IMG/VR virus record: IMGVR_UViG_3300043786_000977 | Coordinates: 144,909-208,908 of that record | DNA: 64,000 nucleotides | Reading direction: 5' to 3' (one strand) | Shown here: positions 1 to 64,000 of the stretch, piece by piece | Numbering within the stretch: position 1 is the stretch's first letter | How the letters are laid out: every line of letters starts with the position of its first letter | Program-made: the position numbers and the translations under genes | Notes under the pieces: model-generated | What the model saw: only the letters and a program-made list of their open reading frames with translations | What the model was told of the DNA's origin: nothing | Database searches by the model: none

Positions 1-82
1 TTGCCATGGATTGTTTGTTGGGCCGGCGTTTGCGTCCGGGTGAACGCATTGTTTTGTCGGTAAAGGAATTGATAGACGTTGC

Positions 83-159
83 CCAGGTGTAGCTCAGTTG
101 GTTGGAGCGCGTCCCTGATAAGGACGAGGTCGACTGTTCGACTCAGTCCACCTGGACCA
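83..159 (+). tRNA. trnI: tRNA-Ile(GAT)
   Basis: Acceptor CCAGGTG/CACCTGG, D-arm GCTC..GAGC, anticodon arm CGTCC-CTGATAA-GGACG, T-loop TTCGACT, encoded CCA. Confidence 0.95.
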
Positions 160-176
160 TTTTTGAAGTGGGTAAC

Positions 177-260
177 GGGCGAGTGGTGGAATCGCAGACA
201 CGTAGGCCTTAGGAGCCTATGCCGGAAGGCGTGTGGGTTCAATTCCCGCCTCGCCCACCA
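177..260 (+). tRNA. trnL: tRNA-Leu(TAG)
   Basis: Acceptor GGGCGAG/CTCGCCC, anticodon arm TAGGC-CTTAGGA-GCCTA, long variable arm, TTCAATT, CCA. Confidence 0.93.
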
Positions 261-360
261 TTTTAATGTAGCTTTACACGGAGTTGGTTTGTGAGCTGTT
301 TTCCTCGGGTGGTGAAATTGGCAGACACAAGGGACTTGATTGACATACGATAAGTGACCG

Positions 361-390
361 TTGACACTATGCCTACCGTTCTGTTATGAT
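361..390 (+). promoter_or_regulatory. Sigma70-like promoter inside the intron, upstream of the HNH ORF
   Basis: TTGACA-18nt-TATGAT; ATG follows 7 nt later at 397 with no SD (leaderless-like). Confidence 0.55.
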
Positions 391-396
391 GTTGTT

Positions 397-861
397 ATGC
401 GACGACATTACAAGCAGTATACGGACGACGACATAGTTCAAGCAGCAAAACAGGTCAAGTCAATAGCTGGTCTATTACGCATTTTAGGATTACGGCCTGT
501 CGGTGGAAATTACGGTAATATTAAACGGCATCTAAAACGTTTAGATATTGACTGTGCACACTGGACAGGTCGGGCTTGGAATCGTGGTAGCAGGGTTAAA
601 GATTGGGTGCAGTACAGGAAGATAGAACATTTGAAACGTCATATGATCAGACTGACGGGTCATCGGTGTCAACGATGTAGACGACGCCAGTGGCAGACGG
701 TTGATATACCGTTGGAAGTACACCATATTGACGGGGATCGATGTAACAATCGATTAACAAATCTAGAGTTATTGTGCCCCAACTGTCACGCGTTGACAGA
801 TTATTATCGTGGTCGCAAATTGAGCACCGTATCGGTGACGATAGGAGTGAATCCTGGCTAA
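397..861 (+). CDS. Intron-encoded HNH homing endonuclease
   Basis: CxxC...LEVHHIDGDRCNNRLTNLELLCPNCH HNH motif; lies inside the group I intron; ATG start at 397 preferred over TTG at 361. Confidence 0.9.
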   Translation: MRRHYKQYTDDDIVQAAKQVKSIAGLLRILGLRPVGGNYGNIKRHLKRLDIDCAHWTGRAWNRGSRVKDWVQYRKIEHLKRHMIRLTGHRCQRCRRRQWQTVDIPLEVHHIDGDRCNNRLTNLELLCPNCHALTDYYRGRKLSTVSVTIGVNPG

Positions 862-1063
862 GTCGGTAGAACCTAGGCTGTGGTAATGCCGAGCTAGGTC
901 GAAAGACCGAGTGTAGAGACTTTACACCAGGCACCTCGGGAGAGGTGAAGACAAAGTCCAGACCACAATGTGAAAACGATGTGGCAGGAAAATCCCTTAT
1001 CCGTATGGGTGTGCGGGTTCAAGTCCCGCCCCGAGGACCAATACAGCACGTATTATTACGAGA

Positions 1064-1270
1064 ATGACAATGAGTTTGGACAAGTCAATTGAATCTGGGC
1101 GTGAACGACGTCGTCAGTTCCGCGGTGTAAAAGCTGTCGATAGGACATGCCGGAATCATGGTACCTGTAATTGGTGCAAATCAAACAGGGGTTTCGCGAA
1201 TAAACAAGACGAAGAGGCTGCGGACGAACAACTCCGTGCCTGGAAACGAGGAGAACTAGATGAAGACTAA
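1064..1270 (+). CDS. Small basic hypothetical phage protein
   Basis: SD-preceded ORF with CRNHGTCNWC; overlaps the next start. Confidence 0.6.
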   Translation: MTMSLDKSIESGRERRRQFRGVKAVDRTCRNHGTCNWCKSNRGFANKQDEEAADEQLRAWKRGELDED

Positions 1271-2282
1271 AACGAAAATTGACAACTACATCAACCATGT
1301 GTTGTTTGTGTTGGACGAAAGCGGTTCCATGGGGTCCCTGGCGGACGCAGTCGTACAGGTGTTTGATGCACAGGTTGCGCATCTGGCCAAGCGATCACAA
1401 GAACTGGATCAGGAGACACGGGTAACGGTCGTGGTATTCAACGACTCGCAGTATACGCGCACGCTCATCTACGACAAGGATGTACTGCGGTTGCCCAGTC
1501 TGGCCGGTTACTATGTTCCGTACGGCGGGACGCCTTTGATTGACGCGACGCTGACTGCGGTGGCCGATCTACGTATGACGCCTGAGAAGCATGGTGACCA
1601 CGCCTTCCTGGGTTACGTCTTGACGGACGGGCAGGAGAACCGCAGCACTAACACGCCAGCGGCCTTGGCGAAGATGATCCGGGACCTCCCGGACAACTGG
1701 ACACTGGCAGTGTTGGTACCCAACCAGTACGGCGTGCACGAAGCGAAGCGTTTCGGGTTCCCTGCTGACAATATCGCGATATGGGATGCTACAAGCGCCA
1801 AGGGTCTCGACGAGGCCGTCGCAAAGATCCGTACTACGACCGAGACTTTCATGCAGGGTCGTACCCAGGGTATCCGCGGTAGCCGCAGTATCTTCAAGGT
1901 CGACACTTCGAACCTCAAGCACAGCACAGTCAAGCAGGTCTTGGACAAGTTGCCTGCGACTGACTATTCGATCTGGGATGTGCGTACGGACGCCGAGATT
2001 CGCGATTTCGTCGAGTCACGCACCAAACTCCCTTACAAGAAGGGGATGGCGTTTTACATGCTGACCAAACCCGAGATTGTGCAGGCGCGTAAGCGCGTAG
2101 CTGTTCACGAGAAAGCGACGGGCGCCGTGTACAGCGGCGATTCGGCGCGCCAGTTGATAGGGCTACCCGCGGACAAAGCGCGTGTGGTACCAGGTGACTT
2201 CAGTGCCTACGATATCTTCATACAATCCACAAGTGTAAACAGACGTTTGCTCGGTGGTACCAAGTTGTTACTGATTAGTTAA
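1260..2282 (+). CDS. von Willebrand factor A (vWA) domain protein
   Basis: MIDAS LDESGSM, GGTPLIDA, LTDGQEN. Confidence 0.85.
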   Translation: MKTKTKIDNYINHVLFVLDESGSMGSLADAVVQVFDAQVAHLAKRSQELDQETRVTVVVFNDSQYTRTLIYDKDVLRLPSLAGYYVPYGGTPLIDATLTAVADLRMTPEKHGDHAFLGYVLTDGQENRSTNTPAALAKMIRDLPDNWTLAVLVPNQYGVHEAKRFGFPADNIAIWDATSAKGLDEAVAKIRTTTETFMQGRTQGIRGSRSIFKVDTSNLKHSTVKQVLDKLPATDYSIWDVRTDAEIRDFVESRTKLPYKKGMAFYMLTKPEIVQARKRVAVHEKATGAVYSGDSARQLIGLPADKARVVPGDFSAYDIFIQSTSVNRRLLGGTKLLLIS

Positions 2283-2289
2283 GTATGGG

Positions 2290-2375
2290 GCCGGCGTGGC
2301 GGAATGGCAGACGCGATAGACTCAAAATCTATTAGTGGTAACACTGTGGGGGTTCAAGTCCCTCCGCCGGCACCA
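2290..2375 (+). tRNA. trnL: tRNA-Leu(CAA)
   Basis: Acceptor GCCGGCG/CGCCGGC, ATAGA-CTCAAAA-TCTAT, long variable arm, CCA. Confidence 0.95.
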
Positions 2376-2409
2376 GCATGCAGACTCATAGGGCTTCCAG
2401 TATTTTGAA

Positions 2410-2438
2410 TTGACACTTTTCGCAAGAAGTGATATTGT
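2410..2438 (+). promoter_or_regulatory. Sigma70-like promoter for free-standing HNH gene
   Basis: TTGACA-17nt-TATTGT, followed by SD GGAGG and ATG at 2464. Confidence 0.55.
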
Positions 2439-2463
2439 AGTTTCAGAAATGGGAGGAACCATA

Positions 2464-3135
2464 ATGAAACTACAAGACAGCGACATACTTGACGATGTGC
2501 GACGCGTTAGAGTTATGCTCGGTAGAGTTCCGACAGGAAATGACTACAAAGAACACGGACGATTTTGTTTAAATTCCGTGCGCCGGAGATTCAGTAATCA
2601 ATGGAATAAGTGTCTGTTGAAACTCTTCGGAGAAGTTGTGCATACCCAACAGAAAGCGTGGGTAAAGTCTGAATGTGAATTCTGTCATAAGCCGATAACT
2701 TTTCCTCGGAGTTCTTCGAAACGCTTTTGTTCAAAGTCTTGTTCCTGCAAGGGAATCAAGCGGCGCAAACGGAAGGTATGGATTTGCGTGGAGTGTGGTA
2801 AAGAAGCACCGTCAAGGCGCTCACGTTGTGCTGCGTGTTTTGCTGGTGCCGGAATAGCGCGTAAGACGATCGGGGAATACAGAAGTAAAAGGAATGACTC
2901 AAACCGGTACGCAGAAGTACGGGAACATGCGAGAAGGGTCGCACATGTGTTGCCAGATAAATGTCTCGTGTGTGGCTATGATAAGTCTGTGGTTGTGTGT
3001 CATAAGATTCCGATACCGGAGTTCTCTGATGATACGCTTGTGAGCGTAGTCAATGCATTGTCAAATCTGGTGAAGTTGTGTAGGAATCATCATTGGGAGT
3101 ATGACAAGGGATTGCTTAACATTAAGGGCTCGTAG
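2464..3135 (+). CDS. Free-standing HNH endonuclease with Zn-ribbon modules
   Basis: Multiple CxxC pairs; C-terminal VCHKIPI...NALSNLVKLCRNHH; stop codon lies inside the following tRNA. Confidence 0.8.
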   Translation: MKLQDSDILDDVRRVRVMLGRVPTGNDYKEHGRFCLNSVRRRFSNQWNKCLLKLFGEVVHTQQKAWVKSECEFCHKPITFPRSSSKRFCSKSCSCKGIKRRKRKVWICVECGKEAPSRRSRCAACFAGAGIARKTIGEYRSKRNDSNRYAEVREHARRVAHVLPDKCLVCGYDKSVVVCHKIPIPEFSDDTLVSVVNALSNLVKLCRNHHWEYDKGLLNIKGS

Positions 3136-3202
3136 CACAATAGGTTAGTGCTGTAGTCCCATAAACTACGGGTTCTCAGTTCGAGTCTGAGCGAGCCCAC
3201 CA
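3126..3202 (+). tRNA. tRNA(CAT), elongator Met or Ile2, with atypical C33
   Basis: Acceptor GGGCTCG/CGAGCCC (paired 1:72, so not fMet); GTAGT-CCCATAA-ACTAC; CCA. Confidence 0.85.
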
Positions 3203-3219
3203 ATTAACGGGAGAATACA

Positions 3220-3507
3220 ATGGGATGGTTCATGGTTGATCGCTGTCATCACCACAAGTTGACACAAGTCCAGAAAGATGGATACCAGTATTGCGAACAG
3301 TGCGGTAAGGCAATTGTACCTCCGCCTCTACCTCAGGTTCAGCCCACGTTGTGTAAACACAAACTTGAAACGACTGAGAGAGGTGTGCAGATCAAGACAA
3401 GTGCGGGTGCAACCCAAGTACAACATGTACAACGCTGTACCGAGTGTGGTCGTATGTTTACGTATAACGAAACAGTGGGGGCGTATAACGAGCGTAACGC
3501 TCCGTGA
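3220..3507 (+). CDS. Hypothetical Zn-ribbon protein
   Basis: SD GGAG; CEQC and CTEC motifs. Confidence 0.6.
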   Translation: MGWFMVDRCHHHKLTQVQKDGYQYCEQCGKAIVPPPLPQVQPTLCKHKLETTERGVQIKTSAGATQVQHVQRCTECGRMFTYNETVGAYNERNAP

Positions 3508-3606
3508 TACAGCAAAGCCAGTTGATTACACAACGGGTCAACTGGTATACGAATAACCGTTGCAAAACCACAAGCCGGTGACAAAACGGCTGGGACGACA
3601 TGACAG

Positions 3607-4359
3607 ATGAAAGATAAATTAGAAGAACAACCGAGTTTGAAGACGCTTACCGGGCGCACACTGATGCTCGTCGACACGCTGCAGGCGACAGTGAAGGCAC
3701 TCAACGAGTTCAGTACACGGGTGATGGCCACGCTGGTTCTCGGCGCGGAACAGGCTGATTCTGAGATCGAGGCCCTAGTTGACCTTGGTTCGATAGGTAA
3801 ACTCTATACGCAACTGCTGGAGGAACTGGATACGCTGCAGCTCGAAGAGTGCTGTAAGCAGGAGGTTATTACGGCTGCGTCGCACATGTGTAAGATACCT
3901 GATCCTGGTAGCGTAGGTACAGGTGTCGCACGGGCCTTGTTCCGTGGTAACCCGCGGAGCCGGCGATATGCTGTGGCGTTGAATCGACTCTTAGTCGCCG
4001 CACATGATCGGCAGCTACCGAATGCGGAACCAGCACCAGCAAAAGCACAGGCGCCTGCCGCTGCACCCGCGGTGCCAGCAAAAGCATCAGTGCCTGCAGC
4101 TAAACCCGCAGCGCCAGTGAGTAAGGCAGCCGGAGCAGATAAAGCTTCAACACCTAAGGCTTCTGTCTTGGCACGTCTGAAAGAAATCAAGATGGCCGGC
4201 CGCCGGACGAAGGGTGCGTTGACGCTGATTGTCACGGACCTAGAGGACAAAAAGCCCGTCACCGATAAGCAACGGAAGTATCTCACAGAGTGTGCGAGTA
4301 AGATGGTTGAACTTGCACCGTTGAAGACCGAACTTGTACGTCTTGCGCAGGCGACGTGA
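3607..4359 (+). CDS. Hypothetical protein with Ala/Pro/Lys-rich linker
   Basis: 250-aa ORF between genes on the coding strand. Confidence 0.65.
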   Translation: MKDKLEEQPSLKTLTGRTLMLVDTLQATVKALNEFSTRVMATLVLGAEQADSEIEALVDLGSIGKLYTQLLEELDTLQLEECCKQEVITAASHMCKIPDPGSVGTGVARALFRGNPRSRRYAVALNRLLVAAHDRQLPNAEPAPAKAQAPAAAPAVPAKASVPAAKPAAPVSKAAGADKASTPKASVLARLKEIKMAGRRTKGALTLIVTDLEDKKPVTDKQRKYLTECASKMVELAPLKTELVRLAQAT

Positions 4360-4435
4360 ACTGTGGTACCCTGACCCTCTGCCGTAGTTGGGTCAGGGTC
4401 CAACTAATACCAGTTAATCCTTCAGGAGTATTCGT

Positions 4436-6355
4436 ATGTCTACCCTTCCTTCGCTTTATTCGCAGTTTATTCATGTATCGCGGTATGCCAAATGGCAAGA
4501 TTCCGTTATGCGGCGTGAAACATGGGATGAGACTGTTACTCGATATCTTGACTTCATGTGTGAAGAACAATGTTCGGGTAAGATAGATGCAACGACGAAG
4601 AGTGAATTAAGAGATGCTATCGGCTCGTTGGCTGTGATGCCTTCTATGCGGTGCATGATGACAGCAGGCAAGGCACTGGCCAGGGATAACGCGGCTGGCT
4701 TCAACTGCAGTGCTGTGGTGATTGATAATCCCGTAGCCTTCGACGAAATGATGTACCTATTGATGTGTGGCGTTGGTGTGGGTTTCAGCGTCGAGCGCCA
4801 GTTCATCAATCAGCTACCTAACGTACCAGCGCTGCGTCGTTCCAAGACCGTAATCAAGGTCGAGGATTCGCGTATTGGTTGGTCCAATGCATTCCGTGAA
4901 CTGTTGAGCATGTTGTACTCCGGCCGGATCCCCGAATGGGATACGAGTGAGGTACGACCAGCCGGTGCACGTTTGAAGACCTTTGGTGGACGAGCTTCTG
5001 GCCCGGCCCCATTGGAAGACCTGTTTCGCTTCTGTATCGGCATATTCCGTGGTGCCGAGGGTCGCAAGCTGAATTCGCTGGAGTGCCATGACATATGCTG
5101 CAAGATCGGCGAAGTGATTGTCATGGGCGGTGTCCGGCGTTCGGCAGAGATCAGTCTGACGAATCCGTCTGATGATCGTATGCGTTACGCTAAGTCAGGT
5201 AATTGGTATGAGACTGCACCGTGGCGGCGCCAAGCCAACATATCGGCAGTGTATACCGAGAAGCCGGGTATGGATGTGTTTTTCCGAGAGTGGCTGGCAC
5301 TCTATGAGTCCAAGTCAGGAGAACGCGGGATCTTCAATCGTGAAGCTGCCCAGGTGCATATGGCCAAGTGCGGGCGACGGGATAACACACACGACTTCAT
5401 CGTTAATCCCTGTGGTGAGATCCTCCTGCGTTCGGGACAGATGTGTAACCTGTCCGAGGCAGTTGTACGTAAGGATGACAATGCGAAGACCTTGAAAGAG
5501 AAGGTGCGCCTTGCAACAATCCTAGGTACCCTGCAGGCTACCCTGACTAACTTCCGGTATCTCCGGCCACACTGGCAGGATAACACACGGGACGAAGCAT
5601 TACTTGGTGTGAGCCTGACAGGTGTCATGGATAACGCGCTGATGTCGGGGCAGAAGGGTAAGACGGAATTGGCAGGTACGTTGGAGGATCTGCGTAAGTC
5701 AGCAGTCCACGTCAATAAGCAGTGGGCTAAGACGCTTGGAATTAATCCAGCTACTGCCATCACAACCAATAAGCCCTCGGGTACTGTCAGTCAGTTGGTT
5801 GACTGCGCCAGTGGGTTGCACCCACGGTTCAGTGAGCATTATATCCGTACGGTACGTGGCGACATGCACGATCCTGTGACGAAGTTGATGCAGGCCTCAG
5901 GGTTTCCGCATGAACCTGATGTAACGAAACCCGATCATACTGTGGTCTTCAGTTTCCCGATAAAGGCGCCTGAGGGTTGTGAAACTGTGGCCGATGTGGA
6001 TGCGATCGCCCAGTTGGAACTCTGGCGTACCTACCAGGAACACTGGTGTGAACACAAGCCGTCCATGACTGTCTATGTAAAGGAACATCAGTGGATGGAA
6101 GTCGGTGCCTGGGTCTATAAGCACTTCGATGTGATCAGCGGTGTTACATTCCTGCCTGCATCGGATCACTGCTACGCTCAAGCCCCTTATCAGGACATAT
6201 CTGCGAAGGAGTATGAAGCACGCGTGGCTAAGATGCCCACGTCTGTGGATTGGGCGCAATTAGCCCAATACGAGAAGGACGACTCTTCCGTGAACACACG
6301 CGAATATGCTTGCAGCGGTGATAGTTGTGAGACCGTTGATTTGACTTCGAAATGA
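4436..6355 (+). CDS. nrdJ: Class II (adenosylcobalamin-dependent) ribonucleotide reductase
   Basis: PSMR, AGFNC, GGVRRSA, NPCGEI thiyl-radical motif, TTNKPSGTVSQL, C-terminal CSGDSC; no small subunit nearby. Confidence 0.93.
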   Translation: MSTLPSLYSQFIHVSRYAKWQDSVMRRETWDETVTRYLDFMCEEQCSGKIDATTKSELRDAIGSLAVMPSMRCMMTAGKALARDNAAGFNCSAVVIDNPVAFDEMMYLLMCGVGVGFSVERQFINQLPNVPALRRSKTVIKVEDSRIGWSNAFRELLSMLYSGRIPEWDTSEVRPAGARLKTFGGRASGPAPLEDLFRFCIGIFRGAEGRKLNSLECHDICCKIGEVIVMGGVRRSAEISLTNPSDDRMRYAKSGNWYETAPWRRQANISAVYTEKPGMDVFFREWLALYESKSGERGIFNREAAQVHMAKCGRRDNTHDFIVNPCGEILLRSGQMCNLSEAVVRKDDNAKTLKEKVRLATILGTLQATLTNFRYLRPHWQDNTRDEALLGVSLTGVMDNALMSGQKGKTELAGTLEDLRKSAVHVNKQWAKTLGINPATAITTNKPSGTVSQLVDCASGLHPRFSEHYIRTVRGDMHDPVTKLMQASGFPHEPDVTKPDHTVVFSFPIKAPEGCETVADVDAIAQLELWRTYQEHWCEHKPSMTVYVKEHQWMEVGAWVYKHFDVISGVTFLPASDHCYAQAPYQDISAKEYEARVAKMPTSVDWAQLAQYEKDDSSVNTREYACSGDSCETVDLTSK

Positions 6356-6364
6356 TACCCTTGA

Positions 6365-6416
6365 GGCAGAGTCAGTAATATTGGTTATTGACTCTGCCGT
6401 TCTTTATATCTATAGT
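6365..6416 (+). promoter_or_regulatory. Hairpin after nrdJ overlapping a sigma70-like promoter for the HNH gene
   Basis: GGCAGAGTCA/TGACTCTGCC 10-bp stem; TTGACT-17nt-TATAGT. Confidence 0.55.
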
Positions 6417-6482
6417 AAGCGCCATGAATAGGAAAAAACCTAGTTGTGTCTGTGCTTACTGCGGCGAGTCATCTGATCGACG

Positions 6483-7115
6483 ATGAAGAGTGGCAAACTT
6501 ACAATGGTAGAGGCCGGGCGATTGGGGCAGGCGAAATCGCGTGTTACGCAAGCTGCGCAGAAGATAGCGCGTATTCAGGCATATGATGCGCTGGGTAAAG
6601 GTTGTTTGCATTGTGGGACTAAGATACCGTATGTACGCCGGGACACGAAGTTTTGTAACCAGTCATGCGCGGCAAGTTATAATAACCGAGGGGTAAGGCG
6701 CCATGGAAACGCGCCTGCCGTTTGTAAGCAGTGCGCTAAACCGTTGGCGAAAAGTAAGAGGGAGTACTGTTCGGCAGGTTGCCATAAAAACCACATCTGG
6801 GTACAGACCAGGTTATTGATAGAAAAGCGCGGGGACGTTGCCATAAACAAGGTGGCCAATTCCAAATCGGCGCGTCGATATTTACGTGAAACACGTGGCG
6901 CGTGTTGCGCAGTCTGTCGCACAACCGAGTGGTGCGGGCGGGAAGTACCGTTAGTACTCGACCATATTGACGGGAATGCAGATAACTGGTTGCTCGGTAA
7001 CCTGCGCCTTATTTGCGGGAATTGTGATATGCAGACAGCGACTTATAAAGGGAAAAACCGTGGGCATGGGCGATTTGCGCGTCGGCAGCGGTATCACGAT
7101 GGGAAGAGTTTTTAG
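6483..7115 (+). CDS. Free-standing HNH endonuclease
   Basis: LVLDHIDGNADNWLLGNLRLICGNCD; upstream FCNQSC and YCSAGC Zn modules. Confidence 0.9.
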   Translation: MKSGKLTMVEAGRLGQAKSRVTQAAQKIARIQAYDALGKGCLHCGTKIPYVRRDTKFCNQSCAASYNNRGVRRHGNAPAVCKQCAKPLAKSKREYCSAGCHKNHIWVQTRLLIEKRGDVAINKVANSKSARRYLRETRGACCAVCRTTEWCGREVPLVLDHIDGNADNWLLGNLRLICGNCDMQTATYKGKNRGHGRFARRQRYHDGKSF

Positions 7116-7116
7116 T

Positions 7117-7192
7117 GCTCCTGTAGCTCAATTGGTAGAGCGGCTCACCTGTAATGAGCGGGTTGGGGATTCAATTTCCTCCGGGAGCTCCA
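7117..7192 (+). tRNA. trnT: tRNA-Thr(TGT) with atypical C33 and A53:U61
   Basis: Acceptor GCTCCTG/CGGGAGC, GCTCA-CCTGTAA-TGAGC, T-arm GGGGA-TTCAATT-TCCTC, CCA. Confidence 0.88.
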
Positions 7193-7207
7193 ATACGAAA
7201 GATTAAG

Positions 7208-7510
7208 ATGACACAGGATGACGAATTCACGTTAGTCTGCGAGGCCGGTGATACGGATGGCAGACCGGCCGAGACGAAGTTGTTGAGCCGCAGTGGCAAA
7301 GTGTATAAGGTGCTGGCTGCGACTGTACCTAGTATGTTTCGTCGTCTGAGTCCGGAAGACGAACGTGAGTTCATCGCATGGGCACGGAGCCACGCAGATC
7401 ATGAGATCCGTGCGATCTACCATCCAGTTATCCAGAATGAAATGTTTTTGATACGACAGAACCGCGCCTCTTTACAAGGACAAACTCATGGGAACGATAA
7501 CGCTGAATAG
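7208..7510 (+). CDS. Hypothetical protein
   Basis: ATG just after tRNA-Thr (the ORF-track start overlaps the tRNA). Confidence 0.55.
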   Translation: MTQDDEFTLVCEAGDTDGRPAETKLLSRSGKVYKVLAATVPSMFRRLSPEDEREFIAWARSHADHEIRAIYHPVIQNEMFLIRQNRASLQGQTHGNDNAE

Positions 7511-7655
7511 CAAGGGATCACGGAACCGTGTACGCAACCGCGACCAGTACCGTAAGAATTTCGACGATATAGACTGGAAGACCAAAGCACCAGTCAGCGG
7601 TAATGATTTGACTTCTGAAGCCGAACAACGTAACATGAAAAGGAAAACTAAATGA
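7488..7655 (+). CDS. Small basic hypothetical protein (55 aa, not in ORF track)
   Basis: MGTITLNSKGSRNRVRNRDQYRKNFDDIDW...; SD AAGGA; ATGA overlap with the next gene. Confidence 0.5.
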   Translation: MGTITLNSKGSRNRVRNRDQYRKNFDDIDWKTKAPVSGNDLTSEAEQRNMKRKTK

Positions 7656-7936
7656 GCACGATCGCGTTGGCTGTTATCTGTGGGTTGATCGGGTACGTAG
7701 TGGCTGTGGCCACATGCCTGTGGTTAGGACAGCGGTTATACTGGTTTCGGTCACCGGTGACGCTGTGGTCCCTTAACATGACATTCACCAATGATAATGG
7801 GCATGTGGCGGCCGGCGCCCACGGAATCGGTGGCTCGACGCATATTGTGTTCATGGACGAGCATAGTCGGACTTGCCTTGTGCCGATCGAGGAAGCCGAG
7901 AACGATCCGTTGATGTTCAAGTACATAGCAGGGTAG
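7652..7936 (+). CDS. Hypothetical membrane protein
   Basis: Hydrophobic N-terminal helix. Confidence 0.6.
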   Translation: MSTIALAVICGLIGYVVAVATCLWLGQRLYWFRSPVTLWSLNMTFTNDNGHVAAGAHGIGGSTHIVFMDEHSRTCLVPIEEAENDPLMFKYIAG

Positions 7937-7943
7937 GTGACAT

Positions 7944-8402
7944 ATGAGCCAGATAGTGCGTGCACGATATCAAGTAGAGGTTTTGTGTGTAGATGCCGTG
8001 GGTGTCATGAAGAACCGTTGCATTAAAGCCACGGCTTCTGGTATCTTGACTGTGCTGGCCACTGATGCCGTATTCGTGGTAGGTACGGGGTCACTCGTGG
8101 CACAGTTGGAATTGACTGCCCTTAGAGATCCGGACGGTGCGGATATACTGAATAAGGTACCCGCTGACAAACGGAAGACAGAGAGTAGCACGTATATGAT
8201 CAAGGATCAGGTACTAACACTCGATACATCGATCATGGACGGTGCAGTAGATCTCGCTATTAGTGTTCGGCTTGGAACCAAGGGTGAGACCCTGGATGAT
8301 GGTAAGGTAACTTGTACCATCAACAAATGGCTGTGGAAACTCATGTTGAAGAGTGCGACCGCTACCTTTACAGGGACGTGCAAGGAATTTATGGGGGCAT
8401 AG
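7944..8402 (+). CDS. Hypothetical protein
   Basis: 152-aa ORF; stop lies within the 5' end of tRNA-Ala. Confidence 0.6.
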   Translation: MSQIVRARYQVEVLCVDAVGVMKNRCIKATASGILTVLATDAVFVVGTGSLVAQLELTALRDPDGADILNKVPADKRKTESSTYMIKDQVLTLDTSIMDGAVDLAISVRLGTKGETLDDGKVTCTINKWLWKLMLKSATATFTGTCKEFMGA

Positions 8403-8468
8403 CTCAACTGGTAGAGCGCCAGCTTTGCAAGCTGGATGTTGCGAGTTCGACTCTCGCTGCTTCCACCA
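8393..8468 (+). tRNA. trnA: tRNA-Ala(TGC)
   Basis: GGGGGCA/TGCTTCC with G3:U70, CCAGC-TTTGCAA-GCTGG, CCA. Confidence 0.95.
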
Positions 8469-8474
8469 ATCTCT

Positions 8475-8562
8475 TGAGGGGTATGCCAAACGGCTGAAGG
8501 CAGCGGACTGTAAATCCGTGACGTAAGATACACTGGAGGTTCAAATCCTCTCCCCTCAACCA
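8475..8562 (+). tRNA. trnY: tRNA-Tyr(GTA)
   Basis: TGAGGGG/CCCCTCA, GCGGA-CTGTAAA-TCCGT, long variable arm, CCA. Confidence 0.93.
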
Positions 8563-8576
8563 ATCAAAGGAACAAA

Positions 8577-8810
8577 ATGAACTCGAAATTACAAATCACG
8601 CTATGTGTGTTGGCTTGTGGTGCCTATGTACTCATAACGGCTCTGGCCAGCGCCATGCTGATGAGTGCACGCAGTAATCGTGCGCTGCGTTCGGCTACGC
8701 AGACGTGCAGTCTGACTATCAGTAACCTCACGGTACGCGCTGCCGAGCATGAATACGTGTTGCGCGCATTGGTTCAGTTAGAGGCCCAGCGTGAGGTACA
8801 GAAGCAATGA
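8577..8810 (+). CDS. Hypothetical membrane-anchored protein
   Basis: N-terminal hydrophobic helix, SD AAAGGA. Confidence 0.55.
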   Translation: MNSKLQITLCVLACGAYVLITALASAMLMSARSNRALRSATQTCSLTISNLTVRAAEHEYVLRALVQLEAQREVQKQ

Positions 8811-9322
8811 TTAAGGCGATAGACATATATTCACGGATGGAAGTAAAGCGTCTTGTGCAGTCTGCATCTATTGTTCCTGTAACGCCGCTACCTTTTACTT
8901 GGCATCTGATTTCGGTATACACGGAGCCCCACGCAGAAATGTTGGTACCCGAATCCGTTATTCGTTTGAAACAGCTGGGTTTAGACGAGTCGCTGTCACT
9001 CCGGTTCAGCGATATTACAGACGTGGCCGATTATGAGCGCCGCAAGGAAGAGTATCCCAGTTATGTGAACCTGTTCGACACGACTCATGCCCAACAGGTT
9101 GTAGATTTCCTGCTGCGCATTCAAGCACGGCCCGGACCCGAAGTATTGTTCGTGCATTGCGACGCCGGCATATCGCGCTCGGGCGCAATAGGTACCTTTG
9201 CACGTCAGTTGTTCAATCTGGATATTGAAAAGTTTCTTCGACGCAACTCACAGATTCTGCCTAACGAGTATGTGCTTAAGTTGTTACATGCGGAGTTGGA
9301 CTCACGAGGCGGTGCAGTATGA
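8807..9322 (+). CDS. Protein-tyrosine/dual-specificity (CX5R) phosphatase family protein
   Basis: VHCDAGISRSGA P-loop; LRFSDI acid loop; PN motif near C-terminus. Confidence 0.85.
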   Translation: MIKAIDIYSRMEVKRLVQSASIVPVTPLPFTWHLISVYTEPHAEMLVPESVIRLKQLGLDESLSLRFSDITDVADYERRKEEYPSYVNLFDTTHAQQVVDFLLRIQARPGPEVLFVHCDAGISRSGAIGTFARQLFNLDIEKFLRRNSQILPNEYVLKLLHAELDSRGGAV

Positions 9323-9451
9323 GTAGCGGTTACGGCACCGGCCTTGAAGGTCTGGTTGTGATGGCATTCGTTGGTGTGACGCTCGGCGTGTGGAAGATCG
9401 TTGATATCATTATCTGGATCTGTCGTCATGTGCATGTGAGTTTCTAATTAC

Positions 9452-9527
9452 TCCAGGATAGCTCAGTTGGTAGAGCGCCTGACTGTTAATCAGGTGGTCG
9501 CAGGTTCGAGTCCTGCTCCTGGAGCCA
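9452..9527 (+). tRNA. trnN: tRNA-Asn(GTT)
   Basis: TCCAGGA/TCCTGGA, CCTGA-CTGTTAA-TCAGG, CCA. Confidence 0.95.
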
Positions 9528-9535
9528 ATCAATCT

Positions 9536-9612
9536 GCATCGGTGGTCGAGTGGTTTAAGGCAGCGGTCTGCAAAACCGCTTTTCACAGGTTCGAACCCTG
9601 TCCGGTGCTCCA
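9536..9612 (+). tRNA. trnC: tRNA-Cys(GCA)
   Basis: GCATCGG/CCGGTGC, U73 discriminator, GCGGT-CTGCAAA-ACCGC, CCA. Confidence 0.93.
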
Positions 9613-9827
9613 TTATGAGAAACGTGAAATGCCATGGTTGTAATGCACAACTGACAGTCGAGAAGCGTGCCTACCCTAGTCACTACTACTGTACAGCGCG
9701 CTGTCATGCCCCCGCATGTAAGTTACGCCAGTTCGAACAATTCGCTGGACAGCAATTACGCCGCGGATGGTGTTATAACGGTACTCGAATAGTTCGCATA
9801 ACATGATGTTGAACGACTCAATTTAAC

Positions 9828-9902
9828 GGCGGTTATTGTTTAGTGGTAGAACGACAGATTGTGGATCTGTCCGCACGAGTTCGATTCTCGTTAACCGCCC
9901 CA
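9828..9902 (+). tRNA. trnH: tRNA-His(GTG)
   Basis: 8-bp acceptor with encoded G-1 (GGCGGTTA/TAACCGCC), ACAGA-TTGTGGA-TCTGT, CCA. Confidence 0.93.
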
Positions 9903-9935
9903 CCTGCCTTTCCCTCTTTAATACTTCGTGATACT

Positions 9936-10904
9936 ATGTACGTACAAATAACAACCAAATGCAATTTCGCCTGCGACCATTGTATGTTCTCGTGCCGACC
10001 CGGCAAGGGTCAACACATGACCATGGATACCGTGCGGGCAACTGCGCGGTTCATTAGGTGGCAGGGTAACGAACACTTCTTTATCGGCGGCGGTGAACCA
10101 ACCCTCCATCCCAAGTTCTGGGATGTCGTCGATATCGTTAAGGACTGCAACGCTGACTGGGCAGAAGAGAATGGCTGCCCGCCTGTTCAGTTGGTTACGA
10201 ACGGCAGCAAGACCAAGACAGTGATGCGTCTGGTAGAGATGGCTGATAAAGACGAAGCCTCCGTGCGTTTGAGTCGTGATCAGTTTCATCTCAAGTACCC
10301 GATCGACCCGAGCGTCATCGCAGCTTTTCCGAAGCATTCGCACTTGTCTATCGGTTCGTACATCCATAACGTAGTGAACACGGGCCGAGCCCAGCGTTCC
10401 GTTTGGGCTGCAAATCCACGACCCGGTTGTGACGCCTGTGGACCTGTCGTTACACCTAACGGAAAGATCTGGCGTTGCACTTGCCGTCAGGAATGCATCG
10501 GTGATGTGTTCCGTGGTTACGACTGCGACTCAGAGTTGATCGACTACGACAGCGCAATCGGTTGTACTATCAGGGACGGTAAACTGGTCCGTGACCCCCG
10601 TAGCAATCTCTTAAGGCACAGGCACGAAATGGAAGCAGAAGGTTGGATCTTCAATCCAAACGTGTTTGAAGGCCAACTCGAATTTGATCTTAACAGCGAA
10701 CTATTCAAGGATACGCACCATGGGACGAATAACAGCACTAGGACTGCAGGATCCAATCCTGAAGTTAACGTTGACGGAACAAATACGGATGCATCTGCAG
10801 GGGAACCATTACCCGCCGGTGTCCAAGGTGTTCGTGCCGCTTTGCGTGAAGGCAATACGATTTGCGAACCGGGGAGCGGGGGAACACAAGTTGCGATTGC
10901 CTGA
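9936..10904 (+). CDS. Radical SAM protein
   Basis: CNFACDHC (CxxxCxxC), GGGEPTLHP, VTNG, C-terminal SPASM/twitch-like Cys; start at MYVQ. Confidence 0.88.
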   Translation: MYVQITTKCNFACDHCMFSCRPGKGQHMTMDTVRATARFIRWQGNEHFFIGGGEPTLHPKFWDVVDIVKDCNADWAEENGCPPVQLVTNGSKTKTVMRLVEMADKDEASVRLSRDQFHLKYPIDPSVIAAFPKHSHLSIGSYIHNVVNTGRAQRSVWAANPRPGCDACGPVVTPNGKIWRCTCRQECIGDVFRGYDCDSELIDYDSAIGCTIRDGKLVRDPRSNLLRHRHEMEAEGWIFNPNVFEGQLEFDLNSELFKDTHHGTNNSTRTAGSNPEVNVDGTNTDASAGEPLPAGVQGVRAALREGNTICEPGSGGTQVAIA

Positions 10905-10998
10905 GGGCTATAAGACGCGTGACGGCAAGCGACTTACTACAGTGAGTCATGTGATCGAGGTATATCACTTAGACTCGTGGCTGAAGGAGGCAGAATGA
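10720..10998 (+). CDS. Hypothetical phage protein (HLQGNHYPPV motif)
   Basis: SD AAGGA before ATG; protein-like composition; overlaps the radical SAM tail. Confidence 0.65.
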   Translation: MGRITALGLQDPILKLTLTEQIRMHLQGNHYPPVSKVFVPLCVKAIRFANRGAGEHKLRLPEGYKTRDGKRLTTVSHVIEVYHLDSWLKEAE

Positions 10999-11351
10999 CA
11001 CACGAACAATGGATGGAACTAACGACCGAAGAACAGAGGTTCAAGGTGGCTGAATCGTTGGGGCTTGCACCTTTCTACTGCGGGGATGGAACCATGGGTA
11101 GTCGTCCACCGGATTTACTCTATCGGGCGAGCCACGACGAATTGAAGCCAGTTCCCAATTTCCTTGCTGACCTCAACGCCATGCATGCGTGTATGTTAAT
11201 GGTACGGAATAGGCGTTTGTTCGCAAATTATTACAGGCATCTGCGAGATGTGTTTGCGCAACGCCGCTTGGATTTCAGTACTTGGGACGAACATAACACG
11301 AGTGCAGAGATCCGCGCAGAGGCCTTTGTAATGACCATGGAGGAGCAATGA
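10995..11351 (+). CDS. Hypothetical phage protein
   Basis: SD AAGGAGG; PNFLADLNAMH motif. Confidence 0.6.
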   Translation: MTHEQWMELTTEEQRFKVAESLGLAPFYCGDGTMGSRPPDLLYRASHDELKPVPNFLADLNAMHACMLMVRNRRLFANYYRHLRDVFAQRRLDFSTWDEHNTSAEIRAEAFVMTMEEQ

Positions 11352-11485
11352 CGAAGCGTGGAATGCAGGAAAAAGGGAAGAAGGGTCAGCTGTGCATTAA
11401 GTGTGGCAAGGAGCGCGCTTCACGTACGGGCATGGGTGGCCGGTTACTCTGCAACAAGTGTTTCACAAAAGAATGTGGACTATAA
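11348..11485 (+). CDS. Small Zn-finger protein (45 aa, not in ORF track)
   Basis: SD GGAGG; CIKC...CNKC. Confidence 0.5.
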   Translation: MTKRGMQEKGKKGQLCIKCGKERASRTGMGGRLLCNKCFTKECGL

Positions 11486-11486
11486 C

Positions 11487-12263
11487 ATGATATATCCAAA
11501 TGACATTGTACCTGTCGAGGTACAGCAGGAGATCGGGCCGCCGTATGACTGGTGTGTCCTGTCAGGTTACACAGGCAGTCACGCGTACGGTACCTATGTC
11601 CCGCCTGAACACGAGTTCGGTACGGATGACGTAGACATAATGGGTGTGATGATCCCGCCGGTTGAGTATTACCTGGGGTTCCGCAAGATGGATCACTGTC
11701 TCTACCAGAAGGGTAAGTGGGATATCCTGCTTTACGAGTTCAGACATTTCGTTAGTCTGTTACTCAAGGGTAATCCAAACGTCATCGGTATGCTCTGGTT
11801 ACGACCTGAGGACTACCTGATCAGAAGTCCAGCGATGGATGAACTAATTGCCAATCGACATCTGTTCTGCGGGAAGCATGTCTTCGACTCATTTCGTGGT
11901 TATGCCTCAGGCCAATTATATAAGATGCAGCATGCTGTACGTGAAGGGTACATGGGCGAGAAGCGGCGTAAACTCGTTGAGCGTTTCGGGTACGACGTAA
12001 AGAATGCTGCGCATATGATTCGGCTACTGCGTATGGGCCAGGAGTTCCTCAAGACTGGCACGTTACAGGTGTATCGTACAGACGACGCACAGCAGCTGAT
12101 CGAGATCAAGACAGGGCTGTGGCCGTTGGATCGTGTGATGGACTTGGCGCATGCTGAGTTTGATTGGTTGGATGCTGCCTATGCAGCAAGCACATTACCT
12201 GAGAAACCGCAAACAGCGGAAGTTGAAGCAAGGGTGATTAGCATACTGAAAGGTCGTATATGA
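11487..12263 (+). CDS. Nucleotidyltransferase (DNA pol beta superfamily, YcgL/Nuc-transf-like)
   Basis: GSHAYG...DDVDIMGV; KGNPN; YDVKNAAHMIRLL. Confidence 0.85.
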   Translation: MIYPNDIVPVEVQQEIGPPYDWCVLSGYTGSHAYGTYVPPEHEFGTDDVDIMGVMIPPVEYYLGFRKMDHCLYQKGKWDILLYEFRHFVSLLLKGNPNVIGMLWLRPEDYLIRSPAMDELIANRHLFCGKHVFDSFRGYASGQLYKMQHAVREGYMGEKRRKLVERFGYDVKNAAHMIRLLRMGQEFLKTGTLQVYRTDDAQQLIEIKTGLWPLDRVMDLAHAEFDWLDAAYAASTLPEKPQTAEVEARVISILKGRI

Positions 12264-12658
12264 GTTCGTTGGTAAAGTTGACAACATCCAAGGGTAGGGA
12301 GATTAATCTTGATGAGATTGACGGCTTGGCGGATCGCATCGAGGAACTGACAGACATGCTGGCCGCACGTAGTGAACAGATCACAGAGTTGCGGAGTGTA
12401 ATTCACGATCGTTCAACGTCTGTACCAGACCCGATCGAGTTACCGGCGGTTGCTGAGATCAAACGGGCGTTGGCCCCGGAAGTGCAGCACCAAGCTATGT
12501 ACAGGAAGGTTGCTGTCGAGAAGTACAAGAAGAGCGGTAGTTTCAGCGACGGGGATATCGACTTCGACGCTGAGCCCGAAGTTAGTGCAGCTGATGCTGA
12601 TGCAGACGGCGCTTACGTCGCTGCTTGGGTGTGGGTAAGTAAAGACGAAATCGAATAG
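12260..12658 (+). CDS. Hypothetical protein
   Basis: Overlapping start/stop; C-terminal GAYVAAWVWV motif. Confidence 0.6.
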   Translation: MSSLVKLTTSKGREINLDEIDGLADRIEELTDMLAARSEQITELRSVIHDRSTSVPDPIELPAVAEIKRALAPEVQHQAMYRKVAVEKYKKSGSFSDGDIDFDAEPEVSAADADADGAYVAAWVWVSKDEIE

Positions 12659-12666
12659 AGGTAAAT

Positions 12667-13755
12667 ATGGATCAAGGTCTTAGTCAGGTTGCTATACAGG
12701 GAATCATTCGCCGTAAGATAGGAGATTGGCTGGAGTCGATTGACAACATGGAGTTGCGGCTCTTCCTGTCTGATAAAATCATCGTTACGGGCGGCGCGAT
12801 CGCATCGTTGCTTCGCGGGGAGAAGGTGAACGATTACGATGTCTACTTCACAACGCGGGAAGCAGCCACACGCGTAGCCAGTTATTACTTGGCACGTTTC
12901 GCAGCGAATCCGCCAAAGAGTATGCAGCAGTCACCCGTACGTATGTACGTGGATGATAAGTCAGATCCCGACCGTGTACGTATTGTTATCCAGTCGGCCG
13001 GTGTGATATCTACCGACGGTGATGGCGGCAAGTACGAGTACTTCGAAACGACACCGCCCGCGAATGCCGCAGATTACGTTGCTGACGTGGTAGCCCCGGT
13101 CGTGGATGAAGACGAACAGCGGCTTACCAACGAACTCAGGGACTCGACTACGGATGCCGGTATACCCGACAGTGATAATCCCGAGCTCATGCGCCTCGTC
13201 GAACAGGCAGCCACTGAGGACCTGCCGCCGATGGCGACAGGTCCAGGGGCCAAGGCAAAGAACAGGTATCGGCCGATCTTCCTGTCCGGTAATGCCATCA
13301 CCTTGAGCGACGAGATTCAGCTCATCATCAGGTTCTATGGCCCCGCGGAGGAACTCCACAAGAACTTCGATTTCGTCCACTGCACGAACTACTGGCAGTC
13401 AGAGATGCGTGTCGGCGCGAAGTTCGGGGGTACCCTGGTGGTAAACACGCCAGCCCTTATGAGCCTGATGTCCAAACGTCTGGGGTATATCGGTAGCCGG
13501 TATCCGTTATGCAGTTTGATCCGGACCCGTAAGTTCGTCCGGCGCGGTTGGACGGCGCCGGCCGGTGTGTTCATCAAGGCGATGCACCAGTGCCTGGCCC
13601 TGGACTGGAATAAAATCGAAACCTGGAGAGAACAGTTGACCGGGGTGGATACCGCCTACTTTGCTGAAATCATCGAGATCCTCAAGCGGGATCAGGCAGC
13701 AGGGAAGTCCATAGACTCGGCATACGTCGTTGCCTTAATCGATAGGTTAATTTAA
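12667..13755 (+). CDS. Poly(A) polymerase/CCA-enzyme head-like nucleotidyltransferase
   Basis: VTGGAIASLL...NDYDVYF (GG...DxD) and FDFVH motifs. Confidence 0.7.
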   Translation: MDQGLSQVAIQGIIRRKIGDWLESIDNMELRLFLSDKIIVTGGAIASLLRGEKVNDYDVYFTTREAATRVASYYLARFAANPPKSMQQSPVRMYVDDKSDPDRVRIVIQSAGVISTDGDGGKYEYFETTPPANAADYVADVVAPVVDEDEQRLTNELRDSTTDAGIPDSDNPELMRLVEQAATEDLPPMATGPGAKAKNRYRPIFLSGNAITLSDEIQLIIRFYGPAEELHKNFDFVHCTNYWQSEMRVGAKFGGTLVVNTPALMSLMSKRLGYIGSRYPLCSLIRTRKFVRRGWTAPAGVFIKAMHQCLALDWNKIETWREQLTGVDTAYFAEIIEILKRDQAAGKSIDSAYVVALIDRLI

Positions 13756-13786
13756 CGCGTCTTCGCGTTATAACATATTGTTTAAG

Positions 13787-14348
13787 GATAGCGTTAGCAT
13801 CCTGATGACCAGGGGTATAACCCCTTCATTTCAGGACCAGTGCACCCTGACAGGCAGGTTTCGAGCTGACCCCATGCGGCGGCCGAGTAGCTGTAGCCGT
13901 GGCGGTGCACTGGTCTCTGATCTGACACCAACCCCTTCCCCGAGGCTGTACACATTCAGTTTGACCCCTATACGGGGCTCGGGGAGTCCTCGCCCGGTTG
14001 GCCCGCAGGGGCTTACCACAATATGTGGAGCCGGGTTACTTTCCTAGGTGAGCGACTGATGGGAACCGCATCTTCCTGTATCGTGCGTGTTCCTGATCGG
14101 CAGTCGCTCACTCCCGGTTACCGCGGGGTTCGTCTCATACGTACTCCTCCCCGCGGGTAACCGGGCTCCTTCTCTTCCTCCCTGCCCCTCAGGGGTTTGA
14201 CCACAATACGTGGGTGGGAGACGCTATTACACCGATGATCCCACGATCAAGCGACACCGTCGTGGGGGAGGTTGGGCCATTAGTTGGGCGGTCGATTGGT
14301 AGCGTTAACTGACCTCGACGCTGCTTAAAGTCACGGACCGTGAGGTCA
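13787..14348 (+). ncRNA. Large multi-stem structured non-coding element (family unassigned)
   Basis: Perfect 12-bp (13835-46/13904-15) and 11-bp (14048-58/14101-11) stems, 16-bp stem (14113-28/14149-65), long-range closing stem, 3' pseudoknot; G-U pairs favour the + strand. Confidence 0.65.
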
Positions 14349-14379
14349 TTCTTTCCCTCTGTCAACGCTGTAAAAGGTG

Positions 14380-14409
14380 TTGACAAGGGTTCATGCCCTG
14401 TGTTTTAAT
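14380..14409 (+). promoter_or_regulatory. Sigma70-like promoter upstream of the small-RNA array
   Basis: TTGACA-18nt-TTTAAT with upstream TG; the -35 sits in a hairpin TGTCAAC..GTTGACA. Confidence 0.5.
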
Positions 14410-14455
14410 ACACACGTTTACCCACTATAGGGCACCGATCTTTCATATTTTAACA

Positions 14456-14596
14456 TGCGGATAGTAGGAGTCAGGCAGCAGCATAAACTACAGGACCTAG
14501 ATGTCGTTGGTTCAAGTCCAACACCCTGCGCCAATACAGTTGCAGGGTTAGCTCAGTTGGTAGAGCACCAGGAAAAAACTGATTCTGTAATCCGCA
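14456..14596 (+). ncRNA. YrlA-like Y RNA (permuted tRNA mimic)
   Basis: T-arm GTTGG-TTCAAGT-CCAAC precedes a loop-closed acceptor (ACCCTGC-GCCA..GCAGGGT) and D-arm GCTC-AGTTGGTA-GAGC; 5' and 3' ends pair (TGCGGAT/ATCCGCA); lies upstream of the Ro-like gene. Confidence 0.75.
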
Positions 14597-14614
14597 CCAT
14601 CTTCGAGGTTGTTA

Positions 14615-15363
14615 AGAGTGGCACAGCAAAAACTCGTCCTCACGGACATTGCTTTCCCAGCAAACCAGAGTCCACTCTGTATTTTTCATTTTAGCTTCGG
14701 ACTGTAGAATTCGTACAGCAAACAACTACCTCCTGCATAAGGAGGTTTTCGCCCTCATATGCGAAAACTATATCGAATTCGTAGTCCTCTTTTTCTCATC
14801 GTTCGTAAGGATAGCGCAGCAATCAATCGCCCTTCGGGGCACTAGCCTGTTAAGCTAACCACAGTCTATCCTGTGACCTTTCATTTTCGTACACTCTGTG
14901 ACTTCAGCAACTATCGTAGGGATAGCGCAGCAATCAACCGCCCTTCGGGGCACTAGTTATTGGAACTAACCATAGCCTATCCCGTGACTTTTCACTTTTC
15001 AACGCACTCTGTGACTTAAGCGAGCACCGTAGGAATGAGTCGGCAGTCGGCCCTTAACCGGGCGCTACTTCGTCCGAAAGGATGCATGAAAAACTGTGGT
15101 ACCGGGCACATATGTGTTAACGGGCCACGCGGTGTGATCATTGATTACGCACACTGATATAATAAAAGGTAATCCGTTGCGCACGAGTCGTTATCTTGGG
15201 CGGTCCCGCCGAGGGACTTAAATAACCGTGCAAGTATTCTGTGGTGCTAGCTTATCTGTTCTTGTTAAGGATGACGCAGCAAATATCACCCCGCAAGGGG
15301 CGATGGGTTCGATTCCCATAGAGCCCGTTAGGGCTTTGTCAATGGCGACAAATAAGTCATCCT
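14615..15363 (+). ncRNA. Array of six CAGCAA-marked stem-closed small-RNA units (putative Y-like RNAs)
   Basis: Units at 14615-78, 14699-787, 14808-72, 14919-83, 15032-240, 15268-363. Each has a 5' stem strand, then CAGCAA (CGGCAG in unit 15032), internal hairpins, a 3' stem strand, then GT and a U-rich tail. Confidence 0.65.
14804..15020 (+). repeat. Diverged ~111-nt tandem duplication of two RNA units
   Basis: CGTARGGATAGCGCAGCAATCAAYCGCCCTTCGGGGCACTAG... repeated with compensatory substitutions. Confidence 0.9.
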
Positions 15364-15379
15364 GTACTTTGTTATGTAA

Positions 15380-15413
15380 GGCCTCGTCCGAGTGGACGGG
15401 GCCTTTGCCTTTT
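15380..15413 (+). terminator. Terminator-like hairpin between the RNA array and the Ro-like gene
   Basis: GGCCTCGTCC-GAGT-GGACGGGGCC followed by TTTGCCTTTT. Confidence 0.5.
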
Positions 15414-15441
15414 GTAGACGACAACAATAAGGAGACGATGA

Positions 15442-16935
15442 ATGCGTAAGACAACGTCAATGATCAGAGGTCACAATTCAGATCCCTTGCACGCGCACAG
15501 CGGGGATCATCACCTGGAGTTCTTCTCGAAGGCGGGTTCGCTCTTCGTGAAGGGCAAGGGTAAGAAAGGCGCCAGCTACTACGGTACCAGTTCCGAGACG
15601 ACAGCCCTGTCACTCTTCCAGCCCATGTGGATGTCGCCAGGCCTGGAGAACAAGACACTGGCCATGCAGTTGCTGTTCTGGTTACGTGATCCCCGCGGTG
15701 GCGCCGGCAATCGGTCGGGTTTCCGGGAAATCGTGCGCTGGTTGGCGCAGCAGCCTGAGACGTCGGTTGATCCGTCGGGTGCCACTTGGCTGGGTGTCAA
15801 CCTGTTGCGGGTTCCGGAATGGGGACGCTGGGACGATCTGGCAGAACTGTACGGTACGTCACTCGAGCCGCTTGTCGCGGGCGTCTGGACAGAAGCGATC
15901 ATGCGGAAGGAGCACCTGGCTTGTAAGTGGGCCAAGGTTGATATGGTACCGCTGCAGCGCGCCCTGAAAATCAATGAGCGTGGGTTGCGGATGTTGATCG
16001 TACCGCCCCGTGCCACGATCGTTGAGCGTGCTATGTGCGCGGGTGACTGGACTGCCGTGGACTACTCGAAGATTCCGAGTAAGGCGATGTCCATGTACAC
16101 GAAGGCGTTCCGGATGCACGACAAGCCCCGGTTCGACGAGTACAAGGCGGCACTGGTGCGTGGGGATAAAGGCGTGAAGATTAACGCTAGTGTGTTGTTC
16201 CCGCACGACTGTGTGAAGCAGGCGAAGACTGGTGATCAGATCATCGCTGAAGCGCAGTTTAAAGCGTTGCCCGATTTCATCGGTGGCACGGATCGGCGTA
16301 TCATCGTGTTGGCTGACCGGTCTGGTTCGATGGGTGCTATAGCGCAGGATACGATTACGAACGATAATGTGGCTGTGGCCTTGGCGCTGTATTGCAGCGA
16401 TCGGCTGGGTCCGCAGAATCCGTTCTATCGGCAGTATCTGGAATTCCAGAGTACACCGTTCTGGGTGGATTGGAAAAACGAGACGTTTGTGCAAGCCTGT
16501 CGGTCCGGTCAAGGATTCGCGGGTAGCACGAACTTACAAGGGGCGCTTGACGCTATATTGAAGCAGGGCAAAGCTTGGAGAGTCCCTCCGGCACAGATGC
16601 CTACGATGCTTCTGATCGTCAGCGATATGCAGTTCGATAACCACGTTACTGGGGGAACCCGGATGATAGCCTGTCACGGAACTGAACAGACTGTGGTTGA
16701 GAAATGTATGCAACAGTGGGAAGCTGCTGGTTATCAGCGGCCGACTATTGTTTTCTGGAATCTTGCAGGCTACGCAGGGCAACCTGCGCAAGCACAGACA
16801 CCGAACACTGCCCTTGTGTCCGGTTTCTCACCTGCCATACTGAAATCCATACTGTCTGGTAAAGAAGTTTTACCCCGAGAGGTCATGCTCCGGGCAATAG
16901 CTAAATATCAGGTAGAGGTCCCCTGCGTGGGGTAA
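15442..16935 (+). CDS. Ro60/TROVE-related RNA-binding protein (DUF2828-type, C-terminal vWA)
   Basis: LFWLRDPRGGAG, RWDDL, ACKW, DYSKIPSKAM, INASVLFPHD, vWA LADRSGSM, STNLQ, IVSDMQFD, IVFWNL, LVSGFSP. Confidence 0.85.
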   Translation: MRKTTSMIRGHNSDPLHAHSGDHHLEFFSKAGSLFVKGKGKKGASYYGTSSETTALSLFQPMWMSPGLENKTLAMQLLFWLRDPRGGAGNRSGFREIVRWLAQQPETSVDPSGATWLGVNLLRVPEWGRWDDLAELYGTSLEPLVAGVWTEAIMRKEHLACKWAKVDMVPLQRALKINERGLRMLIVPPRATIVERAMCAGDWTAVDYSKIPSKAMSMYTKAFRMHDKPRFDEYKAALVRGDKGVKINASVLFPHDCVKQAKTGDQIIAEAQFKALPDFIGGTDRRIIVLADRSGSMGAIAQDTITNDNVAVALALYCSDRLGPQNPFYRQYLEFQSTPFWVDWKNETFVQACRSGQGFAGSTNLQGALDAILKQGKAWRVPPAQMPTMLLIVSDMQFDNHVTGGTRMIACHGTEQTVVEKCMQQWEAAGYQRPTIVFWNLAGYAGQPAQAQTPNTALVSGFSPAILKSILSGKEVLPREVMLRAIAKYQVEVPCVG

Positions 16936-16960
16936 CACCATGATTCAGATTACATGACCA

Positions 16961-17001
16961 GGAGATGCGGGCTCATCCGAGCCCGCACTCCTCTTATCTT
17001 T
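16961..17001 (+). terminator. Rho-independent terminator-like hairpin
   Basis: TGCGGGCTC-ATCC-GAGCCCGCA plus pyrimidine-rich tail. Confidence 0.55.
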
Positions 17002-17030
17002 CAGAGTCCAACCAATAACAGGAGAAGAAC

Positions 17031-17552
17031 ATGAGAAGTATGAAGTGGCTCAGTGGCTGCGTGTTGATTACCGTCATCGTCGGACTGTTGTTCGCAGGCG
17101 GCTGTACATCGAATCAGAAGACAACGATCGCTCGGCACGCGGGCATGGCCTCGGCCGTGACGTGGCTCGGTGTGGACAATCCAACGACCGAGGAAATCGC
17201 AGCGGTTCAGGGCATCGTCAATTTGATCCAGACCAACGTGGCGCGTGTTGCCGTCGGCGGCTCGTACTACACGGTCATTATGCCCATCGCGCAGGATTAT
17301 ATCACGGTCTATGCGAAACCGAACATACAACCGATGTGCTCGTTGGGTGCCGCGTGGTTGTTATCCGGTATCGATCTCGTGTTCGCTTTGAATCCGTCCT
17401 GGGCTACAGAACAGCAGGAAGTGTGCGCGATTGCACAGGCATTCTGCGAAGGTGCCAAGCAGGGATTGGCGCTGGCTCCGGATAGCCCGGCAGTCATGGC
17501 AGCCAAGGGACAGACCGACGTACGTGTGGTGCGCAAGCGCCAGTTACGCTAA
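17031..17552 (+). CDS. Putative lipoprotein
   Basis: Signal peptide ending LFAGG-C; SD AGGAG. Confidence 0.7.
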   Translation: MRSMKWLSGCVLITVIVGLLFAGGCTSNQKTTIARHAGMASAVTWLGVDNPTTEEIAAVQGIVNLIQTNVARVAVGGSYYTVIMPIAQDYITVYAKPNIQPMCSLGAAWLLSGIDLVFALNPSWATEQQEVCAIAQAFCEGAKQGLALAPDSPAVMAAKGQTDVRVVRKRQLR

Positions 17553-17760
17553 TCTAGAAGCACAGGATACAGTATCGATGAACGTGCCTGGGCTTCTGTA
17601 CAACACGCGGGCACACACATGCCCGCGGTCCATGCCGGGTTAGACCCGGTGAGAGCCTACGGGCTCTCTTTACCTATTGGGGTTAATATCGTACATTGTT
17701 ACGTTATAACATACTGTTAGAGAATAGGTTTAGTTACCATCACAACAACAGGAGGTTCAG

Positions 17761-18030
17761 ATGAACGATGAACTGCGTATCGAGATTCAGCAGATGATGG
17801 CCACTGAGCGCCAGGCGATTTTCGCGGAGTTGGACCGGAAAATGCCGGCGTATCTGCAGTCGCCGCAGGTCGCGAAGGGCATCGTGAAGGTGGGCCTGGT
17901 TGCGTTGGCGAAAGCCGGCGTGCTGTACCCCATTGTCACGATCAAGTCGCTGTTCGGGGTGATGCCGAAGCGAGTGTCCGCGGCACAGCCGGCGGATGTA
18001 ATGCCTGACGGCGTGCCGCTCCCGGCCTGA
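17761..18030 (+). CDS. Hypothetical protein
   Basis: SD AGGAGG. Confidence 0.65.
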   Translation: MNDELRIEIQQMMATERQAIFAELDRKMPAYLQSPQVAKGIVKVGLVALAKAGVLYPIVTIKSLFGVMPKRVSAAQPADVMPDGVPLPA

Positions 18031-18116
18031 ACACAATACAAGGGTTACCTTGTCGAGTGGCCCCCACCCGCGTGGTGGGGGCGCTCGTTTCATTTAGTAT
18101 TGACTGGAGTATCACC

Positions 18117-18551
18117 ATGATCATGAAATGGATGTTGATTGCGCTATTGACAGCGACGTACAGTATGGCTGACATGCTGCCGTACCAAGAGAGACAGATC
18201 CTGGAGTCAGTCGCGGCGCAGGTCGGGCTATCGCAAGATGGCACAGAACTGTTGCTGGTTATCCGTAAGATAGAAAACGGTGGACCAGGCCGGGAGATGG
18301 GCGTAATGACACCCAGGGCACAACGGTATAAAGGTAACTCCGAGCGCTCATTGCGCCTGCAAGCCCAGTGGGCCGCAGGGACGATCAAGCGACATTACCG
18401 GGGTGACGTCCTTAGTTTCGCCAAACGTTATTGTCCACCACGGTGGGCATGGTGGAACAGTACAGCGCAGCAGTATCTGCGCGAACTACAGAACACAGAC
18501 GCGGATACGATAAACCCGCGACTGCCTGACAGTGTCATGCGTAGACAGTGA
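18117..18551 (+). CDS. Secreted lysozyme-like (SLT/muramidase-type) protein
   Basis: Signal peptide, IRKIENG (candidate catalytic Glu), FAKRYCP...W. Confidence 0.55.
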   Translation: MIMKWMLIALLTATYSMADMLPYQERQILESVAAQVGLSQDGTELLLVIRKIENGGPGREMGVMTPRAQRYKGNSERSLRLQAQWAAGTIKRHYRGDVLSFAKRYCPPRWAWWNSTAQQYLRELQNTDADTINPRLPDSVMRRQ

Positions 18552-18870
18552 TAGTAAAGTGTAGTAGGTGCCCCGGGAAACGTGTACTACCCGTACGCGT
18601 TTCTCTTAGATAACGGAGGTCTGATGGCGTATTATTGCGAGGCATGTCGTGCAAAACGCAAGTTGATCACACGGTCTGAGCACCAAGTGTGTCATTGTGC
18701 GTTTTGTGGTGAAACGCATATCTGTCATAACTCAGATTCGCTTGAGTTATCTCAGTGTAGTTCAGAATACGTTGTAGCTTACTGGGTGCCTAGTCGCCCT
18801 GTCAGCCCCGACAATACAACAGCAGACGATACGCAACCAGACGAAATAAAACGAAAGGAAGACCCAAAAC

Positions 18871-19185
18871 ATGATCACATTCAAACTCGTGCCGAGGAGC
18901 AAGGATATCCACGTCGTCGTAGGCGCCGCCGTGGTGGGAAGCGTCACAAGGAAAGACTTGAACGAGCCCGTTTACGTGCCCAAGAAGCTGGTGCCGTTAA
19001 CCACCCTGGACATGATTCGCTTACTGCGCCAGATGGGCGTGACGCTCGACGTGAAACTCGAAGCAAAGATCGAGACAGCAGCAACTGAACAACAGGCAGT
19101 GCTATCCCAGGCACGGGCGCTAAGGTTCGGTAAGAAGACTACGCCGGCTCCCGTTAAACGCAGTCACAAGAAGAAGGTCAAATGA
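18871..19185 (+). CDS. Hypothetical protein
   Basis: SD-like AAAGGA; overlaps the next start. Confidence 0.55.
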   Translation: MITFKLVPRSKDIHVVVGAAVVGSVTRKDLNEPVYVPKKLVPLTTLDMIRLLRQMGVTLDVKLEAKIETAATEQQAVLSQARALRFGKKTTPAPVKRSHKKKVK

Positions 19186-20681
19186 TTCTGCGTCACTTCC
19201 AACCTAAGCGAGTTGGATACGGCTGGCCGCAGTCTGAACTGATCCGGCTCAAAGAGGAATATGCACGTGGTGCTTCCATAGCAGAAATGATGTGGTTGCA
19301 CCAACGTGATGCTGATACGCTACGCATGCGTATAGTGGCACAGGGGTGGGATCCGGACAGAGATGATATTGACACGCCTTATCCATTTACTAATGACCAT
19401 GGTATGGTCGAGTATCTGTACCCTGACGGTACCATCCACAGTAGTAGGCAGCACAAGCGGACAAAGCTTGATGTATTACGAACCGGGCGGCCGCGGGCGA
19501 AGGTGGTAGTCTCGGCAGATGTCCACATGGGGAGTATTGGTCAACAGTTTGAGGCGGGGTACAATGAAGTACTGAGCACGATTAAGACCGCTGCGACCCA
19601 GTCTAGCTTGTCTCACTTGATTGTGAATAGGGGTGATAGTCACATGTCCTGGGAACAGCGGTTAGCACCAGTCGTCTCTAGTGCAACGGGGTGCCACGAC
19701 TCCGTGGACGAAGAGGCACTGATTTCAGATATCATGCTCACGCTTACGAACGAACGGCTGTTCTACGATACCGTGCGTCCTATCCTTGTGGCAATGTCAC
19801 ACGAGTTCCACGAGCAAGGCCGCTTGCGCTCAGCTATAGTGTTTCTACCTGTAGTGAAGTGGTGGATGCGATATAACCCCAAGAACTATTGTGGTCTCGG
19901 CTATCGTGTCGCTTCTGAGTGCCCTACATGGGATGCACAAGGTCTAACGACAGCTATAACCGCTGAACGCATGTTAGAGCTTGCGGAGTGTATACACTCC
20001 CAGTATCTCGAAGAGGTACGCACGGAGGCAACAATGTCGGGTGTCGTTTTCGTAGACCTAGATGCACTGTGCGCTGGTGTCGAGTTACGAGCGCCTGACG
20101 GGTTCAATGTGCTACCTTCGTTAAGAGACCGCCCCAAGGTCGTAGAGGTGTCTGCGGAAAGCGAAGCCTTTCGCCAAACGCATTTGGGTATTGACCCAAC
20201 GATGGATGAGCAGGTTGATAGCTTGACGGCGGGTGTCGTCGAGTGTGTGGGAGAGTTGGAAGAACTAGAGGCCGGTCTTAGAAAAGATCTTGGCCGCAAG
20301 ACAAGGAGAAGATCAATGAGTGAAGTTATGTTGAACAAGGAATCGGTAATGGCGACGGCCATGAAGAACAAGGCAGCGAATCAGGCGGCAGTTGCCGCGG
20401 CCATCGAGGAAGCCAAGGAGAAGATCACCAAGTACGCCGCGGCGCTCGCCGAGGCATTGGCCCTGGGTGACATTCGCAAGTGCAAGGTCATGCCGCCCGT
20501 GATCGACGTGGTGGCAAACCATGCCGCCAAGTTCGATAAGCTGATCACGCTGGTCGTGCACGTCAACGGTACCGAAGTGCCTCCGTCAGCGGACATGCTG
20601 TGGCTCCTGATCGATCCCAATGAGTTGAACGTACCGACGCAGCGCAAGGTCACGTTCGATCTGGTTGACGCAAGGGGCTAA
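19182..20681 (+). CDS. Multi-module hypothetical protein, N-terminal Myb/HTH-like
   Basis: WPQSELIRLKEEYARG; internal SD and in-frame ATG at 20316. Confidence 0.6.
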   Translation: MILRHFQPKRVGYGWPQSELIRLKEEYARGASIAEMMWLHQRDADTLRMRIVAQGWDPDRDDIDTPYPFTNDHGMVEYLYPDGTIHSSRQHKRTKLDVLRTGRPRAKVVVSADVHMGSIGQQFEAGYNEVLSTIKTAATQSSLSHLIVNRGDSHMSWEQRLAPVVSSATGCHDSVDEEALISDIMLTLTNERLFYDTVRPILVAMSHEFHEQGRLRSAIVFLPVVKWWMRYNPKNYCGLGYRVASECPTWDAQGLTTAITAERMLELAECIHSQYLEEVRTEATMSGVVFVDLDALCAGVELRAPDGFNVLPSLRDRPKVVEVSAESEAFRQTHLGIDPTMDEQVDSLTAGVVECVGELEELEAGLRKDLGRKTRRRSMSEVMLNKESVMATAMKNKAANQAAVAAAIEEAKEKITKYAAALAEALALGDIRKCKVMPPVIDVVANHAAKFDKLITLVVHVNGTEVPPSADMLWLLIDPNELNVPTQRKVTFDLVDARG

Positions 20682-21546
20682 TTGTGGCACCACAAGATCT
20701 GCTTAGTAACGCTGTCGGTGTCCTGAATGCGTTTATTCAGGACATCGCAGCGGTTGGCGTCGAGCACACAGGCGAAGTCTGGCCTGACTTAGTACCGACC
20801 TACCGGGATGCTGTGATTGTGTTCAATCGCATCGTCAAGGAGGTACCGTTGTGCCGCTGTGCCAATTGTAACACGTTCTGGTCACAGGACGTGGTAACGC
20901 CTTTGGGGTGTGTAGTTGACCTCAATCAACGACTTGATCCTGGAGGTGAAGTGCCGTGCGGTGAATGTCCTAGATTCAAATGCCGGGCACTAGTGTATCT
21001 CGTTAAACCTATTGAGGTGGAGGAACCATGAAAGAGTATGATCGGGCTAGTTTTGATGCGGCCTTCAAGGACAAACCGTTGACCATGAACAACTTGTTCG
21101 TATTTATGCTGCGCAATACGAGCGATGAAAACGGTCAGCCAGCACCGGGTCTCATCCTGGCCTCGTATCTCAGCATGCTTCACACGTTGACCGTGAAGCT
21201 GATCGATGCGTGGCCTGAGGCACTGAAGACGACGAAACCGGAGTTCACGGGGTATGTGGTTTCCCTGGCGTACTACCTGGGTATGTTGTCTGCTAATACC
21301 AAAGACTTGGACAAAGAGTCATGGGCAGCGTCGGTGACACACTGGGCTGATAAGATGCTCGGGGACGAACCCGGACGTCATGCCGTGGTCATGGAGTTGG
21401 TTAACGCCCGCGTGGAGGTCGATAAGCTGTACGTCGAGCCGGCACAGACGTAGTTCATATCAGGTGTTGTACGACAGGCTGTCGTACTTTTGAAAGTCGC
21501 TGGACGTGTGTTTGGCGCAAATGGTTAAACAAAACGGAGGTATTCA

Positions 21547-22530
21547 GTGAGCGTAGCAAAGACGACGAAGACGACGAAGACGATGGATCTCCTGGTCGCG
21601 TTCGAGGGCGCCTGTGTAATGCGGGGGCTCGTCATCACGCGTGCCGTCGAGGAGTATGTAGCGACGACCGAAGCCGCGATGGTTGGTCTGCATGGCTGGG
21701 GTAAGTTGGATCGTGGATTGAAGCCGCAGATCCAGGCATTGATTCCCATCCTGGAAGCCGGTCGTGCTGCACATGTGCAGTATCATGCCCGGGTCTTGGG
21801 ACTATGCGCGATTCATCACGTGGAAACACTCAAGGCTGCGAGCGAGACATTCGAGCAGGATCCTGCCGTTGTGCAGCACAACGCACACTACGGGAAGCAG
21901 CTCATACTGGCGACGCCCGCCGAATTGGAGGGTCTGCCGGACTACACGGGCAGCGAGACGTTGCGTGCGCAGGTGTGTGATGCCTTCATCGCCCAGTTGA
22001 ACGAAGCGTTAAGCCTGACGACCTCCACTACGCTCGGGAAGATCGCCAAGATGGTCAAGGGCCTGCACAAGGCCATTTCGTGGCTTCCGGAAGAGCTGAC
22101 GCCCAAGGCCCACGAGATCCTGGGTACCTATGCGGCGGCATGGTGCAATGAAATGCTTGTGACACCCATGCTGCGTGACGATCAGAAGGTCACCGTGGAG
22201 AAGACCAAGATACTCTGGGGTGCATGTCAGGAGAACATGGCCCAGGGTATGGCGCCGGACGAGGCGTTGTCACGCTCGCTGATGAAACTCAGTTTCTCAG
22301 CGATGACGGAAGCCCTCTCCGACATGTCGGGGGGAAGCCTCAGGTCCATGCTGGGCCTGTTGGATGCCTGTACGAAGCCGGGGGATGATGCGGAAGGAGG
22401 CCTCAAGAGGATGATATCCATGATGGATGACATCATGAAAGAGATGCCGCCGCAGGATCAGCCGACGCGTGACCCGGCGGTAGTGGATGCACCGCCGCTG
22501 CGTTTCGTGGAGAGTGCAAACCCGGTCTGA
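21547..22530 (+). CDS. Hypothetical protein (327 aa)
   Basis: SD GGAGG, GTG start, followed by a terminator. Confidence 0.7.
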   Translation: MSVAKTTKTTKTMDLLVAFEGACVMRGLVITRAVEEYVATTEAAMVGLHGWGKLDRGLKPQIQALIPILEAGRAAHVQYHARVLGLCAIHHVETLKAASETFEQDPAVVQHNAHYGKQLILATPAELEGLPDYTGSETLRAQVCDAFIAQLNEALSLTTSTTLGKIAKMVKGLHKAISWLPEELTPKAHEILGTYAAAWCNEMLVTPMLRDDQKVTVEKTKILWGACQENMAQGMAPDEALSRSLMKLSFSAMTEALSDMSGGSLRSMLGLLDACTKPGDDAEGGLKRMISMMDDIMKEMPPQDQPTRDPAVVDAPPLRFVESANPV

Positions 22531-22542
22531 GCAATCACTGGG

Positions 22543-22580
22543 GGACGGGGCATGGGAGGTAACACTCCCATGCCCTGCTT
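22543..22580 (+). terminator. Rho-independent terminator
   Basis: GGGCATGGGAG-GTAACA-CTCCCATGCCC plus TGCTTCTT. Confidence 0.65.
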
Positions 22581-24915
22581 CTTATTATGACATTAACAAA
22601 AATACCCCGGCCTATAAGAGATCGTTTAGTCACGCTGCTCGGTGGCGTCAAATGCACGCACCCCGTGTCCGGTGTTGACTTTTCACAATCTGCATCATGT
22701 ACCGATCGTGTAACGCGTGCCACCAGGACGTGGCATACGCTCAGTGGCAAGGAACGCCTCAGTTATTTACATACTGTACACATGGCGTACCTTGAAGAGT
22801 TGAGGGACCTCGCTGCGGTGATGTGTCATACAGCAAGTAGTGAAGAGTAGCTTAAACCAAGGAGATGTGTATGCCGCAAGAACTCAAGTGCGCTACATGC
22901 AGGGATATGGAAGCGCGTATAGGATGCGGTGTTAAGACAGCGGTGAAGGCGGATGGGCATCGTTGTCTGCTACGCAGACGTGGCGTTGGGATTTATGTAC
23001 AGAAAGGTACGGTACCGTCATGGTGTCCAAAACTGCGGTAAGCTATCCGCCCATCAAACCAGGTACGGCAGTCGTTACACTCAGTCCTGACCTCAGTGAA
23101 CAGAATGAATGGACTGAGGCAGGTTGGCTCGCTCGTCGTTGGGGTGTTGAAGGTACTGTGTTGGCCCACAGTGACTCGCACGGTTTGTGTTATCACGTGC
23201 AACACGCTGATGGTTCGGATGCGTGGTATAACCCTTCTGAAATTCAGGTGGTGCAGCGCGATGAAGCCTAAACTACGTCTCATAAGTCATGGGACCAAGA
23301 CCTCAAAGAAGGAAACGGCGCGACTTGTTAAAGCAGGTACCTTCGTAAACGGTACGACGTTTGCACACCGTGTAGGGTGGTATGTTCATCCGGATACCAA
23401 GGGGCAGCAAAGGAGAATGAGGTGATGGGTTACGATCATTCAGACTGTGCAGCACTGGTTGGGTTTTGTAAGTGCGATGTGTGTGTGGCAGCAAGGATGC
23501 CAAAACAATGCATAAAGCATACTGCGGCTACTAACTTGGATATGTGGCACCTCTGGACAATTCGAGCAGAGAGCTTAGCAGAACTGGCTTACCATAGAAG
23601 AGATATGGAAGATATGGGGTTTATTGTCGGTCCAATCGAAGTGTCAAAAGGTTGGCGTGAGCATTGTCTACCGTGCGGATGGTATTTCTTCTCAGCACGT
23701 ATAATTAAGCATGTTCTAGCCAAACACATTTTTGAAGCACTTTGTGCGTGGGATCGCGTATTTGGAGAATTACCTCCTGTTCCAACAAGCAATGGAGAAT
23801 GCTGTAATGACTAAGAAAAAGAACAAACTGCCACGGCGCTGGCCATCACGTTATCCGCTGGTGATATTCAAAGGACCGACGGGTACCTTGTACCCCGAGT
23901 GTATGTTCTGTCACGGTACAGGACGCAAGTGGCTTAAGTTCAGTGACTCGGATTCACCCGATGCCGCAGCCATGCACCAGACAAAGCACAAGTGCGGGCA
24001 CTGTAAGGGCCTCGGATATGATTTAAACGGGCGCGTTATCGTGAAGGAGGTTCCATGACTATTGCCTGTATTTGCTGCGGTGTGCTAGAAGTGCCGTTGT
24101 TGCTTGGCATCTTAGGTGCCGTTATTGCTGGCCTGCGTAAGTTACGCCGTATGTGTGACAAGAATGGGTGCAAATGTGCGTGTCACGACGCGCATAAGGA
24201 GGAGCAATGAGACTGGATGATATCGCATTGGAGTTTCCGCGGCTGCGTAACGCAGATGTACGTGGTATGGCAGTCAGGTATCCTAAAGACGGTTTACCCT
24301 ATGACGCAACCGGACCGCAACCCGGTGATAAGGTGTATGTGCAGTCGACCTGGATGGCCGGCATATGGTTTGCCAAGGAACGTAATCAGACGCACGGGCG
24401 TATATGGCCTTATACGGGTGCGGTTCCCGCACACGCGTTGACGCTACATCCAGACTTCTTTAAGGAGTATAACGTTAAGAAGCCAGCACCCGTGCGCCGT
24501 AAAAGGGAAAGGTGTCAGGTATGAAGTATATCCAGATAGGCATGATATGCTGCCTCTTTGGCATACTTTTCACTTCACTTAGGCAGCAGGACAAGCCGAG
24601 CATATCACAACCGACAGTGTTGCAGGCGAGTCCGATGCTGTCAGCTGATGCTGCGCCTGTAACGGCGGCACCAAACCAGAAGGAACCCGTGTATGCTGTT
24701 GTCGTGACGGCCTGGAACGAAAACAACAGTTATAGCTGGGAGGTGTACTTCTACCACGCCTCCACACCGGAGGCAGCTCAGAAAGCAGCCATCGGCGAAT
24801 ACATGATTACGCATCGAAACTGTCGGAGTCCGATGGCCACGGTACGTGTGTGTCCGGAGTGAGTTAACTCGTAAGGGCCAATACCAATGAATGTTCGTAA
24901 TGAGAGGAACGTTGA

Positions 24916-25785
24916 ATGACAAGGTTTACACAATTGATGGTGATGATGGGGTTCTGCGCGGTCATGGTCGGCTGTCGTACTACTGATAGTTGGCAGCCAC
25001 CCGTAGGTACAGGATCGAGTGCAGTGGCCGTGTGTCTCGGCATTAACGACTACCCGGGTCAGGCGAATGACCTGGGTGGTTGTGTTAATGATGCCCAGGA
25101 TTGGGCTTCATGCCTGCAGACGTATGGTTTCGCTACTAAGATCTACACAGATGCTGAGGTAACCAGTTCACTATTCGCTACCCTCCTAACGTATATAGCG
25201 GATAGCGCAGTAAGTGGTGATCGTATCGTGATCACATACTCTGGGCACGGGACACAGGTAAAGGACACTGACGGCGACGAAACTGATCAGCGGGATGAGG
25301 CCCTTTATCTATATGATAACGTTGTCACCGATGACATGATCAAAGAGCATCTGAGTCGTATACCTAACGGCGTATCCGTTACGTTGATATTCGACTCTTG
25401 TTTCAGTGGTAACGCGGTGAGAGCGCTCAATGCGGAGTCTAAGATCAGGTACGTGTGGAAACCATCACCGGCAGGTATAATTGATTATAACGGTAATCGG
25501 TCAGGTGACGTATTCATCATGGATAACACCACGACGGGTGAAATGCGTGAAGTCTACCTGGCTGCGTGCAGCGACACGGAGTATGCGTACGATGCCGTGT
25601 TTAACAGTCGGCCGAATGGCGCGTTCACATACTACGCCCTGAAGTCATTGCTACAGACGCCTGATCCACAGACCTACGTGACGTGGAAGATTTCGCTGGA
25701 TAAATACCAGAACGTTATGAAGCAGACGCCTCAATTCGAGGGTCTGCCAACGAACTTGAGTAAACGTGTGTTCCAAACAAAATGA
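24916..25785 (+). CDS. Caspase-family (peptidase C14, metacaspase-like) lipoprotein
   Basis: Lipobox VMVG-C; GINDYPG..LGGCVNDA; catalytic YSGHG and FDSCFSG. Confidence 0.88.
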   Translation: MTRFTQLMVMMGFCAVMVGCRTTDSWQPPVGTGSSAVAVCLGINDYPGQANDLGGCVNDAQDWASCLQTYGFATKIYTDAEVTSSLFATLLTYIADSAVSGDRIVITYSGHGTQVKDTDGDETDQRDEALYLYDNVVTDDMIKEHLSRIPNGVSVTLIFDSCFSGNAVRALNAESKIRYVWKPSPAGIIDYNGNRSGDVFIMDNTTTGEMREVYLAACSDTEYAYDAVFNSRPNGAFTYYALKSLLQTPDPQTYVTWKISLDKYQNVMKQTPQFEGLPTNLSKRVFQTK

Positions 25786-25795
25786 GGAGAAGACA

Positions 25796-26758
25796 ATGCC
25801 TAGAAATGCGATGATTCTGAAGGAGTGTGACATCTGTGGCGCGGATGTCGTGTTGACTCAGCCGGGCGGTGCTGCGCGGTACATGTGCACAAAGTGTAAG
25901 GCCGTGTACTATCACAGCGGCACCCGGGATATGTCCTATCCAAGCCTGTACGATGCCCCACCGTCCAACCAACAGCAGTTCCGCGTCATGCACAGTCAGC
26001 TGTTGGCAGCTATGGCTGCGGCGGGAGGGATGAGGAAGGTCGATACACTGTCGCACTTGCGCCACGATGCTGATTATTACATGCGTGCGTTGACGGGTAG
26101 CGTTTTTACCTACAACGATGTGGTACAGTGGCGTCGGTCAGATCACGCCAACTGGCAGTACGGCATCGTCAAGGGTTACGATCCGGCACAGAGCCTATTC
26201 TGTGTGGAAACGGGAAACAACACCGTGTTGTGGCTCGATCATACCCAGGTCCGCGTGAGCACGCAGTCTATGCCTCAGCCTGTGGTGGCCCCGCCCTCCA
26301 AGGCAAAGGAAGCCCGCACGTCGAAGAGTCAGGCCCGTGCTGTGAAGCTGCGTGTGCGTGCGCCCGCGTATCCGGGGTCTTGTTATATGGCAGCGCCGAT
26401 ACCGGTATTGCCATCTACCCTCACGGTCTGGACGTACCAGCTTGCCGGGGGTAAGTCAACACCTATCAAGACAGAGATCCCGTTCAATACGACAAGATGG
26501 ACTCCAGTATCTGGTGTTTCGTGTGTGGTGTACTTCAACCCGCACCAGAACACGTACCATGTCTTCGCAGAGAATTCGGGGGCAATGCTGGGTACGGGCA
26601 AGAACAGACGCGACCTGATGCGTCGGGTAAGACGTGAACTATGGGAGTCGTCACCGGAAGACGTACTGCATGAACTGGAAAAGGCCACTGTCGTGTGTAA
26701 CACGCAGGCAGTACCCGTGCCGTTGGATGTGTTCTTCAATCGTGTGTTTGCCGATTGA
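25796..26758 (+). CDS. Hypothetical protein with N-terminal Zn ribbon
   Basis: CDIC...CTKC; SD GAGGAG. Confidence 0.65.
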   Translation: MPRNAMILKECDICGADVVLTQPGGAARYMCTKCKAVYYHSGTRDMSYPSLYDAPPSNQQQFRVMHSQLLAAMAAAGGMRKVDTLSHLRHDADYYMRALTGSVFTYNDVVQWRRSDHANWQYGIVKGYDPAQSLFCVETGNNTVLWLDHTQVRVSTQSMPQPVVAPPSKAKEARTSKSQARAVKLRVRAPAYPGSCYMAAPIPVLPSTLTVWTYQLAGGKSTPIKTEIPFNTTRWTPVSGVSCVVYFNPHQNTYHVFAENSGAMLGTGKNRRDLMRRVRRELWESSPEDVLHELEKATVVCNTQAVPVPLDVFFNRVFAD

Positions 26759-27890
26759 CATCTGGTTATAAGCCGGGTGGCCTATGCTCGGTGCATAGGT
26801 CACCCGTAGCTTTTCCCTTTTATCTGTCAGAAAGGAATCCGAGTATGAAAGAAGTACAAGTGGAAGTCGATATACCTGAACTGCGCAGGTTCACCCGGCG
26901 TGATCTGTTTGCAGCTGTGGCGCTTCATGCTGCATTGTCAAAGGGTATGACTCACCGAGTTGCGGTTGATATTGCAGAGAAGTCAGCACGTCTTCTGTGC
27001 GAATGTCTGCCCGCCGAGGTGGATGAAACAGCTGCGGGGTAACTATGGGTATTAAAGTAACATATACGAGTACGGGCAGCCCAGGTGCTGGAAAGCGTTG
27101 GTACGTATGGACAGAGATCAAGCCCCGGACGTGGCGCAAGGAACGGCTGGCCACATACGTACGACACTTGCAAGAACAAGGACATCATGAACAAGTTTCA
27201 TTTGTATTGTCGCGGGCAATACGGAAAGGATACAGATTACGGACATGAAAACAAAGGCCAGTGATTTCTCAGTTGGTGATCCCGTGACATATGTTCCGCA
27301 TCATGCCCATGGAGATGTGAACCATCCGGATTGTGAACAGGGTCACGTGTCGACGATCAAGGAAGGCATCGAAGATCGAATCTGGGTACGTTTCAAGGCT
27401 GCCACAGGTGCCTGTTGTGACATCGAGAACATTCAGTAAAAGGAGACAAGGGATGAGTATGAAAAGACAAATGACTGAAGAGGATTTGCGAGACAAGGGG
27501 ATGCCGTTCAAGTGCAACAACTGCGGACAAAAGCCAATGTTGGACGACGTAATAAAGCACGGAGCCGAGTGCCAGGTGTGTGGGGACGAAGTGATCACCT
27601 ACACGCTTGAAGCCGCAAAGTTAATAAGACAGCTGTTGGCTGTTCCCACCGCCCGTGTGCCACCTGTGGACTCTGTTCATCTCCTCCCGCACCCGACGGA
27701 TGTACGTCTAGATCTTCATCGCGTGCGTCCAGAAGACAACTGGCAGTTTATGTTGCGCGTAAACAATGTTGTGTTCACTATCGGCCCAGAGTGTAAGACG
27801 CTGCAGGAAGCGCAGGATATACGGACCGCATTTAAGAAGGCATTGTTTGACCTACAGTGTACTTTTATAAACGCAAACTGAGGTTTTGTA

Positions 27891-28700
27891 ATGAGCAAGA
27901 AAACAGATCAGGTTAGTCGTATCCAGTTGTGTGATGTAAAACCCCCGCAGGACTGGATGCAGGTAACCTGTGGGGTGTCACAGTTATATGATATGTACTG
28001 GAATGCACTCTTTCAGGCATTTGCACCTGTGAGCGTATACAGTATAGGGTTGCCAGTTACCAGTTTCGATTACCTCGTAAGGAACCTGAAGCCTGGCAAG
28101 GATGCACAGGCGACTGCTACCTGGTGGTCGTGCAAACTCAGTTTTAGCGGTAAGCAAGTTACGCCCCTATCGTTTGCTGAAACGGCGCACGGCTGTATCA
28201 ATCAGCGACGTAAGTACACCGATGCCCCGTACATCTGTCACCCGATAGCCGTGGCTGACATTGTTGCAAGTGTCCCGCACACAGATAACATGCTCGCAGC
28301 AGCCTTGTTACATGATACGGTTGAGGATACGCCGGTTACACTACATGAGATCCGTGAATATTTTGGACCCGACGTCGCGACACTGGTTGAGATGCTGACT
28401 GATGTAAGTAAACCGTCAGATGGCAACAGAGCTGCACGCAAGGCAATTGACCGTGCGCATACTGCAAAGGCAAGTCCTGAAGCGATGACAATCAAGTTGG
28501 CAGACTTGCTGGATAATACACGTAGTATCGTGGAACACGATCTGAATTTCGCCCGCGTGTATCTTCGAGAGAAGTTAGATCTCTTGGATGTGCTAGGGGC
28601 GGGAGATAAGACGTTATATCAACTGTGCTGGGAGACGGCAACAGCTGGTATGAGAAAGGTGGCGGACGCCGATGAACAACGGCAAGCCGAAGCGCAGTGA
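27891..28700 (+). CDS. HD-domain hydrolase, RelA/SpoT-HD (MESH1-like)
   Basis: AH..QRRKY...[30 protein letters not shown]. Confidence 0.88.
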
Positions 28701-31700
28701 TATTCATTTTTAACCACAACACAGAAGGATCGACACATGACAGTAGAACTCCACTCTAAATACATGCACGGTAACCACAACATCGAGATTGTCCAGTACG
28801 CCATGGGTGGCAACTGCATCCGCATTACCGACGCCTTGGATGGCAGTCCCGCTGCTACAGCAACAGTGTGCATCCCCGAGGCTCCGCTGCCTCCTGGGCA
28901 AGTGTGGCTCAAGGGCTGGTCGGAGAATGAAGGTCTGCCTGAGGCCCTCGCTGCGGCCGGCGTCGTAGAACTGCTGACACAGGTCTATCGGTGCGGTCAC
29001 GCATACGCCCAGTTGGCCCGCTTGTTAGTAAAGGAGTAAGACGATTGGAAGCTAGTAATCAGCCCGTTTTAACCGTAGATCAGGCAGACAAGTTAATGCG
29101 TCGGGCAGAGCACGAGGTTTGTTACGGCGCCAAGAGAGCAGTGGAGATGTATCTGCCGGTGTATGCACAGGAAGCAGCGTTCTATCTGTTTCGCAAGTGC
29201 GCAGAGCATTATGGACTCAGTGAATCTGAGATCTTGAAATGCAGGGATATCATGGATCAATTTGGAATGTTGGAAGAACAGGAGAAGAAACATGGGAGCG
29301 TATAGAGCGAGTCCGAAATCGACGAAGATCAAGAACGGATGCACCCGGACTAAGAGGAGTTCGGGGAACATCGGTTCTGCGATTGCCAAACAGCGAGCAC
29401 GTCGTCGTGCTAAATAACCTGAGGAGAAAAAGCAATGTCGACAGTGACCGTTGAACAGATAGCTGCCATTCGTTGCGCCTATGCGGACTTAATAGGCGCT
29501 AGGCAGGCGCAAGAACAGATGGACTTCGGAGCCCATGATTGGAAGGCACACGACCTTTCGATAGCTGAACTCGAAACCGAATTCCCGTTTGTACTCGAGC
29601 CGGTTCATGAGGCCCCACCTATAAGCAAGGGTCAGATTGATCCTGACGATGCACCGGAGGGTTGTATTGCGGTTCCGTATACTGACTGTGGCACTTGTGC
29701 ACTTACTGATATAAAAGATTGTCACAAAGGGGAGTGCTTCGCCGACGAACGTAAGGACGGTCGGTCAGTTCAGTTTAAACGACGAACGGAGTAACCAATA
29801 TGAACTGCACCATCTGTGAGAAACCAATCGTTCTTGTGCCTAGTGCACAGGAACGAGCCCGCAAGGATATGGCCGGACACCCGGCAAGTTACTACATCAA
29901 GCTCTTCACCACGCACACGGCTTGCTTTCTGCGGAAACGGAAGGAAGAAACGTCAGCGTTGATGAAGAGAATAAGGGAGCAGCAAGCACACGATACCGTT
30001 GTGGTTAACCTAATGTGAAGGAGATAACAGCATGAAACATTGCTATACGATGATCTGTGTAATCTGTATCTATCTACTGGTTCCGACAACGCGGGCCGGT
30101 AACACCGACGACATTGCGCGGCTCAATCTTGCCACCAACGTGATGGCGATGCTGATGACGTCGATGGCGACAAATGGGATACATTACGTTCTGGAGGCGA
30201 CAAACTTTCCCTACGGCGTAGAGTATATGGTCACCCGGGGCACCCTGACCAATGTGGTTAAGCAGCTACTTGCCGAGGGACATGTCTGTGCCATCATGGG
30301 CGGACACAGGTGGGTAATCACGCAGGCTGTAGCCACTGGACCAGATGGTGGGTACATGTACCGGCGCAGATGCGAAATCTGCAATAAGTGCGAAGTAAAA
30401 GAACCCGGTACGTGGAAGTGAAGGAGGTAACCATGTTAATAGATGAGACCCCTTTGACTATTACGAAAGCTGACTTCTGTGCCGGCACATTAGCATTCTT
30501 TTGTGTTATTGTGCTGATCATTGGTATATGCCTGTCCTTGCACGGGGGCTGTGCGGATCAGCATCCGGTACCACAACCCGCGGGCCTGATCGAGAGTGAT
30601 TAATGACTGCACGCAAGAAGCAGATCCTTAAACAAGTCCAGAAGGAACAGATGAAACGTGCTGCCTTCCGGATACAGATGAAAAACAGAAACAGGAGAAG
30701 TCATGAGCAAACCGAAAGCACCCGGTCGCGGGTATCGTTGGCTCCGGTCCACCGAGACACTGCGTGAGACTGATGAATACAAAGTCAACGACGGTTGGCG
30801 GCCCACTAGTTGGCCAGGACAGAAAGCAGACGATTGTTGGACATATCGTCGCAAGATCAAACCCAAGCCCCACAAGGTCCCTAGACCCCCGCGGTTGTCA
30901 ACCCTCTGGCGGCGTGTCGAGCAGATTGGTCTTGCCCTTCGCAAGAACCACATCGCGCTCGTCCGCCTGACACGGAGAGAAGCAACACTCGGTAATAAGT
31001 TTAATATAGCTCACGAGGCCCATCGTGTGGCGAAACGAAACCAGGAGGCACAATGAGAAGACGATACCCACTTTCACCCGAACAGAAAGCAGAACGTATA
31101 CGCCGCATTGACGCGGCTAAAGCGTTAGGCTGGAAAGGTCCATGGCGCTTTGGTAACGAGCACCTTCACGGCACCCCACCTAATGGCAAACGCACAGATG
31201 CCGAAGGAGACCATGTTCCGGAAGAGGAGACCCCTCAAGCCCGTCGCCTGTGCCTCTACCACGAAGGCATACGCCAACGGGCACACGAATTCGATGAAAT
31301 GCGCGATGCCATTGTGGCGTTCGCGAACGGGCAGGAATGGGCTGATAAGTCATGGAAAGAACAACCGCACATCAAGCGGCTATTCGACATTGCCAAGGCG
31401 ATCCCTACGTCGGAGTCTCCACATGGATCCAGCATACAAAACCCGGCCCCGTGAGGTCTGGTCACGCAAGCAATGTCTTGCGGCGGTCAAGCACCGTCAC
31501 ACCGACAGCTACGGATCCAAAGGCCCCGCCGGTCTGATCCAAGGCAGCGCTGATCCATACCCTCAGTATGGCACCCAGCGATTCAACGGCGGGATCATAG
31601 CCGGTGATGTGTGGTACACCATAGGTACGCGCTACCCGTGGCCCAAGATCCCCGCCGAGTTCGGTCTCTATCACCTGTGCTCGTGGGGCGTCATCGTCAG

Positions 31701-33462
31701 CGCACGTGAAGACGCAGTCCTACGCAAGCTAGATCAACACGAACTCGTCTTGGACGAGGAAGGATACGAGAAATGAACCTGACAACAGAACAAATTGCGA
31801 TTCTAGATCACACCACGTACCGTGCTGCCCGTGGTTGCTTCTGCGGAGACAGCCCTGACATGCAGGTACTGGTCGCTGCGGGCCTGATGAAATCGGCTGG
31901 CCGCATCCCTATATGCCCCGATGAATACTTCCGTATAACATTGGAGGGCCTAGCAGCACTTCGTGAGGCTAAGGAAGCCCAGCCGTTGCCCATGCATGAG
32001 GTGTTACTACAACCCAGCGAGGCCCGTAACCCCATCTACATTGAGTACTACGCGCACGCGGCCTGTGATTGTTACAAGATCGATGTGCCGTGGACTAAGT
32101 TTGCTAAGCATACCGTCGTCCTGTGTCGGGAATCGCTCGGCTACGAGCATGCCAAGAAACTGGCGCAAATGGCCATTGGGGAACATCTCGCCGGTGCACT
32201 AAACCAACCCGTGGAACAGAAATGAACAGAACTACAAGCATCACACAGGTTATCCTAAAAGGTGTACAAGATGCGGGTGGTGCGCTCTCGATAGCAGATA
32301 TCGATCGCATCGCCCTCACTGCCTTTAAGAAACGAGCTAACAAGCGCCGCGGCGTGAACGTGGAAGTGGCCGAAATGGTTAAACAAGGGCAGCTGCGGAT
32401 CGGTACCGATGGTCTGTATCGTATTCCGAAGACACGCAAGGATGCCTATCCGATTCACATCGGTACGACGTTTTACACACTTCCACCCACTACGGGGACC
32501 ACATGGTTAGATCGCCCCTTACCGCAGGGTAAAACGCACCGGTTTGAGGATTAGACGTATGAAGACACTTCTTCTTCTGCTATTTGCCCCTGGGTATGAT
32601 GCGCAGATGCCCCCGGACGACGACAAGACGTATATCGCCGGGGCCTACGTGTACTCACCCTGGTACAAGCAGTGGCCTGTTGAGCGCACCGTGACAGGGC
32701 GCAGGAAAGCGTATAAGGCTGCACGTTGGGAGGCCCTGATGCTGGACTGGTCTACCGTCAGCCGTATGTGCGGTGTGGACTGGTACCTTAAAGAAGTAAA
32801 GGAGAATCACAATGTCATTCACTGACGGCAAACCGTTCATAGCGACTGAGGCACACTGCAAGGGCAAATGGGGTGGTGTCCCGAATGGATTACACTTCCG
32901 CTGTGCTTTCTGCGGCTACAAGTTCGTACTCGGAGATACAGTCCGTTGGCAATACACCAATGAATACCGCGGTGCTTCCGGCAATCCGCTGGTGTGTGTT
33001 AAATGCGACTGTCCTAAGGACGAACTTATCGCCAAATGGAGAGCCATGCATGAAGAAGCCAACGGGCGCATGTGGTGGTTTACACAAAGGTAGAACTATG
33101 AGTAAAAGGATCACAGCACCTGGAACAGGCGTACACCCCAGCACCAAATGCAGCCAGTGCAGAATCACCGCGGCGGAAAGTTCCAAGCTACCCTCCGTAG
33201 CGACCGGCATCGACCACCCCGTCTACAACCAGACTAAATCATTCTACCGAAGCGGTGGTTGCAACACGGGCGTACCAGTCACACACATGTGCCCCCGGTG
33301 CCACCGGGAGGAAGCACTGGAAGGCGCCATGCGAGCCATGGACGCCTACGCAAAGAAACACGGCGAGAAAGCACTCGGTAAACTGATGGTCGGATGACCA
33401 CCATACCCCCGCCGGCGTCAAACCCGGCGGGCCTCTTTCACGACAGAAACAAGGAGATCACG

Positions 33463-33951
33463 ATGGACATCATGAAGATGAAATGGAAGATCGACCCTGA
33501 CGAACCCTGTCAGATCATCACAGATGAACCTGACGGCGGCTATTGGAACGTGTTCTTGGCTAACGCCTGCCTGCCGGGCGACAGGGACGGACATCAAGCC
33601 GCCGCTGACTTAGTCGCGGAGCACAATGCGCACCTCGAATCCGTATTGGCTGTCAAAACACAACAGCCGAAGTACCGCCTGTACGTTGAAACAGACTTCG
33701 ACTTCTCTCTGATATTCCACGGTGTTCTCTATGCCGCTAGTGAGATTGATCTGGGCATCAACGACGTCAAAGAACTTGACGAGATCGTGTTACGGGGACC
33801 ATTCGGAGCACCAGAAGACCCGGAGAAAAGATGGGAATGGGATGAAGCCATGGCGGCGATCCGGGAAAACCCGGAAGAAGACTTCAATAACACCGGTGGT
33901 AATCGCGGTGTTCTGTGGTCAGTGCGGCTACAACAAAGGACAGAACCATGA
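33463..33951 (+). CDS. Hypothetical protein (paralog of 41156..41494)
   Basis: Shared MKMKW...TDE...LPGD.DG...HNA segment. Confidence 0.65.
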   Translation: MDIMKMKWKIDPDEPCQIITDEPDGGYWNVFLANACLPGDRDGHQAAADLVAEHNAHLESVLAVKTQQPKYRLYVETDFDFSLIFHGVLYAASEIDLGINDVKELDEIVLRGPFGAPEDPEKRWEWDEAMAAIRENPEEDFNNTGGNRGVLWSVRLQQRTEP

Positions 33952-35524
33952 AACAAGGTCTCGCTGGCAGGATCGAGGCTACACAGAACGCGCTGACTTC
34001 CCCGGCGAATATGTCCTGCTCGTACACCCGGAGACGCGGGTACGCGGGTCCGTGTCCTAGTGACAAGAAATGCCCGGCGTGCAAACTGATCAAAGAACTG
34101 GAGGAAGTGAAACTATGAACAAGATCGACTCGAACAAGATTGACTTGAACACCTGTAAACAGGGTGACAGACTCCACGCCAAGTGTGGGGACGTTTACAT
34201 CTACAAGGCCAAGAACAGCACAGGCGCGGATTATGCGCACTCGGCCACGATAACTGAACCCTACGGCCACACATGGACCGGAACGTTCACCGACGACGGG
34301 GTATATTGCAGGTTAGTTGATTCCGGCATGAGGAACATCGTGAAGATCGAACACGTTGAATCGGTGGACCTTCCGACTCAGGCGGGTTTCAAAGTCCCGG
34401 CTCTGCGACCGAGGCGTGAAGATTCCCGTGGCCCGGAATACGGGTTCTACGAGGCCCACTTCATCAACGAGGGCACGCGCCATAACTACATCGTGACGAA
34501 GTTCAACCGGGACGGCAAGAAACAATGGGATGTCCTTGTGCATGTCGAGAACTTCTTGGCCTTTATGGCCGATCAACACTGAGGAGCAGCATGAGAAGAT
34601 GTAAGTGTGGCCATGCTGGTGAACACCATCCCAAAAGCTATTGGTGTGGGAAGTTTTGTGGTCGTGGCCCGTGTAATTACCGCAAACGGACAATGGTGTG
34701 CACTTGCGCATATTATCGGCCCGCCAAGGTCCGTAAAAGCGCTGTAGCAGTCCGGGGGAAACCATCATGAAATATGGAATGCAGCACAAGATCAACCGAG
34801 ACCACATCATATGTGAGACGAAGTCTGCTATCGAGACGCTCTGCGCCTTCGCAGGGTATTTGGTGGCACACGTGCCGACCGACAAGGCGGAATTCGAGCG
34901 CACAATGTGGTGCATGGTAGAGTTGCCGAAAGGTAAACCTATCCGTTTCCACAAACCTCTGATTAAACACCGGCAGGTCGAGGTGAATGTCTGCAATCAG
35001 CACCTGGATATGTTGTCACATGCTTACTCAATGTACGAGGCGTGTATGGCAGGTTATGTCAGAGGCGTCGATATCTAAACAACCAAACAGGCACTCTGGA
35101 ACAATTCGCCCAGCGACTGACGGAATCACGTTACCACAAGGCGTATCACATCTTCCTGCCTGCGTTTTATGAATGGGTCAAAACACTAACAAAGGAGAAG
35201 CACACATGAGTAAAGAGTATCGGACGCTGACCGCTGGAGAAACACTGCAAGCGGGAGATCAGTTCATGTCTATCGGTGTTTGGGTGGGTACCTATGATAT
35301 AGGTAAAAAAGTACCAAGGGTAGAGCCGGTATACCGCCGACTCTTATCCGCACTTCCGCCAGTCGTCGCAGCACTACGTGATATGATCCTACTCGCTCAG
35401 AGTGAATACCCCCGGACTGAGTGGGAGGAACGCGGTATTACTGAGGCTGTCCGGATTTACCGGGAGACCTATAGGCATACCGGAACTGAACCCGATCCCC
35501 GTGTGGAATAGAAAGGACGATAAC

Positions 35525-36079
35525 ATGAAAGCAGTAGGACTGGTAGTGGTTAATGGTGGCGTAGCATACGACTATGCACCGACGCACGTTGACATTCGGG
35601 TTGTTGACGTTGATGGCATTAAGGCTGGCGACGCGAAAGTTCAGTTGCCAATCGGCGTAGGCTTCGAGCACCTGGTAGATCAGGCAGACGTCCGTGAATA
35701 TGTTGACTTCATCTGTCCGCAATGTGGTGCCCTCGCTGGTACTGAGCCTTGTAAGGATGAACAGGACAAACCAAGGCAGAGACTAGTAGTAGTGAAGCGC
35801 CTTACGTACCTCGAATGGGTAGACACGTATAAGCCTGTCACGAACCGGGTGGTGAAGGATGCACCCTACGACGGACACATGTACACTCCAACTGGACTAG
35901 AACTAGCGGTCGTACAGGACCAGTATGACAGGCGCCCGAGATGTGTGTGGACTTTGATAGAGACAGCAGGTGACCACCGTACGATAGTCAACGGTTATCG
36001 GCGGGTGAATAGTGTCGGGTACTTCGTCACCGAGGAACCCTATTGCACCCGTGTAAAGGTCAGTTTCAACTATGGCTAA
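35525..36079 (+). CDS. Hypothetical protein (C-terminal paralog of 37101..37406)
   Basis: YKP..N....A.YDG.M....G.EL..VWTLI...VN..GYF.TE.P. Confidence 0.65.
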   Translation: MKAVGLVVVNGGVAYDYAPTHVDIRVVDVDGIKAGDAKVQLPIGVGFEHLVDQADVREYVDFICPQCGALAGTEPCKDEQDKPRQRLVVVKRLTYLEWVDTYKPVTNRVVKDAPYDGHMYTPTGLELAVVQDQYDRRPRCVWTLIETAGDHRTIVNGYRRVNSVGYFVTEEPYCTRVKVSFNYG

Positions 36080-36268
36080 ATCAAAATGGATTGATCAACG
36101 GGACATTCCCGCCGCTGGGCGTTACGGAAAGATCAAGACACCGGGATGTGAATGCACCACCCTATTCACGTGTGGTGCGTGCCTCGCTCGTGCACATGCC
36201 CGAAACATGGCGGAACGTGAGGCGTCTCCGTATTGTCGGGACGCCCCTACCCGCCGGAAGGAGACATC

Positions 36269-36646
36269 ATGAGCATAGATGCGATGCCCGGCTGTTACGG
36301 ACACGAACAGCGCAAGGCGCGTAAGACCCACAAATGCTGCGAATGCGACGGCATTATTCAGGTTGGTGAACCCTACCACTACCACCATGGTATCTGGGAC
36401 GGTGAAGCGTCGGACTTTAAGGTATGCCTCGACTGTGAGGTACTAAGGCACGAATACGACGCCGACTCACATCCAGACGAATGCACAGCGTTTGGCGAGT
36501 TAAGTGAGACGGTTGCAGGATGCGGCGCGCATGAGAAAGAACTCTTCGTGCGGTTCGTGGAGATTAAACGCAAGCGTGGAGCGTCCGTATCTGACTGGAT
36601 GGCAGAGGATGCTGTTGCATATGCAACGAAAGGCCCCACACCATGA
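36269..36646 (+). CDS. Zn-binding phage protein
   Basis: ARKTHKCCECDG...CLDC. Confidence 0.65.
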   Translation: MSIDAMPGCYGHEQRKARKTHKCCECDGIIQVGEPYHYHHGIWDGEASDFKVCLDCEVLRHEYDADSHPDECTAFGELSETVAGCGAHEKELFVRFVEIKRKRGASVSDWMAEDAVAYATKGPTP

Positions 36647-36870
36647 CAAGGAGACAGTAAAATGAGCATCAACAAGAAGCAGACCCGCATTACCATACCG
36701 GCGACGAAGAAGGTGGTACTTGAATTCATCGAGTATCATACCGAATTAAAAGCAAGATGTTTCAAATGTTATTACCAGACACGATCCTGCGGGGACGTGC
36801 CATGTGGTGTCGGCGATCGCATCGACGGGAACACCGGGTATTATCGGGTAGTCAAACAAAAGGCAAGACA

Positions 36871-37104
36871 GTGAGTAAACCAAATGACGGTGGACCGGCG
36901 TTTCCAGCGCTGTACCCCGTCGAGGATGAGACTGGACGGTTGGGTATGTCCCTGCGCGACTGGTTCGCCGGGCAAGCATTGGCGGGGATACTGGCGAATC
37001 CAGCGCTTGTAGATGTCAAGGCGGCAAAGTGGGTTGCGTCATATGCCTATGAGATTGCCGACACGATGTTGGCCGAACGTGACAAACCACGGGTGACACC
37101 GTGA
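36871..37104 (+). CDS. Conserved small phage protein (GGPAFP/GMSLRDWFA family)
   Basis: DGGPAFP...GMSLRDWFAGQAL. Confidence 0.7.
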   Translation: MSKPNDGGPAFPALYPVEDETGRLGMSLRDWFAGQALAGILANPALVDVKAAKWVASYAYEIADTMLAERDKPRVTP

Positions 37105-37406
37105 GTAAATCAATGCCTGCCTTATGTTCGCAGGTTAAGCGTATGCGCTATGCCACATGGTTGGTACGGTATAAGCCCATTGTAAACTCGTTGGTGGAAG
37201 ACGCGTCCTATGATGGTTATATGTTCGAGACCTATGGCGCCGAATTGCAAGTTGTCCAGGCTGCCCGTAAGAAGCACGTATGGACTCTAATCGACACCGG
37301 CCGTAAGCGCCCAACTATAACCAGCGGTTTTCACTTCGTTAACCGCCTGGGTTATTTCCTCACAGAGAAACCCTGCAACGACGAATTCCTAGAAGTCAGT
37401 GCATAA
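37101..37406 (+). CDS. Hypothetical protein
   Basis: Paralog of the 35525 C-terminus. Confidence 0.65.
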   Translation: MSKSMPALCSQVKRMRYATWLVRYKPIVNSLVEDASYDGYMFETYGAELQVVQAARKKHVWTLIDTGRKRPTITSGFHFVNRLGYFLTEKPCNDEFLEVSA

Positions 37407-37802
37407 AAGGAGACAACAGATGGACAAGTTAGCGTGTTTAGGTTTGGGCTGGTTCCTTGGGTGTCTTGTGATGACGATCCACTACCACGCAAGCGGATTA
37501 ATTCGTTCGCGCAGTGAATGGTATCGTTATCGCAAGCTGAAAGGGTACACGGTGCCCGAATAACTCACGCAGGCGCCAAATGAAGAAAAAGCAAATCATC
37601 CAAGCCCTTGCGTCTTTTGACGATGAAGACGACGTTGCAATAGGTGACGTCGTCTATCTAGGGACCGTTTGCCGCATCTGCGGAAAGAGGCAATACGGTA
37701 TGTCATACATATGCGTATTAGCACCTGGACATAAGGGGCGCTGCTACTGCTCCTGTAAGAACGTATTCTTTGACCCTGATATACCACTGAAGGAGATTCC
37801 AC

Positions 37803-38630
37803 ATGAGCGAGACACTGAACATTGAATGGTTTATATCCGCGCTTCAACACGCTGGATGGCGGGCGCCGCTGGATGCACAACACGACCAAGCGGCAGCCCT
37901 ATGGGCCCGGATAACGGAAACCCACAACCGCGAACGCGCTAATCTGATCAAGGAACGGGACGGGTACCGTTACGCTCATGTGTGTGCGGAAGCAGATTGT
38001 GAAACGGTTAAGGAACGGTGGAAGAAGACCGAAGCCGAACGTGACGAGGCACTTGCAGCTAAGGAGCGGTATCGTTTGGAGAACAAGGAACTGCTTAAAA
38101 GTTTATCCGGGTCAGGGTTTACCCGAGAGATGGACTTTTTGAGAAGTCAGCTTACTGCGATGACTGCAGACCGCAACAGGTTTAGGTCCCAGGCAGGAGA
38201 GTTGCACCGCCGACTAAACGAGATGATCGCGGCTAAGGAATTGGCCGAGCGCCGCGTTGAAGATGTAATGTGCATTCAAATGGCGAATTACGGCAATGCG
38301 TCAGCCACACACATGGCCTTATTGGATTGGGCAAAGCTGATAAACGCCGAAGCGACGAACAAACCGCAGGAAACCCCTGCATTGACCATCAAGATCGTCT
38401 GCACGTTCACGGAATCGCCTTCGTTTAACGTTCGACTTCTGCATAATGGGTTAACCTTCTTTTATAACAGCGAGCGTCTACAGGGGAATGAACGCATTCA
38501 GAAGGTCGGAAAGATCCTGGGCATCACGACACTCTCTGTGGGTGAGCACGAGATGCAGATCACACAGGAGCAGTACAACGCCATATGTGACGTTGAGGTT
38601 GGAAGAGAGCAAGGTAAGGAGACAGTATGA
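37803..38630 (+). CDS. Coiled-coil hypothetical protein
   Basis: Heptad-rich E/R/A segment. Confidence 0.65.
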   Translation: MSETLNIEWFISALQHAGWRAPLDAQHDQAAALWARITETHNRERANLIKERDGYRYAHVCAEADCETVKERWKKTEAERDEALAAKERYRLENKELLKSLSGSGFTREMDFLRSQLTAMTADRNRFRSQAGELHRRLNEMIAAKELAERRVEDVMCIQMANYGNASATHMALLDWAKLINAEATNKPQETPALTIKIVCTFTESPSFNVRLLHNGLTFFYNSERLQGNERIQKVGKILGITTLSVGEHEMQITQEQYNAICDVEVGREQGKETV

Positions 38631-39056
38631 ACACACTCGAAAAGATTAAAGAACAGGGACTCACAGCGGACAAGTTGTTTGAACAGATGGGTAGGCGTGC
38701 GATCAGAAAGGATTGTGGCGGCATCCGTCTGATGTATCGACATACCCGTTTAAACAGGCAGCAGGACAGTTTCTGCTGACTTCGTAATCAAACACTGAAG
38801 GAGGACACACGTGAACAAGATTGATCTAAGCAAAGCCAAGCCAGGTGATTGCTTCTGTTGTCGTAACAGGATGGTAATGCGCTTCTTGGGGCCTAACACG
38901 TTAGTAAACAAGGAGCTGTACCCGTATGCTCTGGAGAAGGTATCTGGACGAGGTGGGGGCTGTGCGTTCACCTACAAGATAGACGGCAAGTATACGCAAT
39001 CGGGATTGGTGTCTCTCTTTGATCTGGTATCAGCTGTCCAGATGTCCACCCTCCAG

Positions 39057-39330
39057 CACAGGTACGTAAAGCAGAACGGGTACTGATCACCCCTAAGCTT
39101 AACACTCACAGGTACCCCGCACAGGTACCTGTGACATATTGGCATACCTGTGACATATTGTCACACCTGTCGTCACATGTGCACTTACCCGGTAGGTGTT
39201 CATTTATGTACAGGCATATAACAGGTTAATAGACAGCCCCGGCCTCACTGGTACAGTAAACATTTGGGGGTATGAGGAACCAAAACCCAAAACCCTTAAT
39301 CGTATACCGTTATACGTTATAACAGGTACA
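39057..39330. repeat. Intergenic cluster of ACAGG(TAC) direct and inverted repeats
   Basis: CACAGGTAC x3, 16-nt direct repeat TACCTGTGACATATTG x2, inverted repeat TGTGAC-ATATT-GTCACA. Confidence 0.75.
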
Positions 39331-39409
39331 AGGTCTGGTATATCCGTTAGTGACTGGCATGATGATCGGATATAACCAATAGGTAAAACAAAGGCAAAGG
39401 AGGCAAGCA

Positions 39410-40273
39410 ATGCTTAAAGCAAAATACAAATACGCTGTTACACACGAGGGACGTGTGCACAGGGACGACCTGATGACCACCGCCATCGTACTGGCATCGG
39501 ATGCGGTGACCATGGTTAGCAGGCGTCCCCCGACAGCCGATGAACTGGAAGATCCCGAGGTTCTGGTGTTTGATACGGGCCACCGGCATGAACCGGAAAA
39601 GGGTAACTTCGATCACCATCAGTTGCACGATTCGCACGAAGCCACGTGTGCGTTGTGGATGGTTATGCAGCATATGGGGCTCCACGAGGCCATGATGGAC
39701 CTGTTCTCATGGTACAAGATCACGGCAGTGGTAGACAGCAAGGGTCCGTTCCGTTTCGCTGAATCAGTTGGCGCCCGGTGGGATAACATCTGTGGGTTGA
39801 TCGGGCCGTTGGATGACTACTTGTCCGATAAACTGCGCAAGGTGACGACGGTTGACAAGTCCACTGCTCCCTGGCTGGTTGAGGTTGGCGAGTCTGTGAT
39901 GGCTACGGTCAACGGGTACCTGCCGTTCGTACAGAAAGCAGAACAGGGTGCCGTTCGATCGGTTGAGATACGGGACGTACATGGTCTGGTTGCACTGGAC
40001 TGTGACCCTGCGGATATCGAGGCGTATCTTGCTATATGGCGGCGCCGGCTGCAGGCGGCCACAGGTCAGACATATGCGTTCTCGGTCACCCGGGACGATC
40101 GGGGTCCGGGTCTGTGTCTCTACCGCTATGCGGATGACAAACGGGTCAACTTCCAGCAGTGTACTGGGGATCCGGCAACCGTGTTCGTCCACGCTGGAGG
40201 TTTCCTTGTCAAGACCAAGGAACCAGACATGGACGAAGCCAAACGGTTGATTCTACGGTCAATCAAAGTGTAG
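39410..40273 (+). CDS. MYG1-like (DHH-type) nuclease/phosphoesterase
   Basis: VTHEGRVHRDD, FDTG, FDHHQ, FVHAGGF. Confidence 0.75.
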   Translation: MLKAKYKYAVTHEGRVHRDDLMTTAIVLASDAVTMVSRRPPTADELEDPEVLVFDTGHRHEPEKGNFDHHQLHDSHEATCALWMVMQHMGLHEAMMDLFSWYKITAVVDSKGPFRFAESVGARWDNICGLIGPLDDYLSDKLRKVTTVDKSTAPWLVEVGESVMATVNGYLPFVQKAEQGAVRSVEIRDVHGLVALDCDPADIEAYLAIWRRRLQAATGQTYAFSVTRDDRGPGLCLYRYADDKRVNFQQCTGDPATVFVHAGGFLVKTKEPDMDEAKRLILRSIKV

Positions 40274-40330
40274 ACGTCGCAGGTACCGGGCGGTATCTGC
40301 GCAAGTAAAACGAAACAAGGAGACTGAATC

Positions 40331-40828
40331 ATGGCAAAGATTACGATTATGCAGTTGGGTGAGGGCTTGGTTACGGACACAGCGACAGGGATGAAAGGCA
40401 TGCTCACGCACTGCCATGTCAATCCCATGGGTCACACCATGTACGTGTTCCAGCCCAAAGGCCTCAATCCGGAAACCGGACATCCGCTGGAGCGTACCTT
40501 CATCGACGAATCGCGTATCCAGGGCGGCACGGCGGAAGAGATCGAAGTGCCCACGGAAGCGCTCGGCACGGATGTCGAGGACAAGGCCTCCGGGCTGAAG
40601 GGCAAGGCAGTCGGCCTGGTGGTACACCTGTCCGGCTGTGTGCACATCGACATCCAGCCCACGGGCAGGGTGGCCAAGACTGGCGGTGCGCCGGAACGTG
40701 TGGATGTGGATATCCGCCGGCTCAAGGGTGCCAAGATCCCCGATCTCACGAAGGCCGAACGGGCCAAGGATCAGAAGGTGAAGCCGAGTCCGTCGGCCAT
40801 GCCGAAGGGCAACGCCTGGGGATTCTAA
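40331..40828 (+). CDS. Hypothetical protein with internal duplicated domain
   Basis: Two halves: VTDTATGMKG..QPKG and VEDKASGLKG..QPTG. Confidence 0.7.
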   Translation: MAKITIMQLGEGLVTDTATGMKGMLTHCHVNPMGHTMYVFQPKGLNPETGHPLERTFIDESRIQGGTAEEIEVPTEALGTDVEDKASGLKGKAVGLVVHLSGCVHIDIQPTGRVAKTGGAPERVDVDIRRLKGAKIPDLTKAERAKDQKVKPSPSAMPKGNAWGF

Positions 40829-40852
40829 CCGTATAACAACCAAAGGAGCAGA

Positions 40853-41146
40853 ATGAAACACGAAGCAATCACAGAAGCCTGGGAAGCACGTGACAAGCGC
40901 CACGTCGAGGGCCGCAAGCTCTACGCCGAGGGCGACAAGTGCCGCGCCGAGGGCGACAAGTGCCGCGCCGAGGGCGACAAGCTCTGCGCCCAGGGCAACA
41001 ACCTCTGCGCCCAGGGCAACAACCTCTCCGACGCGGGCGACAACCTCTCCGACGCGGGCGACAAGCTCTACGCCCACGCCGTTATTGAAAAACACGGTGG
41101 CAAGGCCATTATTGACTGGACGACCGGAGAAATCGAGACAGAGTAA
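40853..41146 (+). CDS. Heptad-repeat small protein (AEGDKL-type repeats)
   Basis: Eight 7-aa repeats. Confidence 0.75.
   Translation: MKHEAITEAWEARDKRHVEGRKLYAEGDKCRAEGDKCRAEGDKLCAQGNNLCAQGNNLSDAGDNLSDAGDKLYAHAVIEKHGGKAIIDWTTGEIETE
40904..41071 (+). repeat. 8 x 21-nt coding tandem repeat
   Basis: GCCGAGGGCGACAAGTGCCGC-type units. Confidence 0.95.
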
Positions 41147-41155
41147 AGGAGAACG

Positions 41156-41494
41156 ATGAAAGAGAAAGAAAAGAACGCTGAGCCCGAGCCGATTCCGAAG
41201 CTTGAGCACATGAAGATGCGGTGGAGGATGGATACGAGCCATCCCACGATCGTGCGTATCGTGACGGATGAGAGTGATCCCTGGCACATCTGTCTGATGG
41301 ATATGGGCTTGCCTGGAGATGATGACGGCGAAGTCGCGGCCAAGGCGATCGTGGACCAGCACAACGCCGGGCTTACCAAGACGGCGGTGAACCACGTCGA
41401 CGCCTTGCCGGAAGACGAGGCTGGGGCACGCCACAGGACATCGGTGATCCGCCGCACCGGGCTTAAAGTCAAGGCAGCCAAGAAGAAAGGATAA
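41156..41494 (+). CDS. Hypothetical protein (paralog of 33463..33951)
   Basis: SD AAAGGAG; shared motif. Confidence 0.65.
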   Translation: MKEKEKNAEPEPIPKLEHMKMRWRMDTSHPTIVRIVTDESDPWHICLMDMGLPGDDDGEVAAKAIVDQHNAGLTKTAVNHVDALPEDEAGARHRTSVIRRTGLKVKAAKKKG

Positions 41495-41497
41495 GCC

Positions 41498-41899
41498 ATG
41501 GGTGCGCCTACCGTTACATGTGCGATCTGCGGCAGTCAGGTTTCGAAGCGTAGCACGATGCTCGTCGAACCTCACGGCCGCATATGTCGTACACATCCTG
41601 AAGTGGAACAACACGAAGCGAAGCTTGCGGAGATGGCAGCTAAGGTCCGTGATGATCGAAAGATCGAGAAAGCACTGCGGTCGCTGCATGTCATAAGCCT
41701 CGTCGAGTACGTCCGTATGGCGGCCTATATGCAGGATGTGGCGCTTGAACTCGTGCTCTCTGCTTTTGCTTGGCGAATACCTCAGTCGATCAGGGCAGAG
41801 GTTGAGCGCCGGGTGAGGGAACTGGGGCCGATCACGCCTAAGGAATACGGGGAAGCAGTGAACATGGCTGCGTACCTGGCGTCCGAGGGCATGGCGTAG
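41498..41899 (+). CDS. Hypothetical Zn-ribbon protein
   Basis: CAIC...ICRTH. Confidence 0.6.
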   Translation: MGAPTVTCAICGSQVSKRSTMLVEPHGRICRTHPEVEQHEAKLAEMAAKVRDDRKIEKALRSLHVISLVEYVRMAAYMQDVALELVLSAFAWRIPQSIRAEVERRVRELGPITPKEYGEAVNMAAYLASEGMA

Positions 41900-42272
41900 A
41901 GCCAGGAGAAAGGGGTCACACCCTTTCTCTTAATTATCAGAGCATACGGGTTATAAGAAATAATGGTACCGATCTATATCAATTAACGTCCACAGATGTG
42001 ACGCTCAATTTGGTATGGTGGAGATGTGCCGGATACGAAGAGGTGTTTCATGAGCGTGTTTACCAATCGCAACGGGATCATGTACTATGTGGTCCATGGA
42101 CTCGTATTCTTCTCCCGACAGGCTGCACTTGAAGAGTGCCAGCAGTAGGGTACGATAAGCCGACCTGGCTCCCTGAACTCAATAGGCCAGTACAAACCGC
42201 AAACGATGAAGGGTTAGTTTGCGGCCGACAATCCCGACACCTGTCGGGCTTCTTTCTTTTTAGCTATTGCAG

Positions 42273-42301
42273 TTGACATTGATGCATAGATAACATAGGA
42301 T
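42273..42301 (+). promoter_or_regulatory. Sigma70-like promoter at the start of the virion/RNAP module
   Basis: TTGACA-17nt-TAGGAT directly after a hairpin and T-tract terminator. Confidence 0.6.
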
Positions 42302-42347
42302 GTAAACATTGTATTGGGCCATATAGGCTCTAACCCGGAGGATTAAC

Positions 42348-42950
42348 ATGAGTCAAGCATTACCGACAGCAACACCTGAACAGATTCTGGAATTCAAGAA
42401 GGGTGCTGCTGCCCGTTACAAGGAACAAGGTATCAGTCCGGCTGATGCCACCCGTCTATTCGACGCACATATGTCGAAGCTGGCCAACGATCTCGGTTTA
42501 ACGAGTAAACCGTTGAGCCCCAAGGCACAGAAGATTGCTGCAGCGATGAAGACGATCATCAAGCAAGCAAAGCCTAAACATGACTTTACTCTTGCCGAGG
42601 TTGCACGGCAGCGGGCCAAGAAGGGCCCGTGGTGGAAGGTCCAGCGCGTTAAGGGTACAGATGTGAGTGATGAAGAACGCGCTTCAGCTGAGAAATCTCT
42701 CGCAGCCCAGAAGAAGGCTGAAGAAGCCAAGGATAAAGATAAGGATAAAGAAAAGAAACCTGGCCGCATTCGTTCAGCTGCTGTCGGAGCCGGGCGTGGC
42801 GCACTAGCAGGTGGAGCGAGCGGGGTTGCGTTATCCGCCCTCGCCGAACTTCTTCATAGCCGTCGGTATCCCCACGATCCTTTTGCCGGCGCTGGTATAG
42901 GTGCTGGAGCTGGTGGCCTCATAGGTAGCGTCATCGGCGCAAATAAGTAA
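42348..42950 (+). CDS. Glycine-zipper protein with shared N-terminal module
   Basis: C-terminal GxxxG-rich segment. Confidence 0.7.
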   Translation: MSQALPTATPEQILEFKKGAAARYKEQGISPADATRLFDAHMSKLANDLGLTSKPLSPKAQKIAAAMKTIIKQAKPKHDFTLAEVARQRAKKGPWWKVQRVKGTDVSDEERASAEKSLAAQKKAEEAKDKDKDKEKKPGRIRSAAVGAGRGALAGGASGVALSALAELLHSRRYPHDPFAGAGIGAGAGGLIGSVIGANK

Positions 42951-42994
42951 ATACTAATACACCGAAATACGAATAGTTGACACAGGAGTCAAGA

Positions 42995-43627
42995 ATGCGC
43001 ATTACCAATATATTACCGAATCCCCGTTACTTCTCTTACGCCAACACCGTAGGCACGACATTGAAGCCGGGTGAGACGTCGATTGAGTTACCGCTTACCG
43101 CCATTCATAACACGTCACTGTGGAAGGATATCGATGGCGGGTGTGTTAAGCTGACACTCAACGAGGCCGATAAGTTGTTCCTCAACAAGTTACTGCGTGT
43201 AACCGCGGCCGATGCTGTGCCTGAGGTTAAGACCAAAGCGGGTAAACAAACAACACGGCAACGGCGTCAACAACAGGCCAAGCTACAGCGTATAGCCCGT
43301 GAGGCTGAGGCAGCAGAGATAAGGAAGAAGGCGCCCAAGCTGATAAATCCGGGTGGGGCTACAGGGCAGCCTGTCTTCGGTAAAGATACACCGATTCCCG
43401 TTGTAGAGTTAGGCAAGGCCGAGTCACTTGAACAACTCAAGCGGCACAATCACGGTGTCGAACTTAAACGTGCAACGATACCCACCGGGGTACCCAGTAA
43501 TCCAGCAGGTTCGGCCGCAGGGCAACCTGTCTTCAGTCCCGGCCCTGGCCCGGGTACGGAGAACAAGGGTATAGGCAAGGCGATACCGACGACCGTTGAC
43601 AACATGAAGCGAGGCAAGCTGGTATGA
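42995..43627 (+). CDS. Hypothetical protein
   Basis: SD CAGGAG. Confidence 0.65.
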   Translation: MRITNILPNPRYFSYANTVGTTLKPGETSIELPLTAIHNTSLWKDIDGGCVKLTLNEADKLFLNKLLRVTAADAVPEVKTKAGKQTTRQRRQQQAKLQRIAREAEAAEIRKKAPKLINPGGATGQPVFGKDTPIPVVELGKAESLEQLKRHNHGVELKRATIPTGVPSNPAGSAAGQPVFSPGPGPGTENKGIGKAIPTTVDNMKRGKLV

Positions 43628-44448
43628 GAAAAAGAACCCCGTTAGGCACTAAACCGGGTGCTGTTTGGGGGTCCGAAAAGAGTGGGTATCGTCACGAGGT
43701 ACTCCCGGGAGAAGGACCACCCGACAGACTTACAATACCTGTAGCAGCAATAAGTGGACGACAGGCAGGACGTCTAACGCCGGCCGAACGGAAATACCAC
43801 GCAGGAGTATACGAAGTCGTAGATGCAAGAGAGGCAGCAGTACGTATGGCAGCTAGATCAAAAGGACAGTTGAGACCCATCAATGGTGGGCTGGATGACG
43901 CACAGGTACCCCTGACGCGTAAGCAGGCGCAGCCGCGGCAGGTGATAACCCAACCACAACCGATCATAGGGGACGATACAGAGGTCATTGAATCAAACGA
44001 ACTGGATGCCTTTGAGCCGGGTATGCAGCAGACTGCAGACCCGCGATCCGTGAAGGGCTGGGTGGAGGCGGTACCTGGTTTTGCACAACCACCGAGTCAT
44101 AGGGTGCAGTTACCCGGAACGTATTCCAATCTGGAGGCTCAGACACGGGCAGAACAAAGCATAGGTATACAGCAGAAGTACCTGGCCCAGCGGCGCCGTA
44201 TCATGCTTGAGTTGACGGATACGACACTCACTATGTCAGCGATCGACGTGATCGTTAACAAGTACAGCGTAACTGTGCTCTTGCCTCAACTCGCAGATGG
44301 TGGTACATTTATACCGCGCTGTGGATCCGAATTGACCATATCGATGGCAGACGAGTCCATCGGTTGTTACTTTCCCGGAGCCCACTTCGAGATCCCGCAG
44401 CTGAAACTAATCGGATTGACATTCATCCGTAAGGAAGAAGGTACATGA
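43624..44448 (+). CDS. Hypothetical protein
   Basis: Overlapping start/stop. Confidence 0.65.
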   Translation: MRKRTPLGTKPGAVWGSEKSGYRHEVLPGEGPPDRLTIPVAAISGRQAGRLTPAERKYHAGVYEVVDAREAAVRMAARSKGQLRPINGGLDDAQVPLTRKQAQPRQVITQPQPIIGDDTEVIESNELDAFEPGMQQTADPRSVKGWVEAVPGFAQPPSHRVQLPGTYSNLEAQTRAEQSIGIQQKYLAQRRRIMLELTDTTLTMSAIDVIVNKYSVTVLLPQLADGGTFIPRCGSELTISMADESIGCYFPGAHFEIPQLKLIGLTFIRKEEGT

Positions 44449-44583
44449 TAGACGCAGCCCTGATTCAGGATCTGGCACATGCCACAGGCTGTGCCAGAGT
44501 GCTATCTGCGGATGAGATTAAAACAATCCGGCAGAAGCTGGCCAATGCGTATGTAGATGACATTTTGGATAAGGAGGCACCCG

Positions 44584-44763
44584 ATGGAGAAGCGCAATGT
44601 AGTGGAAGGCAGGCGGACGCCACCCACCGAACTTGACCGTATAGACGGTGACTGGGATAAAGAGGCCTCGGCCGGCATGCAGATAGCCGATAGCCTGATG
44701 AGTACCATGGGTTATAAGCGTGTCGCTGGCCCGGTGAAGAAAGATACTAAGAAGCGCGACTAA
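44584..44763 (+). CDS. Small hypothetical protein
   Basis: SD AAGGAGG; RRTP...KEAS. Confidence 0.55.
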   Translation: MEKRNVVEGRRTPPTELDRIDGDWDKEASAGMQIADSLMSTMGYKRVAGPVKKDTKKRD

Positions 44764-44772
44764 GGAACATCT

Positions 44773-46719
44773 ATGGCGACCCAAAACGCAATGCGCGGTT
44801 TCTTTAACTGGGATGAGGCGAGTGGTATCACTAAGGCCGGCGCGGGCAAGTACCCGAATCCGTTCTGCGATATCGCAAGCGAATATATCCCCAAGGATAT
44901 CAAGGAAATCTTCGAGTGGTGCGAATACTTGATGTTAAGTGTCACGCCCTTCCGTACTGTATCCCAACGCGTGGTACGGTACTTCCTGACTGAATTGGTA
45001 CTGGAAGGCCAGTCCGATAACGAGCGTGAGCAGTACGAAGACTTCTTGAATGACCAGCTACATATCCTGCAGCAACTCGCTGAAATCGGCGACGATTATA
45101 TGTGCTACGGGCAATCATTCATCAGCATATACTTCCCCTTCGACCGGTTCCTTATCTGTCCCCAATGCAATACGACCTATCACGTCGCAACACTGCAGTA
45201 TAAGTTTGAGCGTACCAAGGGTACCTTTAAGGTACACTGTCCGCGGTGTGACGCACAGGTTGAGATGCGGCGTGAAGACAGGCGCAGTTCTGATACGTCC
45301 CGGGTTAAACTGATTCGCTGGAACCCTAAGGAAATACGCCTGCGCGTACATCCGATCAGCGGGCATATCGAGTACTACCTCAAGCTGGACAGCGAGTTCG
45401 TAAGCAAGATTCTGGACGGCGAGCCGTTCTATCTGAACGAAACACCGTGGGCGATCATTGACGCTTGTATCAAGAGCGATAAGTCCAAGAAGGAGTACCT
45501 GTTTAAGTTCAAGGATGATTCGATTTATCATCTACGGTGCAGCACCCTGGCCGGCTTACCCATCAAGGGTTGGGCCATCCCGCCTATTCTGCCCAACTTC
45601 AAACTGGCCTACTATGTGCAGTTACTACGCCGGTACGACGAGGCCATCGCCTTGGATTTCATTATACCGTTCCGTATTCTGTTCCCGAACAACACATCGC
45701 CCCAGGGGCAAGACGCATTGTCTGCGATCAGCATGTCATCCTTTATCGGACACATGCAGGGCATGATTAACGCCAAGCGCAAGAACCTGACGGATATACA
45801 GGTATCACCGTTCTCGATCGGTTACGAGATGTTGGGCGGCGAAGCGAAGACACTGGCACCCAAGGACAATATAGCCTTGGCTGTAGATGAACTGTTGAAC
45901 TCGTTGGGTTATCCGGCTGAGATGTATAAAGGTACCCTGGCCTTCCAGGCGTTCCCCGTTGCCTTGCGGCTATTCGAGAAGCAGTGGAACAGTTTGGTAG
46001 ATGGTTATGACGACTTTCTTTCGTGGTTATTGAAACGGTTATCACGTCACTTCATGTGGGGTGAGATAAAGGGATCGTTGCGCAGCGTTACCTTGGCTGA
46101 CGATATCGAACGTAAGGCCTTATCCTTGCAGGGTGCGGCCGGCGGCGATGTGTCCAAGCAGACGGCTTATCGGCCTATGGGCATCGATTACATGGAAGAA
46201 CAGAAGCGTGTGGTGGAGGAACAGGAAGCCATCCAGAAGTTGCAGCAGGAAGCCATGGCCCGTCAACAGGCCCAGGCTGGCCAGCCGCAGGGTGGGCAGG
46301 AGAGCGGTCCGTCGTACGGCGCGACACCCGGAGACGTACAGGAACAGGCCAAGGCTTTGGCCCAACAGCTGTTGCTACAGACACCAGAGACTATGCGTCG
46401 CGGTGAACTGATCAAGATCAAACACAGCAACCCCACGCTTCACGCGCTGGTGTTGCAGGCGATGGATGAGATGCGTAAAGAGATGGCGCGACAGGGTCAG
46501 GCCCAGATTATGGAACAGGCCAAGTCCGCGGAGATCATCGGTTTTGGTCCTGCGAATACGTTGCCGAGTCCTATTCGTATTGGTCTGCTTGTAGCTGACC
46601 AGTTAACCGAATTCGGACCACATGAACTACGTAAGATGGCTATGGACATTCGTGATAAGATACCCCATGCGGATGAGGCATTCCGTTATGTCTATCGGCG
46701 TATGATGGGTTGGGCATAA
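44773..46719 (+). CDS. Putative portal protein with Zn-ribbon insertion
   Basis: 648 aa; DYMCYGQSF (YGNAF-like), IRWNPKEI, IYHLR, helical stem segment; CPQC/CPRC insert. Confidence 0.6.
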   Translation: MATQNAMRGFFNWDEASGITKAGAGKYPNPFCDIASEYIPKDIKEIFEWCEYLMLSVTPFRTVSQRVVRYFLTELVLEGQSDNEREQYEDFLNDQLHILQQLAEIGDDYMCYGQSFISIYFPFDRFLICPQCNTTYHVATLQYKFERTKGTFKVHCPRCDAQVEMRREDRRSSDTSRVKLIRWNPKEIRLRVHPISGHIEYYLKLDSEFVSKILDGEPFYLNETPWAIIDACIKSDKSKKEYLFKFKDDSIYHLRCSTLAGLPIKGWAIPPILPNFKLAYYVQLLRRYDEAIALDFIIPFRILFPNNTSPQGQDALSAISMSSFIGHMQGMINAKRKNLTDIQVSPFSIGYEMLGGEAKTLAPKDNIALAVDELLNSLGYPAEMYKGTLAFQAFPVALRLFEKQWNSLVDGYDDFLSWLLKRLSRHFMWGEIKGSLRSVTLADDIERKALSLQGAAGGDVSKQTAYRPMGIDYMEEQKRVVEEQEAIQKLQQEAMARQQAQAGQPQGGQESGPSYGATPGDVQEQAKALAQQLLLQTPETMRRGELIKIKHSNPTLHALVLQAMDEMRKEMARQGQAQIMEQAKSAEIIGFGPANTLPSPIRIGLLVADQLTEFGPHELRKMAMDIRDKIPHADEAFRYVYRRMMGWA

Positions 46720-47021
46720 GGTACCGCCAGTAACGGTCAAATGGATAAGGGAGGATGATATGCGCAGATATTGTTGGATCTTCGGTGTGATTCTGGTAGC
46801 CGGTATAGTGCTGGTGAGCTAGTCAAAAAGGGACAAGCTTGGCAAGACGGAGACGGTGCTCATGAAGGAACTCTGAAGGCTAGCGGACAACACAGCTCGG
46901 CAGGGGCTGGATAACACCAGGCGGGATTTCGTACTTGAAGTACCAAGCAAAACGGTATAATGTAATCATACAGTTTGGTTCTACACGTAATACCGTGCGT
47001 CGAGAGATCTGGAGATAAGAC

Positions 47022-47513
47022 ATGTTAATGATTGGCGGCAAGACTGACCAGGGACACACTATACATTTGATCGTCGGACCTGAGAGTGAGTTCTACATGG
47101 ATATCCATGGTACACAAGCCATAGATATCACGCAGTTACTTGTGGCCATGAACGGCACCAAGAAGGTAGTACTTTCGTTGACACGCAGTAAGAGTGAAGT
47201 TCAGACGTCACAGCAAATGATCGCTGCTGAGATACCGCACCTTAATTCATTCGGGCAGGTGCGCACGGTTAAACCCACAGAAGGACCAGACCTCGATACT
47301 ATCCTGAGTCAGCCGGCGAACCCACAACCTGTAAAGAAGCCGATCAAGTCCGTTATAGGTCGGTGCAGTTATTGCGGTACACCGGATAGCACACTGATGG
47401 ACATTCCGAATTTCAAGATCTGCAAGTCGTGCATACAGATTGAGCTAGGTAAGTCGCGCTCGCAAAGTGACCAACAGGTAACAGCGGAAGCCGACAAGGT
47501 ACGTGGAGAATAG
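47022..47513 (+). CDS. Hypothetical protein with C-terminal Zn finger
   Basis: CSYC...CKSC. Confidence 0.6.
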   Translation: MLMIGGKTDQGHTIHLIVGPESEFYMDIHGTQAIDITQLLVAMNGTKKVVLSLTRSKSEVQTSQQMIAAEIPHLNSFGQVRTVKPTEGPDLDTILSQPANPQPVKKPIKSVIGRCSYCGTPDSTLMDIPNFKICKSCIQIELGKSRSQSDQQVTAEADKVRGE

Positions 47514-47515
47514 TC

Positions 47516-48166
47516 ATGACCCAATACAGTGGTTTGTTATACGCAATGGAACGACAGGAGAAACGCGCTTTCCTTGACGGTTATGAGGCGTGGCAGAACC
47601 GTAATCCCGTAGCTAGTACGGCAGCTTACTTTCTACCTTTCGGCGTGGGCTCGGCACTAAGCTTAGCCGATGCCGGTCGTTCATTCTCCAAGGGTAATAT
47701 AATGGGCGGCATCGGTAACACGCTGTTGGCCGGTGCCTCCTTCATCCCGGGCGGCGGGATCCTCGGTCAGGGCATTGTGAGAGGCGGTAAAGCAATAGCC
47801 AGGTTGCTGAGACTCGGGAAAGCCGGCGGCCGGCTCAGCAGAGTGGCTGCGGCGGGTAGTCGAGTTGCGCCTAAGATTATAAATGCAAACAACCGTATGG
47901 CAGGATTTACGGCACCGATACGTGGTTGGAAACCGACGACAGCTGCTGTAGGCTTGACTGTAGGTGGTGGTATGATGGAGGCGGGGCAGGGTGGTGGTAC
48001 TCCGTATGGGCCAGGCAATTATCACGGGCCTAATCTCAATGCTCGTATGGCAGAACCCTTCGACGAGGCAGGATTCTTCACACCACGCAGTGGGCCACCG
48101 ATGTTCCGGGGCCTAGCCGCGTTCAATCCAGGTGCAAACAGGAATACGTTACCATTTGGCGGATAA
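47516..48166 (+). CDS. Gly/Ala-rich putative virion-internal protein
   Basis: EKRA motif, glycine zipper. Confidence 0.6.
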   Translation: MTQYSGLLYAMERQEKRAFLDGYEAWQNRNPVASTAAYFLPFGVGSALSLADAGRSFSKGNIMGGIGNTLLAGASFIPGGGILGQGIVRGGKAIARLLRLGKAGGRLSRVAAAGSRVAPKIINANNRMAGFTAPIRGWKPTTAAVGLTVGGGMMEAGQGGGTPYGPGNYHGPNLNARMAEPFDEAGFFTPRSGPPMFRGLAAFNPGANRNTLPFGG

Positions 48167-48170
48167 ACCC

Positions 48171-48563
48171 ATGTTGTTACCTTCTGACATAGCTGGGCTG
48201 TTTAAACGGGCATCGGACTACGATACCAGTTTCAGTGGTGGTTCTCGTAGTCCCGGACTTCCTACGTTGGCAGACCTGGTACAGGCTGTGCGCCAGGACC
48301 GCGGTTTAACACCCGGGGAACAGGCACAGTTGCTTAGTCAGGTCCGTTCATTGGTGGGCAATGCGTCAGCGAATACCGATCTAGCTGCACTAGTTCATAA
48401 GGGACTGGGTGCCGGTTTGGGTTATCTGGTTGGTAAATACTTCGGAATGGGGATGATGGGTCGGTTGGTGTCTGCGGCTGCCGGTTTCGGCCTCGGACGT
48501 GTTCTGTATAACAAACTGAATGAACCGCCGAACCCGTATAGGGGATACAAGATCCTAGGTTGA
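48171..48563 (+). CDS. Glycine-zipper protein
   Basis: GLGAGLGYLVGKYFGMG. Confidence 0.6.
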   Translation: MLLPSDIAGLFKRASDYDTSFSGGSRSPGLPTLADLVQAVRQDRGLTPGEQAQLLSQVRSLVGNASANTDLAALVHKGLGAGLGYLVGKYFGMGMMGRLVSAAAGFGLGRVLYNKLNEPPNPYRGYKILG

Positions 48564-48582
48564 ACAATGAAAGGGTTGAACA

Positions 48583-48885
48583 ATGAAGGCATTCGTGTTA
48601 TTGTTACTTGTGATGGCGGCAGGTTGTGCGACGCAGGGTCGTTTAACAGGCGCCGATCTCGATCTGCGTGACCCGCAACAGATTGAGGCTGGACGTATGG
48701 ACGCATTAACGCCATACTTGACGCAGGTGGGTATACCGAATACGGACGAGTTGGTAAAGGATCCTAAACCACGGGCTACACTCATCTGGTGGGAAAAGAT
48801 TCTGGAACAACTGCCGTTAATGAAGTGCAGGTTCCGTTTGATAGTTATCGAATGGAAAGACGATGTGCCCGTGAAAGCACAATAG
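48583..48885 (+). CDS. Putative lipoprotein
   Basis: MKAFVLLLLVMAAG-C. Confidence 0.65.
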   Translation: MKAFVLLLLVMAAGCATQGRLTGADLDLRDPQQIEAGRMDALTPYLTQVGIPNTDELVKDPKPRATLIWWEKILEQLPLMKCRFRLIVIEWKDDVPVKAQ

Positions 48886-48921
48886 CGTTTACGGGAATGG
48901 TACAAACACAAGGAGAAGGCG

Positions 48922-49353
48922 ATGATTGACATAAAAAAGCTGAGTAACAACGACCTAGCGTATATCGAGGGTTTCATCAAGACGTGTGCCGATAAGGGTG
49001 TAGACCCTGAACCCATGCTCGCCAAGTTGGCAGGCGAAGAACCACCGGCCGAGGATAAACCCGCGTCGAAAGCCAAGTCAACAGTGAAGCGTGTGGCAGG
49101 CGGTGCAGGTAAAGGTGCATTGGCCGGCGGCGCTATAGGTGCTGGACTTGGCGCCGTCGGAGGCGCGGTCGCAAAGGCGGGGATCAACAGCCGGCTTAAA
49201 CAAGCGCCAGGGATGCGGGCTTATGCACGATCACACAAGGGTGAAGTGCTTGCAGGGTATCTGAAGGCCATGCTACAAGGTGGCACAGGTGGCGCGCTGT
49301 TGGGTGCAGCTGGTGGTGCAGTAACGGGCGGTGCTGTTCGCGCTGTATCGTAA
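48922..49353 (+). CDS. Glycine-zipper protein with shared N-terminal module
   Basis: AYIEGFIKTCADKGVDP. Confidence 0.7.
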   Translation: MIDIKKLSNNDLAYIEGFIKTCADKGVDPEPMLAKLAGEEPPAEDKPASKAKSTVKRVAGGAGKGALAGGAIGAGLGAVGGAVAKAGINSRLKQAPGMRAYARSHKGEVLAGYLKAMLQGGTGGALLGAAGGAVTGGAVRAVS

Positions 49354-49364
49354 GGGGATAGTTT

Positions 49365-49721
49365 ATGGCGACACAATACAGAGAAGTACTGGAGCCTCAG
49401 GAGCGCCTTGCCGCATTTCGGCTTGGCGCTTGTCTGAAGTTTGCTTCAATTGGTGTGCGTCCGTCTGAGATCGACGCCTTCGTCAAACAGGCCGGCCCGG
49501 GTGCGACATCTGCATTGTTTTCGCCGACGGGTGCAGCTAAGATGGTTGCGACTGTAGCGATACTCACGGGAGTACCGCTTGGTGTTGCAGCACATGTGAT
49601 TGGTAAGCGTATCACGGGTGCACGCGGTCGGGAGAAGGAACTGCAAAGTCAGATTGGATACTATCGTAATGCATCACAGCAACTCGAGACCGGGTTGGCG
49701 GGTGCACAAACATCGATGTAA
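49365..49721 (+). CDS. Protein with shared N-terminal module
   Basis: AFRLGACLKFASIGVRP..KQAG. Confidence 0.65.
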   Translation: MATQYREVLEPQERLAAFRLGACLKFASIGVRPSEIDAFVKQAGPGATSALFSPTGAAKMVATVAILTGVPLGVAAHVIGKRITGARGREKELQSQIGYYRNASQQLETGLAGAQTSM

Positions 49722-49730
49722 GGATTCAAT

Positions 49731-50099
49731 ATGTTAGCAGGTATGCAGGGAACAGGGCTGTCTATGTTTAGTTCGATGGCTGCACCTAATCTCGGGCCTT
49801 CGCCCGAGGAGATGGATGCCGAACGGCAACGGATACTGTTTAAGAAAAACGTTCAGTTGAAGGCGCATCATGTACGTATTTTCGATCTGCATGATCCTGC
49901 TGACGTGAAGGCATACGAGAAGCAGATGAAGATTCTGATCGCCGGGGTGCAGGCAAAGAGTCATGTGATCTGGGATAATGATCGGCAGTTGGTGACACGC
50001 AAGGGTGAACAAGGATGGCAGCGATACATGGAGTGGAGTGAGTTTGTCTTGAATGAGGAAGCCACAGCCCCAGTCGGTGTCGCAATTGAAGGGAAATGA
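49731..50099 (+). CDS. Hypothetical protein
   Basis: ORF in a tight operon. Confidence 0.65.
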   Translation: MLAGMQGTGLSMFSSMAAPNLGPSPEEMDAERQRILFKKNVQLKAHHVRIFDLHDPADVKAYEKQMKILIAGVQAKSHVIWDNDRQLVTRKGEQGWQRYMEWSEFVLNEEATAPVGVAIEGK

Positions 50100-50100
50100 T

Positions 50101-51573
50101 ATGCAAAAACAAGGGATGGGTACTGTAACACGGCATGCGATCGGCGGGGCTGCGATCGGTGGCGGTGCAGCTGCACTCGTAAATCTGGTTCATATGATTA
50201 ACCAGATGCGTGAGGCACGAGCCAAGGCATTGAAACCTACAGAGACAGACGAGAACACAATCGTACTGACACTGCCCAATAAGCGTGCCGAGATTAACGA
50301 TAAGCATACCAAGGTCACGTCTGTTGAGGGACCCGAGTCTGCGGACTTCGTGCTTAATCGTAAAAATGGACAGAGTCGGCGTATGGGCAGCATGCAATTC
50401 GGTCCACGCCTATGCTCTACGGACAAACAGGCAGGCATGAACCCCGGTTGGCAAACACTCACAGCGTCGGCCTTGGCCGGGTTAGGTGGCGGTGTCGGTG
50501 GTTATATGCTGGTCAACAAGTTATATGAGCTGCAACGGGCACGACGTCTGCAACAGGATCTGGACGCGGCCAAGAAGGAATATATGGATCTGCTCTCGGG
50601 TAACGCGGTCAAGGGCGCCTCCTGTATCGAGAACGCGTTCGGTTGGCAGGTACCCGGTGACGAGAAGCAAGCTGGTTCCACTTTTGGTCTAGTAAACTAT
50701 CCATTGGCTGCAATGGCCCTTTTATCGGTCCTTGGTGCTGGTGCGACCGGTTATATCACGAAGCGTATCCTAGATGAAAAGTTCAGGGCCGTACAGGATA
50801 AGTCACTGGATATACCGAAAGTGAAGCGTATTGTTTTCCGTAGCGCACCTGCCACTGACCAGGATCCGGAGAAGGTTGCTTCGGTCGAGGACAGTGAAGC
50901 GATCATGGGTGGCCTCATGGTCATGATGGACCGTGTTTCCGGAACAGATCGTTTTACCGGTTCGCCAGAATTGCAACCTGTCCTTGAGAAGATCGGTATG
51001 ACCAAGGAAGCTCTGGTGAAGGAGGCTGGTGATTGGGACACGCTTTATAATCATTTAGAGCAGGCGCCTGATCTACGCAAGGCACTCTACGGTTTGTATA
51101 CGCGGTACACATCTAATCCCGTTACCGGTTTTTTTAAGCGGCTTGCGTTGAACGTCCCCGCGGTTCAACGCAAGGCTGATCAACGTCTGTACTCTATGTT
51201 GGACACGATGCGTAACCAGATGCCGCGGGGCGGTATGAAGTGGCAACCGGCGGTACCGCAGACCGGCATGCAGCCTAAAGTCGCACAGGATGCGACAATT
51301 ACCCCGTCACCTCTTGTAGCTCTGGCGTCAGGTTTGTTCGGTCGTACTGTAGGTCAAGGCCTGACTGACAATGAACGGACACCCGAGGAAATGGCGCAGT
51401 TAATCGTAGCTGCCCAGGAACAGGCGGCAAACCGGCGTCGTATGCAGGGTACCAAGGTCCGTGATGACGTAAAGGTAGACGGCGCAGATCCTAAGGCTAA
51501 GACGTATGTGATCAAGAACAGGGCGGCAATTCAAGCCCTGGTAAAACGACTGGCCGCTGAAGGACAGGTATAA
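50101..51573 (+). CDS. Multi glycine-zipper putative virion-internal protein
   Basis: Repeated KQAG/KVAS/KEAG segments preceding hydrophobic Gly-rich helices. Confidence 0.7.
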   Translation: MQKQGMGTVTRHAIGGAAIGGGAAALVNLVHMINQMREARAKALKPTETDENTIVLTLPNKRAEINDKHTKVTSVEGPESADFVLNRKNGQSRRMGSMQFGPRLCSTDKQAGMNPGWQTLTASALAGLGGGVGGYMLVNKLYELQRARRLQQDLDAAKKEYMDLLSGNAVKGASCIENAFGWQVPGDEKQAGSTFGLVNYPLAAMALLSVLGAGATGYITKRILDEKFRAVQDKSLDIPKVKRIVFRSAPATDQDPEKVASVEDSEAIMGGLMVMMDRVSGTDRFTGSPELQPVLEKIGMTKEALVKEAGDWDTLYNHLEQAPDLRKALYGLYTRYTSNPVTGFFKRLALNVPAVQRKADQRLYSMLDTMRNQMPRGGMKWQPAVPQTGMQPKVAQDATITPSPLVALASGLFGRTVGQGLTDNERTPEEMAQLIVAAQEQAANRRRMQGTKVRDDVKVDGADPKAKTYVIKNRAAIQALVKRLAAEGQV

Positions 51574-52047
51574 ATGCGTGATCGTACAATACAGTATAGC
51601 CGTGTAACGGAGATCGTAACCAAGTGGGCGCAACAGGCAGAAGAACAACCTCTGCATGCTGACGAGAAGTTGCGGCGTAAGGAGCGTGTACGGCGCATAC
51701 TCGGTACCATGTTGGGCGCGGGTTACGGTACACTGGCAGGTGGTTTCGTCGGGGGTCAGGTGTTGGGCCGCGGTCCCGGGTTCGACCGGCAACGGGCTGT
51801 TAAAGGCATGCTGCTTGGCCTGATCGGTGGTGGTAGTCTTGGTTATGCAGGCGGCGCCGCTGTGAATAAGATTCAGCGCTATACAGGGGATCATAGACCA
51901 CAGCCTCAATCACAGACCATTCAGATCATCGTGCCGCCGGATAGCAATATCGTACAACGGGCGGCAGATGCAATGGATGATGGACAGGGGTCCAAGACAG
52001 CGGCAGTGTTAAGAAAACGTTTTAGGAGGTTCCTAAGTAGCGTATGA
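51574..52047 (+). CDS. Glycine-zipper protein
   Basis: GTMLGAGYGTLAGGFVGG. Confidence 0.65.
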   Translation: MRDRTIQYSRVTEIVTKWAQQAEEQPLHADEKLRRKERVRRILGTMLGAGYGTLAGGFVGGQVLGRGPGFDRQRAVKGMLLGLIGGGSLGYAGGAAVNKIQRYTGDHRPQPQSQTIQIIVPPDSNIVQRAADAMDDGQGSKTAAVLRKRFRRFLSSV

Positions 52048-52092
52048 ATAATGACAGCGATGCTTCACCACAAGAATTGACGCAGGTGCCTG

Positions 52093-52386
52093 ATGATGAC
52101 CAACCTCCTCTTGTTAACAATCGTATTCGGGGTAGCCTGGATCGATTGGTTCATTTATGGCAAGAAGGGCGACGCTCTGATAGATCGATCCCCTTGGCTC
52201 ATATTTTGGGCATGCGGGGAGGCTTCATTGGGCGTAGTAGCGGGCTTTGTGGTATGGGACGCTTACCAGTCACGGGAATGGTTTAGGATAGTCGGCGTAC
52301 TCGGAGCGACAGTTGTCGGCTGCGCGTTAGGTATAATCACCAGTAGGGTAATCGATTGGAAGAAATGGAGGATGCGACATGGATAA
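52093..52386 (+). CDS. Small multi-TM membrane protein (holin-like candidate)
   Basis: Three hydrophobic segments, basic C-terminus KKWRMR. Confidence 0.5.
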   Translation: MMTNLLLLTIVFGVAWIDWFIYGKKGDALIDRSPWLIFWACGEASLGVVAGFVVWDAYQSREWFRIVGVLGATVVGCALGIITSRVIDWKKWRMRHG

Positions 52387-53308
52387 ACAAGCATACATAC
52401 GGGGCGTGTTAACAAAGTACGCCGAGCAGAAGCAAGCAGCAGGGTGGGGAGCCGTAGGCAGGGGTATTGGTCGGGTGGTCGGCGGATGGGGCGATGATGC
52501 GGTACGTGCCGCCACAAAGCCAGGTATCGGGTCACGGATCGGTCAAGCCGTTGCAGCCAAGGCACCAATGGCTGGAAGTGCACTAGACCGCATCCTTGCA
52601 CAGTCTAAGGGCCTAACCAGTCGCCTTATAAACGATCCTGGTTTGCGGAGTTTCTTGGCCCGTCACGGTACTCAGGCAAGCACGGGTGCACAGGCTATGG
52701 GGTCAGAGTTTATGCGGGGCATGGGACGGGCGGTACGTCCGTTCAGTAATAGTGCTGCGGACCAATTGTTTGCCCGTCAGATTATCAGTCCTGAGGTCCT
52801 AAAGTACATCGCAAGTCATGTGCCTCAAGCAACAGGGGCACGTAGTTTGCGCAGTGCATTCAGTCTTCCGAATATTGGTTTTCAGGCAGGACGGTATTCA
52901 CCACTTGCTGCCGCGTTAAGTATAGGCAATCAAATCGGCGCCAGCGGCAACCCTGACAAGTACGCCGCGGCTCCCGATAACGATCGAGCATTGACGGGTA
53001 ATATCCTGGGTGGTCTGGGTGGTTTATCTGTAGGTAGTAATGCCGGGCAGTTACTGGAGTCGGGCGTGGGGGCACAGGCCGCGGGTGGTAACTTCCTAGG
53101 CGGAGTCAGGCATGCGGTACGAAATCCAGTGCAAGCACGTAAGCTAAATACGGCCGAGTTAGTGCGGGCCATACTCATGAAGGACAAGCACACTTTAAGA
53201 AAGTTGATGGGCGCTAAGTTAGGTGGTTTGGCCTTGGCGGGTGCAGGTATCTACGGTGGTATCCGTGGCGGCGGTGCATTACAACGGAAATTGCGTCAAC
53301 CGAAATAG
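52379..53308 (+). CDS. Gly/Ala-rich protein with shared N-terminal module
   Basis: MDKQAYIRGVLTKYAEQKQAAG. Confidence 0.7.
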   Translation: MDKQAYIRGVLTKYAEQKQAAGWGAVGRGIGRVVGGWGDDAVRAATKPGIGSRIGQAVAAKAPMAGSALDRILAQSKGLTSRLINDPGLRSFLARHGTQASTGAQAMGSEFMRGMGRAVRPFSNSAADQLFARQIISPEVLKYIASHVPQATGARSLRSAFSLPNIGFQAGRYSPLAAALSIGNQIGASGNPDKYAAAPDNDRALTGNILGGLGGLSVGSNAGQLLESGVGAQAAGGNFLGGVRHAVRNPVQARKLNTAELVRAILMKDKHTLRKLMGAKLGGLALAGAGIYGGIRGGGALQRKLRQPK

Positions 53309-53310
53309 AC

Positions 53311-54192
53311 ATGAATCCCTTACTTCTACGTTATCTAAAGTTGCTCAGTGGTTCAGGTATACGTACCTCGAAGGCCACGGGTGCGCCTATTGGTAAAGAG
53401 GTAGCGAAGACAGTTGGTACACAGTTGGGTACGGCTGGTGCTATTGCAGGTCTAGGTTACGGTGGGAAGAAAGTGGTAGAACATTATCCCGAACTCAAGG
53501 ATATGTTGGACAACGTATTTCACAAGAGTCGCATCGGCCGCGTGATGGACGGACTCGGTATAAAGACGAGTCAATATCAATATCAAGATCCGGACACACA
53601 ATTACGGACGTCGTTGTTGAGTTTGCTCGCCGGTGGTGTACCTGCTGGATTAGGTCAGTTTGCGCACGAGACGTTACCGGACTTGAAGCCACGTGAGCGT
53701 ATTGCCAAGCGTATACTTGCGCTATCACAGAAGCACCACAAAGGTGTTATAGAGGGCAGTCAGTACGCCTTCGATTCAAATACACGTAAGATTCACTCAC
53801 CAGATGGTCTCAAAGGTAATGTCGGAGCTATTGCTCATGAGGCAGGACATGCGATGGATCCGGTACTCAAGCGTACTGGACGTCTTCACAATATATTGCG
53901 CGGTGCTGGAGGTTTCGCAGGTAGTTGGGGTGCGATGGCAGCTTCTGATCGTGATACAGCACGGAACTACGCACTTGGCGGCAGTGCGCTTGCCTTACCC
54001 ACTTTAGCGCACGAGACCTATGCAGGAATCAAAGGTATGCAGTTGTTACGTCAGACATCACGGAAGATACCAACCAAGGTTTTGCTACGTGCCATGAGCG
54101 GACTACCATCTTATGCAGGTGCAGCCCTAGCACCTTTGGCAGTTTACGGCACCCGGTCAGCATTGGGAGGCTTCGGAGATAAAAATGATTAG
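53311..54192 (+). CDS. Putative Zn-metallopeptidase (HExxH) with glycine zippers
   Basis: AIAHEAGHA plus downstream LAHE. Confidence 0.6.
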   Translation: MNPLLLRYLKLLSGSGIRTSKATGAPIGKEVAKTVGTQLGTAGAIAGLGYGGKKVVEHYPELKDMLDNVFHKSRIGRVMDGLGIKTSQYQYQDPDTQLRTSLLSLLAGGVPAGLGQFAHETLPDLKPRERIAKRILALSQKHHKGVIEGSQYAFDSNTRKIHSPDGLKGNVGAIAHEAGHAMDPVLKRTGRLHNILRGAGGFAGSWGAMAASDRDTARNYALGGSALALPTLAHETYAGIKGMQLLRQTSRKIPTKVLLRAMSGLPSYAGAALAPLAVYGTRSALGGFGDKND

Positions 54193-57100
54193 TACACCAC
54201 CGGCATCGCCATTACCATCACACTTGCGGGATTTCGACGATACCGACAAGGCACGGGAACTGATTTATTCCGGTGCCCTGGATGCGGTATCGAAACGTTT
54301 TCCTGTCGAAGATGACGAGTATCGCGTTGAGTTACACAAACCACGATATACCGGGGTTCAGACCTATTCGCTGGAGCAACAGAAGCAGGCGCTGATGAAG
54401 GAGCGTCGTCTGACTACACCGATCACGGGTACCTGGAAACTGGTGCACAAGCCCACGGGTGCTGTGCTGGATGAGCGTGAGGATGTCGTGATGAATGTGC
54501 CCTATTACACGCAGCGGGGTACTTTCATTCACGGCGGTAACGAGTACAGTGTTGTGAACCAGGCACGCTTGCGTCCTGGCGTGTACATTCGGCGCCAACG
54601 TACGGGTGAGATAGAAGGCCACGTCAACGTCAAGTCGGGTTCGGGTAAACCATTCCGCGTGCAGCTGGAACCCAACACTGGTGTGTTCAAGTTACACGTG
54701 GGGCAGTCCAACGTACCGCTTTATCCGTTAATGCGTGCCGTAGGTGTCACGGATCAGCAACTGATCAAGGCGTGGGGTGCTGACCTTGTGGCAGCCAATA
54801 TCAAGAAGCAGGATCCGCGGTCAATCGCGAAGTTGTATGATCGCTTCGCCGGTTATAAAGCTGAACCTGGTATAGATGAAGCGGGTCAGACAAAGTATCT
54901 TCGAGATTCATTACCGTTATTTGAGTTGGACGAGGATGTCAACGCACGTACGCTCGGTCTTACAGGAGCTAAGGGTGTAACGCCTGATGTACTCCTGCGT
55001 ATGACTTCGAAGATGTTGGGTGTATCGCGTGGCGAAGAGGATCCGGATGATCGTGACTCTCCACAGTTCAGTCATATCTACGGCGTGGAAGATCTCATAC
55101 GTGAACGTATTGATAAGGATGCGGGTAAGCTGACACAGAGTATGCTGCGCAAGGTACGGCGTTCGCGTAATCTCCAGGCTGTGCGCCGTGGTGCCTTGAA
55201 CTCTTATCTCGATAGCCTGTTGTTAGGCTCAGGGCTGGCAATGCCTTTGGAGGAAACGAACCCGTTGCATACACTTGAGCAGCTGAATCGTATCACCAAA
55301 CTCGGTGAAGGCGGTATTGGATCGGCTGAGGCCATTACAGATGAGGCCCGTGACGTTAACTCAGGGCAGTTCGGTTTTGTGGATCCGATCACTGGACCAG
55401 AGGGTTGCCAAGCTTCTTCAATGCAAGTACTTACGTATGATGGTTGGGTATCGTGGCCGAACGTAACTATGGATATGCGTTTGGCATGCAACATTGACGG
55501 TCAATTGGAATACCATAAGCCTACTGAATTACATGCGTTTGATCACGATGGTTGGATCTATGAGGCCCGTACTAAGCACCTAGCGTTCAGTGTAACAGGT
55601 GATCATAAGATTTGGAATCGTGCGTACGATCCGGGATCCGCGTATCGCTGGGAGCGTGTAGGTGCGTCATTTGAGCGTGATCGGCATATCTGTATAGGCG
55701 GACATTCGCCCGTGTCTGGTTGCGATACTGACTTCGAACTTCCGATTGTCGAGGGTGGTCATGCGCTTAAACTTACGACGACAACCATCCCTATGTTACT
55801 GTGGGCCGAATTCATGGGGTGGTTTCTAAGCGAGGGTAGCACCTGTGTTAGATCCGACGGACAGATTCAGGTCAGTATCGCGCAACACGATCCGGAGAAC
55901 CAGGAGCGGATACGTCGTGTTTTGACACAACTTCCATTTGAGTTTTCGGAGAATCGAGTTCATGGTGAGTTGCACGCTTTTATAATTGTGCGTAAACAGC
56001 TTGGAGTGTATCTGCAACAGTTCGGTCGTTCTGCAGACAAGTATATTCCACAGTATTTGCTTGATGCCAGTATTGAAGCCCGTAAGGTGTTGTTGTCGTC
56101 TTTGTGCGCGGGCGACGGGCGGCGTAAAGGTTCTACGTACACATATTGCACGACAAGTCATCGACTTGCACTTGATGTTGAGCGTCTTGCGTTTTCGTTG
56201 GGTTACTCCGTACGTGTACGTTTCGAGAAGGACGATCGACCCCAGGCATTACAGGGCGGCACGTGGTGCGTGCATTTGCATCTCACCAAGGAACGCTGTG
56301 TCCTAAAACGTCATATGTCTCGTCGTCCTTACACTGGAAAGGTTTACTGCGCCACGGTACCCGGTAGTCAACTGTATGTACGTTTGGGTGACTACGGTGG
56401 GCACTGGTCCGGGAACATGAACATCGGTATTGACGTGCGTGCAGCCTATCGTACGTTCAAGGGTAACGATAACAACATGTACGCCGAGTTCAACGACATA
56501 GGTACGGGGAAGCCCGTTTATCTGCGCCCTGACGAAGCCGCGTCACGTGTCGTGGCATTTCCCGGGCAAGACCCCAAGGCGGCTACGATATACGCTATGC
56601 GTCGTGGGAAGGTTGAACGTGTACCGCGGGCGGAAGTTGACCTCGCTGTACCTTCGTTCGCACACATGATGTCCAGTCATACCAATCTCAATCCGATGCC
56701 GACAGCTGTACAAGCCGGTCGTCAGTTCTACGGTGCCAAGTTCTGGAGCCAGTACATGCCACAAGTGGCAGGTGAGGTACCTCTTGTTGACTCGCTCATG
56801 CCTGATGGCAAGACGACGTGGACTGAGCACTACGGGCGCAAGGTGGGTACGTTAAAGAGTGACGTGGGTGGTACGGTCGTTAAGGTGACTGATAAGGGTG
56901 TGACCGTCATGGATGCCGATGGTAAAAAGCATCTGAACGAGTTGGTGAAGGACTTCCCGTTTAATCGGTTGACAGGTATCAGTTACTTCCCGACTGTAAA
57001 AGTAGGTGACCAAGTCAATGTTGGTGATATGGTTGCCCACTCTAATTTCACGGACTCTAAAACAGGGGCGTTGAATCTTGGCCGCAATTTGCGTACAGCC

Positions 57101-59584
57101 ATCATCCCGTACAGGGGACACTCGTATGAGGATGCTTACGTGATCTCCAAGACCGCGGCTGATAAGCTGGCTTCGGAGCGTTTACAGGGCTTCGATCTGG
57201 ATGCACGCCACGGTGTCGAGATGGGACGTAACAAGTACATCTCTGCATTCCCGCGTGCGTATACGACGGAGCAGATAGATAATCTGGATGATGATGGCGT
57301 GGTTAAACCCGGTACTGTGTTGAAAAAGGGTGACCCGATCGCTTTAGCCGTAGGCCCGCGTCTACTTACAAGCGCCGACGCCCAGTTAGGTAAACTGCAT
57401 AAGGTATTACGAAGTGCCTATACCGATAAGTCATTGACATGGGATTACTCAGGCCCGGGCACAGTTACGGATGTCGCACTGACACGGAACGGTGTTCGTG
57501 TGAATATAAAGAGCACACCGCCTGTAAGCCAAGGTGATAAACTGTCGACACGCTTCGGACTGAAAGGTGTTGTTGGTACCATTTTGGATGACGATAAGAT
57601 GCCCAGGGATCCAGTAACCAATCAGCCCTATGAACTGTTACTGAATCCGATGGCCGTACTCTCACGCGTGGCGCCGAACCAGATCATGGAAATGGCGCTC
57701 GGTAAGATCGCAGCTAAGACAGGCAAGCAGGTTCGTATACCCCAGGAGCCACCACCAGAGGGTTGGATGAACTGGGTACAGGCGCAACTCGACGAAGCAG
57801 GTATAAAGGATTCTGCGGATATCTTTGATCCGGAGAGCGGTAAGACGATCCGTAACATCGGTGACGGTAGCGTATACGTGTCCGCCTTCCATCACTTGGC
57901 CGAGAAGAAGTTATCGAGCCGCGGTGACATCGGCAGTTATTCAGCTGACGAACAGCCAGCCCGCGGTGGTAGTACCGGGGCAAAGAAGTTTTCACAGATG
58001 GACGTTAACGCGGCCCTGGCTCACGGGGCGACAGATGTCATCAAGGACGTGATCACCATTCGTGGTACCAAGAACGAGGAGTTCTGGAAGGCCCTTAAAC
58101 TTGGCCGGCCGCTACCTGAACCCAAGGTGCCGTTCATATACGACAAGTTCCTGAATACCTTACGTGCCGGTGGGATCAACGTTGTAGAGAAAGGCGACAT
58201 GACACAGTTGTTGCCTATGATGGACGACGACGTTAAACAGTTGTCGAAGGGTGTTGTGACCAGTAGTGATATGGTTGATTCTGATTTTGAACCGATGGCT
58301 GGTGGTCTCTTCGATGTCGGACGTACAGGTGGTATGGCAGGTAACCGGTGGACACATATCGAGTTGCCTGAACCACTCCCTAACCCCGTAATGGAAGAAC
58401 CGATCCGTCGTTTGCTCGGGCTCAAGATACAGGATATGGAAGATATCGTGGCTGGGCGTAAGGAGTTGAATGGTCAAACGGGTGGCGGTGCGTTAAAGGC
58501 TGCACTTGAGAAGATAGACCTGGATGCCATGATCACAGAGCACAGGCAGAAGGTACGGGTACTGCGTGGTGCTAATCGCGATAACTCGGTAAAGGTGTTG
58601 GGCTATCTTGCCTCTGCCAAGGAGCAAGGTATTCATCCCGCGAAATGGATCATCAGCAAGGTACCTGTATTGCCACCTGTCTTCCGTCCTATTTCGCGTA
58701 TGGGTGACGTAGCCTTGTCTGCAGACTTGAATGAGCTATACCGTGACGTGTTGGAGAGTTCTAAGACATTCAAGGAACTCAAACCAGATCTGCCAGATTC
58801 CGAGTTGGCAGATGAACGCTTGAACATATACAACTCTGTGCGTGCGGCATACGGCTTCGGCGATTCGATTACACCTGAGGGTCGATCGAAGCATCTTAAG
58901 GGCGCCGTACGTCAAGTCATCGGTACGTCTCCGAAGTTCGGGTTGTTCCAGTCCAAGGTTATATCAAAGCCGGTTGATGTTGTGGGACGTGGTGTGGTTA
59001 TACCCAACCCCAACCTGGATATGGATCAGCTCGGTATTCCTGCCGATTCGGCGTGGACATTGTACAAGGACTTCGTGATGCGCGCCCTCGTTCGCCACGG
59101 GTACCCGGCGATACGTGCAGCCGAAATGCTTGAGAACCGAACACCGGAAGCCAAGGAGATGCTGGAGAAGGAAATGTCAACACGGCCGGTGATTATGGAT
59201 CGGGCACCGACGTGGCATAAATTCAACCTGTTGGCGTTCTACCCGCATATCGTTGAGGGTCATACGCTCCAGGTCAGCCCATTGGTGACCAAGGGTTTCA
59301 ATATGGACTTCGACGGAGACCAGGCCAACTTCCATGTACCGGTCTCAGATAAAGCCGTCAGCCAAGCGACACGTAAGATGCTACCGTCAGCAAATCTATT
59401 CAGCTTAACGGATCTACAGTCGGTCCGGCATGCACCGTCAATGGAGATGACATACGGACTGTACCAACTTACACGGGAACAAACGAAGAAACCGACACGT
59501 GTATTTAAGACAGCAAAGGAAGCAAGGGCAGCATATAAAGCGGGAGAAATCGCCGCGAACGATCCAATTGAAATACTTGCCTGA
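54185..59584 (+). CDS. Phage multisubunit RNA polymerase: beta fused to the N-terminal half of beta', intein-containing
   Basis: Beta motifs QRGTFI..NQARLRPGVY, PEG..NIG, YEDAYVIS, GDKLSTRFGLKG, LNP..VLSR, HH..KKLSSR; beta' motifs HIELP, VPVLPPVFRP, DLNELY, KPVD..GRGV, RAPT, catalytic NMDFDGD. Confidence 0.93.
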   Translation: MISTPPASPLPSHLRDFDDTDKARELIYSGALDAVSKRFPVEDDEYRVELHKPRYTGVQTYSLEQQKQALMKERRLTTPITGTWKLVHKPTGAVLDEREDVVMNVPYYTQRGTFIHGGNEYSVVNQARLRPGVYIRRQRTGEIEGHVNVKSGSGKPFRVQLEPNTGVFKLHVGQSNVPLYPLMRAVGVTDQQLIKAWGADLVAANIKKQDPRSIAKLYDRFAGYKAEPGIDEAGQTKYLRDSLPLFELDEDVNARTLGLTGAKGVTPDVLLRMTSKMLGVSRGEEDPDDRDSPQFSHIYGVEDLIRERIDKDAGKLTQSMLRKVRRSRNLQAVRRGALNSYLDSLLLGSGLAMPLEETNPLHTLEQLNRITKLGEGGIGSAEAITDEARDVNSGQFGFVDPITGPEGCQASSMQVLTYDGWVSWPNVTMDMRLACNIDGQLEYHKPTELHAFDHDGWIYEARTKHLAFSVTGDHKIWNRAYDPGSAYRWERVGASFERDRHICIGGHSPVSGCDTDFELPIVEGGHALKLTTTTIPMLLWAEFMGWFLSEGSTCVRSDGQIQVSIAQHDPENQERIRRVLTQLPFEFSENRVHGELHAFIIVRKQLGVYLQQFGRSADKYIPQYLLDASIEARKVLLSSLCAGDGRRKGSTYTYCTTSHRLALDVERLAFSLGYSVRVRFEKDDRPQALQGGTWCVHLHLTKERCVLKRHMSRRPYTGKVYCATVPGSQLYVRLGDYGGHWSGNMNIGIDVRAAYRTFKGNDNNMYAEFNDIGTGKPVYLRPDEAASRVVAFPGQDPKAATIYAMRRGKVERVPRAEVDLAVPSFAHMMSSHTNLNPMPTAVQAGRQFYGAKFWSQYMPQVAGEVPLVDSLMPDGKTTWTEHYGRKVGTLKSDVGGTVVKVTDKGVTVMDADGKKHLNELVKDFPFNRLTGISYFPTVKVGDQVNVGDMVAHSNFTDSKTGALNLGRNLRTAIIPYRGHSYEDAYVISKTAADKLASERLQGFDLDARHGVEMGRNKYISAFPRAYTTEQIDNLDDDGVVKPGTVLKKGDPIALAVGPRLLTSADAQLGKLHKVLRSAYTDKSLTWDYSGPGTVTDVALTRNGVRVNIKSTPPVSQGDKLSTRFGLKGVVGTILDDDKMPRDPVTNQPYELLLNPMAVLSRVAPNQIMEMALGKIAAKTGKQVRIPQEPPPEGWMNWVQAQLDEAGIKDSADIFDPESGKTIRNIGDGSVYVSAFHHLAEKKLSSRGDIGSYSADEQPARGGSTGAKKFSQMDVNAALAHGATDVIKDVITIRGTKNEEFWKALKLGRPLPEPKVPFIYDKFLNTLRAGGINVVEKGDMTQLLPMMDDDVKQLSKGVVTSSDMVDSDFEPMAGGLFDVGRTGGMAGNRWTHIELPEPLPNPVMEEPIRRLLGLKIQDMEDIVAGRKELNGQTGGGALKAALEKIDLDAMITEHRQKVRVLRGANRDNSVKVLGYLASAKEQGIHPAKWIISKVPVLPPVFRPISRMGDVALSADLNELYRDVLESSKTFKELKPDLPDSELADERLNIYNSVRAAYGFGDSITPEGRSKHLKGAVRQVIGTSPKFGLFQSKVISKPVDVVGRGVVIPNPNLDMDQLGIPADSAWTLYKDFVMRALVRHGYPAIRAAEMLENRTPEAKEMLEKEMSTRPVIMDRAPTWHKFNLLAFYPHIVEGHTLQVSPLVTKGFNMDFDGDQANFHVPVSDKAVSQATRKMLPSANLFSLTDLQSVRHAPSMEMTYGLYQLTREQTKKPTRVFKTAKEARAAYKAGEIAANDPIEILA
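55406..56416 (+). mobile_element. Intein (337 aa) with LAGLIDADG homing endonuclease in RNAP beta
   Basis: Starts CQASSMQVLTYDGW; blocks FMGWFLSEGS and LCAGDG; ends VYCATVP...WSGN; interrupts PEG|xNIG. Confidence 0.9.
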
Positions 59585-59592
59585 GGTTAGTC

Positions 59593-59621
59593 TTGCAAAA
59601 GTGAGACCAGGGTTGTACTAT
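59593..59621 (+). promoter_or_regulatory. Sigma70-like promoter
   Basis: TTGCAA-17nt-TACTAT. Confidence 0.5.
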
Positions 59622-59656
59622 TGTGTTGGTTGATGGCTAAAGAAAGGGTTCATACT

Positions 59657-60145
59657 ATGGTTAAACTAGATCGTGCATTGTTAGCAGAAGTCAAGCGGGC
59701 CTTCGTCCCACAACCTGGTGGCGGTGGTGAACCGGTTGCTGGAGCGAGTCAGATGACCGCAGGAATGGGTGCTCCGATGGGCGCGCCCCCGGGCGGTGAT
59801 CCAGCGGCTGCGGGCGGTGCTATGCCTGCTCCTATGCCTCCCGCGGGCCTCGATCCTGCAATGGCGGGAATGATGGGCGGTGGCGGGGCAGCACCGGATC
59901 AGGGAATGACAGGATCATCACAGTTGAACCTCACTGTTGACGACCTGATCAAGTTGTTCAAGGTCTTCCAGCGGAACTCGGGTGGTGGCGGGGCGCCAGC
60001 AGCGGCACCAGCCGCAGCGCCGGCAGCAGCAGCTCCGCAAGGTGGTGACCCGCGTATTGATCGTCTTGTGACTATACTGGAACAGGCGCTCGGACAAGGT
60101 GGCGGAGGTGGCGGGGGCAGTGAGTTTGACAGCCAGCAGGCGTAA
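59657..60145 (+). CDS. Low-complexity Gly/Ala/Pro/Met-rich protein
   Basis: EVKRAF then GAPM/APAAAP repeats. Confidence 0.7.
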   Translation: MVKLDRALLAEVKRAFVPQPGGGGEPVAGASQMTAGMGAPMGAPPGGDPAAAGGAMPAPMPPAGLDPAMAGMMGGGGAAPDQGMTGSSQLNLTVDDLIKLFKVFQRNSGGGGAPAAAPAAAPAAAAPQGGDPRIDRLVTILEQALGQGGGGGGGSEFDSQQA

Positions 60146-60158
60146 GGCAGATTAACCT

Positions 60159-60440
60159 ATGGCAACAAAGGCACAACATGTGATCGTTCATGGTGGTGAC
60201 ATCCGGAAGCCCCCGCTATTGGACAGTGCCGAACCACGGTTGGTTGTATTCAATGATACAGAAGGTTTACCGATGGCATTCTTTGCGCGGTTACCTGATA
60301 ATCTTTGGGGCCTGGCGACACGCGGTGATCCCGATTGGGCTGAGATGCTTGTTAAGTATGGATTGGTCGGAATGCATGCTGGAACAAAACCACAAGATGT
60401 TATTACAGATGGCGTAGCGCCTTTTATAACGGAGGAGTAA
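60159..60440 (+). CDS. Hypothetical protein
   Basis: ORF in operon. Confidence 0.6.
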   Translation: MATKAQHVIVHGGDIRKPPLLDSAEPRLVVFNDTEGLPMAFFARLPDNLWGLATRGDPDWAEMLVKYGLVGMHAGTKPQDVITDGVAPFITEE

Positions 60441-60442
60441 CA

Positions 60443-60940
60443 ATGGCACCAAATGACGATAGTAGCAGAATCATACATCACAACAAACTGGCTGCGATTC
60501 GAGCAGAGATCTCAGCTAGTGGGCTATCGCCAGAGATTTGTGATTTAATGCAGACGAAGATCGACGATGCTGATCTGATCTATAGTCTATCACAGATAGA
60601 GGCCCCGTCTGCCGAGGAGATTGTCCAAAATGTGCGGACTATTGCCCGATTACTTAGCGATAAAATCTCAACTGACGTGCGACATGAAGTAAGGTCACAG
60701 GCAAAACTAAGGGCGACGATTATTGAAGCCGTTCAGTCTTCTGTTCCGGGTTCGGTTACTTCAGCTTTTTCAAACCTAACTGAATGTCCTGTGCGTATTA
60801 AGCGTCAAGCTTGCACATGGCGCGATACGTTAAAGATGGCTGTCGGTAAAAGTCCACTTGCAATTGCACTCATAGTAGCAGCGTTGGCTCTTTCCGGTCA
60901 TTTGAATTGGGTAGCTAAACTGATCGGACTTGGTCTGTGA
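60443..60940 (+). CDS. Hypothetical protein with C-terminal TM helix
   Basis: SD GGAGG; LAIALIVAALAL. Confidence 0.6.
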   Translation: MAPNDDSSRIIHHNKLAAIRAEISASGLSPEICDLMQTKIDDADLIYSLSQIEAPSAEEIVQNVRTIARLLSDKISTDVRHEVRSQAKLRATIIEAVQSSVPGSVTSAFSNLTECPVRIKRQACTWRDTLKMAVGKSPLAIALIVAALALSGHLNWVAKLIGLGL

Positions 60941-60966
60941 TCCTCACATTCTCAGGTTAATATATA

Positions 60967-62814
60967 ATGCGAACCACTGTCGGTCAACTGCTTGTCAACG
61001 ACGCACTCCCGGAAGAATTCCGGGATTACACACGTGTATTGACTAAGGGCGACACCGATAAGTTATTGGCCGCTGTTGCAAAGACGCGGCCAGATGATTA
61101 TCGTGATATTTCACACAAGCTGGTACAGCTTGGGCGTAACGCAGCGTTCGAAGAAGGTACTACCTTGCGTTTGGGCGATCTACGAGCCCCTGTTGATAAG
61201 GCGGAGTTGTTAGATCATATCACGCAACAGGAAGACCGGATTACCGCAGATAAGACCATGACGCCGGCCGATAAGCAGGAAGCACGGGAGACCGTGTACT
61301 CTGAAGTCAATGATGCTTTGAAGAAGATGACCATGGACGCGTCTCTGGCTTCCGAGAATCCGTTTGCCTTACAGGTGAAGTCCAAGGCACGTGGTAATCC
61401 CGATCAGTTGGCAGCCATGCTTACGACGCCTGGTGTATACCAGGACGCCAAGGACAATATCATACCCGTGTTCATACGTCACAGCTACGCCGAGGGTCTA
61501 CAACCCCACGAGTACTGGGCAGCCACGTACGGGGCGCGTAAGGGCGTTATATCCTCGAAATTCGCCACTCGTCAAGCCGGGGCTCTTGGGAAGTTATACG
61601 GTATGGCCGTAATGGATTCTGTCGTCACCCAGGACGATTGTGAATCCCCGTATGGTATACCGGTAAAAGCGGACGATAATGACAATCTAGGTTCGGTTTT
61701 ATCGCGTCCCGTCGCCGGATTTACCGCGGGGACGGTAATAGATAAGCATGTTATGGCTGCGTTGCAGAGTAAGAAGATCGATCAGATCGTTGTGCGTTCG
61801 CCTATTACTTGTACGTTATCCAAGGGTGTATGCAAACACTGTGTGGGTCTACGGGAAGGCGGCGAGTTCCCGCCCATTGGGTACCACATCGGATTGAATG
61901 CCGCGTCTGCGATGGCAGAACAGATTGCCCAGGCATCGCTCAACGTAAAGCACTCCGGAAAGAAAGCTAAGGGTCAGACGACCTACTCTGGTTTTAACGT
62001 CATCAAGAATCTATCCACGGTACCGCAGACATTTCCGGATCGTGCGACAGTCGCCGAACGCGACGGTAAAATCACTAAGGTTGCTGAGGCGCCACAGGGT
62101 GGTTATCACGTCTACATCGACGACGAGGAACACTACGTCCCGGCCGGTATGGACCTGCACATCAAGGAAGGGGATACGGTTGAGGCCGGTGATCAGTTGT
62201 CGGACGGTATCGTCAATCCTTCAGACGTTGTACGTTTGAAGGGTTTGGGGGAAGGCCGGCGATACTTTGCAGAACGGTTGACACAGGCATTCCGTGAAAC
62301 CAATTTCGGGGTGAACCGCCGTAATGCTGAGGTCCTGGCACGTTCGATCGTGAATCACATACAGGTCGACGACGACGGTGCCGCGGGCGAACATCTACCG
62401 GGGGATGTTGTTACATACGGATCATGGGCCTACGGATATCGGCCGCGCAAGGATGCGAAGCGTTTAACGCCCAAGGCTGCGCTGGGGCAGTACTTGGAAG
62501 AACCCGCCATGCATTATACGGTCGGTACCCGTGTCACAAAAAATATGGCGAATATGTTACAACAACAAGGGACACAGGATATACTTACACACACGGCACC
62601 TGTGGGTGTTTCGCCTGTGATGATGTCTGTTGTTAAAACGCCCGAGTATACGGATGACTGGATGGCACGTTTGAGTTCAACCTACTTGAAGACACGGTTG
62701 CTGGAAGATGTACACGCCGGCGCCAAGTCAAACGTACACGGGATTCATCCGATCCCGGGTATTGCGAAGGGCACGGAGTTCGGACAGCAAAAGGGTAAGA
62801 CGTTCACGTACTAA
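60967..62814 (+). CDS. Phage RNA polymerase beta' C-terminal half
   Basis: TTVGQLL, SKARGN, SYAEGL..Y....YGARKG (bridge helix), DDC, VRSPITC..GVCKHCVG Zn site, IG..AA.A.AEQ..Q..L..KH (trigger loop). Confidence 0.92.
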   Translation: MRTTVGQLLVNDALPEEFRDYTRVLTKGDTDKLLAAVAKTRPDDYRDISHKLVQLGRNAAFEEGTTLRLGDLRAPVDKAELLDHITQQEDRITADKTMTPADKQEARETVYSEVNDALKKMTMDASLASENPFALQVKSKARGNPDQLAAMLTTPGVYQDAKDNIIPVFIRHSYAEGLQPHEYWAATYGARKGVISSKFATRQAGALGKLYGMAVMDSVVTQDDCESPYGIPVKADDNDNLGSVLSRPVAGFTAGTVIDKHVMAALQSKKIDQIVVRSPITCTLSKGVCKHCVGLREGGEFPPIGYHIGLNAASAMAEQIAQASLNVKHSGKKAKGQTTYSGFNVIKNLSTVPQTFPDRATVAERDGKITKVAEAPQGGYHVYIDDEEHYVPAGMDLHIKEGDTVEAGDQLSDGIVNPSDVVRLKGLGEGRRYFAERLTQAFRETNFGVNRRNAEVLARSIVNHIQVDDDGAAGEHLPGDVVTYGSWAYGYRPRKDAKRLTPKAALGQYLEEPAMHYTVGTRVTKNMANMLQQQGTQDILTHTAPVGVSPVMMSVVKTPEYTDDWMARLSSTYLKTRLLEDVHAGAKSNVHGIHPIPGIAKGTEFGQQKGKTFTY

Positions 62815-62923
62815 GGTGATTATGGATAAACAAGCATATTGGTGAGACAAAACGTCACATCATCATTGCATTGTATATGCCGAGTGTGATATAGATAGAG
62901 TATTCGGAGCTAAGGAGTAAGAT

Positions 62924-63199
62924 ATGACAGCACAAGAACAGGCGTACCAAGCAGGTTTTCAACAGAAGTGCGCCGAGCGCGGCGTGGATCCAGTCGCTTT
63001 GATCAAGTGGGCACAGGCAGTGGCTCCAGATCCCGATACTACTCTCGACGGCAAACGCCCGCTCAACCCGCGCTTACCTGATAACGTGATGTTCCGGAAT
63101 CCTCCGGTTAAAGGGACCAATGTACTGGGACGTACAGTCGCGCCGACGGCCACAAAGAAAGCACCGCAGCTTGCACCTAAATTACCAGTACGGAAGTAA
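62924..63199 (+). CDS. Small protein with shared N-terminal module
   Basis: QAYQAGFQQKCAERGVDP..IKWA. Confidence 0.7.
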   Translation: MTAQEQAYQAGFQQKCAERGVDPVALIKWAQAVAPDPDTTLDGKRPLNPRLPDNVMFRNPPVKGTNVLGRTVAPTATKKAPQLAPKLPVRK

Positions 63200-63211
63200 G
63201 GAGACAGAGAT

Positions 63212-64000
63212 ATGACAAAGACTTTCAATTCATTGTTGGCGCAGGTACCAAAGAGCCTGGAGCCTTTTGGTTACGTCAAGCAGGCAGGGCCTGGGGGCGT
63301 CGAGAGCCCTGACGAGAACCAACTAGAACAGGACTTCTCACGGTTGGCGTATATGTTCGTACAGGATCGTGCGTCGCCATTGATGAAGTATATGCTGGGC
63401 TTCGAGGTCGTTAACCGTGAGGAAGACGGCTCAAGAGCGGTAGGTCTGTTTGGCTTCAAGATCGGCAAGGACTATTACTATGTCCCGGCCTTCTTCGTGA
63501 ACAACCAGATCAAGGGTGTGGATCTTCTATTCTCCAAGCGCACGAACATGTTCGTACCTCTCCAGGAAGACTGGATCAATTATATCGTCAATCGCCAGAC
63601 GATCGAACTCGGCGGACAGGCCGAGGATAAGGTACAACGTGACTTTGAGAATCCGAACTTCGATTTCTTATCACGGCCACCTATCGGACCGAAGACGGCC
63701 GAAGCACCCTGGTCGTTCAAGGAAGCATGGTACCAGCTCCAGATGCAGTTAAATGAAAAACTGGAGAAGGATGCCGCGTTCCAGGAGGCCTGGGGCGGTC
63801 TCGTATGCAGCATAATGAACAAGGACCTACCGTTTGAAAAGACAGGCGAAGCGAGCCCGTTGAAGACGTGGCTCGAAAAGCGCGGCGGACCTAAGGCAGT
63901 AAGTACGTTCCTGAATACGTTAACCAGGAATCCCAAGTACGCCAACGCCGCCCTTACATTTTACCCATCAGTCGAGTCCCTGTACGTGCATCAGTTCGCG
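63212..64000 (+). CDS. Large hypothetical (putative virion) protein, truncated by the window end
   Basis: SD AAGGAG; open frame of 263 codons to the window end, MTKTFNSLL...YVKQAG. Confidence 0.75.
   Translation, partial: MTKTFNSLLAQVPKSLEPFGYVKQAGPGGVESPDENQLEQDFSRLAYMFVQDRASPLMKYMLGFEVVNREEDGSRAVGLFGFKIGKDYYYVPAFFVNNQIKGVDLLFSKRTNMFVPLQEDWINYIVNRQTIELGGQAEDKVQRDFENPNFDFLSRPPIGPKTAEAPWSFKEAWYQLQMQLNEKLEKDAAFQEAWGGLVCSIMNKDLPFEKTGEASPLKTWLEKRGGPKAVSTFLNTLTRNPKYANAALTFYPSVESLYVHQFA

What the first reader, a model, noticed from the sequence alone, without database searches (positions are those of the whole stretch)
54185..62814. Two-chain RNAP with unusual topology: beta fused to the N-half of beta', beta' C-half separate, Zn-binding domain deleted, NMDFDGD active site
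Seen: beta C-terminal motifs run directly (~58180) into beta' N-terminal motifs. The beta' Cys4 zinc-binding domain between GLF and HIEL is absent (GLFDVGRTGGMAGNRWTHIELP). The catalytic motif is NMDFDGD (59300-59320). The bridge helix and trigger loop are in a separate gene three ORFs later. Known: phiKZ/AR9 RNAPs split both beta and beta' into separate chains, while cellular beta-beta' fusions are full-length. Inference: a distinct RNAP architecture; its placement among virion genes suggests a packaged enzyme.
Basis: partly seen in the sequence, partly recalled or inferred. Interest (0 to 1): 0.62.

Follow-up and report, generated by a model that had tools for sequence, protein, structure and literature searches.

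The report
Phage RNA polymerase with fused subunits
A 209-kb lake phage makes its own bacterial-type RNA polymerase from two genes (beta joined to the first half of beta', and the second half of beta' alone). This undescribed layout is shared by a large phage clade that includes cultured Salmonella and Vibrio phages, and here the gene also carries an intein with an odd splice junction.

Summary
ORF 54185-59584 encodes a complete beta joined without a linker (about residue 1336, window about 58190) to beta' residues equivalent to E. coli 16-552. ORF 60967-62814 encodes the rest of beta': bridge helix, second zinc site and trigger loop. The Cys4 zinc-binding domain is replaced by an 11-residue Cys-free loop, and the catalytic motif reads NMDFDGD.

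It is not an artefact. The same layout occurs in 79 of 80 related IMG/VR loci, in at least 120 metagenomic protein clusters, in Salmonella phage Arash and in Vibrio phages D69, D148 and D181. Independent lake metagenomes hold the junctions letter for letter. The clade is monophyletic and separate from bacterial beta'.

The genome has one RNAP set, no alpha or omega, and a sigma-70-like gene. In Arash, virion mass spectrometry finds all three homologues abundantly, so a packaged enzyme is likely but not shown here.

Its downstream flank is Met, not Cys, Ser or Thr.

The searched literature describes neither the topology nor the clade's RNAP. Verdict: a real new variant of a known kind, and experimentally tractable.

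The parts
54185..59584 (+). Gene for the beta::beta'(N-half) fusion protein with an intein (1799 aa; about 1462 aa without the intein)
   Evidence: ORF list and translation. Pfam Rpb2_3, Rpb2_6, Rpb1_1, Rpb1_2 and LAGLIDADG_3. NCBIfam best match is the beta/beta' fusion model, far below its cut-off. Homologous one-ORF genes in Arash and Vibrio phage D69.
54185..55405 (+). Beta, N-terminal extein (residues 1-407), ending in GPEG
   Evidence: Alignment with intein-free relatives L007 and P0003, which read GPEGMNIGID.
55406..56416 (+). LAGLIDADG intein (residues 408-744), Cys1 to Asn744, followed by Met instead of Cys, Ser or Thr
   Evidence: Absent from the 95%-identical P0003. AlphaFold pLDDT 89.4. 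Foldseek best matches are the TliVMA, PI-SceI and PI-PfuI inteins, E 8e-18. DNA at both junctions read directly. Identical junctions in independent metagenome contigs.
56417..58189 (+). Beta, C-terminal extein (residues 745 to about 1335), reaching the equivalent of E. coli beta residue 1338 of 1342
   Evidence: Family HMM against E. coli rpoB. Pfam Rpb2_6 at residues 932-1261.
58190..59584 (+). Beta' N-terminal half (residues about 1336-1799), equivalent to E. coli beta' 16-552, ending just after the catalytic double-psi beta-barrel
   Evidence: Structure alignment at Z 23.5 to E. coli, Thermus and cyanobacterial gamma chains. phmmer against PDB beta' chains, E 2e-51.
58301..58369 (+). Place of the missing Cys4 zinc-binding domain: a short Cys-free loop between GLFD and RWTHIEL
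   Evidence: The segment has no Cys in nearly all of the 66 aligned relatives; the one exception is a mis-aligned, intein-bearing row. The model shows a short helix followed by a strand here.
59300..59320 (+). Catalytic motif NMDFDGD; all three Asp are kept and Ala is replaced by Met
   Evidence: Translation. The family varies here: GADFDGD is commonest, with NADFDGD, NMDFDGD and, in Arash and D69, AADYDGD.
59621..60940 (+). Three small ORFs of unknown function between the two RNAP genes (59621-60145, 60159-60440, 60443-60940)
   Evidence: No Pfam or PHROG match. Conserved in only 0-5 of 82 related loci, so they are probably not part of the enzyme.
60967..62814 (+). Gene for the beta' C-terminal half (615 aa): bridge helix (61513-61617), second zinc site, trigger loop (61879-61962)
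   Evidence: Pfam Rpb1_5. phmmer against M. smegmatis beta' 664-1182, E 1e-36. BLAST against E. coli beta'. Always a separate ORF in the 69 related loci where it was found.
44773..46719 (+). Portal protein homologue; marks the virion-gene context upstream of the RNAP genes
   Evidence: BLASTP against Arash gp204 portal, E 5e-85.

Best explanation
The two genes encode the catalytic core of a phage-borne, bacterial-type multisubunit RNA polymerase reduced to two polypeptides.

Chain 1 is a whole beta subunit, with its C-terminus joined directly to the N-terminus of beta'. It runs through the clamp helices and the Mg-binding double-psi beta-barrel, and it lacks the N-terminal zinc-binding domain. 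Chain 2 supplies the rest of beta': secondary-channel rim, bridge helix, second zinc site, trigger loop and C-terminal clamp parts.

The phage encodes no alpha or omega. I infer that the covalent beta-beta' link takes over the job of the alpha dimer in holding the two large subunits together. A sigma-70-family protein encoded elsewhere in the genome, at G000:27005-27724 and outside the window, probably gives promoter specificity, since the beta' clamp helices that bind sigma are retained.

Before the enzyme can work, a 337-residue LAGLIDADG intein inserted in the conserved beta motif (E. coli TPEGPNIG) has to be removed.

The genes lie in the late, structural block, and their homologues are abundant in Arash virions. 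The enzyme is therefore most likely packaged and injected to transcribe early genes independently of the host. It is the only RNAP set in the genome.

Shown here: the gene anatomy, its conservation, the monophyly of the clade, the missing zinc domain, the intein fold, and the absence of alpha and omega homologues. Inferred: assembly without alpha, use of the phage sigma, packaging in this phage, and the way the intein is removed.
For: Anatomy.

Conservation and authenticity:
- In 79 of 80 IMG/VR loci one ORF crosses the junction. Beta'C is always separate: 67 downstream at 0.85-5.9 kb and 2 upstream.
- 1934 protein clusters match at E<=1e-10, and the best 120 are all fusions of 1169-2868 aa that carry beta (Rpb2) and beta' (Rpb1) Pfam domains.
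- Arash gp206 and gp216, and Vibrio D69 0261 and 0264, have the same layout.
- Contigs from independent lake and freshwater runs of 2016 and 2024 bridge both intein junctions and the beta/beta' junction with 0 differences; 2020 contigs also match without a difference but do not bridge them.

Phylogeny of the beta' barrel region: 44 fused-type rows form one group (SH-aLRT 99, stem length 0.69), apart from 15 bacterial rows.

Genome content: one RNAP set only, no alpha and no omega.

Sigma: Sigma70_r3 E 6e-9 plus a weak region 4 match. PDB SigA chains match at E 2e-6. It is the homologue of Arash gp10.

Virion evidence in a relative: in Arash, gp206 is the most-detected protein, gp216 is fifth, and gp10 has 100% coverage. 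By my arithmetic the spectra per residue are 2.3, 2.0 and 2.0.

Synteny: portal, then RNAP, then capsid module, as in Arash.
Against: - There are no biochemical data for any member of the clade.
- The Arash virion proteome lists 116 proteins, including ribonucleotide reductases. Its authors themselves allow that some are carry-over from lysates.
- Arash shares only 27-33% identity with this phage, so packaging here is an extrapolation.
- The neighbours of the RNAP genes in the window have no recognisable function.
- A crude k-mer scan of 106 upstream regions found only a Shine-Dalgarno signal and no phage-specific promoter.
- The intein's downstream flank is Met. By the canonical mechanism it could not splice, so the mature form of beta is uncertain.
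- A conserved 770-830 aa protein of unknown function follows beta'C in 60 of 82 loci. It could be a further subunit.
Confidence: 0.75

Rival explanations
1. The enzyme is real but is not packaged. It is made after infection, with the first genes read by host RNAP (perhaps redirected by the phage sigma-like protein), and serves only middle or late transcription. Its presence in Arash virion preparations would then be contamination.
For: The Arash proteome holds 116 proteins, many of them plainly non-structural enzymes, and its authors raise this possibility. The phage sigma-like protein could equally act on host core RNAP. There is only one RNAP set, whereas phiKZ-type phages need two, one packaged and one not.
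Against: Gp206 is the single most-detected protein in Arash particles. Gp206, gp216 and gp10 give nearly equal spectra per residue, as a stoichiometric packaged complex would. The genes sit inside the structural block between portal and capsid genes in both phages.
Confidence: 0.2
2. The mature enzyme has three chains. The intein, lacking a downstream nucleophile, only cleaves at both of its ends, which leaves beta split at GPEG / MNIGID into an N-terminal piece (407 aa) and a beta(C-part)::beta'(N-half) piece.
For: Met (here) or Leu (in six relatives) follows the intein's terminal Asn, while Cys1, the block B His and the terminal Asn are all conserved. Without a +1 nucleophile the branched intermediate cannot form, and cleavage products dominate in type A BIL domains (PMC4031507). 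Split beta subunits do work in phiKZ-type phages.
Against: The nearest intein-free relatives (P0003 at 95% identity, and L007) have an uninterrupted GPEGMNIGID, so the continuous chain is the functional form in the same lineage. The site is a buried, highly conserved motif next to the active centre. Type A BIL domains can also ligate their flanks by aminolysis.
Confidence: 0.12
3. The fusion or the odd junctions are assembly or sequencing artefacts, or the genes are cellular rpoB/rpoC on a chimeric contig.
For: The source is a metagenome-assembled record. Relatives are found inside MAG bins of many bacterial phyla.
Against: The same layout occurs in isolate genomes and in 79 of 80 related viral contigs. 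Independent assemblies from other studies bridge the junctions with 0 differences. The record is a complete 208,908-bp virus genome with terminal repeats and has portal, capsid and terminase homologues. The clade is separated from bacterial beta' by a long, well-supported branch. True bacterial loci have separate beta and beta' ORFs.
Confidence: 0.01

Closest known systems
Salmonella phage Arash (OQ632216; gp206 + gp216) and Vibrio phages D69, D148 and D181
   Same: Same gene layout: a beta::beta'N fusion of about 1525 aa and a separate beta'C of about 606 aa. Same loss of the zinc-binding domain. Same neighbourhood (portal upstream, capsid module downstream) and a homologous sigma-like gene. 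They belong to the same monophyletic clade.
   Different: Only 27-33% identical. No intein in beta. The catalytic motif is AADYDGD rather than NMDFDGD. The genomes are 181-188 kb. The Arash paper annotates both genes as 'beta' or 'beta prime' subunits and does not describe the fusion, the split or the missing zinc domain.
mReC phages (multi-subunit RNAP-encoding Caudovirales, Weinheimer & Aylward 2020) and Kleczkowskaviridae such as Rhizobium phage RHph_TM30
   Same: Large tailed phages whose RNAP is clearly alignable to bacterial beta and beta', and which form lineages outside the cellular ones.
   Different: mReC contigs carry separate full-length genes: beta of about 900-1520 aa and beta' of about 900-1390 aa, some with two sets. 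TM30 has one beta' gene of 1127 aa and falls outside the fused clade on a long branch. mReC capsid proteins match Pfam PF07068, whereas the capsid protein of this phage has no Pfam match.
phiKZ/AR9-type jumbo phage virion and non-virion RNAPs
   Same: No alpha or omega. Beta' is cut after the catalytic barrel. One enzyme is packaged in the virion.
   Different: Those phages have two RNAP sets, beta itself is split into two or three genes, nothing is fused, and no sigma homologue is encoded. Their sequences are far more divergent: only cellular beta' chains appear among the best 60 of 109 PDB matches to the beta'N part and the best 60 of 78 to beta'C.
Cyanobacterial and plastid gamma (rpoC1) / beta' (rpoC2) split
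   Same: Beta' is divided in the same inter-domain region, after the catalytic barrel and before the bridge helix.
   Different: The cut is not at the same residue. The phage N-half ends at about position 554 of the 619-position gamma model, and the phage C-half starts about 16 residues before rpoC2 begins. In E. coli numbering the phage cut is at about 553-570, against an estimated 618 or so for cyanobacteria. Cyanobacteria keep the zinc domain, beta as a separate chain, alpha and omega.
Cellular beta::beta' fusions (Helicobacter and Wolbachia type; NCBIfam NF007172 and NF011417)
   Same: Beta C-terminus joined to beta' N-terminus. These models are the best NCBIfam matches of chain 1.
   Different: The cellular fusions contain the whole of beta' (models of 2839 and 2890 positions) and work together with alpha and omega. 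Here beta' is cut in two. Scores are far below the family cut-offs (310 against 5372 bits).
Type A bacterial intein-like (BIL) domains
   Same: A HINT domain with an N-terminal Cys and a C-terminal Asn but no nucleophilic residue after it. These domains are reported to ligate their flanks by aminolysis, or simply to cleave (PMC4031507).
   Different: The element here is a typical homing intein: it has a LAGLIDADG endonuclease domain, sits in a conserved site of an essential enzyme, and its sister copies have Ser or Thr at +1. BIL domains lack endonucleases and sit in variable, often secreted proteins (that last point is from my own knowledge).

Membership tests
Bacterial-type multisubunit RNAP catalytic core (beta/beta') | Beta domains, including the double-psi barrel region and the C-terminal clamp part | tested here: met
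   Pfam Rpb2_3 and Rpb2_6 above cut-off. E. coli beta 113-1338 aligns to the family HMM.
Bacterial-type multisubunit RNAP catalytic core (beta/beta') | Beta' Mg-binding triad in the (N)ADFDGD loop | tested here: met
   The motif is NMDFDGD, with all three Asp present. Ala is replaced by Met.
Bacterial-type multisubunit RNAP catalytic core (beta/beta') | Bridge helix, trigger loop and second (C-terminal) zinc site | tested here: met
   All lie in ORF 60967-62814. The alignment to E. coli beta' 744-936 shows four Cys conserved and the trigger-loop His kept; E. coli Met932 and Arg933 align with Leu and Asn.
Bacterial-type multisubunit RNAP catalytic core (beta/beta') | N-terminal Cys4 zinc-binding domain of beta' | tested here: not met
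   An 11-residue Cys-free loop stands in its place. The segment has no Cys in nearly all of the 66 aligned relatives; the one exception is a mis-aligned, intein-bearing row.
Bacterial-type multisubunit RNAP catalytic core (beta/beta') | Alpha dimer and omega as assembly subunits | tested here: not met
   No match to PF01000, PF01193 or PF01192 in the complete genome, while the controls match in 14 of 14 genomes. Very divergent analogues cannot be excluded.
mReC clade (Weinheimer & Aylward 2020) | Separate beta and beta' genes of at least 800 aa each, with an NADxDGD motif (the paper's own selection rule) | tested here: not met
   Here the genes are fused and split, and the motif is NMDFDGD.
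mReC clade (Weinheimer & Aylward 2020) | Major capsid protein of Pfam family PF07068 | tested here: not met
   The capsid homologue at G000:9479-10453 has no Pfam match at E<=0.1.
phiKZ-type phage RNAPs | Two paralogous sets, beta split into two or three genes, no sigma homologue | tested here: not met
   One set only. Beta is in one gene. A sigma-70-like ORF is present.
Cyanobacterial-type beta' split | Cut at the gamma / beta' boundary | tested here: not met
   The cut is in the same region but is displaced by about 16-65 residues.
Class 1 intein | HINT fold with Cys or Ser at position 1, a block B His and a terminal Asn | tested here: met
   Cys408, a TGDH motif and Asn744 are present. The fold matches the TliVMA and PI-SceI inteins at E 8e-18.
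Class 1 intein | Cys, Ser or Thr as the first residue of the C-extein | tested here: not met
   The residue is Met745 (atg at 56417-56419). The same letters stand in independent assemblies. Six relatives have Leu.
Class 1 intein | Protein splicing activity | not testable with these tools
   This needs expression and mass spectrometry.
Sigma-70 family (for the ORF at G000:27005-27724) | Regions 2, 3 and 4 | tested here: inconclusive
   Region 3 is above the Pfam cut-off (36.4 bits). Region 4 is below cut-off (E 4e-4 and 3e-3). Region 2 is not detected here and is weak in Arash gp10.

The most novel reading that the evidence does not exclude
This clade carries the smallest known sigma-dependent cellular-type RNA polymerase: two chains (beta::beta'N and beta'C), no alpha, no omega and no zinc-binding domain. 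It would be packaged in the virion together with its own sigma-70-like factor, giving host-independent, promoter-specific transcription from the moment of injection. In this phage and six relatives, the essential beta chain would in addition be matured by a true homing intein that ligates its flanks without any downstream nucleophile. That would be the first natural intein to use the aminolysis route so far known only from BIL domains.
Probability: 0.25. Interest if true: 0.85.

Novelty: new variant of a known kind. Interest (0 to 1): 0.6.

Why it matters
Multisubunit RNA polymerases are thought to need an alpha-type platform to assemble. PhiKZ-type phage enzymes manage without one in an unknown way. 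This clade suggests a simple alternative, covalent tethering of beta to beta', in an enzyme still close enough to bacterial RNAP (27-31% identity over the catalytic half) to be modelled and compared residue by residue.

The clade is large: 1934 clusters at E<=1e-10 in the one search run. It is widespread in lakes, sediments and guts, and it has cultured members on Salmonella and Vibrio. Biochemistry, cryo-EM and rifampicin experiments are therefore feasible now.

The work would show which parts of the bacterial enzyme are dispensable (zinc-binding domain, alpha, omega), and whether a sigma-70-type factor can work on such a core and travel in a capsid.

The gene is also a remarkable intein hotspot. 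The Met or Leu at +1 offers a natural test of whether homing inteins can splice without a C-extein nucleophile.

Tried and rejected
- Megablast of the region against 50,697 phage records found no match. Relatives appear only at the protein level.
- PHROGs and Pfam on nine neighbouring ORFs gave nothing usable. The virion context therefore had to be argued from homology to Arash.
- The Pfam Sigma70_r2 search of the genome was negative. The sigma-like gene was found only through Arash gp10, and then through Sigma70_r3.
- I first suspected the clade was the published mReC group. That paper's supplement shows separate beta and beta' genes, so I rejected the idea.
- I considered that Met at +1 was a sequencing error (ACG to ATG). 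I rejected this because independent assemblies agree and six diverged relatives have Leu there.
- I considered shifted intein boundaries. The intein-free alleles fix the boundaries exactly.
- The k-mer search for a shared promoter in 106 upstream regions found only AAGGAG, the ribosome-binding site.
- The genome-contig scan gave no host. Relatives lie in MAG bins of unrelated phyla, most likely as mis-binned phage contigs.
- Literature searches for a description of the fusion found none. The library is not complete, so an existing description elsewhere cannot be excluded.
- I did not run the large profile search (search of protein representatives). The word search had already shown abundance.
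Full report
SOURCE. The window is the last 64 kb of a complete 208,908-bp virus record with direct terminal repeats. Near-identical DNA occurs in lake-water and freshwater metagenomes: five runs from separate studies, dated 2016 to 2024, each hold at least half of the sampled words. One of those five may be the source sample.

THE OBSERVATION. ORF 54185-59584 (1799 aa) and ORF 60967-62814 (615 aa) are both on the + strand and are separated by three small ORFs.
- In the first ORF, Pfam finds the beta domains Rpb2_3 and Rpb2_6, followed by the beta' domains Rpb1_1 and Rpb1_2, plus a LAGLIDADG signal. In the second ORF it finds Rpb1_5.
- A profile built from 48 intein-free relatives aligns E. coli beta 113-1338 (of 1342) to positions 96-993, and E. 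coli beta' 160-550 to positions 1075-1458.
- An AlphaFold model of residues 1230-1799 has mean pLDDT 88.3. From model residue 107 onward it superposes on E. coli beta' 16-552 (Z 23.5, rmsd 4.6 A, 451 residues), on Thermus beta' 3-831 and on Synechococcus gamma 7-558 of 617.
- Beta' therefore begins at about residue 1336 (window about 58190), directly after the end of beta and with no linker.
- Between GLFD and RWTHIEL the phage protein has 11 residues and no cysteine. By my reading of the E. coli sequence, E. coli has about 43 residues there, including the four zinc ligands. The segment has no Cys in nearly all of the 66 aligned relatives; the one exception is a mis-aligned, intein-bearing row.
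- The catalytic loop reads NMDFDGD at window 59300-59320.
- The second ORF starts at the equivalent of E. coli beta' residue 570 (TTVG). It contains the bridge helix, four Cys of the second zinc site and the trigger loop, with no SI3-type insertion.

NOT AN ARTEFACT, AND NOT UNIQUE.
- A scan of IMG/VR found 159 relatives. In 79 of the 80 loci kept, one ORF crosses the beta/beta' junction.
- The C-terminal half of beta' is always a separate ORF. It lies 0.85-5.9 kb downstream in 67 loci (median 1.0 kb) and upstream in 2.
- A word search of the 5.8-billion-protein collection gave 1934 clusters at E<=1e-10. The best 120 are all fusions of 1169-2868 aa that carry beta (Rpb2) and beta' (Rpb1) Pfam domains.
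- Four deposited isolate genomes have the same two-gene layout at about 33% identity over the fusion protein: Salmonella phage Arash (gp206, 1525 aa; gp216, 606 aa) and Vibrio phages D69, D148 and D181.
- Contigs from independent runs of 2016 and 2024 bridge both intein junctions and the beta/beta' junction without a single difference; 2020 contigs also match without a difference but do not bridge them.

PLACE AMONG RNAPs.
- In a maximum-likelihood tree of the beta' barrel region, all 44 fused-type sequences form one group (SH-aLRT 99, stem 0.69 changes per site). These include Arash, D69 and 11 contigs that had been binned into bacterial or archaeal MAGs. The group stands apart from 15 bacterial beta' sequences.
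- Rhizobium phage TM30 falls outside the group on a long branch.
- True bacterial loci recovered by the same scan have separate beta and beta' ORFs.
- The published mReC clade was my first suspicion. Its supplement lists separate beta and beta' genes for every contig in the part I read, and its text never mentions a fusion, a split or zinc.
- TM30 (Kleczkowskaviridae) has one full-length beta' gene.
- PhiKZ-type enzymes split both subunits, come in two sets and have no sigma.
- The two NCBIfam models for cellular beta/beta' fusions are the best NCBIfam matches, but they span a whole beta' and score far below their cut-offs.
- The cut in beta' lies in the same inter-domain region as the cyanobacterial gamma/beta' cut, which the phiKZ cuts are said to coincide with. 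It is displaced, however: the phage N-half ends near position 554 of the 619-position gamma model, and the phage C-half starts about 16 residues before rpoC2.

WHAT ELSE BELONGS TO THE ENZYME.
- The complete genome has only this one RNAP set and no match to the alpha or omega families.
- It does encode a 239-aa sigma-70-family protein at G000:27005-27724. Sigma70_r3 matches at E 6e-9 and region 4 matches weakly. SigA chains in the PDB match at E 2e-6, and PHROG 'RNA polymerase sigma factor' matches at E 2e-12. It is the homologue of Arash gp10.
- The beta' clamp helices are retained in the alignment to bacterial beta'. By established knowledge these are the main sigma docking site.
- I infer, but have not shown, that this sigma serves the phage core.
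- A protein of 770-830 aa with no recognisable domain follows the beta'C gene in 60 of 82 loci. It might be a further partner.

PACKAGING.
- The portal homologue lies 7.5 kb upstream (window 44773-46719, E 5e-85). Capsid and other structural homologues follow at the start of the record, in the same order as in Arash.
- The Arash paper reports virion mass spectrometry. Gp206 is the most-detected protein (3516 spectra), gp216 is fifth (1210), and gp10 sigma has 100% coverage (467).
- Per residue these counts come to 2.3, 2.0 and 2.0 by my arithmetic, which is what an equimolar complex would give.
- The same list contains many enzymes, and the authors allow for carry-over. Packaging is therefore likely for the clade but unproven for this phage.

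THE INTEIN.
- Residues 408-744 (window 55406-56416) are absent from the 95%-identical relative P0003 and from L007, which read GPEGMNIGID.
- The insert begins with Cys, has a TGDH block B and two LAGLIDADG motifs, and ends HWSGN. Its model (pLDDT 89.4) matches endonuclease-bearing inteins: TliVMA at E 8e-18, then PI-SceI and PI-PfuI.
- It interrupts the beta motif that is TPEGPNIG in E. coli.
- In most relatives the intein at this spot sits one residue earlier, as PE|C...GN|S, which is canonical. Ten sequences share the register GPEG|C...GN|x. In these, x is Ser or Thr in three, Leu in six, and Met here.
- The Met codon was read directly and is the same in independent assemblies.
- The Leu and Met copies are full length and keep Cys1, the block B His and the terminal Asn at only 46-57% mutual identity. 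This argues for continued selection on self-processing.
- Canonical splicing needs Cys, Ser or Thr at +1. [quoted passage not shown]
- Which of these happens here cannot be decided by computation.
- Across the family I counted at least twelve intein insertion sites in the fused gene, one of them inside the DFDGD loop.

MECHANISM, WITH ITS LIMITS.
- Shown: the anatomy, its conservation, the absence of the zinc domain and of alpha and omega homologues, the presence of a sigma-like gene, and the intein fold.
- Inferred: the tether replaces the alpha platform; the phage sigma directs the enzyme; the enzyme is injected and starts early transcription; the intein is removed by a nucleophile-free route.
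- A crude search for a shared promoter word found only the ribosome-binding site.

NOVELTY.
- The kind of object, a phage-encoded cellular-type RNAP, is known.
- The chain topology is what is new: whole beta plus the first half of beta' in one chain, the second half alone, no zinc-binding domain, and its own sigma. It was not described in any paper I could search, including the paper on the cultured member Arash.
- I rate the finding as a new variant of a known kind. It is of solid interest because the clade is large and has culturable members.

Noticed in passing
window 55406-56416 (and relatives P0006, P0009, P0010, P0024, P0032, P0067): The LAGLIDADG intein in beta is followed by Met (Leu in six relatives) instead of the Cys, Ser or Thr that canonical protein splicing needs. 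Three sister copies in the same register have Ser or Thr. Cys1, the block B His and the terminal Asn are all conserved.
   Followed up: partly
relatives P0004-P0119 and L011-L084, mapped on P0003 coordinates 124, 352, 377-395, 405/406, 591, 640, 782, 793, 931, 1246, 1374-1376: The fused RNAP gene is an intein hotspot, with at least twelve different insertion sites across the family and up to four inteins in one protein (for example P0032, 2868 aa). One site lies directly inside or after the catalytic DFDGD loop.
   Followed up: partly
outside the window: G000:C1:27005-27724 (L090:1006-1725): A sigma-70-family ORF of 239 aa (region 3 above the Pfam cut-off, region 4 weak). It is the homologue of Arash gp10, which was found in virions with 100% coverage.
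   Followed up: partly
window 63212-64000 (runs off the end of the record): This ORF's full-length homologues (770-830 aa) follow the beta'C gene in 60 of 82 related loci. It has no Pfam or PHROG match and could be a structural protein or a further RNAP partner.
   Followed up: partly
window 83-9902: A cluster of ten tRNA genes on the + strand: Ile, Leu (two), Met, Thr, Ala, Tyr, Asn, Cys and His.
   Followed up: no
L111:1380-1520 (2.9-kb contig in a Desulfonatronovibrio MAG bin): In this relative the fusion gene is interrupted by a stop and a new ATG about 15 residues after the beta/beta' boundary. This is either a secondary gene fission or a sequencing error. It does not coincide with the cellular subunit boundary.
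   Followed up: partly
L143:2722-8277 (883-kb contig of a Vicinamibacterales MAG): An 1852-aa ORF with beta-like and beta'-like stretches at about 24% identity, on a very long branch. It appears to be a different fused RNAP-like protein inside a bacterial chromosome.
   Followed up: no
L093-L112 (genome contigs): Phage contigs of this clade, many of them 100-200 kb, are filed inside MAGs of unrelated phyla (Balneolaceae, Nanopelagicales, Gemmataceae, Thermoguttaceae, Moraxellaceae, even a Thermoplasmata archaeon). This is most likely mis-binning, so these labels give no host.
   Followed up: no
window 61879-61962 (P0002 residues 305-332): In the trigger loop the His equivalent to E. coli His936 is kept, but the residues aligned with Met932 and Arg933 are Leu and Asn.
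   Followed up: no
window 28000-44000: AT skew rises to 0.11-0.20 here, against 0.02-0.09 elsewhere. One of the few long minus-strand ORFs (40259-41689, 476 aa) lies in this stretch.
   Followed up: no

What the first reader, a model, noticed from the sequence alone, without database searches (positions are those of the whole stretch)
55406..56419. Intein in the essential RNAP beta region whose +1 extein residue is Met, not Cys/Ser/Thr
Seen: ...GPEG|CQASS...HWSGN|MNIGID, with the +1 codon ATG at 56417. Known: canonical splicing needs a +1 nucleophile; without it only N- or C-terminal cleavage can occur. ATG is one transition from ACG (Thr). Inference: either (a) a sequencing error or lethal variant, (b) the intein acts as a self-cleaving linker producing a split beta near the PEGxNIG region, or (c) internal translation starts at this Met or the codon is recoded or edited.
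Basis: partly seen in the sequence, partly recalled or inferred. Interest (0 to 1): 0.68.

Follow-up and report, generated by a model that had tools for sequence, protein, structure and literature searches.

The report
RNA polymerase intein lacking splice nucleophile
A jumbo phage's only RNA polymerase beta gene is interrupted by a genuine, well-conserved intein whose following residue is Met (Leu in its seven closest relatives), so the textbook protein-splicing chemistry cannot run and the element must be removed in an unusual way.

Summary
Window 55406-56416 encodes a 337-residue LAGLIDADG intein in the fork domain of a fused RNAP beta/beta'-N gene (54185-59584). This is the only beta gene of a complete 208.9-kb phage genome. 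Junctions are GPEG|C... and ...HWSGN|MNIGID, and the +1 codon is ATG. It is not a sequencing error. In an 85-member family of inteins at this loop, 77 of the 78 members outside this clade have +1 Ser and one has Thr. The window belongs to a well-supported clade of eight inteins from at least seven samples. The other seven have +1 Leu, encoded by CTC, CTG or CTT, so Met is one step from CTG. Cys1, block-B Thr/Ser and His, and the terminal Asn are kept in all eight. Both LAGLIDADG acidic residues are kept in seven; the eighth has lost the first motif by deletion. Synonymous sites are saturated while pN stays far below pS in both intein and exteins. The nearest intein-free alleles read GPEG|LNIGID. 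Canonical transesterification is therefore impossible. The intein is most likely removed by Cys1 thioester formation plus Asn cyclisation. The exteins are then either joined by direct aminolysis, as proposed for type A BIL domains, or left as a two-piece beta. Sequence cannot decide between these.

The parts
54185..59584 (+). Host gene: fused RNAP beta + N-terminal half of beta' (1799 aa including the intein). It contains NMDFDGD at 59300-59335 and is the only beta-like gene of the phage genome.
   Evidence: Pfam Rpb2_6 1.8e-38, Rpb1_2 1.6e-23, Rpb2_3, Rpb1_1. Single PF00562 match in the complete 208,908-bp genome.
54185..55405 (+). N-extein, residues 1-407, ending DPITGPEG; the -1 residue is Gly407.
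   Evidence: The Pfam fork domain Rpb2_3 match (residues 355-410, profile 3-56 of 68) is cut by the insertion.
55406..56416 (+). Intein, 337 residues (408-744): HINT splicing domain with an inserted LAGLIDADG homing endonuclease.
   Evidence: Profile hits to solved inteins. AF2 pLDDT 94.3. Foldseek top hits are TliVMA, PhoVMA and PI-SceI inteins plus I-DmoI. 85-member family alignment A2.
55406..55444 (+). Block A; Cys1 codon TGC at 55406-55408.
   Evidence: Cys1 is invariant in 85/85 family members. TGC/TGT synonymous variation occurs within the Leu/Met clade.
55586..55615 (+). Block B (FSVTGDHKIW): Thr64 at 55595-55597, His67 at 55604-55606.
   Evidence: His is invariant and Thr nearly invariant in A2. 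Both are kept in all 8 clade members, as Thr or Ser plus His.
55799..55840 (+). LAGLIDADG motif 1 (…GWFLSEGS), with the catalytic Glu.
   Evidence: Pfam LAGLIDADG_3 22.9 bits against a cut-off of 22.5. Glu and Gly are nearly invariant. Table; coordinates.
56087..56125 (+). LAGLIDADG motif 2 (…LCAGDGRR), with the catalytic Asp.
   Evidence: Aligned to the PI-PkoII and VMA intein endonuclease domains.
56336..56416 (+). Blocks F and G (GKVYCATVPGSQLYV / RLGDYGGHWSGN). Cys at F:4; ending His-Trp-Ser-Gly-Asn; terminal Asn744 codon AAC at 56414-56416; penultimate residue Gly, not His.
   Evidence: Trp(-4), Gly(-2) and Asn(-1) are invariant in 85/85. Table.
56417..56419 (+). +1 extein codon ATG (Met745), where canonical inteins need Cys, Ser or Thr.
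   Evidence: Relatives in the same clade have CTC, CTG, CTG, CTT, CTT, CTC.
56417..59584 (+). C-extein, residues 745-1799 (MNIGIDVR…): the rest of beta plus beta'-N.
   Evidence: It aligns without a gap to intein-free alleles across the junction.
60967..62814 (+). Separate gene for the C-terminal part of beta' (615 aa), partner of the intein-bearing gene.
   Evidence: Pfam Rpb1_5 1.1e-11. The same arrangement occurs next to P0003.

Best explanation
This is a genuine, inherited homing-endonuclease intein of the RNA-polymerase 'Gly-Asn' family, inserted in the fork-domain PEG-x-NIG loop of the phage's only RNAP beta. It belongs to a sub-clade that has lost the +1 Ser/Thr nucleophile and now has Leu, or Met in this window. 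It has nevertheless kept every residue needed for the two junction reactions. Proposed mechanism follows. Cys408 makes the Gly407~Cys408 thioester by an N-S acyl shift. Asn744 cyclises and frees the C-extein with a free alpha-amine on Met745. That amine, held next to the thioester by the HINT fold and by the folding beta subunit, attacks the unhindered Gly407 thioester. This joins the exteins directly and gives GPEG-MNIGID, exactly as in intein-free alleles. This is the route proposed for type A bacterial intein-like domains. What is shown: the intein is real; the non-nucleophilic +1 is a clade trait and not an error; and the catalytic residues, the endonuclease and the host gene are all under purifying selection. 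What is inferred: both junctions are still processed. What is speculative: the exteins are ligated rather than merely cleaved. The confidence of 0.4 applies to the whole statement including ligation; for the shown parts alone (real intein, heritable non-nucleophilic +1) it is about 0.95.
For: In the 85-intein family at this loop, 77 of the 78 sequences outside the Leu/Met clade have +1 Ser and one has Thr.
The Leu/Met group of 8 sequences is one clade with UFBoot 99 and SH-aLRT 96, and the window is nested inside it.
The +1 codons are CTC, CTG, CTG, CTT, CTT, CTC and ATG.
Members come from at least 7 samples. P0003 occurs on contigs of two ENA samples.
Cys1, block-B Thr/Ser and His, and the terminal Asn are kept in 8/8. 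Both LAGLIDADG acids are kept in 7/8, and the eighth has a deletion.
Within the clade pS is 0.6-0.98 (saturated) while pN is 0.05-0.47 in the intein and 0.12-0.30 in the exteins.
P0011 has lost part of its endonuclease but keeps the splicing blocks.
There is only one beta gene in a complete genome.
The closest intein-free alleles read GPEG|LNIGID, so precise removal of C408-N744 restores the native loop.
The -1 residue is Gly in all 8 clade members; Gly is the least hindered acyl donor (established chemistry).
Precedent: type A BILs splice without a +1 nucleophile by thioester formation, Asn cyclisation and attack of the free amine (review PMC4031507).
RNAP inteins sit on the cleft surface or on the interface between the two largest subunits, and probably have to be removed before the subunits assemble (PMC1635734).
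Against: There is no biochemical or proteomic evidence here.
In type A BILs cleavage products dominate over spliced product (PMC4031507; PMC7664689).
From my own knowledge, canonical inteins mutated at +1 generally give cleavage only.
No clade-specific change was found in the splicing blocks that would explain a new ligation chemistry. Clade-specific residues lie mostly in the endonuclease domain.
All clade members are metagenomic assemblies.
Reads for the window codon could not be checked.
Confidence: 0.4

Rival explanations
1. Cleavage only. The intein cuts itself out by hydrolysis or thiolysis of the Cys408 thioester and by Asn744 cyclisation, without ligation. The functional polymerase then carries beta as two non-covalently associated pieces: residues 1-407, and residues 745-1799 fused to beta'-N.
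For: It needs only the residues that are conserved (Cys1, block B, Asn). It is the dominant outcome for HINT domains without a +1 nucleophile (PMC7664689; PMC4031507). This polymerase lineage already tolerates unusual subunit breaks and fusions: beta fused to beta'-N, with beta'-C as a separate gene. The Vibrio phage D181 homologue is interrupted elsewhere.
Against: The break would lie in one of the most conserved loops of beta, the fork domain PEG-x-NIG. No relative was found whose beta gene is naturally split at this point. Uncatalysed thioester hydrolysis is slow (own knowledge).
Confidence: 0.35
2. The intein is no longer removed. It stays as a 337-residue insertion domain in a working polymerase, or the gene is dispensable, and it persists only as a selfish homing element.
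For: Both LAGLIDADG catalytic acids are conserved, so homing drive could maintain the element. Clade-specific substitutions concentrate in the endonuclease domain.
Against: Cys1, the block-B His and the terminal Asn would then be free to drift. Yet they are kept in 8/8 despite saturated synonymous divergence, with synonymous codon changes at both Cys1 and Asn. P0011 has lost part of the endonuclease but kept the splicing blocks. The site lies in the fork domain; RNAP intein sites are on the cleft surface or the interface between the two largest subunits, where an unremoved 38-kDa domain should block assembly (PMC1635734). The exteins are under purifying selection and this is the only beta gene.
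Confidence: 0.08
3. Assembly or sequencing error, or a dead variant, in this one contig. The true codon would be ACG, TCG or similar.
For: ATG is one transition from ACG. The reads could not be inspected. More distant relatives have Ser or Thr.
Against: The seven nearest relatives all have a non-nucleophilic Leu at the same position, so Met is a conservative one-step change from CTG and fits the clade. The ORF is intact over 1799 codons.
Confidence: 0.02
4. Internal translation start at Met745, or recoding or editing of the codon.
For: The codon is ATG in the window.
Against: The homologous codon is CTC, CTG or CTT in the relatives. There is no convincing Shine-Dalgarno sequence in the 30 nt upstream. 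No sign of another genetic code was seen: the host ORF and the neighbouring ORFs read open under table 11.
Confidence: 0.01

Closest known systems
RNA-polymerase second-largest-subunit inteins of eukaryotes and NCLDVs (Cre RPB2, Pno RPA2, Cst/Sas RPB2-b, Bde RPB2-c, Ddi RPC2; Goodwin et al. 2006, PMC1635734)
   Same: They are LAGLIDADG inteins in highly conserved, cleft-facing sites of the beta/Rpb2 subunit. Bde RPB2-c and Ddi RPC2 are in the fork domain. Several end in Gly-Asn or Thr-Gly-Asn instead of His-Asn, like the …W-S/T/C-G-N ending here.
   Different: The one whose +1 residue the text I read states (Cre RPB2) has Cys, and the paper treats a Cys/Ser/Thr +1 as the rule. Here the host is a bacteriophage beta/beta'-N fusion and +1 is Met or Leu. 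Homology of the insertion sites was not tested because the figure is not held.
Type A bacterial intein-like (BIL) domains (Amitai 2003; Dassa 2004; Aranko 2013; summarised in PMC4031507 and PMC7664689)
   Same: They are HINT domains with an N-terminal Cys, a C-terminal Asn and a non-nucleophilic residue after the domain. Autoprocessing is by thioester formation plus Asn cyclisation, with some ligation by the freed alpha-amine.
   Different: BILs lie in hypervariable regions of non-conserved bacterial proteins. By my own knowledge they lack homing endonucleases and are not mobile by homing. They end in His-Asn. This element sits in an essential, highly conserved site, carries an apparently intact endonuclease, and is phylogenetically nested among canonical +1 Ser inteins.
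Its own family: inteins at the PE^S / PEG^S loop of phage RNAP beta (85 aligned here, all metagenomic)
   Same: Same insertion loop, same blocks, and 33-59% identity to the window over intein plus short flanks. The architecture matches. The sister sequences are P0006 (Thr), P0008 and P0009 (Ser) and P0012 (Ser).
   Different: Of the 78 outside the clade, 77 have +1 Ser and one has Thr. The clade of eight has Leu or Met. I found no published description of this family.
Class 3 inteins (WCT motif, block F Cys nucleophile; Tori et al. 2010, PMC2807308)
   Same: Cys at block F position 4, a hydroxyl or thiol residue at G:5, and a phage setting.
   Different: Class 3 inteins lack the N-terminal nucleophile and still need a +1 nucleophile. 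Here Cys1 is invariant, and one clade member (P0122) has Thr at F:4.

Membership tests
Intein (HINT protein-splicing element, class 1) | In-frame insertion at a conserved site of a host protein, absent from close homologues | tested here: met
   P0111 (82%/78% extein identity) and P0076 read GPEG|LNIGIDVR without the 337 residues.
Intein (HINT protein-splicing element, class 1) | N-terminal Cys/Ser (block A) and block B Thr-x-x-His | tested here: met
   Cys408; Thr471 and His474 (intein positions 64 and 67). Cys and His are invariant in 85/85.
Intein (HINT protein-splicing element, class 1) | C-terminal Asn preceded by His (block G His-Asn) | tested here: inconclusive
   Asn744 is invariant, but the penultimate residue is Gly in the whole family. 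Gly-Asn endings are documented for accepted RNAP inteins (PMC1635734).
Intein (HINT protein-splicing element, class 1) | [quoted passage not shown] | tested here: not met
   Met745 (ATG 56417-56419). Leu in the 7 nearest relatives.
Intein (HINT protein-splicing element, class 1) | HINT fold | tested here: met
   AF2 pLDDT 94.3, pTM 0.92. Foldseek top hits are the TliVMA, PhoVMA, PI-SceI, PI-PkoII and PI-PfuI inteins, E 3.6e-18 to 2e-9. Profile-versus-PDB sequence hits. Pfam Intein_splicing did not hit this copy.
Intein (HINT protein-splicing element, class 1) | Excises itself and ligates the exteins | not testable with these tools
   This needs expression and mass spectrometry.
LAGLIDADG homing endonuclease (double-motif, intein-borne) | Two LAGLIDADG motifs, each with its catalytic acidic residue, in an I-DmoI/PI-SceI-like fold | tested here: met
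   Motifs at 55799-55840 (…SEG) and 56087-56125 (…GDG). Pfam LAGLIDADG_3 22.9 bits against a cut-off of 22.5. I-DmoI structures at E about 3e-6. Cleavage activity was not testable.
Type A BIL domain | Cys1, C-terminal Asn and a non-nucleophilic following residue | tested here: met
   Cys408, Asn744, Met745.
Type A BIL domain | Located in variable regions of non-conserved bacterial proteins; no homing endonuclease; own sequence family distinct from inteins | tested here: not met
   It lies in the fork domain of the essential RNAP beta, carries a LAGLIDADG domain, and is nested within canonical +1 Ser inteins in the tree.
Class 3 intein | No N-terminal nucleophile; obligate block F Cys with the WCT motif | tested here: not met
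   Cys1 is invariant. F:4 is Cys in most members but Thr in clade member P0122.
Multisubunit RNAP beta (Rpb2) / beta' (Rpb1) host protein | Rpb2 domains 3 and 6, Rpb1 domains 1 and 2 with NADFDGD | tested here: met
   Pfam hits above the cut-off for Rpb2_6, Rpb2_3 and Rpb1_2. NMDFDGD at 59300-59335.

The most novel reading that the evidence does not exclude
A clade of true, mobile, endonuclease-bearing inteins in an essential viral RNA polymerase splices efficiently without any side-chain nucleophile at +1. It would do so by direct aminolysis of a Gly thioester by the alpha-amine freed through Asn cyclisation. This would be a fourth natural mechanistic class of intein, evolved from canonical +1 Ser ancestors within one family.
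Probability: 0.35. Interest if true: 0.85.

Novelty: new variant of a known kind. Interest (0 to 1): 0.72.

Why it matters
A Cys, Ser or Thr at +1 is treated as a defining, indispensable feature of inteins. It is used as a filter when inteins are annotated, and it limits where engineered inteins can be placed.

Here a natural clade has lived without it for a long time, in the single essential RNAP beta gene of its phages, while keeping every other catalytic residue. One of two outcomes follows. The first is a natural intein that ligates 'scarlessly' at Gly|Leu or Gly|Met junctions. That would be of direct interest for traceless protein ligation and for understanding how BIL domains arose from inteins. 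The second is a polymerase that works with its beta chain broken in the fork-domain PEG-x-NIG loop, which by my knowledge lines the rifampicin pocket in bacterial beta. That would be of interest for RNAP structure and for the origin of split phage polymerases.

The family offers matched Ser, Thr, Leu and Met natural variants, so the question can be tested directly.

Tried and rejected
- Megablast of the gene against GenBank phages found no match.
- tblastn found only distant homologues (28% identity): Salmonella phage Arash and Vibrio phages D181, D148 and D69.
- An exact-pattern search for the window's own junction in IMG/VR found none, possibly because own records are left out.
- A degenerate junction pattern found one IMG/VR hit (L022, Leu) and none in JGI metagenome contigs.
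- The search for related loci in IMG/VR returned only +1 Ser or Thr relatives.
- MAFFT of three distant homologues mis-placed the insertion; the junctions were instead fixed from closer relatives.
- Alternative junction assignments were considered: the intein ending at Trp741 with Ser742 as +1, or shifted by one residue. They were rejected because they would leave extra residues compared with intein-free alleles and would lack a terminal Asn.
- A search for a clade-specific new nucleophile or catalytic change in the splicing blocks found only His58, Gly331 and the +2 Asn. The remaining changes are in the endonuclease domain.
- dN/dS ratios proper could mostly not be computed because dS is saturated, so pN versus pS is reported.
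- Dassa et al. 2004 is not held in the library. Its mechanism is cited through the review PMC4031507.
- Literature searches found no description of phage RNAP-beta inteins or of inteins with a non-nucleophilic +1 residue.
- The large representative-protein search was not used, because the claim does not rest on the absence of relatives.
Full report
**What is there**

The window is the last 64 kb of a 208,908-bp IMG/VR virus record with direct terminal repeats, rated 100% complete. Almost all large ORFs lie on the + strand. The contents are typical of a jumbo phage, for example a ribonucleotide reductase and a radical-SAM protein.

ORF 54185..59584 (1799 aa, P0001) carries Pfam Rpb2_3, Rpb2_6, Rpb1_1 and Rpb1_2 domains and the NMDFDGD catalytic loop. 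It is therefore RNAP beta fused to the N-terminal half of beta'. The rest of beta' is a separate gene at 60967..62814. It is the only Rpb2_6-bearing gene in the genome.

**The observation**

- The sequence reads GAG GGT | TGC at 55400-55408 and AAC | ATG at 56414-56419, that is …DPITGPEG | CQASS…GGHWSGN | MNIGIDVR….
- The intein is residues 408-744 (337 aa) and +1 is Met745.
- The Pfam fork-domain match (Rpb2_3, residues 355-410, profile 3-56 of 68) is cut by the insertion.
- The closest intein-free relatives, P0111 (82%/78% identical in the flanking exteins) and P0076, read GPEG|LNIGIDVR. Precise removal of Cys408-Asn744 therefore restores the native loop.

**Is it an intein?**

Yes, by several lines of evidence.

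- tblastn of the insert finds known phage inteins in terminase and helicase genes.
- A profile of 85 relatives (alignment A2) hits PI-PkoII (2.9e-12), the Tli/Pho VMA inteins (3e-10) and, weakly, PI-SceI.
- The AlphaFold2 model is confident (pLDDT 94.3, pTM 0.92).
- Its best Foldseek matches are endonuclease-bearing inteins (TliVMA 3.6e-18, PhoVMA, PI-SceI, PI-PkoII, PI-PfuI), followed by I-DmoI for the inner domain.
- The blocks are recognisable:
  - block A at 55406-55444, with Cys1;
  - block B at 55586-55615, with Thr64 and His67;
  - the two LAGLIDADG motifs at 55799-55840 and 56087-56125, with Glu and Asp in place;
  - blocks F and G at 56336-56416, with Cys at F:4 and the ending H-W-S-G-N.
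- The penultimate residue is Gly rather than His in the whole family. The same Gly-Asn ending is described for accepted eukaryotic and viral RNAP inteins (PMC1635734).

**The family**

A word-index search with residues 360-800 gave 255 hits. Most are metagenomic phage beta/beta' fusions with one to several inteins. For 84 of the listed proteins, besides the window's own, I could fix both junctions at this loop.

There are two registers.
- Site a: …TPE|C…W[S/C/T]GN|S-x-x-[IAV]-G-[IV]-D, where +1 is the Ser of the native PES.
- Site b: one residue later, …PEG|C…WSGN|x.

In alignment A2, Cys1, the block-B His, Trp(-4), Gly(-2) and Asn(-1) are invariant. Of the 78 sequences outside the Leu/Met group, 77 have +1 Ser and one has Thr.

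**The +1 anomaly is a clade trait, not an error**

- At site b, P0002, P0003, P0004, P0005, P0007 and P0011 have Leu at +1.
- A degenerate DNA pattern found an eighth member in IMG/VR (L022, P0122), also Leu.
- The +1 codons are CTC, CTG, CTG, CTT, CTT and CTC, against ATG in the window.
- These sequences come from at least seven samples. P0003 is found on contigs of two ENA assemblies.
- In a careful IQ-TREE analysis the eight form one clade (UFBoot 99, SH-aLRT 96). Leu lies on both sides of the basal split and the window is nested inside. Met is therefore derived from Leu by CTG to ATG, not from ACG (the 79-sequence quick tree agrees).
- The nearest outgroups have Ser (P0008, P0009, P0012) or Thr (P0006).

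**Selection**

- Within the clade, synonymous differences are saturated (pS 0.6-0.98).
- Non-synonymous differences are much lower: 0.12-0.47 in the N-terminal splicing part, 0.15-0.39 in the endonuclease part, 0.05-0.38 in the C-terminal splicing part and 0.12-0.30 in the exteins.
- All eight members keep Gly(-1), Cys1, block-B Thr/Ser and His, H-W-[S/T]-G-N and the second LAGLIDADG acid. Seven keep the first LAGLIDADG acid.
- P0011 has a deletion that removes the first motif but keeps all splicing blocks.
- The Cys1 and Asn codons themselves vary synonymously (TGC/TGT, AAC/AAT).
- The host gene is therefore functional, and the junction chemistry is still under selection long after the +1 nucleophile was lost.
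- Residues specific to the clade lie mostly in the endonuclease domain. This fits an enzyme tuned to a Leu-type target.

**Mechanism**

Canonical class 1, 2 and 3 splicing all need a +1 Cys, Ser or Thr for transesterification (PMC4031507, PMC7664689). With Leu or Met this step is impossible. Two steps remain possible: formation of the Gly407~Cys408 thioester, and cyclisation of Asn744. Two outcomes follow.

1. The alpha-amine of Met745, freed by Asn cyclisation, attacks the thioester and ligates the exteins. This is exactly the route proposed for type A BIL domains, where 'cleavage products dominate' (PMC4031507). A Gly at -1 is present in all eight clade members. Gly is the least hindered acyl donor, and the two extein ends belong to one tight loop of a folding subunit. 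Both points should favour this route; this is inference.
2. The thioester is hydrolysed and beta works as two chains.

I rank outcome 1 slightly ahead (0.40 against 0.35). The site is one of the most conserved loops of beta, and no relative was seen with a gene break there. Sequence alone cannot decide between the two.

Non-removal is unlikely, given the conserved Cys1 and Asn, the fork-domain location and P0011 (PMC1635734). A sequencing error, an internal start and recoding are rejected, as set out above.

**Comparison with the known, and novelty**

The element works like a type A BIL domain but is not one. It is a mobile-type intein nested among canonical +1 Ser inteins, in an essential conserved site, with an endonuclease.

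It resembles the published RNAP inteins of eukaryotes and NCLDVs in three ways: the Gly-Asn ending, the fork and hybrid-binding sites, and the LAGLIDADG domain. For those, a Cys/Ser/Thr +1 is treated as the rule.

I found no paper describing phage RNAP-beta inteins or natural inteins with a non-nucleophilic +1 residue.

I rate it a new variant of a known kind and of high interest. It fails a defining feature of inteins while everything else says the element is alive. The family also supplies natural Ser, Thr, Leu and Met alleles for a direct test.

**Limits**

- All clade members are metagenomic.
- There are no biochemical data.
- dS is saturated, so only pN against pS is given.
- Only the best 120 of the 255 hits were examined.

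Noticed in passing
window 54185-59584 and 60967-62814: Unusual polymerase architecture. Beta is fused to the N-terminal half of beta' (through NMDFDGD) in one ORF, and the C-terminal half of beta' is a separate gene about 1.4 kb downstream. The same layout is seen in Salmonella phage Arash gp206 (annotated only as 'beta') and in many metagenomic relatives.
   Followed up: partly
relatives P0007-P0121: The same intein family, ending W-[S/C/T]-G-N|S/T, occupies several other sites of these beta/beta' proteins. Examples are before S-x-R-x-G-x-KGV, before SFIDP (P0076) and before SLEETNP. Some proteins reach about 3000 aa with 3-4 inteins, so the gene is an intein hot spot. All those other copies have +1 Ser or Thr.
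   Followed up: partly
relatives, junctions listed; trees: Closely related inteins sit in two registers one codon apart: PE^S and PEG^x. The register appears to have switched several times; the quick tree needs 5 changes for the site-b label, and well-supported branches force at least 2. One case is P0006 (site b) as sister to P0009 (site a). How an intein slides by one codon is unexplained.
   Followed up: partly
L008 (P0011), intein residues about 130-215 of the alignment: One Leu-type intein has an 80-residue deletion that removes LAGLIDADG motif 1 but keeps all splicing blocks. It is a degenerating endonuclease inside a still-constrained splicing domain.
   Followed up: no
L022 7960-13380 (P0122): This Leu-type member has Thr instead of the otherwise nearly invariant Cys at block F position 4. 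That Cys is therefore not indispensable in the clade.
   Followed up: no
window intein residue 28 (Cys435, about 55487-55489): A second Cys, in the motif …LAC-x-[IV]-[DN]-G, is conserved in at least 90% of the 85 inteins. Its role is unknown; a redox partner of Cys1 is one untested possibility.
   Followed up: no
L002 (Vibrio phage D181) 6004-11518: The homologous polymerase gene is annotated as two 'hypothetical' CDSs separated by small ORFs and a homing endonuclease gene. It is probably an intron-type interruption at a different site from the intein.
   Followed up: no
L005 and L006 (both from run ERR13731085): Two distinct Leu-type alleles (P0004, P0005) co-occur in one sample. Their inteins differ by pN 0.05-0.15 and pS 0.64-0.68 across the three intein parts.
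   Followed up: no
window 4436-6355, 9843-10904, 15442-16935: A ribonucleotide reductase (phrog_367, 1.3e-176), a radical-SAM protein and a protein matching phrog_850 ('RNA-binding protein') lie upstream. Most neighbouring ORFs of the polymerase gene (50053-54192) have no Pfam or PHROG match.
   Followed up: no
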